Assembly: GCA_002269645.1 (NCBI GenBank)
Contig: NIVC01001310.1
Span: 62,001-126,000, forward strand
Reading direction: 5' to 3'
Length of the DNA: 64,000 nt
From: Macrostomum lignano
Lineage: Eukaryota
Positions 1 through 64,000 of this stretch are shown piece by piece. The position numbers and the translations under genes were made by a program. A model generated the notes under the pieces. It did no database searches, was not told where the DNA came from, and saw only the letters and a program-made list of their open reading frames with translations. Each line of letters opens with the position of its first letter. Position 1 is the stretch's first letter.

Positions 1-1505
1 CCGCAGAGCTTTCGGTGCTACCTGAGGCCTCACCCCCGCCGCCTCTGGTGGATTTACACTGCCATTGTTAGACCGGCCATCTCCTTTGCCGGCCTCATTT
101 GGAACAGTGCCCTAGAGGTGAAAGGGGTTCTTGAGGTTTTAAATAGGGTGCAAGGCCACGCTTGTCGAGCTATCATGAGCGCGGCTCCCTCAACGCCCTT
201 CGCTGGCATGAACTCCTTCTTGGACATTCCCCCCCTCGACCTCTTTGTTAGAGGGGAGGCTATGAAAACCACCTGTCGTCTGCTTGACGCGGGTGTCCAA
301 ATCCAGAAGCAGTTTGCCTTCAGAAAGCGGAACCTCCGGCCGCATGGCGACCTCAGCCTGCGAGACCTGGAAGCAGCGAGAGGCCTGCTGACCCTCTCGG
401 ACGGAATCCCGTCCACGCTCTGCCCCCGCTCAAATTCAAAACCAGCATTCCACCACGCCATGAAGCGAGAGACAACTGGAAACCCCATGAAATCCACTGC
501 TTCACTGACGGGTCCCAAATCAACTCCGCCTCTGGCTACGGCTACTGCATCGTGTCTGGAGGGAGAACTGTGGCGACCTTCTCCCAACACACCGGCACCT
601 GCTCCACCGTCTTCCAGAACGAAGTTCTCGCCATCAGCTCCTGCGCCATGGAGCTGTACAATCAGCACGTCTGGGAGAAGGAAATTACCCTCCACTCGGA
701 CAGTCAAGCGGCGATTCACGCCCTTGAGCGCACCACCACCTGCTCGCGTACAGTCCTCGACTGCATCGGGCAGCTCAACCGCTTAGGCGCCTCCAACAAG
801 GTGTCCCTAAGGTGGATCCCCGGGCATTCGGGCCACCCCGGCAACGAGCTGGCCGATCGCCTGGCCAAGGCTGGCTCGACCGGTTCTTTTACTGGTCCCC
901 TGCCCGTGGCCCCCACCCCCACCGCCGTTGTCACCACTCGGATCAACCAGTGGGTGGCTTCTAAGCACAGGGAGAGGTGGGCTAACGCCCCCGACTGCCG
1001 GCAATCCCGCGCGGCTGTCCTGTCCCTCCTCCGCCCTACGCAGGGCCCTGCTTGGACTCAACCGCAGGGACATCAGGGCGGTTACCATGGCCCTCTCGGG
1101 TCATGGCTGCTTTGCCAGGCATCGTTACCTCCAGGAGAAAATCCGCAGTGAGGAATGCCCTTTCTGCCTCTCCGGTGTCGAGAATGCGGAGCACTTCATC
1201 TGTGAATGCCCCGCCTTTACTCAGGACAGGCACACCTACCTCGGCCCAAACCCGGACCTCTCTGACGTTTTCAGGCCCGAGAATCTCTGCCAGCTCGTCC
1301 GCTACCTAAGGGCTACCGGGCGAGCGACAATCCACCTCCTGGACTCTCCGGAGGGGGACCGCGCTGCGGACGCCGGCGCCACCGGAACTCCCTGCGCGAC
1401 ACCGCAGCACTAGCTGCCCGTGGTCGCCAGGGGTTAGCAAAATGGGCGGCAATGCCTCCTTGCTGTTTCCGGACGCACGGAGCCCCCTGCAGCTAAGTAA
1501 AAAAA
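1..1505 (+). mobile_element. 3' end of RNase H-containing non-LTR retrotransposon (R1/LOA/I-group-like): RT thumb/connection, RNase H, C-terminal Cys/His knuckle, short 3' UTR and A-tail
   Basis: Frames join as ...LDIPPLDLFVRGEA... (118-~425), then [10 protein letters not shown] (TTC at 501)...[10 protein letters not shown]...[19 protein letters not shown] (RNase H), then LSGHGCF...CPFC...[11 protein letters not shown] to stop 1413. Two compensating frameshifts lie near 425 and 1020. An A-run follows at 1499-1505. Confidence 0.9.
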
Positions 1506-1773
1506 GTAGCAGTTCATCGACAGACAGCAGTGAGATGAGCAGTACAAGCTCAGCTGAGCAGTGACGCATGCACGACTGTATCCAAGCGTTAACGATGAAA
1601 TTAACTCCGACTTAAGTGTTGCAGGTGAGTTGACGCCGGTTGCTGGACAATACAAACGTTTTTCTATTTCAATGAAATAAGCAAATCGGTTTATGATTGC
1701 AGAGCACTTAATTTTAAGTAACTCTGAAATTCCAGAACATAGCTTTTGTCACATGATTTTTGTGTTTGCTAAA

Positions 1774-1890
1774 GGCTCGTTCACAGCGCCGTCAAAAGTG
1801 GCCGAACAGGATTTTTACATTCATATTTTTATGACCATTCAATTAAACATCACATAATTGCAAATAATTTCATGGCTGCGTGAACGAGCC
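1774..1890. mobile_element. 117-bp MITE-like element (PIF/Harbinger-like ends)
   Basis: Perfect 11-bp inverted ends GGCTCGTTCAC / GTGAACGAGCC, with TAA one base outside each end. Confidence 0.45.
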
Positions 1891-3312
1891 ATAAGAATGC
1901 GATTTCTATGAGGGATGATAATACCTGAATGTGTACTTTGACGTAGGGATTACAATTAGCTTCTCCGAGCGTACCTGTGTATGTAGAAAGTTGAAAATTC
2001 CACTATCAGGAGGTAATTAACTAATTACTAGCCTATTGTAGCTAGCCTACTGACAGTTGGGGAAAAGCGCATCGAAGCGAAATGTGCGGTTTTAAGATTC
2101 AAAAAAGATGCGTCCTCATCAAACTCCTTTAAAATCATACTACTTGCTTTAAAACTTCAGTAACATGTAGCGGGTGAAAAGGCGCTTCATTTTTTTTTGA
2201 TTAATTGCAAAAAGGACGTTTGTCATTTTTTATGACGCAACAAAAATGACACCAGTGCAAAAATGACTTCGTGACAAATTTTGTCGTCATTTTTGGAGAA
2301 GTCTGTCATAAACGTACCTATAGGGTGTCACACAATTTGTACACTATACCATTCTAGCTCGTAGTTGAGTTGGCGGCAGCGCTTGAAGACGCACGCAGCT
2401 ATTAAGTAAACTATTTTTTCGATAGATTTTTGGCCTTATAATATATTAGCCTGATTTTAGAGAAATGGTGCCAAAACAGGATATGATACGAGCTCAAATG
2501 GGCAGATGGATGACGTCGCAGTGTGGTCCCATCTTTGAATATGATCGGATTATTTTTTACGTTCGTAATCGCGCCATTTGTTGAACTCACTAAAATGAAG
2601 AGCAAATGTACGTCCAAGGAGGTCTCCATGCAAGGTTTAGGGCTGTTTTAGCGTCTTTAACATTAGACACCCTTTGAGCTCTTTGAGCTCTTCATGTTCC
2701 AGGTAGAACTACATTTTAGCTTTAATTCAAAGCCGAAATCAGTTTCCCTGAGCTTCATCAAAAAGAGAAAAAGAGAAATATTGAAATTTGCAGGGCCAGC
2801 TGATCATAGTAATTTACTGCTGCATATGCAGACTTGCAACTTTTTGAGTCATAGGAAACTAATACTGAGCGCGTGCTCCCCTTTCAGAGGATTCCAACCA
2901 CCCCTTGGCTCTGATCCAATATGCTCAGATCTTAGAGTAAAAGAGTATCTCCGCCAGCACAGGATTTTTGCAGAAAAGCGTTGGCAATTTTTTGCCCCTA
3001 TGTATATATAGTCTCCCCGATTAGCTATAGGGGTATAGAATCAATCTCCCACGATATGAATTAAGGGCCGCACTGCCGCAGCTGCCGCCTTCTCAGCTCG
3101 AGGCGGCTCTAGGATACGTGAGCAAAAGACTCATGCTCATACATCTAGCCTGCAAGCGTAATCCCATAACTCTCAATCTCAACTGTGCAGCAACTCAATG
3201 CTTACATATTGTTGCACTGCTGATAGCTATGCTAGTTTACTCTGGGAAGATTTTAGTGCATGTTTGCATCAATGAGATATATGATTGGATTGTGAACTGT
3301 GTACCTAAACAG

Positions 3313-3600
3313 AGGGGCGTCGCCATGGATATTGTGGTGGTGTGGGGGGGGGCAAAGCCAAGAATTCTACATGACCCATTTATATAACTATAGAATTCCT
3401 ACATATACATTATTTTGAGAATCTGTGTTGTCAGCGCTCGTTTTGACGCCGCAGGCACTCATTTTAGGCACCTGAAGCAAAATTATTGATTTCCATCATG
3501 GGTTACTAGGTGGGGTGGAGGGGGGGAAGCATTGGCATGTCCCCCCCATATCTTTAACTGGGGGGACATGTCCCCCGTGTTTTTTGGTGGCGACGCCCCT
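3313..3600. mobile_element. MITE-like element with 13-bp terminal inverted repeats
   Basis: AGGGGCGTCGCCA (3313) and TGGCGACGCCCCT (ends 3600), with internal G/C-run inverted motifs. No clear TSD. Confidence 0.45.
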
Positions 3601-4344
3601 TTACTATCGTAAAGAAAGAACTACATTTTCGAAGTCCCTATACCCATATTCCGTTTGAAATCATTCTAGCTAATGTAACAGTGGATTACCCTATATTATT
3701 TTCGACCTGAGAATAGCTCCATGCTTGTTGCTTTGAGAGAGCCATCAATCACAGTCAGCATGAGTTAATAAAAATACATGTATATAGAGAACGCTGCAGC
3801 ATCAATTAGGAGCGAATGCATTCACTTATCTCTTATATAATAGAGCGACATATGATAAACTACAGTGTATCTTAGCATATACATAAAGCTTACAGAAGCA
3901 CGCCAAGAATAGCTAGCAACCCAGGATCAAACGGACAGTATTTGAATTCCATGGCGCGATTGTCTTCCGCTGCTCCGGTTTCTAAATGGCCTGCTCACGA
4001 GATCATGCAAATGAGAGTCTCTGCTAGAACCCAGCCTTGAATGGGGACCCAGAGGAAGATGGCAACTATAACTATGCCTATGAAACTGGAAGTCCCCATC
4101 AAGCATCATGTCCCTGAGGGCAGTCCAGCCGCCTTTATCTAGGCTAGAGCTGCGGCTCAGCCATTCATTCTTAGCGACGACTGCCCCGCGGAAATTGGAG
4201 AAGGGATCGAGCGCCGCTGCATGGCTTGCGCATCCCCATCCCTTTAGCTGCGCGGCTAAACGAGTTCTTGAACGGCTAATCCCTTTTCTTTTCGCGAGGC
4301 CGCGCGAGCTTGTCCGGGAGTGCCTGCTGCTGGACGGGGATTGG

Positions 4345-5025
4345 ATGGGCCAAGTCCCTGTCGGGTAAGACAGATATGCTTTGCTCTTCTAAGACAGTAG
4401 AAGTATGAGAAAATCGGACGGCCCCGATCGGAGTGCGACGGCCAGCATCGAGAAAATCCCAAAGCCCAGCAAACCAAATTAGGTCACAAAACAGATCGGC
4501 AACAGATCCGATACTAAAATGCTGATATGGCCAATTCACGTTGCTATTGCTCTACTGTTCATCGCACTGCTTCTGGGTTCCTTCATCTGCTATCATTGCA
4601 AGCGACGGCGTAGCCGTTGCGAACGCGGCGGACTAACCATGGCAAGAAGTTACCAGCAGCACCAGCATCACAAAAACCAGTTGCATCATCATCATCAGCA
4701 TCATCATCATCAACGGGCGCACATTCAACACCAGCAGTGCCCGCAGCAGCGGCATATTGGGGGTTTCTTACAGCACGAACGGGACTGGGGCGAGGCCGCC
4801 TTCGGCAGCGGCAGTTTCGGCGGAGGTGGCGGCGTTGGCAGCTCAGGCGCACCGGCAAGACCGGGACGCGCCCACCGTGCGCTCAGTCAAGGCCCGGCCG
4901 GTTTCAATGTAATCTTCAGCGGAGGTGCGCGCGGTCTCGGCGGAGGAGGAGGCAGCGCTAGCGGCAGCGGCGGCGGCAGCAGCGGGATTCCAGGAGGGGT
5001 TGGCGGATTACACTTGGACCGTTGA
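4345..5025 (+). CDS. Small single-pass membrane protein with His/Gln-rich and Gly-rich cytoplasmic tail; unknown function
   Basis: ORF 4519-5025 has a hydrophobic helix LIWPIHVAIALLFIALLLGSFICY followed by a basic stop-transfer HCKRRRSR. Donor GG|GTAAG (exon end 4364) and acceptor AACAG|A (4506) are phase-compatible and add MGQVPVGSDTK (ATG 4345), or the longer 4108 ORF. Confidence 0.5.
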
Positions 5026-6361
5026 TTTCGTTAAGTTATACTTCCGGTATATTACTCGTAGTTAATAGTAGAAATCGATGAAATTTCAGTTTTGTTTTAA
5101 TTTGCAATTTCAGTGAATTCGATGTCGTGTTTACTGGGACCATTTTGTGCAGTTTTGAATTCAAGCCATCAGAAACTTCAAGCTTTCATGAGCAAAGAGA
5201 GTTTTATTAGTTCATGATAATCGCTTTGAAATTTGTAAAGCGCCAACTGATACGAGTATGTAACATTGCCATTTTCTTAATCCAAACCCCAAGACGCATT
5301 CGGATTCAGGAAAGTCTGTCTGATGATCATAATTCTCTACCATTGGCTTTGTGCTCTGAGGCTTAAGATATCTAAAAAGTCAGTTTGAGCCTCCGAGAGT
5401 GTTCGGTTTGAAGTTTTCATGGAACCATGATTTTGAAATAAATTTGCCACTATATTCTTTCGGATGATTAATAGATAAGTTTTGTACAGATGAATCACAA
5501 ATATCAGAAGCAAAAAGTCTTCATTTGTCGCAATTTATTGCCTGAAAAAGAAGCAAGCAGCGCCCTCAGAAGCTTTAGAAGCACTGCATATGAACAAACT
5601 AAATTCGAATTTGTTGCTAAAGCAAGTCTAACGGGCAACTGCTAGCATTACTGCATCAGATCCCGCCGGTTTAGGTAACCAGTTTTGGCTGCGGGCCCGG
5701 CCAGTAGCCGCCCATGCATGCCCGTCTCACATGACAGGCCGCAAAAATCTGACATGGCAAACCAGCCAAAAGTTGAAGCTCGAACTGGCCTGATAATTCT
5801 ATAGGATGTTCTATTGGATGCTTTGTTGTCTCTCTGCCCGGCACAGAAGTTTGGGTTTAATTGATGAGGCACGGGAGTTGCCAGGGTAGCCGGAGGCTGT
5901 GTATCTAATCTTGCACCGAGAGGGGAGGCACTTACCCCCCCCCCTTCACGTGCAAGCTGCTGCTTCAGAGTTGCAGTTTAGCAAAGTGCGTTCATCCCTT
6001 GGCTTTATAATATTGTATAGAAAGATTGCGTCTACTTCTTGTGCTTCATTGCTACATGGCGATATGCGATGTAAAAACTGGGAAGAAAATGCTCCATTAT
6101 TTAGGGAAAACACAAGAGAAAATCCAACTAATCCCAATTCTTAAAACTGTTGCGATTGACGGGTTTTATACTGTGTTGAAAAAAAAACAGTGGACGATAA
6201 CGAGAGCATGCACCACAAGGCGCAAGTGACGGCGACACTTCTTTGACGTAAGGACACTTTTGATGACGACTTCTTAATCTATCAGAAGTGCTTCTGCAAA
6301 CTGCACTATTAGTTTGTTAGAAAATGTGGTAAAATAAGCTGGAAGCGCTTTTAGAGATAGA

Positions 6362-6720
6362 GGGGGCGTAGCCTAGTGGTCTGGCTCGGTTCTCTGACGT
6401 GCCAGCGGCCCAGGCTCGATTCCCAGTGCAGTTAGTCACATTAATTTGGGTCTGAACTGGAATCTTGGCTTGGGTCTGGTTGTGCAATTAACGGCCTGAG
6501 GGCCAACCCCCAAGGCACAGTGAAGTGTACATGTTGCGGGCATGGTAATGTGCGACCGGTTGTAGAGGCAGGGTCTGTGTGCACCCTGGCGCACTTTAAG
6601 CGACATTGTCACACATCCATCGAGAGGCATTGCTGCCCATTCCGCCGACTCCCCTGAGCAGACACACAAGCGCGCGGATACGTACGCAGTCATACGCACA
6701 GGCACACACTCACACAGGAG
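6362..6720 (+). mobile_element. tRNA-derived SINE (tRNA-Glu-like head)
   Basis: GGGGCGTAGCCTAGTGG (A-box-like)...CGGCCCAGGCTCGATTCCC (B-box-like), followed by a non-tRNA body and a CA-rich tail. Confidence 0.65.
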
Positions 6721-6724
6721 TGTA

Positions 6725-6916
6725 CAGCGGCCCTAACTTTATTTATCGTTAGGCATGTACACTTCACTACTGGGGGTTGGGCCTCAGTGGCGTTAATTGC
6801 ACAAGCAGAGCCAAGCCGCGATTCCAATTTATCCCCGAATTAATGTGACCACTTGAAATCGCGCCTGGGCCGCTGGCACGTCAGAGAACCGAGCCAGACC
6901 ACTAGGCTACGGCCCC
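6725..6916 (-). mobile_element. Second tRNA-derived SINE of the same family, inverted
   Basis: The reverse complement begins GGGGCCGTAGCCTAGTGGTCTGGCTCGGTTCTCTGACGTGCCAGCGGCCCAGGC, near-identical to 6362 onward, with patchier similarity for about 100 nt more. Confidence 0.65.
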
Positions 6917-8065
6917 ATTACCCTAATGTAGCGTCCTGCCCTTTCGTGTGCGCAACCCCGATAAAAATTTTGTTTGGCCAACTGGGGACAAACCGCGGTG
7001 GTCTCTACTGGTATTTTTTCGCCACGTTCTGTCGCAAACCAATGGCTTGTTAATTAAGAGGTTCTCATTCTACTTGCTACGAGATCATCGTAAATCCTAA
7101 ATCATCATGGGACCGGTTTGCTACTGTGTATGCTGCAGGGCGGCTCTGCTTCTCTGCTTCTTCTAAAGGCGGGCGTGGGACGGAAGCTACTAAGTACGGA
7201 TACATGTAAGTAGAAGCATAAACACATCAGTAAGCATTAATAATTCAATATTATTTAAAAACTTTGAAATTCTTGCAACTACTAAAGTAGCAGAACACTT
7301 TACATGTATTTAGCTAGGTAGAGATTCTCAAATTTAGTTTTTCTTTTATACAATCACTGTCAATAAATATAACTGATAGGTGGTGTTGAAATTGAAATTA
7401 ATCGGACAGCTTGATAGCAAGATATAAATTTTTAATCTGAAAGGTTAGAAAAATAAATAAACTCTAAGATTTAACAATGTGAACAAATCTATAAGTTTGA
7501 TAGAACAATGTAACTACACACAGACACAGGTAGGTGTATCAAGTATTACATGTATACAACCGTCACATACTCGTATTTAGTTTAATTACGAGTATAGTCA
7601 ATTTAAAGTATAACTAACTATTCAAAGTAGTATATTATTCAATCAAGCATACTGTCGATAAAGTTATGATGCGTGTTTGCAAGTAAACTGCAAGGACTAC
7701 TTGAGTAGAAGGATGGGAGAGTACGTTTTATGGAAATCTTTAGGAGGAAGTTTTTTTACGAGTAACCAAAAAACAGCACATTACCACACACGGAGAATGG
7801 AGATTTTAATTTTTTTCAGAACAGAAAAATTGTTATTGCTTTTGATAGAAAGCAGACCCAGTGTTCATCTTCTGATATGTCTCGCCTTCCTTATAGCTTT
7901 ATTGATATTCATTTTTTGTTTAGAAAATTCGGATCATATATTAATCTCAAATCCTACGTACAAGTCCTGAGCCTGAAAATACTAGAAATGATACAGCTCC
8001 TTGGTTTTATGCATGTATTATATATCATTCTTAGCTGACTTTTGTAACAAAATGTGCAATAAATT

Positions 8066-10092
8066 TCATTGATCTAACACTATCCGTCCTTCCAATCCAA
8101 TTGAGTCTGTTTTCACAACCCAAAGCTCTTCATCCTTGGCTTCGAATTCAGCTCTCCGCTGTTCTTTGGACTTCTTCCAGCGCCGGCAAAACAGCTGTCT
8201 GCAGCCGATCTCAAGTACGAACAGGGTGTAAAGACGGTTGCTGAGAATTAAATAACGCATGTTCTTCTTGGACGTAGTCACCGACTCAGATAGCAATGCG
8301 ACTAGGAAGTTGAAACTAACCAAGACCACAATGAGATGCACGATGGCGAGAACGATGCCCAGTCGGTGCTGCGAGGCCTCGGAGAAAGACAGCGAGTTGA
8401 TTGCTCGGTAGAAGCCCAGCGCCAGGCCCAGGGGCCCAAGCCGGTCTGGGAACACCGGGTCGCAGGGTATAATTAGTGCCACCAACCAAGAGCAAATAAG
8501 AACAATGGCTGCCACCGCGAATGTAAAGGTAAAGATGCTGCCGATGCAGCACCAGATCACCATGAGCGGGTCAATAAGCATCAGCCAATCGAATATGAGT
8601 CCGATTCCGCAGAAGCCATACAGCACGCATATGAACATATCTAGAAATCGAACTTCCAACTCCCAGCTCGATAGGAAGCTGGACGGATCGATAGCTTCAT
8701 TAAGTCGCTGCTTGAGAACTAGATTCAACGGTATCGATATAAGCGTAACGAAAACGGCCACGTGCGGAAGAAGGATGACAGCTATGCACCTGAAGTGTCT
8801 CAATAGGGCCACCAGATGCGACATGTCTGAAACAGCAAAAATAACAACTCTGAAAATGAACAGCTCTTGAACAGATCGTAGCCAGTTCATCGGGTTCTGA
8901 CACAGTTGAATCACAATTTGCATCATTAGAACTTAACTAGAAACAAAAGTGCTTGATTTTCCATGTGCAAGAGGATATCTTTATGAAATAGTATAATGAT
9001 CCTCAACCCAAGCAGCTCTAGCATCTCACCTGGAATTTTGGTAACGCGAATGTAGGCGTGGAAAAAAGCAATAACGGAGCAGAATTCGGCAAAATAAGCA
9101 GCCAACACAAGCCAACCCAAAACGCGACCAATCTGGCTGTCTAGAAAGCCACGCAGCGATGTTTGCAAATAGTATCCACTGCAGCTGGTCGTCCCGTTCT
9201 CAGTCTTCGGTTTGTGAACTTTCCCAGTTAGATCGATGTAGAAATCCGCGTAAACCATTATCAAAACCAGCGCTTTAACAATGGTGCCAAGGAAGGCTTT
9301 AACAAGGAATAGGCGCTGTCGTTTTTGAAGCAGCCTCTTGGACCAGTGAGATATTATCTGGGAGTCCCAGAAAGCTCGCATAGGATCTGTTAGATTGTAA
9401 ATAGAGTCAAGCGACAGCGTATTGAGCGGATGCTTAGCAGTTCTTTGTCCCTCTGGCAGTGAGTAATCACTCAGATCCAATCGGAGCATCTGCGTTGCAG
9501 CAACTGTTCTCGACTCGACTCGATAGATTGGCGAGTTGTGTACAATCCACGATGCGATGCAATACTTCCGAGCGGTAACAGCCTCCTCTAGAGCGTTTCG
9601 TCCAGTGGAGAGATTATCAACCCTGAGGCACCAGTCAGTCAGAGCTGGAAGCGTTTGCAACATGGTCTGCAGAAAGGTCACTGCAGCCGTCTCTGCAAGT
9701 TGGCAATCGTCGCTGTCAACTTCAGACACTTCGGAAAGTTGCAATTTCGTCAACAGGCAGTGAACGGGTAGCGGTATTGTTTTGGCCATAGACAGTTGAC
9801 CAAGCAGCTTCAAAACAGTCGCCTCGTCAGTAAGCAGGTGTCGCAGACATTTGACGGACATGGCGCAAAATGCTGTTTCCAATAGGGTGCAGTGCTCGGA
9901 TAGAAACCGTAGCTGCGGTGCCTTGGGACTTTCCAATGGACATGTCCAGGGTAGTGGCATCAGCAAGAGCTCCTCATGGCTACTAAACAGTTCAGAACGG
10001 TTGCCAAGTTGTAGTAAGCACAACAGATCAACATCATCATCTGCTAGAAGAATACTGATTAGACGTTGTTTAAATTGCTCTTCACTTTCCAT
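8066..10092 (-). CDS. Divergent TRP-family (TRPV/TRPA-like) cation channel; exons 10092-9030 and 8931-8066 (~642 aa)
   Basis: Cytosolic N-terminus with degenerate ankyrin-like segments and about 6 hydrophobic helices. S6/TRP-like VHLIVVLVSFNFLVALLSES...SNRLYTLFVLE. A 98-bp GT-AG intron (9029-8932, donor GTGAG) joins the two track ORFs in frame (total 1929 nt). Confidence 0.65.
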
Positions 10093-11655
10093 GAAACAAG
10101 TTCTGGCTCGTATTACAGAATATAATGCAGACAAAATAATTCTGGCTAATATAGCTAGCACTGAGTTTTCCAACACAAAATAGAGGCTAGAAGAACTTGG
10201 AGTTACATTTCTGTGACAGGGCAGCTAGGGTTCATAAAGGAGCAATACGCGTGTTGTCCCACTTCATTCGCAAACATTTAGCTATACCCCATTGTGCAAA
10301 TAGTACTTCATCAAACAACGGACAGATTTGCGTTGGTTACCAGTTAGACTGCTCTGCCTATGCTGCTGTGACGTGATCATACAGAAATTAAGAGTGAATC
10401 AATTGCACCGCTTATTTATATAGGATCGAGAGAGCCTCATGTCCGTCCGCATGAATATAAAGTCAAAAAGCTTACTGTGGGAGCAGGAAAGAGGACGACG
10501 AGTGCTCGCTTCAGAGGGAAGGGTGAACTCTGTTTGTTTCATTGACCTGCTGGTCCTTGCGACCCCATGTGTTCACCTTGAGTGCCTACCGGGAGTGTGG
10601 CAGGAGTGCAAATATTGGCCGATGAAAGAAGCGGCAGGAACGATTTTGGGTTTGTTGGGTTTGAAAATTTTAGGTTGAACTCAATGTACGTTGTCACAGC
10701 TCTTGTCGTCTCTAATTTAATCTACGAGCTAAATATATATATATCTCGCGTTATCATTATCCATATTTGTCTGCAGATACCTTTAATTAGACGAACTTTT
10801 TCCGCCTTTCTGTTGAATTTCAAATTACATGTAAGAGTTACGAGTTGCGTTGAGACGAAGCCTTATGGCTCGCTTCTGCCCCGAGCAGCCCCTATCACAC
10901 CCTGTACGACCTAGTTAGCATAGCGTATATGAATCTAGAATACTAACTGTATGAAAGTGAAGCCTATTTAGGAGTGTACATACCCCGAGCCGAGTGAAGA
11001 ATCTTTCATTTCTTTTCCCCAAGCGAATATGGGTTTCAATAAGTTTTGTTTTAAGAAAAAATCATTGAATTTATTTAATTACTGAAAGAAATAATAATGC
11101 TTTTTTGCAGCCCATTTGGGCGTACGTACATTGGATTTACTTCAAAATACATGTAACGTTTGCCAATGCAACGGAGCTTCTGCCTATTGGTAGCAAGGCA
11201 TCAATTTGGTCCATAGCTTATACTTCAACTGCTGCGGAGAAGCAAGATCAGCCCCAGAATTGTGGACCATATGCTAGGCGCGCTGTCGAACGAATGCCAT
11301 TGGCCATGGCATCAAAGTGCTCGACAGAGGTGAACACCAAAAGGTTACATACAGCGCTTTGAAACCACTGCCGGCAGAGATCGCCTTTGAAGAGGTGGCA
11401 ATCGCCAAGGCAAATTGCTCGAGAGCCTCCAGGTCCAACTGCCACTCGATGCTATTGATGATATTGCAGAAGAAACATCAGAGAAGTTAAAAGAACAGTT
11501 CCAGTTGGTTATCAGATTTCAACTATCAACAGAGATCTGGAAAAGCGACTGAAAATGGTTGGTATCGAATAGAAACGCAGACATTCCAACGGTACGCAAC
11601 AACCTGCAGACGATTTCGAGAAGGCAAGAGTTTGCCAAATGGCTCACGAGCGTTT

Positions 11656-11880
11656 GGACCAAATTGATGCTTGCTGGACCAAATTGATACTTGCTGGACC
11701 AAATTGATGCTTGTTGGACCAAATTGATGCTTGCTGGACCAAATTGATGCTTGCTGGACCAAATTGATGCTTGCTGGACCAAATTGATGCTTGCTGGACC
11801 AAATTGACGCTTGTTGGACCAAATTGATGCTTGTTGGACCAAATTGATGCTTGCTGGACCAAATTGATGCTTGCTGGACT
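11656..11880. repeat. 20-bp minisatellite (GGACCAAATTGATGCTTGCT)n
   Basis: About 11 direct copies visible. Confidence 0.95.
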
Positions 11881-11988
11881 AAACTATCTCATAAATGCCG
11901 CTGTGTCAGCCTTGCTACCATAGACAAAAGCTGCATTACATTGGCAAGCGTACATGTATCTTGGATTAAATTCAATGCGCGTAAGCAG

Positions 11989-13905
11989 CATGGATGAATG
12001 AATAGAATGGATTGCTATTCTGGCTCTGGCTATTTTCGTTTTTGACTCTTTTGCATCCGGTTCCCCCCCGTGCCTTTTCATTGGTTGATGATTGCCATAG
12101 ACAATTTTCGGCCTTCGCCCCTTTCTTTCGATGCACAAGCGCTAAGAACTGAGAATGTCAGTTACTTGCAGAGAATATCGAGCGCTCGATATTCTCTGGT
12201 TACTTGTTTGTCAATTGAAGTTGTTAATTGAAGCAGAGGAATGATAACAAATCCCCTGCAAATTACAACAGTAATGATTTCAGATTTTCATGTCGAGGGT
12301 GATGATGAGGGTGCGATGACAATGCTACAATAATGGATTACTGGCGATGCTTTATCTGAATTTTACTATTGGAGTTATGAAATTAGTTTTAAAGTTCTAT
12401 TTCAACACAAGTAACTTCTATTTCGCCCATCATCATCATCGAGGGAGTACCTTTGTGTGTGCATCACGCATCAAAACTTGTGGTACACGATTCTATTAAC
12501 GTACATGACAACACAGACTGTTAGAATGGTGAAATTGAGTGAAATTGGAACAGGAAAACAACACACATATACGATACCAGTAACGATGAGAACAGACTGT
12601 TAGAATGATTAAATCACATGAAATTAGAGTCGGAACACTACAGCTGCGCAACACCTTCGCCGAGGTCCTCATGGCCAATCACGCTTTCCTTTGCTGTACT
12701 CCAGCATAACTGCTTTCTAATCACCACCCCATCAATCACCAGCACCCATTCACAGCTCATCTTCGACTCTATACTGAGGTCTCGAATCTTTCCAATTGCA
12801 GTCGCCGAAACTCCGGGACTTCCGTCGGAATTGCACAACCATTTGCGGATTGTGGAAGAAGCAGGTAGCCTAATAAATCTACTCACTACTGAGTACGCCT
12901 TCGGCGAGCAATAGTGCAATCGAGCAGCAAAGGCACGCATAGCAACCGAGAATGCGCCTCGCTTTTCTTTTGTAGTATGCTGTAGCAGAATCTTGCCATT
13001 TTCTGTCAGAAAAGACCGAACGCGACTGGCGACGTCGCTGGAGATCTTAGAGCATTTCTGCAAATTTCGAACTCTTTCCATCGCAGCCCGCAGTTTGCGA
13101 TTTGCCAGCAAAAGCTGCCTGCGACTGCGCTTAAACTGCAGGATCAATTTCATCCGTTCAAATTGCATACTTTTGATAGTGCGTCTGAGCATTGCATTCC
13201 GTCTTAGCGCTTGCGCATGTTTTTGCTTTGTGACCTTTTCAGCTCTCACCGATGTTGACGATACTGGCTGCTGTTGTTGTGGAGTGCCAACTGGCTCCTC
13301 GTCAGCGAGTATCGACGGTAGGTGTTCCGGCTTTGGCACAGATCCGGGTCTTAGCCGCTTCCTGTAGGCGCCAGGCGATTGTGTTCCCTGTGTGCTAATG
13401 ATGAAGTCAGACGCCGCAAAGTGCTTCTCACACAATACTGAGCTCTTTGTCAAGACAAACTGCGGTGCCATCTTCACATTGCTCATCCATTCGGTCAGTT
13501 GAAGTGGAGATTTGACAGGAAAAGAAAAGAAGCTGATATTCACTCCAGTGTCGTCCCGCATCCCTGACTTGGATAGACATCCTAGTGCAGCACAGTAGCG
13601 CTTTGAGCCATTGGGCATGGTAGTGATCAAAGTAAAATAAGCAGTGAGTAAACAACAACAACAAGCGCAAAGAACTGATTTTATTGTAGACGAATCGACT
13701 CTCGAATCGTGCTTGTAGGTCTTCCCCCTTTATTTCAAAACACGAGCGAAAGCGCTTGTGCATCGAAAGAAAGGGGCGAAGGCCGAAAACCGTCTATGGC
13801 AATCATCAACCAATGAAAAGGCACGGGGGGGAACCGGATGCAAAAGAGTCAAAAACGAAAATAGCCAGAGCCAGAATAGCAATCCATTCTATTCATTCAT
13901 CCATG
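11989..13905 (-). mobile_element. P-superfamily (THAP) DNA transposon, internally deleted, 1917 bp
   Basis: 155-bp TIRs (11989-12143; 13751-13905) begin CATGGATGAATG and differ by 2 mismatches. Perfect 8-bp TSD GTAAGCAG at 11981-11988 and 13906-13913. The element encloses a THAP ORF. Confidence 0.95.
12638..13618 (-). CDS. Truncated THAP9/P-type transposase (THAP zinc finger, coiled coil, start of catalytic domain), 326 aa
   Basis: THAP signature C-AALG-C...FFSFP...W...LCEKHF, then a basic coiled coil, SPKAYSVV...LPASSTIRKW and VLVIDG (first catalytic Asp). Stop at 12638; the downstream sequence does not continue as transposase. Confidence 0.9.
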   Translation of the reverse strand: MPNGSKRYCAALGCLSKSGMRDDTGVNISFFSFPVKSPLQLTEWMSNVKMAPQFVLTKSSVLCEKHFAASDFIISTQGTQSPGAYRKRLRPGSVPKPEHLPSILADEEPVGTPQQQQPVSSTSVRAEKVTKQKHAQALRRNAMLRRTIKSMQFERMKLILQFKRSRRQLLLANRKLRAAMERVRNLQKCSKISSDVASRVRSFLTENGKILLQHTTKEKRGAFSVAMRAFAARLHYCSPKAYSVVSRFIRLPASSTIRKWLCNSDGSPGVSATAIGKIRDLSIESKMSCEWVLVIDGVVIRKQLCWSTAKESVIGHEDLGEGVAQL

Positions 13906-16755
13906 GTAAGCAGTAAAATTATTTGGGAATTTTCTATCATATGAGCGTAGAGCCTTGCTGACCTTGCTGATGTAAGTAGTTTAAAAGGTTATTAAAAAAC
14001 TTTCAAAAAGCACAGTTTCAAGTTTTGTCGATGAAAGTGTGATAACACAGGGAGTTTTAAAGATGTACCGGTATATTGTTTAATTGTCGAACAGATTGAA
14101 ATTTAGGTAAAGAATGGTCTGATCAAGAAGTGTGCTGATGGTCGTCGCACATCACCCCGCCAGTATTTGCATTGTCTGTCACGAGTACATAGTGTCTCAT
14201 CGCCAAATAGTAGCAAAGCTCAAAGTACAAATTTTTTCTCTGTTGATCATCGAAATTGTTAAGCCCGGCAGGTATAAAGGATTTCACTACCAGAGGCGAA
14301 GTGAGCACACGGTACATGTTGCCGCAATTGCAATTTTGCTGATTCAACTCCGAGTTGTCCCACCAGCCGGATCTGCAGCTTTGCAGCAGTTTTTTCCGCG
14401 ATTGGTTGAACGTTTGGTAAGAATCGAATGGATAGTGATGCTTCATTACGCTGCAAGGTTTTTTGTGGTAATAAGGTCACAGTGGCGTACATTTAGCCAT
14501 GAAGTTTTATTAGTTCATTCGCATTCTTTAGTAACCTAACTAATCTTTAATTAATGTATAACTGTTGACACCAAGTTAGCAAATTGACCCATGCTGATTT
14601 AAGAATCTTTCCCACCTCCATCTCGACATTCCAACGTCTTGCCGACGCTTTCATTCAGCTGACAGACTATTTACCAGCTTATTGTAATTTACGTTCGGAA
14701 ACCTACTTTTGTGGCAGCAACATCTTATGCACACTCTTCACCACAATTAATGGCACTCACCTATTAACCTTGCGAAGATCGAAATAGACGGATATTTTGT
14801 ACACATAGTATCGACATTCGTGAATTTTGAAGAATGAAAAGCAAGCGGTGTCCAAGTCGGTAAGAAACTTGTTTATGTCTTTGGTGTTTTCGCAATGTGG
14901 CGCAGGTGAACCGAGTGTCATAAATGACAGTGCCATAAAAGTCAGCAGTAACTTACTAATATTTGATGACATCCAGCTGATTAATACAAATAATTTCGTT
15001 TATATCAATCTATTATAAAAACAAGTGCAAGCTTTCGCGCGGAACGTCGCGGATGCGAAAACGTCTTTTCTGTAGCAAAAAACAACAGATTCGAATGAAG
15101 ATGTCTATATAGTGGAATTGGGTTCTACCATAGACAGTAGGCTCGCGGCTCTGAGAAGAAATCATCAAATTAAAGAAAAACTCAGCTGAAAAAAGGTTTA
15201 TATACATGTAGTGTTAAAGTAATTTCGATTGTCTGTCAATGAGACGCTAAAGGTAAAGGTAATATAAGGTTATAAATATATCGTGATCGCGTATTAGCTT
15301 GATCGAGTCATTTACTGCACAAGAAATATACTGTATTATATATCGTGATTAAAATGCTGCTCAATTATCGGAATCTTGAGTGCTTTTAGGGGTGCGCTGT
15401 ATTAGTCATTTATATAATGGGTTCGGCCTTTTTAAGCCTATAGCTTCGGGCCTCAGAACTCAGAAATGAATCACTTAGAACTCTGGCCTCTCACTCCTGT
15501 CAGATGGTCAGCCCCATGGTAGCTAGGTTGTTGGCGAGCAGCAAGGTCCTATAGCTAAGAGGAGACAGCGAGAGACAAGCAGGGAGAATTTGAAAGGTAG
15601 AGATTAGCTAATCCGCAGATTAACTAACCCGCTGCCACCAGTCCGTGCGCCCCGGCTCACCAAACCGGAGCTATCGAAATCGGACTTCCGACTAGAGGGA
15701 CTCTGTACTTACCTGCCATCTAATGTCTTTTAGCTGTCTAAATCTCGAAGTCATAGCCGAATAGAAGGGACACTGCTGGGACTAAGATCGCATTGGCCAT
15801 GCAGAGACAGAGAGGACTTCTGCAGGAGGTTATTGCGCTGGCGAGCCTCTATACACTACTAAATGTACTATTTCATTACAAAATTCCAAGAAGTACATGT
15901 ATCAGTACACGTAACTGCACGCTTTTGGCACTAAATGTGTTAACACGTCGACAGATAGCGATGATGTAGATGCATTGTTACTTTTGGAGATCTTTAGATT
16001 AACATTTAACTCGTTTTAGCCGCTTAGCTGCCTGAGACTGAGACCGCGTGAAAGCACCAGTCTGGCACTTAATCTGCATGCTTATCATGTTTTCTTAGAT
16101 CGACTGATTGACTGAGAGCTGTGTCGCTTCCGGTTCACTGTGACCTCTGCCTCTAGATCTAGCCGCTCATCTCAGCTGGCATTGCGAAAAAAAGAAAACG
16201 CTAAGTCTTTAACTTCCAAATTTGACTCTCTCACTTTATCCGCAATTCTAAACACCTTCAGATTGAGTTAGAGCGAATGGCTACTTTTAATATTAACTGA
16301 CACTTCTGCCTCGAGTTCTACACACAAAAGCAAGTAAGCAAAAGTGCAAATCCTATCAGACTACCTAGGAAGGGGTCAGACAAAGGGCGTACCCAGTTTA
16401 GCAGGTCAAGAAAGCCTCTCACCCAACCAATCAGAGGACTTATCTGCCGGTGGCCAAGGAATCCACAGAGACTGAAGCGCTCAGATAGGATGCTGCTGCT
16501 GATCTTAACTGACGAGTGCCGCCGTTACTCTTCACCTGCCGATTGCTGTTGCTCCCCTTTGTTCACGGCCGAGAAGTACTGGTGAAACCTCTCGAGGGGA
16601 ACTTAGCTGTTGAAGCCGAAACTGCCGCTGCCGGGGGAAGGGGGATCAGACGTCGAAGACGCTGCAGAAGCCGAAGGGGATCAGGTCGGCAGGTCTGGCC
16701 AAGGCCAAGGTAGGGATAACAACCAGTTACTTCGAGCGCGGTTCGAGTTGCCGCC

Positions 16756-16887
16756 TTTTATAGCTCTCACGCGGCCTATTTGTTATATCGCACGCCGAAT
16801 TTTCTGATTGGCTAAGAGCTTTTGTTAAAATAGGCGCCGAATTTTCTGATTGTTCGAGCCGAGGGCAGTCAGGTCGATTCTGATTGG
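16756..16887 (-). promoter_or_regulatory. CCAAT boxes plus TATA box in an LTR-like segment (~15.5-17.5 kb)
   Basis: On the minus strand, AGCCAATCAG occurs at 16883-87 and 16807-11, followed by CTATAAAAGG (16756-62). No host ORF follows. Element ends and TSD could not be fixed. Confidence 0.4.
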
Positions 16888-19800
16888 CTGAGCTCAAACC
16901 CCAAAACCCACCCTGCCAGGTGGCCTTCAGACCCCAGGGAAGTTGACAGGTGCGGTCATAAATCATGGGCAAAACGCAATAAAAGTCCCAATTGTCTAGA
17001 CATCCTGGCGCTAAAAGTGACAGCAAAACGCCCATAAATCAAAGGAGAAAGTAACAGAGCGAGTGGGGAGAAAGCTGGAAAGACTTCTTTGACCCAGACA
17101 GGCTGGAGCCAAAAGTGACAGCTAGGCCGCCATAAATCACTGAAAACAATGAAAAAGCCACAAATCTGGGGGTCAGAATGGGGTTGAAAACATTCCTCCC
17201 AGATTTTGTGTTGCCTGTCTAGATTGTTAGAGGTCAATCCGTCTCAAACCCAGACAGTCTGAACTTCAAAGATGCGTAAACAATCCAAAATTAGAATCCA
17301 AAATTCTAATATGCACACAGCTCACAAAACCGGTTGGCTCATACAGATAGTGGGGTGGGTGCAGCTGGGGGGTCTGGCGCACAGAGGGGGAGCGGGGGTT
17401 GAGGCAGGCACGCAGCCGAGAGGGGTAGGAGTGCTGTGCCTGCTGGCACACTTGACCAAGAGTCAGAGATTGCTCATCGGTGCAAATGTACCCGGACACA
17501 ACATTATTACTATTATTATTAAGTTAATGTTAAGGACACCATCAGAATCCACCTCATTGACAAGGGTCTCTCACAGTTCCCATTATGTTAGGCTAGACGA
17601 ATGAGATTTGGAAAATAATTATAGTATGTAGATGTAATTTTTGTTTGCTTTAACATTATTTTTGATTATATAGTTTAAAAAGCGATTTTTTGGTGCCTTT
17701 TTATAAAATTTGTTTTGTATAAGATGTTTTTTCAAAGAAGCAAACACGCGCAAAATTTAAAATACAGTGAACCTGGACAATTACTAAGCGGGCACGCACT
17801 TTCTATAAAAGTGCCCTGCCTTGCACGATACAGGTCAGGATCAGGATAAAATAGTTATTTTAATTTAAATTACAATCATGATAATGGAGATTGAGGAAGC
17901 CAGTCAGAAATACGTGAACAGGGCAGCTATAAACCTACTAACTGGGTCCCATGACAATGACATGAGACTAGGCCTACTGCTACGCTACACAGTGGTAGTG
18001 GTACCCGTTGAAAATTTTGTCTTGTCTTTTAAAAAAATAATAAAATGTCGTTATTCCGCTAGAATAAGGTGCAGATTACTTTTTAAATACATTTTCTGAG
18101 TTAAAGGTAAGCTTTGATGCCAAGGCTTAGGCCTAAACTTCATGGATGCTGATATATTTATTAAGCCTAGGCAAGATAGCCTAGTACAGGCTATACACAC
18201 GTCTATAGTATAGTGTGTATGTGTACAGGGCATTTTTTTACTTCGATTTGCTTTAGGCTAGTTCTTCTTAGATGTCCATTTCATTAAGAAAGAATAATAT
18301 TAACTGTAGTCTGTATGTGTACAATGCCCTCTATGTGTAACTGTTTATTCAAGCATTTTCCTTAGGCCTATTAATATTAGGCCTATAATAAGCTAGACCC
18401 CCGCCCTGAGTTTTTAAAGGTTGGAAATCCAGTTGCCAGTTGGCCCTTCAGGCTCAAAATCCAGTTGCCAATCACTATTTTTGGTTGCCTATTGGCAACT
18501 AGGCCTAGGCCTAGTCAAATTCTTAAGGATGGATATTTCCAAGGCTATGCTAGGCCTACATTTGAAAAGCAGGAATTTGTTTTCTCAATTCTAAGATTGC
18601 TATCTATACTGCAAACAATAACTAACAATTCTATCATAATAATTTATAATTATATGACACTTATTAGCCTACATTTAGCGATCTAGGTACAAATCAGACC
18701 TAGAAAACAAATCACTTTTTGAAATTGGCAACTGATAGGGCCTAGTCTGACATAGGGAAAATGAAGTTGCCAGATTGGCCTCTGATGCCAAAAATCCATG
18801 TGTTGCCAAAATGACTTGTTGCCGAAGTGATTGTAATTCTTCTAATCAAGGGACAAAGATTACTAGTAGGCCTAGTTGAATGGTATAGCCACCATAGCCA
18901 CAGTGGAGTATGGTAGGCCTATACTAGAAAAAATATGTTTTGCAAAGTAAAAATATGCCAAAAAGTGTCTAAAAGGTCATTTGACTTCATAAATGAGTTT
19001 CTTAACAACTCAAAAAAGTTTAAAAATCTTTAAAGAAAGCTAAAAATATGATTGTATAATTAGAGTTTTCTATATAATTAGGCCTAAGTTGTTAAGAGCT
19101 AAATTTGGATCAATAAAACCCTTAGGCCTACTTATAATAGGCCTAAAAATAAACAAAAACTAAATTTGGAAATAGTAGTAGTATAAAACTTCATTTAGTC
19201 TAAGATAATTAAAGTAAAGCAAAGAATAAAAGTATATAATGGAAAATATTTTTTTATAATTTAATTTTTTTTAATTTTAAGCAAGTTTTTATTATCCCCT
19301 TTGCAAAGATAAAAAAGTTGCCATATAAGGGATAAGCAGTTTTATTGTAGTTTAAATTTTATAAATTTATATTGTTTATAATATAATAAAAAAACTATAA
19401 TTTTCATTTTATTATAAAGGGTCTTTTCTAGGCCTACTATGATTTGGATTATATTATAGGTAAAAGTTATCTGGAATAATAAAAATAAATGAAATAAATA
19501 TTTTGTCATGACCATACTTTATGATCATGACTATAAACATTGCAATTAGTAAAAGCATTAAAGAGGCAGCATCATCATTTATCAACATAGCTGTAGCTCC
19601 CTCTTTTCTTTTTTTACCAAATGATTGTCAGTATAGTTTATGCTCTGCTATGTGTTCAGTTGTTTTAGAATTTATAAGCAACTATATAAAAATATAGAAT
19701 TATATGTTTGACACAGATTGCTTTTTGGAGCTTTGTTCTATCTATTATGGTTCAAAAGTTACAAGTGCCTAAAGTTTAAAAATATGATAAGACCTTCTTG

Positions 19801-19977
19801 TGAAATGACCCCTTAATTGTTTCCTCTACTTTGCTTTTTGTGCTTTTTGCCAATGCTTCTAGTGGTAATACAATTTCAATTCATTATATTAGAAGAGTTT
19901 AATAGTTTATTAGTTTAAATAATATTTTTTACTTGTTTTCCCAGTGCATAATAACAGCAAATAAATAAGAGTCTAAC

Positions 19978-19986
19978 GCTGAGTCA
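19978..19986 (-). promoter_or_regulatory. Candidate antioxidant response element (TGACTCAGC) upstream of GCLC
   Basis: GCTGAGTCA on + (TGACTCAGC on -), about 745 bp upstream of the GCLC ATG in very AT-rich DNA. Confidence 0.4.
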
Positions 19987-20730
19987 GGACTATCAATTGA
20001 CTTTCTGACTATTATGCATTTAAGTTTTATGCTTCATTTGTATAGTATTTTCCTGTTAGATAAGATTATTTAATATATGGACCTATTATATCTAAAATAA
20101 AAATATAGAGTGCTCATAAAAAAAGAAAGATGTAAATTTAGGTTAATATAGGTTACTAGGTTATACTTGTAGGGGGTATAGATAATAGGTTCAATATTTT
20201 TTAGCAATCAGTTGCTCTTCATATCTTGTAATATTACCACAAATGCAATTACAATTACAATGTATAAATTAGTAATTACATCTTATATGTACTGATTTCA
20301 TACATTTATAATAATACTTTACATATTTTAAAATGTATAATAGCTTCCTTTTGTGACACTAAAATGTCATATGCAAAACTTTTTATATGCTTTGGCCTTT
20401 GATGTTGTCAATCATGTATCTTTGATGAGATACATCATCATTTTTGATGAATTAGTTCACTTTGCAATACAGTTTAAACTACAACTACAACTATCATTAA
20501 CTGCACTACAAAAATAATTTAAGAAATAAGCAGCTCCCACACTTATATAATGCAAACAGCTTTTTAGGCCTAGCATAACACAATGTCAATTATAAAATAA
20601 AGAATTCTTCAAATAGCTATGAAATCAAGTGCCAAAAAGTAGAAAAACAACCCATCATATAAGACATAAGTTGTTTATTTATTGTTAAATTTATTGTTAC
20701 CATTGCATGCTCTAAGAAAATTCACATATT

Positions 20731-22958
20731 ATGGGTCTGTTATCCGAGGGCACTCCGCTGAGTTGGTCGGAGACTCAGAAACACTCGGAGCATGTTCGCC
20801 AGCACGGTATTCGCCAGTTTATTAGTCTGTACTATCGGCTTAAGGATCGAACCAAGGACTCTTTGAAGTGGGGCGACGAAGTTGAATATCAGTTGGTTCG
20901 ATTGACCAAATCTGCTGCTTCTAGTAGCGACCAGCAGCAGCAACAGCAGTCTCAGTTCGCCTCCCAACTGTCTCTGGTTGCCGATCAAATCCTGCCAGAA
21001 TTGCAACGCGAAGAAATCGAAAATGGCGGTCGAGCTTCCACGCTGTGGCGACCCGAATACGCTGCCTACATGGTCGAGGGCGTGCCCGGCGAGCCATACG
21101 GCCACCTGCTGGCCCACCTCAACTTAGTCGAAGCCAATATGCGCAAGCGCCGGGCTCAGGTGCAGAGCCTCCTGGGCTCCGACGTGTACGCCTTGACGCT
21201 GACAGCTTTTCCCAGGCTAGGCTGTCCCGACTTCTGCTATCCCGGTGCCAAGCCAACCCCTGAGGGTGGCGTGTCGTGCAGCGCCTTCCTACCCGATGAG
21301 GTCATCTATTCGGGTCATCCGAGGTTTCGGTGAGCATGCCGGGCGATTGCTGTGCTGCTGTTTTTTTCTGGTGTATATTGGCTATGAATTGCGGCAGGCA
21401 CATTGACTCGTCTAGCTCATTTCTCGCCTGTGTCAACTGCAACGCCTCTGAAACGACTTTGACAAGTGCAATTGCAATTGTCTCTGGGTCGCTTCTTGGC
21501 CTGGGTACCGTTTTATCGGACTCCTCTCCCCTCTCCCTATCCCTTCCTCTCCCCTATCATTTCTTCCTCCTTTCTCCTTCTCCCTCTCCATCCTCTCTCC
21601 TCCGGTTCCCCTCTCCCTCTCCCCCTCCCTCACCCTCTACCTCCTTCCTCCTCACTCTCTCTCCCTCCCTGACGAATAATTACAATATTCGAAACATCGG
21701 AAACAATAACTCTATTGTTTCTCAGTCCTTTTTTTACCGTGTCAGTGCCCGAGACAGGAAGTGCCCTCTTCTCTCCCCTCCTCTCTCTCTCTCTACCTCT
21801 CCCTCCTCCCCCTCTACCTCTAACCTCTCCCTCCCCTCTCTCTCTCCTCTCCCTCCTCCCCCTCTACCTCTAACCTCTCCCTCCTCTCTCCCTCTACCTC
21901 TACCTCTCCCTCCTCTCTCCCTCTACCTCTACCTCTCCCTCCTCTCTCCCTCTACCTCTACCTCTCCCTCCTCTCTCCCTCTACCTCTAACCTCTCCCTC
22001 CTCTCTCCCTCTACCTCTAACCTCTCCCTCCTCTCTCCCTCTACCTCTAACCTCTCCCTCCTCTCTCCCTCTACCTCTAACCTCTCCCTCCTCTCTCCCT
22101 CTCCCTCTACCTCTCCCTCCTCTCTCCCTCTACCTCTAACCTCTCCCTCCTCTCTCCCTCTACCTCTAACCTCTCCCTCCTCTCTCCCTCTACCTCTAAC
22201 CTCTCCCTCCTCTCTCCCTCTACCTCTAACCTCTCCCTCCTCTCTCCCTCTACCTCTACCTCTCCCTCCTCTCTCCCTCTCCCTCCTCTCCCTCCCTCTT
22301 TCTAGGGAGTACAATCTTGAGATAATTGGAGTGCAGTTAAAGTACTACTGACAAAACCAAAATGCACAGGGCTGTCTTGTAGTCATGTTTATCTATCAAG
22401 AGAACCGCCCCCATCTTCAATGCGATCTTCTACTAGTCACCGGATAACGTTTGCATTACGTTTCCTTCAATGTGTTTGCTTGGTAATTCAGAAATTCCTT
22501 CTCTTTCTATTACACTCGTTATCTCTCTATCTGAGCTTCGCGAGTTTATCTTAAAGCAACGCGTTTCTCTAATCTGGCCGCTTCAGGTGGCAACCTCGCG
22601 AAAAGTTTTTTTCTAGTTTTCTCTTTTCTGTTCATTCAAGAACTGGCGATTCTTTTAATGCTTTCCTAGCCTGTATTCATCGGGCTTTTTGCTGTTGAAT
22701 TAATTCTACAAGTGAATTTTCAGTCAGCAAATGCTTTGCGGTTTAGTTGTCTCGGTTTAAATTCTAATTAATAAGAGGTTTTGATTTGTTTATGAACTGG
22801 CCTGCTGTTGCTGACTTGCAGGTTGGGAAATGCACTGCTTGCTTGACTAGTTGCCAGTTATCTGTTTGGAGTCTGCTCCCACTGTTTGCCTGCTTTCTCG
22901 TTTCTGCTTGCTTCTGATTGACTGGCTGTCCCTTTCTCTGTCTTTGTGTCTGTCTTAG

Positions 22959-23019
<61 letters not shown>

Positions 23020-23022
23020 TTG

Positions 23023-23081
<59 letters not shown>

Positions 23082-23132
23082 CTGTCTGTCTGTCTGTGTG
23101 TCTGTCTTTCTGTCTGTCTGTCTGTGTGTGTG

Positions 23133-23167
<35 letters not shown>

Positions 23168-23168
23168 G

Positions 23169-23218
<50 letters not shown>

Positions 23219-23252
23219 CCTAGCTGTCTGTGGCTGTCTGTCTGTCTGTCTT

Positions 23253-23319
<67 letters not shown>

Positions 23320-26300
23320 ATCTGTCTGTCTGTTTGTCTGTCTGTTTGTCTGTCTGTCTGTGTGTCTGTCTGTCGTCTCTGTCTGTCTGTCTGTGTGTCT
23401 GTCTGTCGTCTCTGTCTGTCTGCCAGTATATCAGTTTCTGTCTGTCTGTCTGTCTGCCTGTCGACGTGCAGAAACCCCAACCAAGCGCAGTGCACACCCC
23501 AATCCGCCCTCACCAGAACCCTAACGCGCAACATTCGCGAGCGCCGCGGCAAGAAGGTGGCCATCAACATTCCAGTCTACCGCGACCTCAACACCCCCGA
23601 CGGCCTGCTGGAGCCGCCAACCGAGCACACGGCCGCGGCCCTGCCCGGCCACATCTACATGGACGCCATGGGCTTCGGCATGGGCTGCTGCTGTCTGCAG
23701 ATGACTTTCCAAGCCTGCAGCATCACTGAGGCCTACCTGCTGTACGATCAGCTGACTCCGCTGAGTCCCGTGCTGCTGGCGCTCAGTGCTGCGAGTCCCG
23801 TCCATCGCGGCTGGTTGGCTGACACCGACACACGTTGGCGGGTCATCAGCGGTGCCGTTGACTGCAGAACAGACGAAGAGATGGGGCTTAAGGTTGGTTG
23901 TTTTAGTTGACCTGTTGCTTTAGGACCTTAGCTACCGTTGCTATGCTGAATTTATTCACGAAGCTGTTCCTTTGGGGTCTAAGACATTTGACTGCCGAGG
24001 GTTAGGTCTGAGTAACCGTTGCTATGGTACTTAATACAGGAGGCTAATGCCAATGGTGCTGCTGCTAGGCCGTTGCTATGCCCGGGATTCTACGCTGTTG
24101 CTATGAACAGGTTTTTAGCCCGTTGTCATGGAAAAGTTGTTAGGTCGTTGCTATGCACGAGTTATTAATCCGTTGCTATGCACGTGTTATTAGGCCGTTA
24201 CTATGGGCGGGTTGTTAGGCCGTTGCTATGCACTGGTTGTTAGGCCGTTGCTAGGCTGTTGCTAGCTTACGAGTTGTTATATGCCGTTGCTATGCACTGG
24301 TTGTTAGGCCGTTGCTAGGCTGTTGCTAGCTTACGAGTTGTTATATGCCGTTGCTATGCACGGGTGGTTAGGCCGTTGCTAGGCTGTTGCTAGCCTACGA
24401 GTTGTTATATGCCGTTGCAATGCACTGGTGATTAGGCCGTTGCTAAAGCTAGATAGTTTTATCACTTAATTCAGCAATTTCAGGTTGTCAAAATTGATTT
24501 ATTAAAATTGGGAAAACCCGCAGCCACTGGAGCGCAACCGATTTCGCATAGCCAAGAGCCGCTACGACTCAATTGACAGCTACCTGTCCGCAGACGGACA
24601 AGCCTACAATGACATACCGCTAACTATGGACGAGGACATTCTCAGACAGCTGATGGAGGCCGGCGTTGAGCCAAGCTTAAGCCGCCACTTGGCTCACCTG
24701 TTCATTCGCGATCCGGTGTCTCTGTTTTCTGAGAAGATTCATCAGAGCGACACGGAAGAGTCTGATCATTTCGAAAATATTCAATCCACTAATTGGCAAT
24801 CAATGCGGTTCAAGCCGCCGCCAACCAACTCTACTATTGGCTGGCGTGTGGAGTTCCGCTGCGCCGAAGTGCAGCTAACTGATTTTGAGAATGCCGCTTA
24901 TGTTGTCTTTATTGTACTGCTCACTAGGGTGCTGCTCACTCTGCAGATTGACCTGCTCATGCCCATCTCTAAGGTGAGATTCGTCAGTTGGGTGTGTCAG
25001 TCTCACCCTTTTCTGTGTCAGTCTCACCTGTGTCTGTGTCAATCTCACCTGTGTCTGTGTCAGTCTCACCCGTGTCTGTGTCAATCTCACCTGTGTCTGT
25101 GTCAGTCTCACCCGTGTCTGTGTCAATCTCATCCGTGTCTGTGTCAGTCTCACCTGTGTCTGTGTCAGTCTCACTCTTGGCTGTGTCAATCTCACTCTTG
25201 GCTGTGTCAATCTCACTCTTGGCTGTGTCAATTTCACTCTTGGCTGTATCAGTCTCACCCTTGTCTGTGTCAGTCTCACCCTTGTCTGTGTCAGTCTCAC
25301 CCGTGTCTGTGTCAATCTCACCTGTGTCTGTGTCAGTCTCACCCGTGTCTGTGTCAATCTCATCCGTGTCTGTGTCAGTCTCACCTGTGTCTGTGTCAGT
25401 CTCACTCTTGGCTGTGTCAATCTCACCCTTGGCTGCGTCAATCTCACTCTTGGCTGTGTCAATCTCACTCTTGGCTGTATCAGTCTCACCCGTGTCTGTG
25501 TCAGTCTCACCCGTGTCTGTGTCAGTCTCACCCGTGTCTGTGTCAGTCTCACCCTTGTCTGTGTAAGTCTCATCCTTGGCTGTATCAGTCTCACCCTAGT
25601 CTGTGTCAGTCTCACCCGTGTCTGTGTCAGTCTCACCCGTGTCTGTGTCAATCTCACCTGTGTCTGTGTCAGTCTCACCCGTGTCTGTGTCAGTCTCACC
25701 CTTGTCTGTGTCAGTCTCACCCGTGTCTGTGTCAATCTCACCTGTGTCTGTGTCAGTCTCACCCGTGTCTGTGTCAATCTCACCTGTGTCTGTGTCAGTC
25801 TCACCCGTGTCTGTGTCAATCTCATCCGTGTCTGTGTCAGTCTCACCTGTGTCTGTGTCAATCTCATCCGTGTCTGTGTCAGTCTCACCTGTGTCTGTGT
25901 CAGTCTCACTCTTGGCTGTGTCAATCTCACTCTTGGCTGTGTCAATCTCACTCTTGGCTGTGTCAATTTCACTCTTGGCTGTATCAGTCTCACCCTTGTC
26001 TGTGTCAGTCTCACCCTTGTCTGTGTCAGTCTCACCCGTGTCTGTGTCAATCTCACCTGTGTCTGTGTCAGTCTCACCCGTGTCTGTGTCAATCTCATCC
26101 GTGTCTGTGTCAGTCTCACCTGTGTCTGTGTCAGTCTCACTCTTGGCTGTGTCAATCTCACCCTTGGCTGCGTCAATCTCACTCTTGGCTGTGTCAATCT
26201 CACTCTTGGCTGTATCAGTCTCACCCTTGTCTGTGTCAGTCTCACCCGTGTCTGTGTCAGTCTCACCCGTGTCTGTGTCAGTCTCACCCTTGTCTGTGTC

Positions 26301-29300
26301 AGTCTCATCCTTGGCTGTATCAGTCTCACCCTAGTCTGTGTCAGTCTCACCCGTGTCTGTGTCAGTCTCACCCGTGTCTGTGTCAATCTCACCTGTGTCT
26401 GTGTCAGTCTCACCCGTGTCTGTGTCAGTCTCACCCTTGTCTGTGTCAGTCTCACCCGTGTCTGTGTCAATCTCACCAGTGTCTGTGTCAGTCTCACCCG
26501 TGTCTGTGTCAATCTCATCCGTGTCTGTGTCAATCTCACCTGTGTCTGTGTCAGTCTCACCCGTGTCTGTGTCAATCTCATCCGTGTCTGTGTCAGTCTC
26601 ACCTGTGTCTGTGTCAGTCTCACTCTTGGCTGTGTCAATCTCACTCTTGGCTGTATCAGTCTCACCCTTGTCTGTGTCAGTCTCACCCTTGTCTGTGTCA
26701 GTCTCACCCTTGTCTTTGTCAGTCTCACCCTTGTCTGTGTCAGTCTCACCCGTGTCTGTGTCAGTCTCACCCTTGTCTGTGTCAGTCTCATCCTTGGCTG
26801 TATCAGTCTCACCCTTGTCTGTGTCAGTCTCACTCTTGGCTGTGTCAATCTCACTCTTGGCTGCGTCAATCTCACTCTTGGCTGTGTCAATCTCACTCTT
26901 GGCTGTATCAGTCTCACCCTTGTCTGTGTCAGTCTCACCCTTGTCTGTGTCAGTCTCACCCGTGTTTGTGTCAGTCTCACCCTTGTCTGTGTCAGTCTCA
27001 TCCTTGGCTGTATCAGTCTCACCCTTGTCTGTGTCAGTCTCACCCGTGTCTGTGTCAGTCTCACCCGTGTCTGTGTCAGTCTCACCCTTGTCTGTGTCAG
27101 TCTCATCCTTGGCTGTATCAGTCTCACCTGTGTCTGTGTCAGTCTCACTCTTGGCTGTGTCAATCTCACTCTTGGCTGCGTCAATCTCACTCTTGGCTGT
27201 GTCAATCTCACTCTTGGCTGTATCAGTCTCACCCTTGTCTGTGTCAGTCTCACTCTTGGCTGTGTCAATCTCACTCTTGGCTGCGTCAATCTCACTCTTG
27301 GCTGTGTCGATCTCACTCTTGGCTGTATCAGTCTCACCCTTGTCTGTGTCAGTCTCACCCTTGTCTGTGTCAGTCTCACCCGTGTCTGTGTCAGTCTCAC
27401 CCTTGTCTGTGTCAGTCTCATCCTTGGCTGTATCAGTCTCACCTGTGTCTGTGTCAGTCTCACTCTTGGCTGTGTCAATCTCACTCTTGGCTGCGTCAAT
27501 CTCACTCTTGGCTGTGTCAATCTCACTCTTGGCTGTATCAGTCTCACCCTTGTCTGTGTCAGTCTCACCCTTGTCTGTGTCAGTCTCACCCGTGTCTGTG
27601 TCAGTCTCACCCTTGTCTGTGTCAGTCTCATCCTTGGCTGTATCAGTCTCACCCTTGTCTGTGTCAGTCTCACCCGTGTCTGTGTCAGTCTCACCCGTGT
27701 CTGTGTCAGTCTCACCTGTGTCTGTGTCAGTCTCACCCGTGTCTGTGTCAGTCTCACCCGTGTCTGTGTCAATCTCACCAGTGTCTGTGTCAGTCTCACC
27801 CGTGTCTGTGTCAGTCTCACCCGTGTCTGTGTCAGGTGTCAGTCTCACCCGTGTCTGTGTCAATCTCACCCGTGTCTGTGTCAGTCTCACCCGTGTCTGT
27901 GTCAGGTGTCAGTCTCACCCGTGTCTGTGTCAGTCTCACCCGTGTCTGTGTCAGTCTCACCCGTGTCTGTGTCAGTCTCACCCTTGTCTGTGTCAGTCTC
28001 ACCCGTGTCTGTGTCAATCTCACCCATACATGACTTAATCTCACCCGTTTATGTGTCTGTCTCATCCAGTTTAAAGTCTATCACATCCATATGCAACTAT
28101 TAAATCTCTCTCATCTATATCCAACCCATCTCACCCCAAGGTGGACGAGAACTTCAATCGAGCTCAGCAGCGTGACGCGGTGAAACGCCAGAAATTCTTC
28201 TTCCGCTCAGGCGCTCACCTGTACGACAACGACCCGGAGCTGGTCAAGGCCGAGCTGCGCGAATTCACTCTGGACGAAATTGTCAACGGCTGCCAGGACT
28301 TCCCCGGTCTGGTGCCCCTGATTCGCCAGTACCTCAGCATGAGCCACACTGATGTTGACACCATGTGCACGCTTAACCAGTATCTCAACCTTATTCAGAA
28401 GCGGGCGAGAGGTGAGTGACCTGAGGCGTTTACCTTCTTTTTCTGTGCTTCCATCTCTACCTTCTATCCATCCCTATCTACCCCCTGTCCCTCGCTCTCT
28501 ACCCCTGTCCCTCCCTCTCTACCCCCTGTCCCTCGCTCTCTACCCCCTGTCCCTCGCTCTCTACCCCTGTCCCTCCCTCTCTACCCCCTGTCCCTCGCTA
28601 TCTACCCCCTGTCCCTCCCTCTCTACCCCCTGTCCCTCGCTCTCTACCCCTGTCCCTCGCTCTCTACCCCTGTCCCTCCCTCTCTACCCCCTGTCCCTCC
28701 CTCTCTACCCCCTGTCCCTCCCTCTCTACCCCCTGTCCCTCGCTCTCTACCCCCTGTCCCTCCCTCTCTACCCCCTGTCCCTCGCTCTCTACCCCCTGTC
28801 CCTCGCTCTCTACCCCTGTCCCTCCCTCTCTACCCCCTGTCCCTCGCTCTCTACCCCTGTCCCTCCCTCTCTACCCCCTGTCCCTCGCTCTCTACCCCCT
28901 GTCCCTCGCTCTCTACCCCCTGTCCCTCGCTCTCTACCTCCTGTCCCTCGCTCTCTACCCCCTGTCCCTCCCTATCTACCCTCTGTCCCTCCCTCTCTAC
29001 CCTCTGTCCCTCCCTCTCTACCCTCTGTACCTCGCTCTCTACCCCCTCTGTCCCTCCCTATCTACCCTCTGTCCCTCCCTCTCTACCCTCTGTCCCTCCC
29101 TCTCTACCCCCTGTCCCTCCCTCTCTACTCCCTGTCCCTCGCTTTCTACCCTCTGTCCCTCCCTATCTACCCTCTGTCCCTCCCTCTCTACTCCCTGTCC
29201 CCCGCTCTCTACCCTCTGTCCCTCCCTATCTACCCTCTGTCCCTCCCTATCTACCCTCTGTCCCTCCCTCTCTACTCCCTGTCCCTCGCTCTCTACCCTC

Positions 29301-30046
29301 TGTCCTTCCCTATCTACCCTCTGTCCCTCCCTCTATCTCTGTCCATCCCTCTACCCTTTAGGCCTTTCACCTGTCACGTCTTACGCTTTTTCCTGGCTAT
29401 ATTGTGCCATCACTTCTCTCATCTACTCTTTCACTTTCTTTCCCTAGGCTTTCCTCTCTTCAAACTTTACTACGGCTTACTGTTTGTCAATTTACCCTTG
29501 CTTGTTGGGCGTTGATTGAAAGTAAAAAAGTGGCATTTTAATAGCTCAACACCTGAAGTTCTCCGTTGCGGGCTCCCAGCTTTTTGAGAGCGCTTCAAAA
29601 TCAGATCGGGTTTCGTGAGAACTGGGGCATCTGGCCTCATAGGGGTTAATCTTTATTTTTAGCATCACTTTCTTGACTGCTCCTTTTTGCCGTGCCCGAC
29701 TCAACTTCATAATTTCTTATGCCCAATAAAATGACTTAATTACGAGCACCTTGTCTTCCATACCCATACCCAAATTGTCAAATATATTGTAAGAGCTGGG
29801 TTAGAGAATGAAGCCCCACACACCACCCACCTCACACCAATATACTTTAGGCTAGAAAACAAGGTTGGCTGTACTCACCCTTAACATGCACGTTGCAACA
29901 AGCAGCAATCCTCCCCCCCCCCCAGACAGTGACTGAACCTTACATACGCAGAAGACAGCCCGTTATGTAAAAGTCCATAAAATATTTGTCTGTCTGTCTG
30001 TCTGTCTCTCTGTCTGTCTGTCTGTCTGTCTATCTGTCTGTCTTAA

Positions 30047-30129
<83 letters not shown>

Positions 30130-30418
30130 GTGTCCCATCAACCGCAGCCGCTCCATCACCGCAGGCGAGCTGCTCACCACAGCCGCTTGGATTCGCAAAT
30201 TCGTCACCGAGCACCCGGTCTACCAGCGCGACTCCCGCTGCACGGAGGCGATCAGCTCGGATCTGATGGCCAAATGCGTGGAAATCACTCAGGGCTCGTA
30301 CAGGCCTGACGAATTATTGCCCTGCACTAGCAGTAAAACCAGCGACACTCTGCCTCAGGTGATCTCGGACGCTGAGCTCTACTTGGACAACCGTCCGAGA
30401 CGCAACGGTCCGAAATGA
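20731..30418 (+). CDS. GCLC: Glutamate-cysteine ligase catalytic subunit; exons 20731-21329, 23517-23892, 24524-24973, 28141-28411, 30165-30418 (649 aa)
   Basis: [100 protein letters not shown]. All introns are GT-AG and the exon sum of 1950 nt is in frame. Confidence 0.98.
21770..22300. repeat. CT-rich ~30-bp minisatellite, GCLC intron 1
   Basis: (CTCTCCCTCCTCTCTCCCTCTACCTCTAAC)n. Confidence 0.95.
22920..23460. repeat. (TGTC)n/(TG)n microsatellite, GCLC intron 1
   Basis: Direct inspection. Confidence 0.95.
23930..24450. repeat. Degenerate CCGTTGCTATG-based repeat, GCLC intron 2
   Basis: At least 8 copies of GTTGCTATG, plus a three-fold ~64-bp block at 24215-24440. Confidence 0.8.
24985..28050. 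repeat. ~3-kb 21-bp minisatellite (GTCAGTCTCACCCGTGTCTGT)n, GCLC intron 3
   Basis: About 145 units with variant types. It produces the spurious kilobase ORFs of the track. Confidence 0.97.
28470..29350. repeat. CT-rich ~21-bp minisatellite, GCLC intron 4
   Basis: (TCCCTCGCTCTCTACCCCCTG)n. Confidence 0.95.
29985..30130. repeat. (TGTC)n microsatellite before the last GCLC exon
   Basis: Direct inspection. Confidence 0.95.
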
Positions 30419-31619
30419 TGCTCGAAGTTTCTTTTTTTGTTATTTAGTTTTAATCGACATTTCAATTACAGCCGTAGAAAAACTATTCAAACTACTGATA
30501 GTTGGCTTGTGAGTAGTGCAAAACATTTTTAAGAGAGCGAATAGAAAAAGTAAAATAGGCAAAAAAGAACATTTTTCATTGTGTTGCTACTTATTACTTT
30601 TTTCTATCAGTAGTAATGGCATAGCATTATTTTCTTTTAAATTTATTTCTTTCGTATTTTTTTCATTGCTAAATGCAAGAATTTCAAAAAGCAATAAAAT
30701 CAAATCAACTGTCGTCATGTCAAAGATCGCAAGTTGTCGCAGTTTTTTTTTAATTTAAAATAGTTCAGCTTATTTATTTGTCATTCCGATGGAGATGCAC
30801 TTTCTACCCCCTTATATATAATAAGGAGCAATAAGTTATATTTTTAATGAGTTTCCATAGGTACGATTTGTTTTAAATCTGTATTTTTTCTTTCTGGCTT
30901 GAACACTGCAGACTGGCTTGTTATATTATATTCCAGAATTTTTAGGACTGTTCATTTCATATTTAGTGTGCTCTGCTGTGCTCGAATCACTAGGCAACTG
31001 TAATTGTAATTCACTTCGAACGTTTTTCTATCTGTTATTCCAATATAATTGTTTTCTATATTTAATCAAAGTTTTATTTATTTTTTTGTGAAATGAAAAT
31101 GCTGCTTATATGCCTTATAGTAGAGCTTCAGTAGTGACCGATGCAAAATACTATTGTAAAATTTGGTGTTACGCAATGCCTCATCCTCAAGATGCTGACA
31201 TGTTGGGTTTTTTTAATTTTCTTTTGTTTAGAATAGCGCCTCCCTGTAACGACAGAATGTCAAATGATGAGAAGAGATACAAATGCAGCCATATTTTCTA
31301 ATGCCTACTCAAGATACTGATCAGTAGTAGTATAAACTTTCTACGGCGACGAATAAAATCTTTATTATTGTGCATTGTAATAAAAATACTCTATTTTTAC
31401 TACTGCGTTAGTTAGTAGTCTGCTATGCAGCGTCTGAAGCAAATGTTATTATTTAGTCTTACTCTGCTATATATATTTAATGACTCAATAGTGACAATTC
31501 TTTCTACTGTTTTCTGTGTTTTAAGATGTTTCGCCAACTAAAGATACCCAGTGTGTGTTTTTTGTTTGGGTCAGTAGTTTTGCGTGCTGATTTTTTCCTT
31601 ATTTTGTGTGCGACTCATT

Positions 31620-32292
31620 AGTTACTGGGCCAGCCTCCCAGATGCTCAGTTGCTGGGCCAGCCTCCCAGATGCTCAGTTGCTGGGCCAGCCTCCCAGATG
31701 CTCAGTTGCTGGGCCAGCCTCCCAGATGCTCAGTTGCTGGGCCAGCCTCCCAGATCCTCAGTTGCTGGGTCAGCCTCCCAGATCCTCAGTTGCTGGGTCA
31801 GCAGCCTCCCAGATCCTCAGTTGCTGGGTCAGCAGCCTCCCAGATGCTCAGTTGCTGGGCCAGCCTCCCAGATCCTCAGTTGCTGGGCCAGCCTCCCAGA
31901 TCCTCAGTTGCTGGGCCAGCCTCCCAGATCCTCAGTTGCTGGGTCAGCAGCCTCCCAGATGCCCAGTTGCTGGGCCAGCCTCCCAGAGTGTCAGTTGCTG
32001 GGCCAGCCTCCCAGAGTGTTAGTTGCTGGGCCAGCCTCCCAGATCCTCAGTTGCTGGGTCAGCAGCCTCCCAGATGCCCAGTTGCTGGGCCAGCCTCCCA
32101 GAGTGTCAGTTGCTGGGCCAGCCTCCCAGAGTGTCAGTTGCTGGGCCAGCCTCCCAGATCCTCAGTTGCTGGGTCAGCAGCCTCCCAGATGCCCAGTTGC
32201 TGGGCCAGCCTCCCAGAGTGTCAGTTGCTGGGCCAGCCTCCCAGAGTGTCAGTTGCTGGGCCAGCCTCCCAGAGTGTCAGTTGCTGGGCCAG
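31620..32292. repeat. 28/31-bp minisatellite (CAGTTGCTGGGCCAGCCTCCCAGATCCT)n upstream of PRPF31
   Basis: About 23 units; the same family occurs inverted at 51225-51470. Confidence 0.95.
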
Positions 32293-32378
32293 CTTTAATC
32301 CCTCTGGTTAAAAAACAAAAAAATCCATCCAAATCTTCATTCTTCAGCTCCAAAGACTCGTCATTCGCGCACTGAGTC

Positions 32379-35300
32379 ATGTCGCTCACCGAAGAGCTCC
32401 TGGCAGATTTGGAGGAGACCGCGGCCGCCGCCGCCGACGCCATCAAGGAGGAACCGATTGACTCCGAGGAGTTCAACAATGGCGATGGCGCGGACTCGGC
32501 TGCGGCCGCAGCTGCCGCCGCCGCGCAGTTGGCGGCCTCGGCCGCTAGCGGCCCGGTGCACTCAGTTGCTAAGCTGAGCGACAGCGAGCAACTGGCCCGG
32601 GTGCTAGAACAGATCGAAGCATTTGAAGCTGGCCCGAAGCGGCAGGCCAGCGAAATTCAAGGGCCCGTGAGTTGGTAGAGCCGTTTGTTAAGCATTGATG
32701 GACAGATGGTTTCGGCTCATTTCCTAGAATGAATCCGGCTCCTTTCCTAGAAAAATAACCGCTGATTTCCTTGAAAGAAATCAGCTTATTTTCTGGAAAT
32801 TTGTCGGCTTATTTCCTGGAAAGTCGTTTTCTTTTTTTCCTAGAAAGATATTGGCTGATTTCGTAGAAAGATATTGGCTGATTTCGTAGAAAGATATTGG
32901 CTGATTTCCTAGAAAGATTACAACTCATTTCCAAGAAAAATATAGGCTTTTTCCTCGAAAAATTCTGATTCGTTTCATAGAAAGATATTGGCCGATTTCC
33001 AAGAAAGACATCGACGTTTCCTAGAAAATTCCGCTCATTTCTTGAAAAGATATCGGCTAATTTCTTTAAAGTTCTAGATTTCTTAGAAAGACATCAGTCT
33101 ATTTTCTGGTAAGGCATTGCCCTAATTTCTGGAAGGAAAAACATATTTGTTTAAATTAACTTGGCCCAATTTCTAGTTTTGAAGATTAGCTATTTCTAAG
33201 AAATTTCTAAGAAATATTTCTGACTAATTTCTTGGAAAACTCGAAAAATATCTAGACTGAAATTTCGCCTAGAAGGAATTTGTTATCGAATCCCGTTTCC
33301 CTCTCCTGCCAGGTCGAAGCGGACCCCGAATACCAGCTCATTGTCGAGGCCAACAATTTAGCCGTTAAAATTGACGACGAAATTCACATAATTCACCGGT
33401 ACTGCCGGGATAGGTACGCGACTCGATTCCCGGAGCTAGAGACCCTTGTACCGTCGCCTGTTGAGTACTTGCAAACTGTACAGCAGTTGGGCAACGAACC
33501 TTTGGAGCGGTCCAAGTGCCCCGGCACCCTCCGGCCTTACCTGGCTCCTGCCACCATCATGGTGGTGTCGGTGACCGCTTCAACTACTCAAGGCGTTAGG
33601 CTGTCCGATCAGGAGCTCGACTGGATTATGGAAGCCTGCGATATGGCTAATAAATTGCTAGTTCAACGGGAACGAATATTGAGCTATGTTGAGTCAAGGA
33701 TGCAGCTCATTGCACCGAATTTGTCTGCTGTTGTTGGGGCCTCGGTGGCAGCTAAATTGCTGGGCTCTGCAGGTGGTCTGTCTGCCTTGATTAGAATGCC
33801 CAGCTGCAATATTCAGGTGAGTGTTGGGTACTCAGTTGATGGGTCAGCTTCTCAGATCCCCAATTTGAGCAGTCACCATCCCAGATCCCCAATTTGAGCA
33901 GTCACCATCCCAGATCCCCAATTTGAGCAGTCACCATCCCAGATCCCCAATTTGAGCAGTCACCATCCCAGATCCCCAATTTGAGCAGTCACCATCCCAG
34001 ATCCCCAATTCGAGCAGTCACCATCCCAGATCCCCAATTTGAGCAGTCACCATCCCAGATCCCCAATTTGAGCAGTCACCATTCCAAGATCCCCAATTTG
34101 AACAGTCACCATCCCAGATCCCCAATTTGAGCAGTTACCATCCCAGATCCCCGGTTTCCAACAAAATCAATTCAGCTTGTACATCCCAAAACCCCACCGC
34201 AGGTCCTTGGCTCCACCCGCAAGCAGCTATCTGGTTTCTCCAGCGCCACCCAGGGCCTCCACCGCGGCCATCTGTACGAGTGCGCCGCTGTCCGCTCGCT
34301 GCCGCCGGACCTCCGTAGCAAGGCCGTCCGCCTGATTGCGGCCAAGTGCACCCTGGCCGCCAGGGTGGACAATTTTCATCAGGCTCCCGACGGGAGCAGG
34401 GGTCGCCAGCTGAACATGGAATTAGAATTGAAGTTTGAAAAGCTGACCGAGCCTCCACCGGTCAAACAGGTGCGATCTGATGGGCAGAGCCCGTAGGAAG
34501 GACAGTAGTGCGAGGTTGACAAAGGAGCAGAATAGAGAGCAAGGCTCATGCAGTTGGGAAAAGGGTATTAAGCGAAGGGGAAGGCAAGTAAAGACAACTA
34601 GAAGGGATGAAGGGATAGATACATTTAAACGCATATAGAGACAGGTAGAGACAGATAGAGACATATAAAGACACGTAGAGACAGATAGAGACAGATAGCG
34701 ACAGGTAGAGACAGGTAGAGACAGATAGAGACAAGTAGAGACAGGTAGAGACAGGTAGAGACAGATAGAGACAGATAGAGACAAGTAGAGACAAGTAGAG
34801 ACAGGTAGAGACAGATAGAGACAGGTAGAGACGGATAGAGGCAGATAGAGACACGTAGAGACACGTAGAGACAGATAGAGACAGGTAGAGACAGGTAGAG
34901 ACACGTATAGACAGATAGAGACGGATAGAGACATATAGAGACAGATAAAGACACGTAGAGACACGTAGAGACAGATAGATAGAGACAGGTGTACAGGAGA
35001 AAGACAGGTAGAGATACAGGTAGAGACAAGTGAGAGACAGGCATAGGTAAAGAGAAGGTCAAACTACCCTGGGCTTTGCACTACTATGAGTAGGCTAAAA
35101 AATATATTCTCCCCACCCGCCGCTACAGGTAAAGCCGCTCACCGCGCCAATCGATCCGCCGTCGAAGAAGCGCGGCGGTCGTCGGCACCGCAAGATGAAG
35201 GAGCGACTTGGCATGACCGAGATGCGAAAGGCAGCCAATCGCATCAATTTTGGCGATGTTCAGGTACTTACTTGACTTAGCTGCATGGGGTACTGTCCAG

Positions 35301-36642
35301 CGGATGCAGCGGAGGGGATCGCCCATTCCGCTAGTCCCTGGCAACCTGACAGTGAGTAGTCAGGAGTCTACCTGACAGTGAGCAGTCAGGAGTCTACCTG
35401 ACAGTGAGCAGTCAGGGGTCTACCTGACAGTGAGCAGTCAGGGTTCTACCTGACAGTGAGTAGTCAGGAGTCTACCTGACAGTGAGCAGTCAGGAGTCTA
35501 TCTGACAGTGAGCAGTCAGGGGTCTACCTGACAGTGAGCAGTCAGGGTTCTACCTGACAGTGAGTAGTCAGGAGTCTACCTGACAGTGAGCAGTCAGGAG
35601 TTAACCTGACAGTGAGTAGTCAGGAGTCTACCTGACAGTGAGTAGTCAGGAGTCTACCTGACAGTGAGCAGTCAGGGGTCTACCTGACAGTGAGTAGTCA
35701 GGGGTCTACCTGACAGTGAGCAGTCAGGAGTCTACCTGACAGTGAGCAGTCAGGGGTCTACCTGACAGTGAGCAGTCAGGAGTCTACCTGACAGTGAGCA
35801 GTCAGGGGTCTACCTGACAGTGAGCAGTCAGGAGTCTACCTGACAGTGAGCAGTCAGGAGTCTACCTGACAGTGAGCAGTCAGGAGTCTACCTGACAGTG
35901 AGCAGTCAGGAGTCTACCTGACAGTGAGTAGTCAGGAGTCTACCTGACAGTGAGCAGTCAGGGGTCTACCTGACAGTGAGTAGTCAGGGGTCTACCTGAC
36001 AGTGAGCAGTCAGGAGTCTACCTGACAGTGAGCAGTCAGGGGTCTACCTGACAGTGAGCAGTCAGGAGTCTACCTGACAGTGAGCAGTCAGGGGTCTACC
36101 TGACAGTGAGCAGTCAGGAGTCTACCTGACAGTGAGCAGTCAGGTGTCTACCAGCACTGCATAGGCATAAACCAACCCTCCCTTCCCAGGACGACGCCTA
36201 CCAGGAGGACCTGGGTTTCTCGCTCGGCAATCTCGGCCGTTCGTCCAGCGGCCGAATCCGCGCCCCGGTAGCTGACGCGAAGACCAAAGCCCGAGTGTCC
36301 AAAGCGCTCGCCCAGAAGCTGCAGCGTCAGGAGCAGCAGCTGCAGCGGCATCAGCTGAACCAGCTTCACGGAGGCGCCAGCACCATGAGGCGACCTGTCA
36401 GCGGCACCGTGTCCTCGGTTGCCTTCACCCCGGTGCAGGGCTTGGAGATTGTCAATCCGAGAGCGTCGGAGCGTTCGGCCGAAGAGGAGGGGGCTAATGC
36501 CAAGTATTTCGGTACAAAGAGTACTTTCTTTCACGTTGGCACGGATCTGCTGGGGCGGCTAGGAGGGCGGCTGGAGGCCCGTCCACCTCTGGGACCAGCT
36601 GAGATCGAGGGACTTGGTCGGAGAGTGACTCGTTTAGTGTGA
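32379..36642 (+). CDS. PRPF31: U4/U6.U5 tri-snRNP protein Prp31; exons 32379-32666, 33313-33816, 34203-34469, 35129-35263, 36190-36642 (548 aa)
   Basis: MSLTEELLADLE, VEADPEYQLIVEAN, RFPELETLVP, IAPNLSAVVGASVAAKL, MPSCNIQVLG, AAKCTLAARVD, KKRGGRRHRKMKER, YQEDLGFSLG, SGTVSSVAFTPVQGLEIVNP. GT-AG introns in frame. Confidence 0.97.
33850..34150. repeat. 29-bp minisatellite, PRPF31 intron 2
   Basis: (CAGATCCCCAATTTGAGCAGTCACCATCC)n. Confidence 0.95.
34630..35040. repeat. 10-bp purine-rich repeat (GTAGAGACAG/ATAGAGACAG), PRPF31 intron 3
   Basis: Direct inspection. Confidence 0.9.
35345..36145. repeat. 26-bp hairpin minisatellite (CCTGACAGTGAGCAGTCAGGAGTCTA)n, PRPF31 intron 4
   Basis: About 31 units, each with a CCTGAC/GTCAGG inverted repeat. 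Confidence 0.97.
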
Positions 36643-36995
36643 CTGATTGAGAGTGACTTGTTTAGAGTGACTGATTGAGAGTGACTTGTTTAGAGTGACT
36701 TGCTTAGAGTGACTTGCTTAGAGTGACTTGTTTAGAGTGACTGATTGAGAGTGACTTGCTTAGAGTGACTGATTGAGAGTGACTTGTTTAGAGTGACTTG
36801 TTTAGAGTGACTTGCTTTGAGTGACTTGTTTAGAGTGACTTGCTTTGAGTGACTTGTTTAGAGTGACTGATTGAGAGTGACTTGCTTAGAGTGACTGATT
36901 GAGAGTGACTTGTTTAGAGTGACTGATTGAGAGTGACTTGTTTAGAGTGACTGATTGAGAGTGACTTGTTTAGAGTGACTGATTGAGAGTGACCT
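36625..36995. repeat. 14-bp minisatellite (GAGTGACTGATTGA/GAGTGACTTGTTTA) overlapping the PRPF31 stop
   Basis: Direct inspection. Confidence 0.92.
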
Positions 36996-37574
36996 GTTTA
37001 GAATGGTTGATAAGTAACTGGACTGGTAACTGGTAACTGGTTAAGATGGACTTATTTAAAGTAACTGTGTGTGACCCATTCAAAGTGACTAGATGAGAGC
37101 GACTGATTGATGAGTGCTGAGTGAGTGCTAGAAGTAATAAGAGTGACTGAGTCAAGCACGAGATTCAAAAGTACTGTGAACTAACCCCGCAGATTAGTTT
37201 TATAGTTCACGGGTATTCAATCTTTAATAAAGTTATATTTGTCCTTTACTAAACTAACTACAGTTAGTAATCTCTGTGTTTCTGACAAACAAACTAAACT
37301 AGTTATAATTCGCGTACAAATTGCATTGCATATTTGTTGCCCAGTGTTGTACAAATATACTCCACTTCTAGCCAGTCACGCCAACCTGCAATTCATTGGT
37401 GTGCGAAATCAGAAACTTTTATTGCTTTTATCTGACTTTGTTCTAACTGATTTTGTATATTTGGGACTCGAACAATTGGGACTCGAACAACAATTTTGAA
37501 CAGCAAAAAGAAAAAAACTTTCAAATACTGCTCATTGAAAAGCAGAGGCGGTGCGCCTCAGTTCTAATTGTTTT

Positions 37575-38020
37575 TGAGTGGGAGATGTTGGGTAGAGTAG
37601 GGAGATGTTGGGTAGAGTAGGGAGATGTTGGGTAGAGTAGGGATATGTTGGGTAGAGTAGGGATATGTTGGGTAGAGTGGGGAGATGTTGGGTAGAGTGT
37701 GGAAATGTTGGGTAGAGTAGGGATATGTTGGGTGGAATAGGGAGATATTGGGTAGAGTGGGGAGATGTTGGGTAGAGTAGGGAGATGTTGGGTAGAGTAG
37801 GGAGATATTGGGTAGAGTAGGGAGATATTGGGTAGAGTAGGGAGATGTTGGGTATAGTAGGGAGATGTTGGGTAGAGTAGGGAGATGTTGGGTAGAGTGT
37901 GGAAATGTTGGGTAAAGTAGGGAGATGTTGGGTAGAAAGGGGGGATATTGGATAGAGTGGGGAGATGTTGGGTAGAGTAGGAAGATGTTTGGGAAGAGTG
38001 GAGAGAGAAGTTGGGTAGAG
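37575..38020. repeat. 20-bp G-rich minisatellite (GGGAGATGTTGGGTAGAGTA)n
   Basis: Lies between the convergent PRPF31 and ankyrin genes. Confidence 0.93.
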
Positions 38021-38142
38021 TAGAATTGTGACGGTGGAACTGGGAAGTGGAGTTGGTAGGATGTTGAGCGAGGTGGGTAGGGTGGAGAGAGGGGCACAGC
38101 CGCACGAGAAAACAAAAATGAATATTGGTGTTAATACAATAA

Positions 38143-41100
38143 TCAGTCGGCTTTAATCTTGTTGGCCGTCCACAGCAGCGCCTTGAGTGCGTCCCACAGG
38201 CTGGCGCCGTTGAGAATGAGCTGCTTTGCCAAGCTGATGTAGCCCGCTAGAGTGGCCAGGTGGACCTGCCGGGGCAGTGTGATTGATTGGCTTGCATCAA
38301 TCGGCTTCTCTTTCTCCTCTGCTTTTGAAATTGTCACAATTTCTAACACCTTGGTGTAGATGCAGCTGCATGTAATTCTGCGACTTCTCTGTGACTCTCG
38401 CATGCGAAGCTTGTCGATCTCACTCTCTGACACCCCATTCTCTCTAAGCATCTCTAATCTCATCATCATCATCATCTCATCATCTCACATCATCTCATAC
38501 CCTCCTACACCCTCTCACACCTCATCATGTCACACCATGATACACCCCCTCTCATCATCTCACACTCTCTCACACCCTCTCATCATCTCACACCCTCTCA
38601 CATCCTTTCTCATCATCTCACACTTTCTCAAACTTCCCATCATCTCACACACTCATCATCCCACACCCTCTCTAATCATCCCACACCCTCTCTAATCATC
38701 CCACACCCTCTCTAATCATCCCACACCCTCTCTAATCACCCCGCACCCTCTCTAATCATCCCACACCCTCTCTTATCATCCCACACCCTCTCTAATCATC
38801 CCACACCCTCTCTAATCATCCCACACCCTCTCTAATCATCCCACACCCTCTCTAATCATCCCACACCCTCTCTAATCATCCCACACCCTCTCTAATCATC
38901 CCACACCCTCTCTAATCATCCCACACCCTCTCTAATCATCCCACACCCTCTCTAATCATCCCACACCCTCTCTAATCATCCCACACCCTCTCTAATCATC
39001 CCACACCCTCTCTAATCATCCCACACCCTCTCTAATCATCCCACACCCTCTCTAATCATCCCACACCCTCTCTAATCATCCCACACCCTCTCTAATCATC
39101 CCACACCCTCTCTAATCATCCCACACCCTCTCTAATCATCCCACACCCTCTCTAATCATCCCACACCCTCTCTAATCATCCCACACCCTCTCTAATCATC
39201 CCACACCCTCTCTAATCATCCCACACCCTCTCTAATCATCCCACACCCTCTCTAATCATCCCACACCCTCTCTAATCATCCCACACCCTCTCTAAGAAGC
39301 TCAACTTTTGCCAACTCTTGTGGCCGGCCCAAGAGACAATTAAAACAAAGCTCCGCGCAGACTAAGCTGAGGCCATCGACAATGTCATAAGTTTTTTAAA
39401 TCTTTAAAATGAAAATCTGAAGAAAAATGCAGATGAGCTGAGCACTCACGGGAGTCCGGCCTCGGTGGTCCCGATTGTCAAGTCTAGCGCCGCGTTTCAA
39501 CAGCAGCTGGAGGCAATCGTCGAAGCCGCGAACAGCGCACAGGTGGACCGGGGTTCGACCCTTGGAGTCGCGCGAGTCCACGGGTAGTTCGAGACTGTCG
39601 ACCAGGTAGGTGAGGGTTTCCAGGTCACCGGCTAAGCAGGCCAGGTGCACAGCCGTGTAGCCGTGGGGCCTGAGCACTGCTCTGGCGTTGGCGCCCTTGA
39701 GTCGGAGCGCTCTGCAGACTGGAAGGTGGCCGTGACGGGCAGCCAAAAGAAACGGAGTCCAGCCGTGACGGTTCAGCCTGCGTGAGGCGACGGGAGGGTT
39801 ACACTCGAATCTTCACAAACCCGAATCTTCACAAACCCGAATCTTCACAAAAAATCTTCACAATCCCGAATCTTTACAAACCCGAATCTTCACAAACCCG
39901 AATCTTCACAAACCCGAATCTTCACAAACACGATCAATCTTCACAAACCCGAATCTTCACAAACTGGAATCTTCACAAACCCGAATCTTTACAAACCCGA
40001 ATCTTTATAAACACGAATATTCACAAACTGGAATCTTCACAAACTGGGATCTTCACAAACCCGGATATTCACAAACCCGAATCTTCAAACACTATTAATC
40101 TTTACAAACCCGAATCTTCGCAAACCCGGGTCTTCACAAACCCGAATCTTCACAAAAAAATCTTCACAATCCCGAATCTTCACAAACACGAATCTTCACA
40201 AACCCGAATCTCCACAAACCCGAATCTTCACAAACCCGAATCTTCACAAACCCGAATCTTTACAAACACGAATATTCACAAACTGGAATCTTCACAAACT
40301 GGAATCTTCACAAACCCGGATATTCACAAACCCGAATCTTCACAAACACGATCAATCTTTACAAACCCGAATCTTCGCAAACCCGGGTCTTCACAAACCC
40401 GAATTTTCACAGACCCGAATCTTTACAAAACCGAATCTCCACAAACCCGAATCCTCAATAATTCGAATCTTCACAAATCCGAGTCTTCACAGACAGATAT
40501 AGATTCGAATCGTCACAAATCTGAAACTTCAGAAACCCGAAACCTTACAGACCTGAGAATATACATGATATAAATAGAAATGACAGTGGCAGTTAAAGAT
40601 GAATTCCTGAATTTACCTACTAACAATAGAAAACTAAAAAAATGAAAAACTTCTTAAAAGTCGCACAGTGAAATCTCCAGCCCAACCTGAATTATCCTAC
40701 TAACAGTAGAAATGCAAGCAAATCTCACTTATCGGGATCGGCTCCCTTCCGCATCAGCAGGGTCACCACGCTGGTGTGGCCGGCTTCCGCAGCGTAGTGC
40801 ATCGGAGTGGAGTGCCACGCCGTTCTCTCGTTAACCGACGCCCCCGAGAAGGTCAAGTACTCCACTAGCTCGTGACTGCCCAGCTGGGAGGCCACCATCA
40901 GGGGCGTCACACCCTTGGCGGTGCCCTGCGAAATGTCAGTGGACTTGGACATGAACAGCCGGGCGGCTCTGGTGTTGACCCTGTAGCAGGCGAGGTGCAG
41001 CGGCGTCACCCTGTCGTTGAAGGTGGTAGCGTTGACCGAAGCGCCGAAGCGGACCAGGTGCTGGCACACCTGCAGGTGGTCGCCCCGGACAGCTTTGTGC

Positions 41101-42378
41101 AAAGGCGTCCACCCGATGGCGTCGCAGTGGTTCACGGGGCTGTCGTGCCGGATGAGGAGCTGCGCGATGCCCAGGTGGCCGTAGCGGCTGGCGGCGTGCA
41201 GCGGCGACCAGCCGTCGACGTCGCCGTATTTGAATTTCATGCCGGAGTCAACCAGCAGCTGCACCGCCTGGATGGAGGAAGGAGTCAGAGTGTGCGGCCT
41301 GACTGCGGCTGACAGGGAGAGGCTGAGGGGGAGAGGCTGAGAAGGAGAGGCTGAGAAGGAGAGGCTGAGGGGGAGAGGCTGAGAAGGAGAGGCTGAGAAG
41401 GAGAGGCTGAGGGAGAGGCTGAGAGGGAGAGGCTGAGAAGGAGAGGCTGAGAGGGAGAGGCTGCAGGGAGAGGCTGAGAAGGAGAGGCTGAGGGAGAGGC
41501 TGAGAGGGAGAGGCTGAGAAGGAGAGGCTGAGAAGGAGAGGCTGAGAAGGAGAGGCTGAGGGAGAGGCTGAGAAGGAGAGGCTGAGGGGGAGAGGCTGAG
41601 GGAGAGGCTGAGGAGAGGCTGAGGGGGAGAGGCTGAGGGAGAGGCTGAGGGAGAGGCTGAGGGAGAGGCTGAGAGGGAGATGCTGAGGGAGAGGCTGAGA
41701 GGGAGAGGCTGAGATGGAGAGGCTGAGAGGGAGAGGCTGAGGGAGAGGCTGAGAGGGAGAGGCTGAGAAGGAGAGGCTGAGAGGGAGAGGCTGCAGGGAG
41801 AGGCTGAGAAGGAGAGGCTGAGAGGGAGAGGCTGAGGGAGAGGCTGAGAGGGAGAGGCTGAGAAGGAGAGGCTGAGAAGGAGAGGCTGAGAAGGAGAGGC
41901 TGAGAAGGAGAGGCTGAGAAGGAGAGGCTGAGAGGGAGAGGCTGAGAAGGAGAGGCTGAGGTAGAGGTAGAAGCTGATGAGGAGAGGCCGAGGAGAAACA
42001 GAGAGGCAGAAGATAAAGAGCTGATGCACAGCGGACAAGCAGCACCACTCTCCCCAGGCTCACCTCCAGATGTCCGTAGCGAGCTGCGTACCACACAGGC
42101 GCCCGTTTCCTCTCGTCCTGACCCTCCATCCAGCAGGCGGCATGGAGGAAAATCTCGAGAATGTCTCGCCTGCCCTGCCGGGCCGCCGCGTGCACCGGCG
42201 ACCACAGGTAGCGGCAGTCCGGCTCCGTCCGCTCCAGCTTGTAGGTGGCCGCCCGGCGGATGAGGTCCAGATTGTCGGCCAGGTAGCGGGTGTACTCCAG
42301 CCCGCCGCCTGGCGCGTCAATCTCCGACATCAGCTTGCTGGCCACGTCGCAGATTTTGAAGCCGTAAGTTGAGGACAT
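38143..42378 (-). CDS. Ankyrin-repeat protein; exons 42378-42064, 41267-40729, 39777-39450, 38265-38143 (434 aa)
   Basis: About 11 ankyrin repeats (WSPVHAAARQG, GWSPLHAASRYGH, GWTPLHKAVRGDH, VTPLHLACY, GYTAVHLACLAG, GRTP|VHLATLAG). GT-AG introns; exon sum of 1305 nt is in frame. Confidence 0.9.
38660..39295. repeat. Homogeneous 20-bp minisatellite (ATCATCCCACACCCTCTCTA)n, ankyrin gene intron 3
   Basis: About 31 near-identical units. Confidence 0.97.
39805..40480. repeat. 16-bp minisatellite (AAACCCGAATCTTCAC)n, ankyrin gene intron 2
   Basis: Direct inspection. Confidence 0.93.
41310..41960. repeat. 12-14-bp (GAGAGGCTGAG..)n repeat, ankyrin gene intron 1
   Basis: Direct inspection. Confidence 0.93.
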
Positions 42379-42484
42379 CGACTCGCTGGGATGGGGTTGA
42401 GTTGCGACTCAACTGATGGGTGGAGGTGGGCGTTTCTTGGTGAAGAGAAGTAAGTTGATTATGTTTGGGGCGATTTTTTGAGTT

Positions 42485-42840
42485 AAGAGGCGATTTTTGT
42501 GGGTTTAGAGGAGATTTTTGGGGTTTAGAGGCGATTTTTGTGTGTTTAGAGGCGATTTTTGTGGGTTTAGAGATTTTTGTGGGTTTAGAGATTTTTGGGG
42601 TTTAGAGGCGATTTTCGTGGGTTTATAGGAGATTTTTGTGGGTTTAGAGAAGATTTTAGAAGATTTTTGTGGGTTTATAGGATATTTGTGGGTTTAGAGG
42701 AGATTTTTGTTGGGTTTAGAGGCGATTTTTGTTGGGTTTAGAGGCGATTTTTGTGGGTTTAGAGGAGATTTTTGTGGTTTAGAGGCGATTTTTGTGGGTT
42801 TAGAGGAGATTTTTGGGGTTTAGAGGCGATTTTTGTGGGT
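42485..42840. repeat. ~22-bp degenerate repeat (TTTGTGGGTTTAGAGGCGATTT) upstream of ankyrin gene
   Basis: Direct inspection. Confidence 0.85.
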
Positions 42841-42999
42841 TTCTGAGCGATTATCTTGAGAGCAGTTGTTGTGGATTCAATGGAGATTTTCAAGGCTTCA
42901 AAACTTACCAAAATGCACTGCTCAATTTCGAGCAATATAATGCTAATATACAATGCTAATCTACAGACAGCTGGCCTCTCAGTGAGCTCAGTCTTTTAG

Positions 43000-43170
43000 A
43001 GTCGGTCTGTCTGTCCCGGCTTCTCAGAGGATTCATGCGGAGGGCTAGAAGATCCGCGTACAGAGCCATCCGTGTAGACTGAGAGCTCAGGACGTGCAGT
43101 ACTCAGGGCAGCTAGTTCCTCTGTACACTGGTGCAGCAAGCCCCAGCCCGTGGCCAACAACCGCACGCGA
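43000..43170 (-). mobile_element. Fragment of retroelement RNase H
   Basis: Minus-strand translation EELAALSTARPELSVYTDGSVRG contains the VYTDGS RNase H motif, with no flanking domains. Confidence 0.45.
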
Positions 43171-43566
43171 AACTCTTCCTCGAAAACCCCACAGCCCTTC
43201 TCCCAGCTCAGCCAACTGTACTCAAGTATTTGCATGCTGCCAAGGTCGATAAATTCACTTGGAAAGGCGGGAATGCAGTAGTTTTAGTTTATTTAGTTAT
43301 AGCCATTAATCTGCTGCATATATTTTGCACATTAACAATAAGCTCATTGCACATTATAAATATCCAATAATAAACAAAATAGAATAAATTAATATTACCA
43401 AAGAATATTATAAATTTCGCATTAAAAATGTCAATGAATTTCCAGCTGCATTTGATGTGAAGGGAAGTTTATATAATTAACACAGACTCCATATGACTTG
43501 GTCCAATTTGAGTTAAAATAATATTCATAAAACGCCATAAAACGCGCTATCTACTACTGGTTGTGA

Positions 43567-46500
43567 TCAATACTTGAACGCCCCCGCTTTGGCCGCCAGC
43601 CGCATGAACTGCTTCAAAGTAAATTCGTCCAGCTGACTGAAAGACTCGGCAGAGACCACCGCGCTCAGGTTGTAGACTGCGAAGTTGAAGCAGAACTGCT
43701 CCAGAGTCTGCAACAGGCAGGCAGCGCCGAAAAGCATTGGGGATTGCTGCAAACTTAGCAGAGAATCAGAGAGATGGGTCAGCATGGGGATTACACAGGT
43801 GGGTCAGCAGGGGAATACACAGGTGGGTCAGCATGGGGATCACACAGATGGGTCAGCATGGGGATTGCACAGGTGGGTCAGCATGGGGATTACACAGGTG
43901 GGTCAGCATGGGGATCACACAGATGGGTCAGCATGGGGATGACACAGATGGGTCAGCATGGGGATGACACAGGTGGGTCAGCATGGGGATGACACAGGTG
44001 GGTCAGCATGGGGATGACACAGGTGGGTCAGCATGGGGATCACACAGATGGGTCAGCATGGGGATCACACAGATGGGTCAGCATGGGGATCAGTATCACA
44101 CAAATGGGTCAGCATGGGGATCAGAGATGGGTCAGCATTGATCACACACAGATGAGTCATCACAGGAACTCACAGGAGCGGAGAACCGGATCGCGGCAGC
44201 GTACAACTCCAGGGCATTGTCAACGTTGACCCGCTGCTCAATCAGCTCCTCGCACAGCGACTTCAGCCGGGTCTCGCAATAGCAGTTTGCCAGATCAAGA
44301 AGTCCAACTGACGAAGCGTCGTGATCGTCCTCAGGCGACAGACAGACGGTGTCGCTGTACAGGTACTCAAGGAAAGCCCGGTAGACGCTATAGGAGTAGT
44401 CGCGAACTTCGATAACCTCCTGTCGGTGCTCGGACCAGCTGTCGCTAAGCATGCTTCGGAAATGTCTACACCGAATCCTGAGCAACGATCTGTGAGCTCG
44501 AATGTCGCGACCGTCGACTCGAAAAGTGACGTCGCTAGTTGAAGGATCGTCGAATGCCTGGCGAATGCTGTCGGCCACGGTGGCCGGGGCTGATGACTCA
44601 TCAGCTGTGTCCGAGGCAGGCTCTGTTTGGGGGGGACAGGAAACAAAGTCATATAGTGGAACTGCATTGCGGTTGCTATGGAAACTTGATTTTACTGTAG
44701 GGCAGGTAGCGGTTGCTATGGAAACTTGATTTTATTGTAGGGCAGGTAGCGGTTGCTATGGAAACTCGATTTTACTGTAGGGCTGCTAGCGGTTGCTATG
44801 GAGTCGATTTTACTGTAGGGCTTCTAGAGGTTGCTATGGAAACTCGTCACCACCTGAAGGGTACATACTAACCGCAACCAACTCTGCTTAACTCACTGCA
44901 ACCGCCAGACAGCAGCAGCCTCCGACAGGTCACGGCTGGACTTGACAGACAGGCGAAAGCGTCGTTCAACTCAGCGAATCGAGTCTGCACGGGAACGGAC
45001 AAGGACTGGCCCCGGCTGTGGCCCCAGGCGAACACCACGGGCGTGTTGGGCGACCCGCAGCCAGAACCATTTGGCGAAGCGACAAGAGCAGTGGACAGAT
45101 TGCTATAGTGCGCCGCCCCGATGTCCAGCACTCGATAGGCAGCGACATCGTCGCCCCGACCTTGAACCTGGGCAATTATGGAAATACCGAAATGCGTTAT
45201 ATGCTACTACGAGTAAAATAAGGGAATGACAAGGCTCCCAGGGGAGTTCCTGAGATGTCGTGGCACAAAGAGGGAAAACTCTATTTCTTCATTTAGTACT
45301 TTCCCCCATGGGGGGCTGAGATGGCTAGTCCACTACACTATATTATACGGAAAATTAACTCCTAAATCAGTAGCCCAATGAAAACGGTACCGAGGCCAAG
45401 AAGCGTCCCGGAGTCACTTGCGTCGCCCCAAAGTCGTTTATTTCAGACGCGTTGCAGATCGCGTCTTTTAATCGGGCAATGAACACTCAGTTTTAGCCTA
45501 TTTAACTCTAATTGCACTCTAAATAGCCTACTGAGTTGTAGGAAGTTAACCGGGCCAGCACAACGATTCTTGGACGACTTTTTGCGACTAATTTACGATT
45601 CTACAACTCACGTGACGCGATTGTGATGCAACAGTCGCCTCTGCATCGCATTTGACGCGTTTGAGTTGTTAAAAAGTCACAAGAGTCGCCTCAGATGCAC
45701 AAGAGTCACTAGAGAGTTGTTTGCAAATGACTCTACCATGTCTCTAGGCTTACCCCAACGCCAGAAGGAATATTGACTGCCGTTGGTGCCGACGAGTTCG
45801 ACTTGCCCCCAGTGCCCAGCTGGCCGTGCGAGTTCGCGCCCCAGGCGAACAGGCGGCCGCTGGTGGACACGGCCAGCACGTGACCGGCGCCACAGGCCAG
45901 ACGGGCCACGCCTCCGCCAGCGCCGCTGACGCCTCCGACGCCTCCCCTGGGCCAGTTGTCGAGTCGGATCGGCAACGGCTGATTTGCGCAACCGCCTGTG
46001 CCCAACTGGCCGCTGCCGTTGAAGCCCCAGGCGTGCACCTTGGTGGATCGAAAGTGATAAGGTAGTATATGTTGATTTGGGCGCCACATTAAAGAATCCA
46101 GAGATAAGAGACTATGGCGGCACACCAAAGAATCCAGATATAAGAGACTACGGCAGCACATCAAAGAAACCCGAGATAAGAGACTACGGCGGCACATCTA
46201 AGAAACCAGAGGTAAGAGATAAGGAGCGGCACATCAAAGAAACCAGAGATAAGACATAAGGAGCGGCACATCAAAGAAACCAGAGATAAGACATAAGGAG
46301 CGGCACATCAAAGAAACCAGATATAAGAGACTACGGTGGCACATCAAAGAAACCATATAGGTAAGAGATAATGGGAGGCACACCAAAGAAACCAGAGATA
46401 AGAGGCTGCGGCTGAACATCAAAGAAACCAAAGATATGGCGGCACATCAAAGAAACCAGATATAAGAGACTACGGCGGCACATCAAAGAAACCAGAGATA

Positions 46501-48114
46501 AGAGACTGCGGCGGCACATCAAAGAAACCCAGAGAAACCCAAAGAAACATTGCTCACCTCTCCGACTTCGTCCACGGCAAAAGAGGAAGTCTGACAGCAG
46601 GCCACGATTCGCACCGGCCTGCCGCTGGCCAGCGAGCCGCCAGCCCGCCTAGGCGTGGCCTGAGTAGCCGCGGCCGCGCCGCAGCCCACCTGGCCGTAGT
46701 TATTCTGGCCCCAGGCGAACACTTCGCCCTGTACGCAGCAACTGTTGCCGTTGCCACCGCTGGAGCACGAGGCCACCAAAGCCAGTGAGTGATTGCCACC
46801 GCAGGCAATCGACAGCACCCGAACACCGTCATCTAGGCCGGCGCAAGGCGCGGGCGTCAGCAACTGGACGGTGCCACCGTTGCCAAGCTGTCCATAGCCA
46901 TTGTGACCCCAGCAGTAGAGTCTGCCATCTGCGGTCAGCGCCAGGCAGTGAGGCCCGGAGCCACAGGCTAAGTCGACTAACACGATGCCGCGAAGGGCTT
47001 CGATCTGAATGTAGAGGTAGAGGTTTGCGGAAGGTTACCCGACTGTTAACTGCATGGATAAGTCAGAACCAATCAGAACCCATGCTGATTTTCTCTGACC
47101 AATCAGAACCTATGCTGATTTTCTCTGACCAATCAGAACCCATGCTGATTTTCTCTGACCAATCAGAACCCATGCTGATTTTCTCTGACCAATCAGAACC
47201 CATGCTGATTTTCTCTGACCAATCAGAACCCATGCTGATTTTCTCTGACCAATTAGAACCCATGCTGATTTTCTGACCAATCAGAACCCATGCTGACTTT
47301 TCCGGACCAATCAGAACCCATGCTGATTTTCTGACCAATCAGAATCCATGCTGATTTTCTGACCAATCAGAACCCATGCTGAATTTTCCGGACCAATCAG
47401 AACCCATGCTGATTTTCTGACCAATCAGAACCCATGCTGATTTTCTCTGACCAATCAGAACCCATGCTGATTTTCTGACCAATCAGAACCCATGCTGATT
47501 TTCTGACCAATCAGAACCCATGCTGATTTTCTCTGACCAATCAGAACCCATGCTGATTTTCTCTGACCAATCAGAACCCATGCTGATTTTCTCTGACCAA
47601 TCAGAACCCATGCTGATTTTCTCTGACCAATCAGAACCTATGCTGATTTTCTGACCAATCAGAACCCATGCTGACTTTTCCGGACCAATCAGAACCCATG
47701 CTGATTTTCTGACCAATCAGAACCCATGCTGATTTTCTCTGACCAATCAGAACCCATGCTGAGATCCGCGTTGACTAATAAAAACGCATGCTGTCTTTTC
47801 CCAACCAATCAAATCTTCATAACAAGTCCTGACTAATAGCAGCTGCACCCAATGAGAACAGTACATACCTCAGTCGGATTCAGACAACTCTGAGCATCTC
47901 CCAATCCAAGGCATCCGCTAGAATTGGTGCCAACGCTTAGCACTCGACAATCTGAGCCCTGCTCTCTGTTAGCAACTAAGATTGCTTCGCTGCCGTTGTT
48001 TCCAAACACAACTGCCCAGGAAATCTGATCCCACAGCTCCGGTTCAATCAGGCTGAACACGCCCCACCTGTCAAGCTGGTGCCTGCGACTTGTGGCAACA
48101 ATGTGGCTGGCCAT
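43567..48114 (-). CDS. RCBTB1: RCC1 and BTB domain-containing protein (RCBTB1/2 family); exons 48114-47869, 47004-46558, 46038-45754, 45167-44897, 44622-44174, 43707-43567 (612 aa)
   Basis: VFGNNGSEAI, GTNSSGCLGLGD, RCC1 repeats (WGHNGYGQLG, WGQNNYGQVG, WGFNGSGQLG, WGANSHGQLG), BTB (FDDPSTSDVTFRVDGRDIRAH...FLEYLYSD) and C-terminus LEQFCFNF...KAGAFKY. Exon sum of 1839 nt is in frame. Confidence 0.93.
43775..44130. repeat. 25-bp minisatellite (GGGTCAGCATGGGGATCACACAGAT)n, RCBTB intron 5
   Basis: Direct inspection. Confidence 0.93.
44670..44845. repeat. 40-bp repeat carrying RFX X-box consensus GTTGCTATGGAAAC, RCBTB intron 4
   Basis: Four perfect copies (44672, 44712, 44752, 44830) and one degenerate copy (44792). 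Confidence 0.85.
46090..46545. repeat. ~36-bp minisatellite, RCBTB intron 2
   Basis: (AGAGATAAGAGACTACGGCGGCACATCAAAGAAACC)n. Confidence 0.9.
47060..47760. repeat. 28-30-bp CCAAT-box-containing minisatellite, RCBTB intron 1
   Basis: (CTGACCAATCAGAACCCATGCTGATTTTCT)n, about 24 units. Confidence 0.95.
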
Positions 48115-48359
48115 GAATTATTAATTAGTTTATTAACTAAATTCAACTTTGTGGATTGCTATTAGCGAACATTGAAGCCTGAGTACCCGGGTTTGATTCT
48201 GTGCACGATTCACACCTATGTGAGCCAAATGCCTTGGCACAGTGTACATGCCTGGCGATTGGAGTCAGGACCGCTGTACACCCTGTCTGAGCGCGATAAC
48301 TATACAGCATGACTGCTTGCCTACTCATTCTACCTATCTATTATGCTACATTAAGATCT

Positions 48360-48397
48360 ATCCATCCGCCAATATCTATCTACCTATCTATCTATCC

Positions 48398-48464
<67 letters not shown>

Positions 48465-48469
48465 CATCC

Positions 48470-48506
<37 letters not shown>

Positions 48507-48632
48507 CCTACATATCTATCTATCTATCCATCTATCTATCTATCTACCTATCTATCTATCTATCTACCTATCTATCTATCTATCTACCTATCTATCTATC
48601 TATCTACCTACATATCTATCTATCTATCTATA

Positions 48633-48666
<34 letters not shown>

Positions 48667-48862
48667 CCTACCTACCTATCTATCTATCTACCTATCTATC
48701 TATCTATCTATCTACCTATCTATCTATCTATCTATCTACCTTATCTATCTATCTATCTACCTTATCTATCTATCTACCTATCTATCTATCTATCTACCTA
48801 TCTATCTATCTATCTACCTATCTATCTATCTATCTACCTACATATCTATCTATCTATCTATA

Positions 48863-48904
<42 letters not shown>

Positions 48905-49005
48905 CCTACCTACCTATCTATCTATCTACCTATCTATCTATCTATCTACCTTATCTATCTATCTATCTACCTTATCTATCTATCTATCTATCTATCCATC
49001 TATCT
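48360..49005. repeat. (TATC)n microsatellite
   Basis: Direct inspection. Confidence 0.97.
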
Positions 49006-49819
49006 TTGACTCTTTTAATTAGCTTTTTTGCATTTTTGTTGTTATTAAATAAATAATTAAACCCTAAAGAAAGCCTAGTCTAGGCCGTAATATCGGTTCC
49101 AATAAACCTAGTCAAACTGTGTGCGTGAATTTTTCCTTTGTTTTTATATCTATATCTATCTATCTACCTATGTATCTACCTATGTATCTACCTATCTATC
49201 TTCTATGTATCTATCTATATATGCATCTATCTACTTATTCACCTATTTACCTAGCAACAATTTGATATTTAAAGACCAAAATTTGATCTGCTTCCAGTAC
49301 CAGTATTTGCTGAGATCCAAAGGCTGTCAAACCAGCAAAATCAAAACTCGACCTATCTCTGCTACGAGTATTTATTAGGACGATGTTCTTTTAGACGGAT
49401 TCCCTCAAGTATCAATGGCAAATCCCTTCAGGCAATACTTTGGGCAATTCCGAAAATATGAATTCTAGCTAGATAAATATGTGAATAGATAGATAGATAT
49501 GTACTATGTAAAACTAAGATATGTCCTGAGCGCTGTAACTGTACACATCGGAGTTGCCTTAAATGTTGGCCCTCATGGTCAATAAATGACAAATTAACCA
49601 TTTAGAATACATAACGAAAATTGACTACATTAACTTTTATTGTGTTTTTTATCTTTTATGTCAGTGTTTTTGTACTAGGTTGCTAATTAAAAGAAAACGA
49701 ATAGTTTAGCAAATGATTTAGACGCAAAAGACAGTTAAACACTTTAGTTAGGTGATAAAAAGAAGAAAATAGACAGTGGGGGTCGAAGGAAAGATAGAGA
49801 GGAGAGACATGTGCGAGAT

Positions 49820-50690
49820 AGAGAGGGGAGATGGAGAGGGAGATAGAGATGGGGAGATGGAGACTGGAGAGGGAGATAGAGATGGGGAGATGGAGAGGGA
49901 GATAGAGATGGGGAGATGGAGAGGGAGATAGAGATGGGGAGATGGAAAGGGAGATGGAAAGGGAGATAGAGATGGGGAGATGGAGAGGGAGATAGAGATG
50001 GGGAGATGGAGAGGGAGATAGAGATGGGGAGATGGAGAGGGAGATAGAGATGGGGAGATGGAAAGGGAGATAGAGATGGGGAGATGGAGAGGGAGATAGA
50101 GATGGGGAGATGGAGAGGGAGATAGAGATGGGGAGATGGAGACTGGAGAGGGAGATAGAGATGGGGAGATGGAGAGGGAGATAGAGATGGCGAGATGGAG
50201 AGGTAGATAGAGATGGGGAGATAGAGATGGGGAGATGGAGAGGGAGATAGAGATGGGGAGATGGAGAGGGAGATAGAGATGGGGAGATGGAGACTGGAGA
50301 GGGAGATAGAGATGGGGAGATGGAGAGGGAGATAGAGATGGCGAGATGGAGAGGTAGATAGAGATGGGGAGATAGAGATGGGGAGATGGAGAGGGAGATA
50401 GAGATGGGGAGATGGAAAGGGAGATGGAAAGGGAGATAGAGATGGGGAGATGGAGAGGGAGATAGAGATGGGGAGATGGGGAGGGAGATAGAGATGGGGA
50501 GATGGAAAGGGAGATAGAGATGGGGAGATGGAAAGGGAGATAGAGATGGGGAGATGGAAAGGGAGATAGAGATGGGGAGATGGAGAGGGAGATAGAGATG
50601 GGGAGATGGGGAGGGAGATAGAGATGGGGAGATGGAAAGGGAGATAGAGATGGGGAGATGGAAAGGGAGATAGAGATGGGGAGATGGAGA
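49820..50690. repeat. Polypurine (GAGATGGGGAGATGGAGAGGGA-type) repeat
   Basis: Direct inspection. Confidence 0.95.
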
Positions 50691-51224
50691 TAGATGAAGA
50701 GGCGTGATACAGAGGGAGTCAAAGTATAGGACTATAAAACAGAAAACAATAACGCACTTTACTTACTATTTTCAGTCTATAATTATAAATTCAGCTAATA
50801 AAGTTACAACATTCAATGATTTATTAAGCGCAAAAAACAAACCAACTCCTTGAATAGCGGAGGCCAGGCAGACAGAACACTCATACAAAAATTGCTTTGA
50901 ACATAATTATATATAATAGGCAAAAACGTTAACAAACAGAACGCATTTTTATCATCTTGTAGCCTTGTACAAAATTTTATATTATCGATTTTAATTAAAT
51001 ACGTTAATTCCGCAGTACTTTAAAACGTGTTCGCATCGAATAACAAAGCTTCAAGATGCAACGGAAAGTATTAAATTATTAAATACTAAACTCTATAATC
51101 TAAATTTAAACCCTAAACACATTTTCACTATCGAGCTTAGCCAAAGTCTCAAATTTTTATGCAACTTAATTTATGAATATAAGTGTGTATTACTGTGAGG
51201 TGTTGTGTTAATTTGCTTGGGCGG

Positions 51225-51470
51225 CCCAGCAACTGAGGATCTGGGAGGCTGGCCCAGCAGCTGAGGATCTGGAAGGCTGGCCCAGCAACAGAGGATCTGG
51301 GAGGCTGGCCCAGCAGCTGAGGATCTGGGAGGTTGGCCCAGCAACTGAGAATCTGGGAGGCTGGCCCAGCAACTGAGGATTTGGGAGGCTGGCCCAGCAA
51401 CTGAGGGTCTGGGAGGCTGGCCCAGCAACTGATGATCTGAGAGGCTGGCCCAGCAACTGAGGATCTGGGA
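51225..51470. repeat. Inverted copy of the 28-bp minisatellite seen at 31620-32292
   Basis: (GGCCCAGCAACTGAGGATCTGGGAGGCT)n. Confidence 0.93.
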
Positions 51471-51670
51471 GCATTCTTAACACATATTTATGTTAATCAC
51501 TGAGCCAAAGGCTAAGCACACAGACAATAAGCATAATTTCAACTCCATCGCATAAGTAGTTTTTAGCAAATAAAGAATAAAGAATACAAACCATCATTGC
51601 TAGATTAATTTTGAAAAGTCAAGTCTCCTACGCACGGGGACACAGCACGCAGAGTATGCACTATAATAAA

Positions 51671-54600
51671 TTAGTTGATTCTAATTTTACGATAACTAAG
51701 CATGGCCTCTTGCCGCTTCATGTATTTAGCATAGAACTCGTGACCTTCGGGTATGTAGCCACCGTGCTGGCGCAGAGCGTGCCTGTAGCCTTTCAGGTGC
51801 GCCTCCATCAGGTCTTGGGAGGTAACAGCTATATCGCACACTTCGCACACGAAGCCTTTGCTGCGAACTGCGAATTAAACACAGGGAATTAAAATTGGGG
51901 CATTAAGAGGGGATTGAATTGGGGAATGAAAGTAAGTTAAGATAAAATTTAATTGTTCGCTTCGCGTCCAAGAGCTGGTCTACCAATATTTCAAAGACTC
52001 AGTTCTAGGATAGTTGGAAGCCGAAAGCTAATCTTGTCCTCAAGCGAACCCTTGCTGTCACTTAGAAGTTTATAACAGCGAGGGAATTAGGAAGGACATT
52101 GACAACCAAATTGAGTAGTTTTAGCCTTAGAACTATCGAAAATTATGACATGTTTCCAATCAAAGACAAATGAGAGATAGCGGTAACCATTGAAGGACAG
52201 GTGGGAGACAGCGGCAACCATTGAAGGACAGGTGGGAGACAGCGGCAACTACTGAGGACAGGTGGGAGACAGCGGCAACCACTGAAGGACAGGTGGGAGA
52301 CAGCGGCAACTACTGAAGGACAGCAGTTATGAGAGTTGAAAAAGTGAATACGAATTTCAATTCAGATGTTCGCTTCGCGTCCAAGAGCTGGTCTACCAAT
52401 ATTTATAAAGACTCAGTTCTAGGATAGTTGGAAGCCGAAAGCTAATCTTGTCCTCAAGCGAACCCTTGCTGTCACTTAGGAGTTTATAACAGCGAGGGAA
52501 TTAGGAAGGACATTGACAATCAGGTTGAGTAGATTAAGCCTTTGAAAAATGGAAAGTTATGACACGACTCCAATTAAGGCTTACACTGAAACAAGCCTTG
52601 ATACAGTATTATACAGTATTACAGCCTTGATTCAGTACTATACTGGAACAATAGTACATCACTACTAGTAGTAGCAGGTAACATTCCAACATTGTGTATG
52701 TTTGCTTCGCGTCCAAGAACTGGCCTACTGATCGCACATCAAGATCCAGTTCTAGGATAGTTGGAAGCCTAAATCTAATTTTGTCCTCAAGCGAACCCTT
52801 GCTGTCAATTGGAGTTCCCATAGCAGCAAGGGAATTAGGAAGGACTGAGGTTCCTGCATGCACTCCTGTCAAAGTCCAAGACCTATATGTGGGAAACTAC
52901 ATAAAACTGAACAGGAAGACCGTTACCCTCCACTGACACTGATACAGATTGGAATAATTACCCTCCACTGACACTAATACAGATTGGAATAATTACCCTC
53001 CACTGACACTGATACAGATTGGAATAATTACCCTCCACTGACACTGATACAGATTGGAATAATTACCCTCCACTGACACTGATACAGATTGGAATAATTA
53101 CCCTCCACTGACACCGATACAGATTGGAATAATTACCCTCCACTAACACTGATACAGATTGGAATAATTACCCTCCACTGACACTGATATAGATTGGAAT
53201 AATTACCCTCCACTGACAGCGATACAGATTGGAATAATTACCCTCCACTGACACCGATATAGATTGGAATAATTACCCTCCACTGACACCGATACAGATT
53301 GGAATAATTACCCTATATAAACTAATAATTAAACTTTCTTTTGTAGTTAGACTACAAGTATTTCCTTTAACTAAAGAGCTCAGAGCAAGAAGTTAAAATT
53401 AAATCAAGATATTTCAATGTTCGCTTCGCGTCCAAGAGCTGGTCTACCATTCAATCATAAAGACTCAGTTCTAGGATAGTTGGAAGCCTGTTAAATATAA
53501 TCTTGTCCTCAAGCGAACCCTTGCTGTCACTTAGGAGTTTATAACAGCGAGAGAATTAGGAAGGACATTGACAACCAAATTGAGTAGTTTTAGCCTTAGA
53601 ATTATTATTAAAAGTGATGACACGTTTCCAAAGAGGACAGGTGGGAGACAGCGGCAACTACTGAAGGACAGATAAGAGACAGCGGCAACCACAGTAAGAG
53701 ACAGCGGCAACCACTGGAGGACAGGTGGTAGTGGCAACCACTGGACAGGTGGTAAAGAGTGGCAACCACTGAAGGACAGGTGGGAGACAACGGCAACTAC
53801 TGAAGGACAGATAAGAGACAGCGGCAACTACTGAAGGACAGGTGGGAGACAGCCGGCAACCACTGAAGGACAGGTGGGAGACAGCCGGCAACCACTGAAG
53901 GACAGGTGGGAGACAGCCGGCAACCACTGAAGGACAGGTGGGAGACAGCCGGCAACTACTGAAGGACAGGTGGGAGACAGCCGGCAACCACTGAAGGACA
54001 GGTGGGAGACAGCCGGCAACCACTGAAGGACAGGTGGGAGACAGCCGGCAACTACTGAAGGACAGGTGGGAGACAACGGCAACTACTGAAGGACAGGTGG
54101 GAGACAACGGCAACTACCGAAGGACACTCAATTTCAATTCAGATGTTCGCTTCGCGTCCAAGAGCTGGTCTACCAATATTTATAAAGACTCAGTTCTAGG
54201 ATAGTTGGAAGCCGAAAGCTAATCTTGTCCTCAAGCGAACCCTTGCTGTCACTTAGAGATTATACTAACAGCAAGGGAATTAGGAAGTACGAACGCTCTG
54301 ATGTACATATTTTAAATACATAAACAATGTTTGCTCCGCGTCCAAGAGCTGGTCTACCAATGAGTCATTAGACCCAGTTCTAGGATAGTTGGAAGCCTTT
54401 AAACTATAATCTTGTCCTCAAGCGAACCCTTGCTGTCAATTAAAAAAGAGTTTTATAAACAGCAATGGCATTAGGAAGGACAGGATGAAGAAAGCAGTGT
54501 CGGTAATTATTCGAATCTATAACGACATTAAATTACCTTTTTTGAATTGTAATTTTAATGTTGTTTTCCCAAAGCTCCGGGAATTGTTGAGGAGCTGAGG

Positions 54601-56426
54601 CCAACAACTGCAAATACGGAGCATTATTAGATATATATATAAGAAATTATGCTAAATAAGTTCAATGCACTGCACCACTCACTCTGGTCGCGTTGAAGCT
54701 TTTGAAAGGCCATCCGGTGAGCTTTAGAATTGAAATGCAACTCGGCCTCTTTGAACGCGTCGAAATCTGCATTGCAAACTGAGCAACGCATTTGGTATTG
54801 TTTGAGCAGTTTTTTAATCAATTGTTCTTTAGTTAGGCTGCTCAGATATTGCTCTATTGACTGCACAGTGACTGCCTGTTGCTGGGTGCCATTCTGTGCA
54901 TCAGCTGTAGCAGCAGTTTCGTCAGCAGCCGATGATGATGAGGCTTCAGTGGCACCGCCGGGAGGCTGCAGTGAGGATAGGAGAAATTTATGATCGGTAG
55001 TTCAACTGAACAGCCGTACGCAGCCTTCAGACGCGCCGCGCAATAGCTGGTTTGTTTAATTTTGATCAATACCTGATGTCTGACAGGTCACACCTGATGT
55101 CTGACAAGTCACACCTGATGTCTGACAGGTCACACCTGATGTCTGACAAGTCACACCTGCATACCTGACAGGTCATACCTGATATCTGACAGGTCACACC
55201 TGCATATCTGACGGGTCATACCTGCATGTCTGACAGGTCACACCTGATGTCTGACAGGTCACATCTGCATATCTGACAGGTCACACCTGATGTCTGACAG
55301 GTCACATCTGCATATCTGACAGGTCACACCTGCATATCTGACAAGTCACACCTGACATCTGACAGGTCTCACCTGACATCTGAAAGGTGTCACCGCTGCA
55401 TACATGACAGGTCACCTGATATCTGACAGGTCGTACCTGACATCTGACAAGTCACACCTGCATATCTGACAGGTCACACCTGACATCTGACAAGTCACAC
55501 CTGGATATCTGACAGGTCACACCTGACATTTGACAAGTCACACCTGCATATCTGACAGGTCACATCTGATATCTGACAAGTCACACCTGCATATCTGACA
55601 GGTCACACCTGATATCTGTCAGGTCACATCTGATATCTGACAAGTCACACCTGCATATCTGACAGGTCACACCTGATATCTGTCAGGTCACATCTGATAT
55701 CTGACAGGTCACACCTGACATTTGACAAGTCACACCTGCATATCTGACAGGTCACATCTGATATCTGACAAGTCACACCTGCATATCTGACAGGTCACAT
55801 CTGATATCTGACAAGTCACACCTGCATATCTGACAGGTCACACCTGACATTTGACAAGTCACACCTGCATATCTGACAGGTCACATCTGATATCTGACAA
55901 GTCACACCTGCATATCTGACAGGTCACACCTGATATCTGTCAGGTCACATCTGATATCTGACAGGTCACACCTGCATATCTGACAGGTCACACCTGATAT
56001 CTGTCAGGTCACATCTGATATCTGACAGGTCACACCTGATATCTGATAAGTCACATCTACATATCTGATAAATTAAAACACAAAATCTAAAAAATACTAC
56101 CGTAAAGTTAACAATAAACTAAAGCTACATAGCTAATTACACGGTAATAAAAGTCTGCACTCACCTTATCCTTATCCGCGGCACTCTCCGCTGCGTCCAA
56201 TCGATAGATGCCAGGTGGTAGAGCAGAATTTCCAGTTGGCGATTTCTTAGCACCGCTGCCGCCTCGGTTGAGCGCCCCAGCAGCAGCTTTGCGATGCTTG
56301 ACCCCGGCCCGATGCGATTTCATGAGCTCCGGGTGCAGTGTTAAATTGCAAATGTCGCAGTACACTTCCGGGTCTTTCGCTTCGCTTAGTTCGCGGAATT
56401 TCTGCTCCTTTTCCTTCTTGAGGTGC
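51671..56426 (-). CDS. Matrin/U1-type C2H2 zinc-finger protein (ZNF385/ZNF346/ZMAT-like), 5'-incomplete; exons 56426-56165, 54965-54683, 51867-51671
   Basis: Three fingers: CDICNLTLHPELMKSHRAGVKH, CSVCNADFDAFKEAELHFNSKAH, CEVCDIAVTSQDLMEAHLKGYRH. GT-AG junctions are phase-compatible and the stop is at 51671. Upstream exon(s) were not found in the window. Confidence 0.85.
51951..52098 (-). ncRNA. Box H/ACA snoRNA, copy 1 of 6
   Basis: Minus strand reads hairpin (TGTCCT/AGGACA lower stem, pocket, upper stem) - H box AGATTA - hairpin (GCTTC/GAAGC) - ACA+3 nt. Intronic and sense to the host gene. Confidence 0.85.
52364..52512 (-). ncRNA. Box H/ACA snoRNA, copy 2 of 6
   Basis: Same architecture, H box AGATTA, ACA at 52367-69. 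Confidence 0.85.
52696..52846 (-). ncRNA. Box H/ACA snoRNA, copy 3 of 6
   Basis: H box AAATTA, ACA at 52699-701, pairing-restoring changes in the upper stem of hairpin 2. Confidence 0.8.
52922..53315. repeat. 35-bp minisatellite between snoRNA copies 3 and 4
   Basis: (TACCCTCCACTGACACTGATACAGATTGGAATAAT)n, about 11 units. Confidence 0.95.
53415..53567 (-). ncRNA. Box H/ACA snoRNA, copy 4 of 6
   Basis: H box AGATTA, ACA at 53418-20. Confidence 0.85.
53635..54125. repeat. 31/32-bp minisatellite (GAAGGACAGGTGGGAGACAGCGGCAACTACT)n; shorter sister array at 52190-52322
   Basis: Direct inspection. Confidence 0.93.
54141..54291 (-). ncRNA. Box H/ACA snoRNA, copy 5 of 6 (5' lower stem degraded)
   Basis: H box and ACA are intact; the 5' end reads GTACTTCC instead of TGTCCTTCC. 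Confidence 0.7.
54325..54482 (-). ncRNA. Box H/ACA snoRNA, copy 6 of 6
   Basis: H box AGATTA, ACA at 54328-30, G-U-preserving change in the lower stem of hairpin 2 (GCTTC/GGAGC). Confidence 0.8.
55073..56070. repeat. 21/22-bp palindromic minisatellite (CTGACAGGTCACACCTGATAT)n, zinc-finger gene intron
   Basis: About 46 units, each containing the CAGGT-CAC-ACCTG inverted repeat or a variant. Confidence 0.95.
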
Positions 56427-56663
56427 CTGGCAAGCGAAAATACATAAGCAATTGAAAGTTCCATTTAAAACAAAAGAGTAGGGGTGTAGAGTGTTCTACC
56501 TCCCGTTAAAAAAGGAAAAAAGAAGATAATCGTATAATACTACTATAAGTAAGTAAGTACACGCATGTGCGCCTAAGCTTTGAATGAATCACGCTACCAG
56601 AAAAAGATGTTACCAGAATAATACGCCATGAGCCATTTTCCCCTTTTAGCGCAACACGTGAAT

Positions 56664-57348
56664 TGTCATGATACTATTTTGGATCAAAAACTTGTCTATA
56701 AATACAAGCGATCTGAAGCGGTACCGGAGCCATTCTCCCCACGGAAGAGGAGCGCTCCGAAGAGGAAGCCTTAGGAGGACTTCCTGATCTACCAAGTCAA
56801 TCGAGACTCGGTCGAGTTGTTGCGGTAAGCCTTCCTTATTTGCGCCCGTTGTGTTAGAGACGTCTCGCTCAAGTCTATTGAGACTTGAGTCTAATTGAGT
56901 CTGTTGAGACTCTTGAGTCTGTTTAGACTCCATTGGTTGCAGTCTCCAGAAGGACTGCCCCTGATAGATCTTAGAGGACTATCAGTGGTTTCCGGAGCTA
57001 TACCTAGAGTGCATAGAGGCACTGCTAGAAGAAGGAGGCTTAATTTAGACCGCAGTTTGGCGCAGGGTACCCATTGTTGCTACGAGGCCTCTGATTGGTC
57101 CTGACGGAAGATACCGGCCGGAAGAACTTATCGGAAGTACAAGAGGAACCAGGACCAGAGCAACTGAAGAATCAAGGCGCCTGATCTACGAGATCTACTG
57201 ACAAGTTCCTAGCGAGAACTACTCAAGAAATTCAAATCCGGATTAAAGGTAATTGAATACCTTCGTTTGACTTACTGGGTTGCCTAGCTGTTGAGCTAGA
57301 AGTGATTGTTCCTTGATTATCGAAAGTCGGGTAATAAGGAACACATCA
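56664..57348 (+). repeat. Candidate 5' LTR of the Gypsy element
   Basis: Starts TGTCATG (56664) and ends ...CATCA, 2 nt before a TGGTGATCTCG PBS-like tract (57351, loosely tRNA-Trp-like). The 3' LTR is outside the window, so the ends are unverified. Confidence 0.45.
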
Positions 57349-58064
57349 ATTGGTGATCTCGCCCTCTCGGCACTACTCAAACCTTGAGCAATAGCCTGGC
57401 CAAGCTATTGTAAAGTGACGACAGAGCGACTTCATTAATTTTGCGCGCACGTGTTAGAGTTAACACTTTTTAAGTCCGTTACGTTTTGAAACTCGAGTAA
57501 AATTTGGTGTACAGGTTTGAGCACCTGTCAAATTTGAGTACAGTTTGAGCACGCGTGTTAAAATTTTGTTTTGACGAGCTCGAGCAAGTGTGAGTTTAAA
57601 ACAAAACCGAAATTAACTTCGTCGGTACACTGAAAACAAACCAAAAATAAAAAGAATCGTCGACGCAAAACAAACAAAAAATAACTGAAACATTTTGCCG
57701 GCACAAAAACTAAAACAAAACCGAAATTAATTGAAACTTCGTGGAGAGCAGAGTTAATTGACAAAAGAGAGAGAGTCAAAGAAGAGAAGAAAGACTTTGC
57801 AAAGCAAGAAGACAAGTCCACTTCAACTTGAAGATACACTTTGCGGGACGCCGCATAAGTGCGAAATCAGCAAGCGAACAGAACAAGTTCATTTGAGGAC
57901 AACCAGTGGCAGCAAGCCACACCGCATCCGAGGCCAGCGAATAACAAATCGACACCACAAGGCAATTCGTTACAGTCGAGGTTTATTCCGAGGCAAACAC
58001 CACACTGGACGATCCGTTACAAATCGATCCAGATCTTGAACTACCGTTCTACCCTATCAACAAC

Positions 58065-61000
58065 ATGGCGCGGCGCAATCCAACGGTACACAGAGACATC
58101 AAAGAAACGGTCGGTACTTTCTCGATGGAGAAAGATTTTAACACATTTGTCGACCATTTTGACCTGGTATGTAGGGAATACAACCTACAAAATCCAGAGA
58201 AGGCACAGCTGCTGCCACCTCTTCTCCAAGGTACTGCGCGAGAAATTTACGGCAAGCTGGATGCGGCAACACAGCAAAATTATCCAGCACTAATCATTCA
58301 ACTGCGCGCGCATTTCAACCGTTGCGGCACAAACAGATCAGTGCTGCTGCACAAGTTGCATAACAGAAGGATGCAAGCAACAGAATCCTTCCTCGCCTTT
58401 GTGGACGATATCCGCCAGATAATTAAGGCACTGCATCAGCCACCGCTGCAAGCTGCGGACCAACCACCACTGGGAGCGGCAGAATTGGCCGCCAGAGAAA
58501 GACAACGATTGATGGATCGTGAACAAAACCTCATCCTGCACGTAATAAACAACGCACAGCCGTCACTTCGGGATAGACTTTTGCGTGAAAATATCGAAAC
58601 CGAAGAAGACCTTTTGCGTTGCGGAATGCAATGGGAAGCCAGTGCCCCATTAATGACGACAGGCAACAATGAAGTGCAGAAACTGACGCAGCAACTAAAC
58701 AAGTTAATGCAGCACCAGACAGCTGCTATCGCCGAACAAAAAAGACGAAATGAACAAGCCTCAGCCAGATGTTACTACTGCGGACAAGAAGGACATTATC
58801 AGATTAATTGTCCTCATTGGTCAACAAGATACGACAAGCCGCGACAGATATTCAACAATCAGAAGCCGCAGAAACCATGGCAGCACTATCAAAATCGCCA
58901 ACAACAAGGAATGAGACGCTTCGGAAATGATAGACGCTTCGGAAATAATGACCGCTCCGGAAATGATGGCCGCTTCGGAAACGAAGGCCGCTTCAGAAGT
59001 AATGGCTACAGGCCACGCAACGTCAGATACACACAAAGACAGCCGACGCAAGCAATGCCACGATACGCGAATGCCATCACGTACACACCGGAAAATGAAC
59101 AGCAAGAACAGCAAGTGTTCACAATTGACGACTTGGAAATGGACTTCACAGTCCCGGAACTTGACATCAGCTTGATCGAAAAGAAGACGACGCACGAGGA
59201 CAACACTGACAACACAGAAGAGACGAATGAAACCGAAATGATCAAATTAAAAGAGACCACCGGAGACAGCAGAGAAAACAGGAAGAAAGTAAATCACAAG
59301 ACAAGGGAGGAGGCGGAGAGCGACATCGGCAACGAAGAAAAGATGAAAACCGGCGAAGAAAACAACTATGAATCGACAACAGTGGATGACGACAAAACGA
59401 GCATGAAAGACAAAGAAATGAAAGAAGAAGAAGAATGTAGAAGTTACGGCAACGACCACGACTGCGAGGTGCGTGATGACACGAACGACTACCAAGCCGA
59501 AAGAGGAATGCAGGAAGAACCGAGAGCGGAGAATCTAAGTTCCGACAGCGATCAAGGCTACGAAATACAATGGAAAGATGAAGAAATGGAAAAAGAACAG
59601 GTGAAAGAAAAGCCGAGTTCCGACAGCGACGAATGCTACGAGATCCGATACAAACGAAATGGTGAAGCCTATATTCAAACGGTCGACTACAAGACAGAGA
59701 AAAGATACCAAACGCAATGGAGTGAAACAACGGAAACATCGGAAGAAGCCGCAGACGAAGATAATGAAATAACCAAAAAGCAAAGCGAATCAGAAGCCTT
59801 CCGCCTGGATCAGCCAATGGAACAACCGAAAGAATATGATGCGGACATGGAAGATAACGAATGGCGATCGCAGCCAATGCCAGCAAGGACAACGGCAAAA
59901 TCCAAGAAGTGGAAAAACTGGCTATTCTGGATCATCGTGATACTACTGATAGCAGTAGTCGCCAAAGCAACGGCAACGGAAAAGCCAATGATTTGTCCAA
60001 CGGATGCGCATATCCAACCGATGATCTACAAGATACCAACCGACATCAAATGCAGTTACTTCAAGACAAACCAGACAAAACCAAAGAAGATTACACTCGA
60101 TCTCTACAAGGCTAACATCAAGAAGCATCGACAACACGGGATAGTATGCTTCAGAGACAAGCACCTGGTGGAAAAAGTTTGGCGCGGACAATGGAACCGG
60201 ATCCGATTTAAACAACATGAGCTACATGTGTCGCACGCGGAATGCCTACAATGGAATCAAACACTATTTTCAAAGGATGGTGAACTGGAACCAGATGAGA
60301 AGGTCGGCAACGCACAGCTGTTCAGAACAAAGAATTCAGCCAACGGTCGATATATTCACTTCTTCGGAAAATGGAAAGAATATATGGCACGCAACAGCTA
60401 CTTGATCAGAAATATTCCATTCTACTACAATCCGTACGAGAAAATGGAATCGTTACAGCTGCAACTAAGCGAATGTCGATACAGTGAAGGATGGTGTCCA
60501 ACGCCGATTCTACGGAAGGAAGAACTACACAGTCTACCACTGAGTCCAACATATCATCAAGACTATCGATGGCAGATTGAGCACAGAGCACAATCACACT
60601 ATGAGGAACCGTACAAATCACGACAATACTTCTTCGCGTGGGAAGTTGAGCCGGAAATTGACTGCAAGCTTCAAAAGTATCACACAGTTGAAGGAGGACT
60701 ACTGTCAAATACGTTTTTGGCAAAGTCAGGAGACTTGGCACTGACGTTTCAAAAGAAACCAGTCGAGCAAAAACTGAAATGCAAGGATACAGACAAGACA
60801 CTATTCATCTCGGAACAAGAGATACCAGTCTACGTAAAGGATGAAGACAAACAAACCTTCTTGGCAATCATCAATGGAACGTATCAGCAACAAGAAAAAC
60901 AGAATAGAAGACGACGTGACATCGAACGTCCCAAACTGGTGTCAAACCGGCTGTTGTCAGCAAAGATAACGGCTTTGGATCACAATCTACACAACCAGTT

Positions 61001-64000
61001 AAACCACTTGCATCGAACACTGGTCCAGCTAACTTGCAAAATGCACGCAATCAACTTAAATTATGCCAGACAAAACTACTATGTCAACCCTACGATGACT
61101 TTTCGTAAAATCACCGGAATGACGAACGTTTTGGCAGTTCCAATATACGAGCATCTGTTGATATACAAGTGCACGCCGATACAGCACTTTAACATCTTGC
61201 CGTCAAACACGTCAACAACCTGCTACGATAAGCCAAGGATTGAAGCGTTCTACGAAGGAAAACGAATTCAGGGATTCTTGGACACGGTACACAACATCAT
61301 CGTTGGCACCGCAATACCGAGACCTTGCACCACGGCAGTAAACTACTATCAACTGGACAATGCACTACACGTCATCAAAACAACTGGAACGACAGCAAAC
61401 GTCACAGAACCGGAAGTAATCGTCGACGAAAACTACGACATGGAGGATTTGAAAATCCGATTCAACAGAACGAAGTATACGCCATTCGCCGATATCCAAC
61501 TTGACGAGATAACACCAGGATGGACGATCAACGACTTCTTGCAAGCGTTCATCACCCAACGCAAGATGATTCACCAGCTGTTCACAAGAAAGGACAAAGG
61601 AACCGGGACAGGAAGATTTCCCGTCCTTGTTTCAATGGACAGCGCCATCAAATCATTTTGGACAAATAGCTTCTGGGAGCTGCTCAATGGAAGAGGCAGT
61701 CTCTATCAAGGATTCATCTTCTACGGTGCTTGCATTGTGTGGATTGTCACGGCAATCTTCATCATTTCATCGATCGTACGGTGCTTCAGTCAAACTTGTC
61801 CAAGAGCTAAGAAGACAGTGAATGCCATAATGCAAAGAACGACAACGGAAAGCGACAACAGTTTAGAACTAACAGAAACTGCACATTGTGAGGTTCAAGG
61901 GCAACCGACACTAGCAACGCGGCTATATCCATCGATTCCGACAACACCAACGGCACCAAGGATACAACCACCCAACTATCAAGCAGAACAGCACGAGCCA
62001 AAATGGCCGGAAAACTACGTCTGTACGCTACACGCCGAGATTGGCAAAGCAATGGCTCAGGTCATTGTCAACAACTTGCCATGTCGAGCACTACTGGATT
62101 CAGGCAGCTCGATCACAGTCATCTCGCAACAATTATGCAACAAGCTACGACTCGCGGTACGACCAGCAGCAATCGCAGTTGCAGGAGCAGGAGGACATTC
62201 ACTCAACATCCTAGGAAAAGCAGATATCGACTTGAAAATTGCTAATAAACAGCTGACGGTCCCGACGTACATCATCGACAGACTACCAAACCAAGACGTC
62301 ATCGTTGGAATCGACACGTTCAAGCAGCTTCAACTACCATTGACCTTCGACTTCAACAAGCAAACGTTTAGGATCGACACGGTGGAGCAACCGCTGATCA
62401 ACCAGATTCGAGTACTACCGAAAGTAACTCTGCAGCAAGATGTCATTATCCAGCCTGAAAGCGCATGCTGGGTCAGAGCGAAAACGACCAGCGCGGCAGA
62501 TGAAGCAATGATATTTGATCCACACAGGAGAGTCACGGCAAAACATCAAATCATGATGCCTACGGCACTAGTGCTGGTTGCAAAGGATAAGCAACTGCCA
62601 GTACAAATCTTCAACCCGAACACAGAAACGGTTCATCTACGACAAGGAATGTGCATCGGTCATCTCAACACCCAAGCATCGGTTATGCTGATTGAACAAG
62701 CGACTCCACGACTAACAGAGGAAGAATTTCAAAAGAAGATCAATTTGGATGACAGCCCGATTACGGAACAGCAAAAGAGGAAAGTTCGACAGCTGTTGTG
62801 GAAGTACAACGAAGCCTTCTGCCATCATGATTACGACATCGGACGAGCCAAGGACATCAAACAGGAAATCAAACTTCTGCCGCACACGGAACCAATTCAG
62901 TGCAAGCCGTACCCGATCGCCAAGCATCTGCAACAACACTTTGACGAAATCATCGATAAAATGCTAAAGCACGGCATCATCAGCAAAGCTATTTCGGCTT
63001 ACTCCTCACCGTGCCTACTGGTACAGAAGAAGGAGACAAACGAAAGACGACTCGTATGCGACTTCAGACTGTTGAACAAGTACATACCGACGGATCAGCA
63101 AAGCCTACCGAAGATCTCCGAACTACTAGCAAAGCTCAACACGGCAAAATTGTTCACGGTGTTCGACCTACGTCATGGATTTTGGCAAATTGAAATCGAG
63201 AAAGAGTCACGACAGTACACGGCTTTCAAAACCTACAATGGACAAGTATACGAGTACAATCGATCGCCGATGGGACTTAGCAACAGCCCAGCAACGATGA
63301 GTCGACTAACAGCATACATGCTAGCAGGATGCACGAACCTGCTGCACTATGTCGACGACATTTTAGCCTACGGAGAGGATTTCGAGCGACTCTACGAAGC
63401 TACGGAGAAGGCCCTAGCGCTCATTCAACGCCAAGGTCTGAAGCTACAACCAACTAAATGCAAATTCTTCCGAGACAACGTGCGTTACCTGGGACATCAG
63501 GTGACAGCCAAAGGAATCTCACCGGACCCAGACAACGTGGAAAAGGTGAAGAAGTTTCCTACGCCAACCAGTATAACGAAGGTCCAATCATTCCTTGGAC
63601 TTGCGCAATACTTCAGGAAGTTCTTACCTAACTTCGCAAAGACAGCAAAGCCACTGTACGACCTGCTCAAGTTCGACAAATGGAAGCAAGACAACTGGAC
63701 ACAGAGACAACAGGAAAGTTTCGACGAAATCAAACGACAGCTGACATCAGACGCACTGCTACAGCATCCGGACTTCGACAAGCCCTTCATCATCGAGACA
63801 GACGCCTCAGGAACGGGACTCGGAGCAGTCCTACTACAGGAAACCGAGGACAAGAAGGAACGACCTATTGCTACGTCAGTCGAGCACTCAAACCAAATGA
63901 AACAAAGTGGTCAGCTACGGAACGAGAGCTACTAGGAGTCTTGTTCGCCCTGCGACAGTTTCATTACTACATCTATGGTTCTCCAATACAGACGATAGTA
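58065..64000 (+). CDS. Gag-Env-PR-RT-RNase H polyprotein (single frame to ~63869, then a 1-nt shift continuing YVSRAL...ERELLGVLFAL)
   Basis: CYYCGQEGHYQINC (58770); signal/TM WLFWIIVILLIAVVAKATA (59919); furin-like RRRR (60906); TM GFIFYGACIVWIVTAIFIISSIV (61710); ALLDSGSS (62097); RRLVCDFRLLN, DLRHGFWQI, PMGLSNSPA, YVDD (63348); ETDASGTGLGAVL (63801). Confidence 0.95.

What the first reader, a model, noticed from the sequence alone, without database searches (positions are those of the whole stretch)
61920..61980. Three late-domain-like motifs clustered in the Env cytoplasmic tail
Seen: LYPSIPTTPTAPRIQPPNY within 19 residues, between the Env TM and the protease: PTAP (61947-58), PPNY (61968-79) and LYPSI. 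Known: PT/SAP binds TSG101, PPxY binds NEDD4-family WW domains and LYPx(n)L binds ALIX in budding retro-, filo- and rhabdoviruses, usually in Gag or matrix. Inference: ESCRT-dependent budding signals have been placed on the glycoprotein tail, independent support that the element makes enveloped particles.
Basis: partly seen in the sequence, partly recalled or inferred. Interest (0 to 1): 0.75.

Follow-up and report, generated by a model that had tools for sequence, protein, structure and literature searches.

The report
Budding signals on retrotransposon envelope tail
A flatworm retrovirus-like element carries the short signals that viruses use to recruit the cell's membrane-cutting machinery on the inner tail of its envelope protein rather than on its capsid protein, and distant relatives keep, reorder and swap these signals, which suggests an undescribed way for such elements to bud as particles.

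Summary
The motifs are there as stated: LYPSI 61923-37, PTAP 61947-58, PPNY 61968-79, between the Env anchor and the protease of a one-frame Gag-Env-Pol Ty3/gypsy element with a herpes-gB-type Env. The element family is almost certainly already catalogued (PMC13524379); my searches found no mention of the motifs. Alone, a PTAP+PPxY pair is weak (19 of 200 shuffled windows give one). Conservation makes the case. In 42 close copies the 10 key residues show no recurrent amino-acid change, against 26 of 64 other tail residues. Sister families with about 27% Env identity keep P[TS]AP and/or [LI]YPx[LI] in changed order. In a separate clade found afterwards, 5 of 5 complete tails carry P[TS]AP or PPPY followed by [LI]YPxL. 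Env-less gypsy elements lack P[TS]AP and YPxL before the protease. Against: outside two clades only 5 of 30 relatives have a motif, PPxY is weakly enriched, LYPSI is not the strict YPxL, and binding is untested. Best reading: ESCRT-recruiting motifs on the Env tail of a Gag-Env polyprotein. Particle budding versus endosomal or exosomal sorting is unresolved, so this is not proof of enveloped particles.

The parts
56485..57348 (+). 5' LTR (TG...CA, about 864 nt)
   Evidence: Ends read; loose contig ends pile at 57346-57348; length agrees with the 863-nt LTR listed in PMC13524379 supplement. The 3' LTR lies beyond the window and was not compared.
57351..57362 (+). primer-binding site
   Evidence: reverse complement equals the PBS listed for Mlig_errantivirus_2
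57945..63935 (+). single open frame Gag-Env-PR-RT-RNaseH (first ATG 58065); this copy has a frame break inside RNase H near 63870-63880
   Evidence: RNase H hits split between two frames
58770..58811 (+). Gag CCHC zinc knuckle
   Evidence: PF00098
59922..59978 (+). first hydrophobic segment: internal signal or anchor between Gag and Env, basic residues on its N-terminal side
   Evidence: Hydropathy; flanks; role inferred
59979..61709 (+). Env ectodomain, HSV/gB-type class III fusogen; 6 N-glycosylation sequons; RRRR furin-like site at 60906-60917
   Evidence: Profile hit to gammaherpesvirus gB E 1e-17; AlphaFold model pLDDT 76.9 matches herpes gB, Foldseek E 4.7e-22; sequons
61710..61781 (+). 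Env membrane anchor (second hydrophobic segment)
   Evidence: Hydropathy up to 2.43
61782..62018 (+). cytoplasmic Env tail / Env-protease linker, about 79 aa
61818..61829 (+). VNAI, candidate cut site of the element's own protease (inferred)
   Evidence: aa1291-97 show no recurrent amino-acid change in 42 copies, 5 of 7 codons vary silently; the same tetrapeptide lies between RNase H and integrase in a longer-frame copy
61923..61937 (+). LYPSI, ALIX-type late-domain-like motif (non-strict)
   Evidence: [LM]YP[SL]I in 38 of 38 ungapped close copies; LYPTL, IYPSL, IYPDL, LYPNL in relatives
61947..61958 (+). PTAP, TSG101-type late-domain motif
   Evidence: 37 of 38 ungapped close copies; enriched in relatives' tails
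61968..61979 (+). PPNY, NEDD4/WW-type late-domain motif
   Evidence: PPxY in 38 of 38 ungapped close copies with x = N, T, G or I; absent from the tails of the 6 other own-genome lineages
62019..62342 (+). aspartic protease (DSG at 62097-62105)
   Evidence: PF13650, PF13975, PF00077
63024..63503 (+). reverse transcriptase core
   Evidence: PF00078 E 4.4e-28

Best explanation
The motifs are working ESCRT-recruiting late domains, carried on the Env cytoplasmic tail because these elements make Gag and Env from one frame. Shown: one Gag-signal-Env-anchor-tail-Pol frame; a gB-type Env; motifs under selection, reordered and swapped among relatives. Inferred: the first hydrophobic segment threads the ectodomain into the ER and leaves Gag on the cytoplasmic face; the second returns the chain to the cytoplasm. 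Gag and Env tails are then made one to one at the same membrane, so the tail can do the job that p6 or p9 does on retroviral Gag. PTAP would bind TSG101 (ESCRT-I), the YP motif ALIX and PPxY a NEDD4-type ligase, to pinch off an enveloped particle at the plasma membrane or into endosomes. More weakly inferred: the element's protease later cuts at VNAI and at its own N-terminus, releasing a peptide of about 65 aa that carries the motifs and leaving Env with a short tail.
For: Selection in 42 close copies: 0 of 10 key residues change but 6 of 10 vary silently, against 26 of 64 other tail residues (Fisher p=0.012); only the x of PPxY varies. Own-genome lineages other than the query: P[TS]AP 4 of 6 (0.19 expected), [LIM]YPx[LI] 3 of 6 (0.04), order reversed in the 62%-identity family. 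Other-source tails: P[TS]AP 5 of 35 (0.29 expected). Tails against the rest of the same 42 proteins: P[TS]AP 10 in 4,000 aa vs 5 in 48,931 aa; YP motif 6 vs 1. Out-of-sample clade: 5 of 5 complete tails have P[TS]AP (3) or PPPY (2) just before [LI]YPxL, and the frame stops after the tail, so the motifs end a Gag-Env structural protein. No P[TS]AP or PPxY in this element's Gag. No P[TS]AP or YP motif in Gag or before the protease in 13 env-less gypsy loci. Host has TSG101 UEV with 9 of 12 listed PTAP contacts identical, ALIX V domain and WW domains. Multiplicity and interchangeability are known late-domain traits (PMC8402826, passages).
Against: No binding or budding data. Outside two well-supported clades only 5 of 30 relatives have any motif; one own lineage (L089) has none and one copy of the 62% family reads PNAP. 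PPxY is barely enriched (tails 4 vs 1.65 expected) and occurs in Gag frames of 7 of 13 env-less loci. The window's LYPSI misses the strict YPxL. The [LIM]YPx[LI] pattern was chosen, so only one search tests it fairly. The whole block aa1327-45 is conserved (3 of 19 residues vary), not only the motif letters, and copies are related. Host TSG101 differs at Y63 and F142. I could not measure how often host membrane-protein tails carry these motifs.
Confidence: 0.58

Rival explanations
1. The motifs do bind ESCRT and NEDD4 factors, but as trafficking signals: they sort Env or the Env-Pol precursor into multivesicular bodies, exosomes or lysosomes, limiting surface fusogen or loading it on host vesicles, and do not drive scission of a virion.
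For: All conservation evidence fits equally. P(S/T)AP in the E-cadherin tail recruits Tsg101 for exosome loading (PMC9511404, abstract). ZAM particles are reported to use endosome/exosome routes (PMC3383448, passage). 25 of 30 distant relatives lack the motifs.
Against: Two or three different late-domain classes are clustered and swap for one another, the typical viral pattern (PMC8402826). The element's Gag has no P[TS]AP or PPxY to take the budding role.
Confidence: 0.25
2. Selection on the block comes from protease processing or another partner, not ESCRT: Tyr-Pro and Trp-Pro are retroviral-type cut sites (recalled), so the YP motif and the nearby WP would mark the Env/Pol boundary.
For: WP recurs shortly before the protease or the tail end in many tails (20 WP occurrences listed for 47 tails). 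The whole block is conserved. The linker must be cut to free the protease.
Against: Does not explain P[TS]AP enrichment or the PPPY/PSAP swap. The YP motif moves relative to the protease and persists where the frame stops after the tail. Env-less elements lack it before the protease.
Confidence: 0.1
3. Chance matches in a proline-rich, disordered linker, kept only by descent.
For: A PTAP+PPxY pair arises in 19 of 200 shuffled windows. PPxY is near background.
Against: Anagram control in 41 tails: PTAP 4 and PSAP 5, against at most 1 for other orders except TAPP and SAPP (3 each), which can overlap P[TS]APP. Enrichment survives local shuffling (10 vs 0.72). Two clades keep the motifs across long branches.
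Confidence: 0.07

Closest known systems
GAG-ENV-POL errantiviruses with HSV/gB-type ENV (Chary and Hayashi, PMC13524379); entry Platyhelminthes_Rhabditophora_Mlig_errantivirus_2
   Same: Gene order, Env class, LTR length, PBS and 16 identical copies agree: very probably the same family.
   Different: The main text has 0 hits for late domain, ESCRT, budding, cytoplasmic tail or PPxY. The tail motifs are the addition. Figures were not visible.
Retroviral Gag late domains: HIV-1 p6 (PTAP + YPXnL), EIAV p9 (YPXL), MLV (PSAP, LYPAL, PPPY)
   Same: Same motif classes, clustered and interchangeable (PMC8402826, passages); like p6 and p9 they sit at the end of the structural polyprotein.
   Different: Here they follow the Env membrane anchor, not nucleocapsid; the window's YP motif ends in I; no function tested.
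Matrix-protein late domains of filo-, rhabdo- and arenaviruses (Ebola VP40 PTAP/PPxY)
   Same: PTAP and PPxY a few residues apart.
   Different: Those are on matrix proteins (PMC8402826); these are on a fusogen tail.
E-cadherin P(S/T)AP tail (PMC9511404); bluetongue virus NS3 (seen only in a search listing; its PSAP/PPxY motifs recalled)
   Same: Late-domain motif on the cytoplasmic part of a membrane protein.
   Different: E-cadherin is host exosome cargo; NS3 is a non-structural protein of a non-enveloped virus. Neither is a fusogen fused to Gag.
MLV Env R peptide (recalled, no call)
   Same: An Env tail piece removed by the viral protease after budding, as the VNAI site would allow.
   Different: The R peptide is short and carries no late domains; cleavage here is only inferred.

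Membership tests
GAG-ENV-POL gB-type errantivirus (Ty3/gypsy) | LTR with tRNA primer-binding site | tested here: met
   (5' LTR only)
GAG-ENV-POL gB-type errantivirus (Ty3/gypsy) | Pol order PR-RT-RNaseH-integrase | tested here: met
   window, up to RNase H; sibling copy, with integrase
GAG-ENV-POL gB-type errantivirus (Ty3/gypsy) | Class III gB-like Env between Gag and Pol | tested here: met
GAG-ENV-POL gB-type errantivirus (Ty3/gypsy) | Forms infectious enveloped particles | not testable with these tools
   No particle data
Viral late domain | Exact P(T/S)AP | tested here: met
Viral late domain | Exact PPxY | tested here: met
   kept in close copies, weak beyond them
Viral late domain | Strict (L)YPx(n)L | tested here: not met
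   Window reads LYPSI. The strict form occurs in relatives: LYPTL, LYPKL, IYPSL, IYPDL, LYPNL
Viral late domain | Cytoplasmic, accessible position in a structural protein | tested here: inconclusive
   Two hydrophobic segments, basic flanks and sequons between them imply it; no topology predictor or experiment
Viral late domain | Conserved against a drifting linker; multiple and interchangeable | tested here: met
   (in two clades; sporadic elsewhere)
Viral late domain | Binds TSG101, ALIX or NEDD4 WW | not testable with these tools
Viral late domain | Loss arrests budding at a late step | not testable with these tools
   Needs experiment

The most novel reading that the evidence does not exclude
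Gag-Env(-Pol) errantiviruses of non-insect invertebrates bud by a route not described for retroelements: the fusogen's tail, made one to one with membrane-tethered Gag, is the ESCRT adaptor, and the element's own protease then clips off the late-domain peptide as a maturation switch. Late domains, the fusogen tail and the p6-like spacer would be one module, kept in at least two separate clades.
Probability: 0.33. Interest if true: 0.8.

Novelty: new variant of a known kind. Interest (0 to 1): 0.62.

Why it matters
Whether invertebrate env-carrying retrotransposons use ESCRT to release particles was called unknown in a 2012 review (PMC3383448, passage), and the 2026 survey says the extent to which these Env proteins mediate infectivity remains unclear (PMC13524379, passage). 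These motifs give a short, peptide-testable handle on that question. They also suggest why the odd Gag-Env-Pol order works: one polyprotein can supply membrane anchor, fusogen and budding signals in fixed ratio. If true, late domains are not confined to capsid and matrix proteins but can ride on a fusogen, and ESCRT-dependent exit may be old among metazoan retroelements.

Tried and rejected
Single-sequence PDB search with the Env found nothing (best E 0.67); only the profile and the fold did. ESM Atlas gave leads at or below 0.90, consistent but not used as evidence. Word-index protein searches with the Env profile returned only own-family proteins. Locus searches: alignment A1 had no usable conserved stretch; A2 found no relative among 79 metagenome and 26 viral candidates, so the DNA context of P0081-85 was not seen. 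Phage records: no match. Complex prediction of host TSG101-UEV with the tail was not available. Expression: no RNA holder listed; contigs of four runs guessed to be RNA cover the element and no joint across the tail was listed, which shows neither transcription nor absence of splicing. A public gene model of the family (P0002) lacks exactly the motif block; I treat it as a probable gene-prediction artefact, untested. The idea of an ancestral Gag p6-like peptide displaced by Env insertion found no support in 13 env-less loci, but these are distant (35-38% RT identity where scored), so it is not excluded. YPAL in Gag (aa113) was set aside: it lies in the capsid region, where a YP recurs in sister families without the motif form. 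Earlier findings: none. Sacco et al. 2022 on nematode Gag-Env-Pol elements is not held and could mention such motifs.

Full report
Observation. They are the only P[TS]AP and PPxY in that frame. LYPSI is not the strict LYPx(n)L. As a lone sighting the cluster is modest: 19 of 200 locally shuffled six-frame translations of the window hold a P[TS]AP within 25 aa of a PPxY. Shuffling only the tail gives the pair in 0.04% of 200,000 trials.

What the element is. After an LTR (56485-57348) and primer-binding site the frame encodes Gag with a zinc knuckle, a hydrophobic segment, a 576-aa ectodomain with a furin-like RRRR, a second hydrophobic segment, the tail, then protease, RT and RNase H. This copy breaks frame inside RNase H; a sibling copy shows integrase after it. 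A profile of 38 Env sequences hits gammaherpesvirus gB at E 1e-17. The predicted structure (pLDDT 76.9) matches herpes gB at E 4.7e-22. The family is young: of 40 scored matches, 26 are at 100%, 1 at 99% and 13 at 93% identity, and all 30 loci read carry the three motifs. A sister family is named from Macrostomum lignano. PMC13524379 (passages, and searches in its supplementary tables; figures not seen) describes GAG-ENV-POL gB-type errantiviruses in flatworms, nematodes and bryozoans. It lists Mlig_errantivirus_2 with 16 copies, an 863-nt LTR and the same PBS. The element is therefore very probably known.

Close copies. Among 42 copies (37 distinct over the region), counting variants seen in at least two copies, 0 of 10 key motif residues change and 6 of 10 vary silently; 26 of 64 other tail residues change (Fisher p=0.012). 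PPxY keeps its fixed letters while x is N, T, G or I. Of 38 copies without a gap in the block, 38 keep PPxY, 38 the YP motif and 37 PTAP. Of the four gapped copies one keeps all three, two keep the YP motif and PTAP in frame, and one shows none. Limits: the copies are related, and the whole 19-residue block is conserved (3 vary).

Diverged families in the same genome. At about 62% Env identity the order flips to PTAP then IYPKI, with no PPxY in the tail; one copy reads PNAP. These families have PPPY or PPAY in the Gag-Env linker instead. At 23-29% identity the tails carry PSAP alone, PSAP with LYPTL or IYPTI, LYPKI alone, or nothing (L089). For six lineages other than the query: P[TS]AP 4 of 6 (0.19 expected), [LIM]YPx[LI] 3 of 6 (0.04), PPxY 0 of 6.

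Other sources. Of 73 homologues, 35 gave a usable tail, 8 of them placed by hand. Left out were rows that end before the anchor or have no anchor call (among them P0005, which has a PSAP), two same-genome rows (P0002 without the block, P0004 with it), and seven with doubtful or very short tails, none of which showed a motif. In the 35: P[TS]AP 5 (0.29 expected), PPxY 3 (0.87), YP motif 2 (0.19). Over 42 proteins including the query, P[TS]AP occurs 10 times in 4,000 tail residues (0.72 expected) and 5 times in the other 48,931; the YP motif 6 and 1; PPxY 4 and 4. The YP pattern was fixed after seeing these data.

Fair test. A later search from P0027 returned six new relatives at 41-67% identity. 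One ends just after the anchor. The other five read PTAP..LYPNL, PSAP..IYPSL, PSAP..IYPDL, PPPY..IYPRL and PPPY..IYPTL: YP motif 5 of 6 against 0.04 expected. P[TS]AP and PPxY replace each other just before the YP motif. These are Gag-Env proteins that stop after the tail, with equal lengths in many cluster members, so there the motifs end a structural protein and are not part of Pol. A quick Env tree of 49 rows (the careful search did not finish) has a clade with all own-genome rows where 9 of 10 carry a motif (support 98) and a second clade where 8 of 9 do (support 100). Only 5 of the other 30 rows do. The trait is strong but not universal.

Controls and host. In 13 gypsy loci with no Env hit, neither P[TS]AP nor the YP motif occurs in Gag frames or before the protease, but PPxY occurs in Gag frames of 7; PPxY is the least specific motif. 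The host encodes TSG101 UEV, ALIX V and WW domains. Of 12 PTAP-contacting residues named in PMC7650771 (passage), I count 9 identical, R64K, Y63H and F142V in the alignment.

Mechanism. Most likely (0.58) the tail recruits ESCRT for particle release. Shown: architecture, fold, selection, swapping. Inferred: topology, one-to-one supply of Gag and tail at a membrane, binding and scission. A conserved VNAI 13 residues after the anchor recurs between RNase H and integrase and after the zinc knuckle of an env-less element as VNAV. It may be a site for the element's protease that clips off the motif peptide. A loose pattern drawn up afterwards fits 16 of 47 tails against 4.4 expected; this is a lead only. 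The main rival (0.25) is ESCRT binding for endosomal or exosomal sorting, as for E-cadherin (PMC9511404, abstract). Processing signals (0.10) and chance (0.07) explain less.

Novelty. Nine full-text searches, six of them aimed at late domains or ESCRT in retrotransposons or their Env, or at these elements, showed no report of late domains on a retrotransposon Env tail; most hits were seen only as listings. PMC13524379 has no hit for the terms. PMC3383448 (passages) calls ESCRT use by errantiviruses unknown and mentions only a Gag sorting motif. PMC8402826 (passages) lists late domains in Gag, matrix and capsid proteins. Sacco et al. 2022 could not be read and subscription journals are mostly not covered. 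Verdict: known element, known motifs, an apparently undescribed and conserved placement. Interest 0.62.

Noticed in passing
window 61818-61829: VNAI just after the Env anchor is held by selection and recurs at the RNase H/integrase junction: possible own-protease site that would trim the Env tail.
   Followed up: partly
window 62001-62009 and relatives' tails: A Trp-Pro pair recurs shortly before the protease or the tail end across distant families, even where the frame stops there; role unknown.
   Followed up: partly
L072, L073, L075, L077, L078 (Gag-Env linker): Families lacking PPxY in the tail carry PPPY or PPAY on the cytoplasmic side of the first hydrophobic segment.
   Followed up: partly
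L079, L080, L083 Env: Sister families have ectodomains of 805-855 aa; in L080 the extra length is a Thr/Pro-rich mucin-like insert before the furin-like site.
   Followed up: no
window 59150-59900: A long acidic, low-complexity linker of about 250 aa lies between the zinc-knuckle region and the first hydrophobic segment; shorter in sister families.
   Followed up: no
window 58917-59006: Four 18-nt-period repeats encode an RFG-rich stretch after the zinc knuckle, possibly RNA-binding.
   Followed up: no
G000: The genome holds at least seven Gag-Env-Pol lineages with gB-type Env, whereas the paper's table lists one entry for the named species.
   Followed up: partly
P0081-P0085, P0027: A clade in which Gag-Env stops after the tail, implying Pol is reached by frameshift, read-through or a separate frame; DNA context not seen.
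   Followed up: partly
window 12638-13729 (-): THAP plus P-element transposase-like frame.
   Followed up: no
window 24506-28033 (+), 40725-42059 (-), 288-1151 (+): Glutamate-cysteine ligase exon running into a long repeat; an ankyrin-repeat frame; an RNase H frame of another retroelement.
   Followed up: no
window 55055-56124: A 21/43-nt tandem satellite lies just upstream of the element.
   Followed up: no
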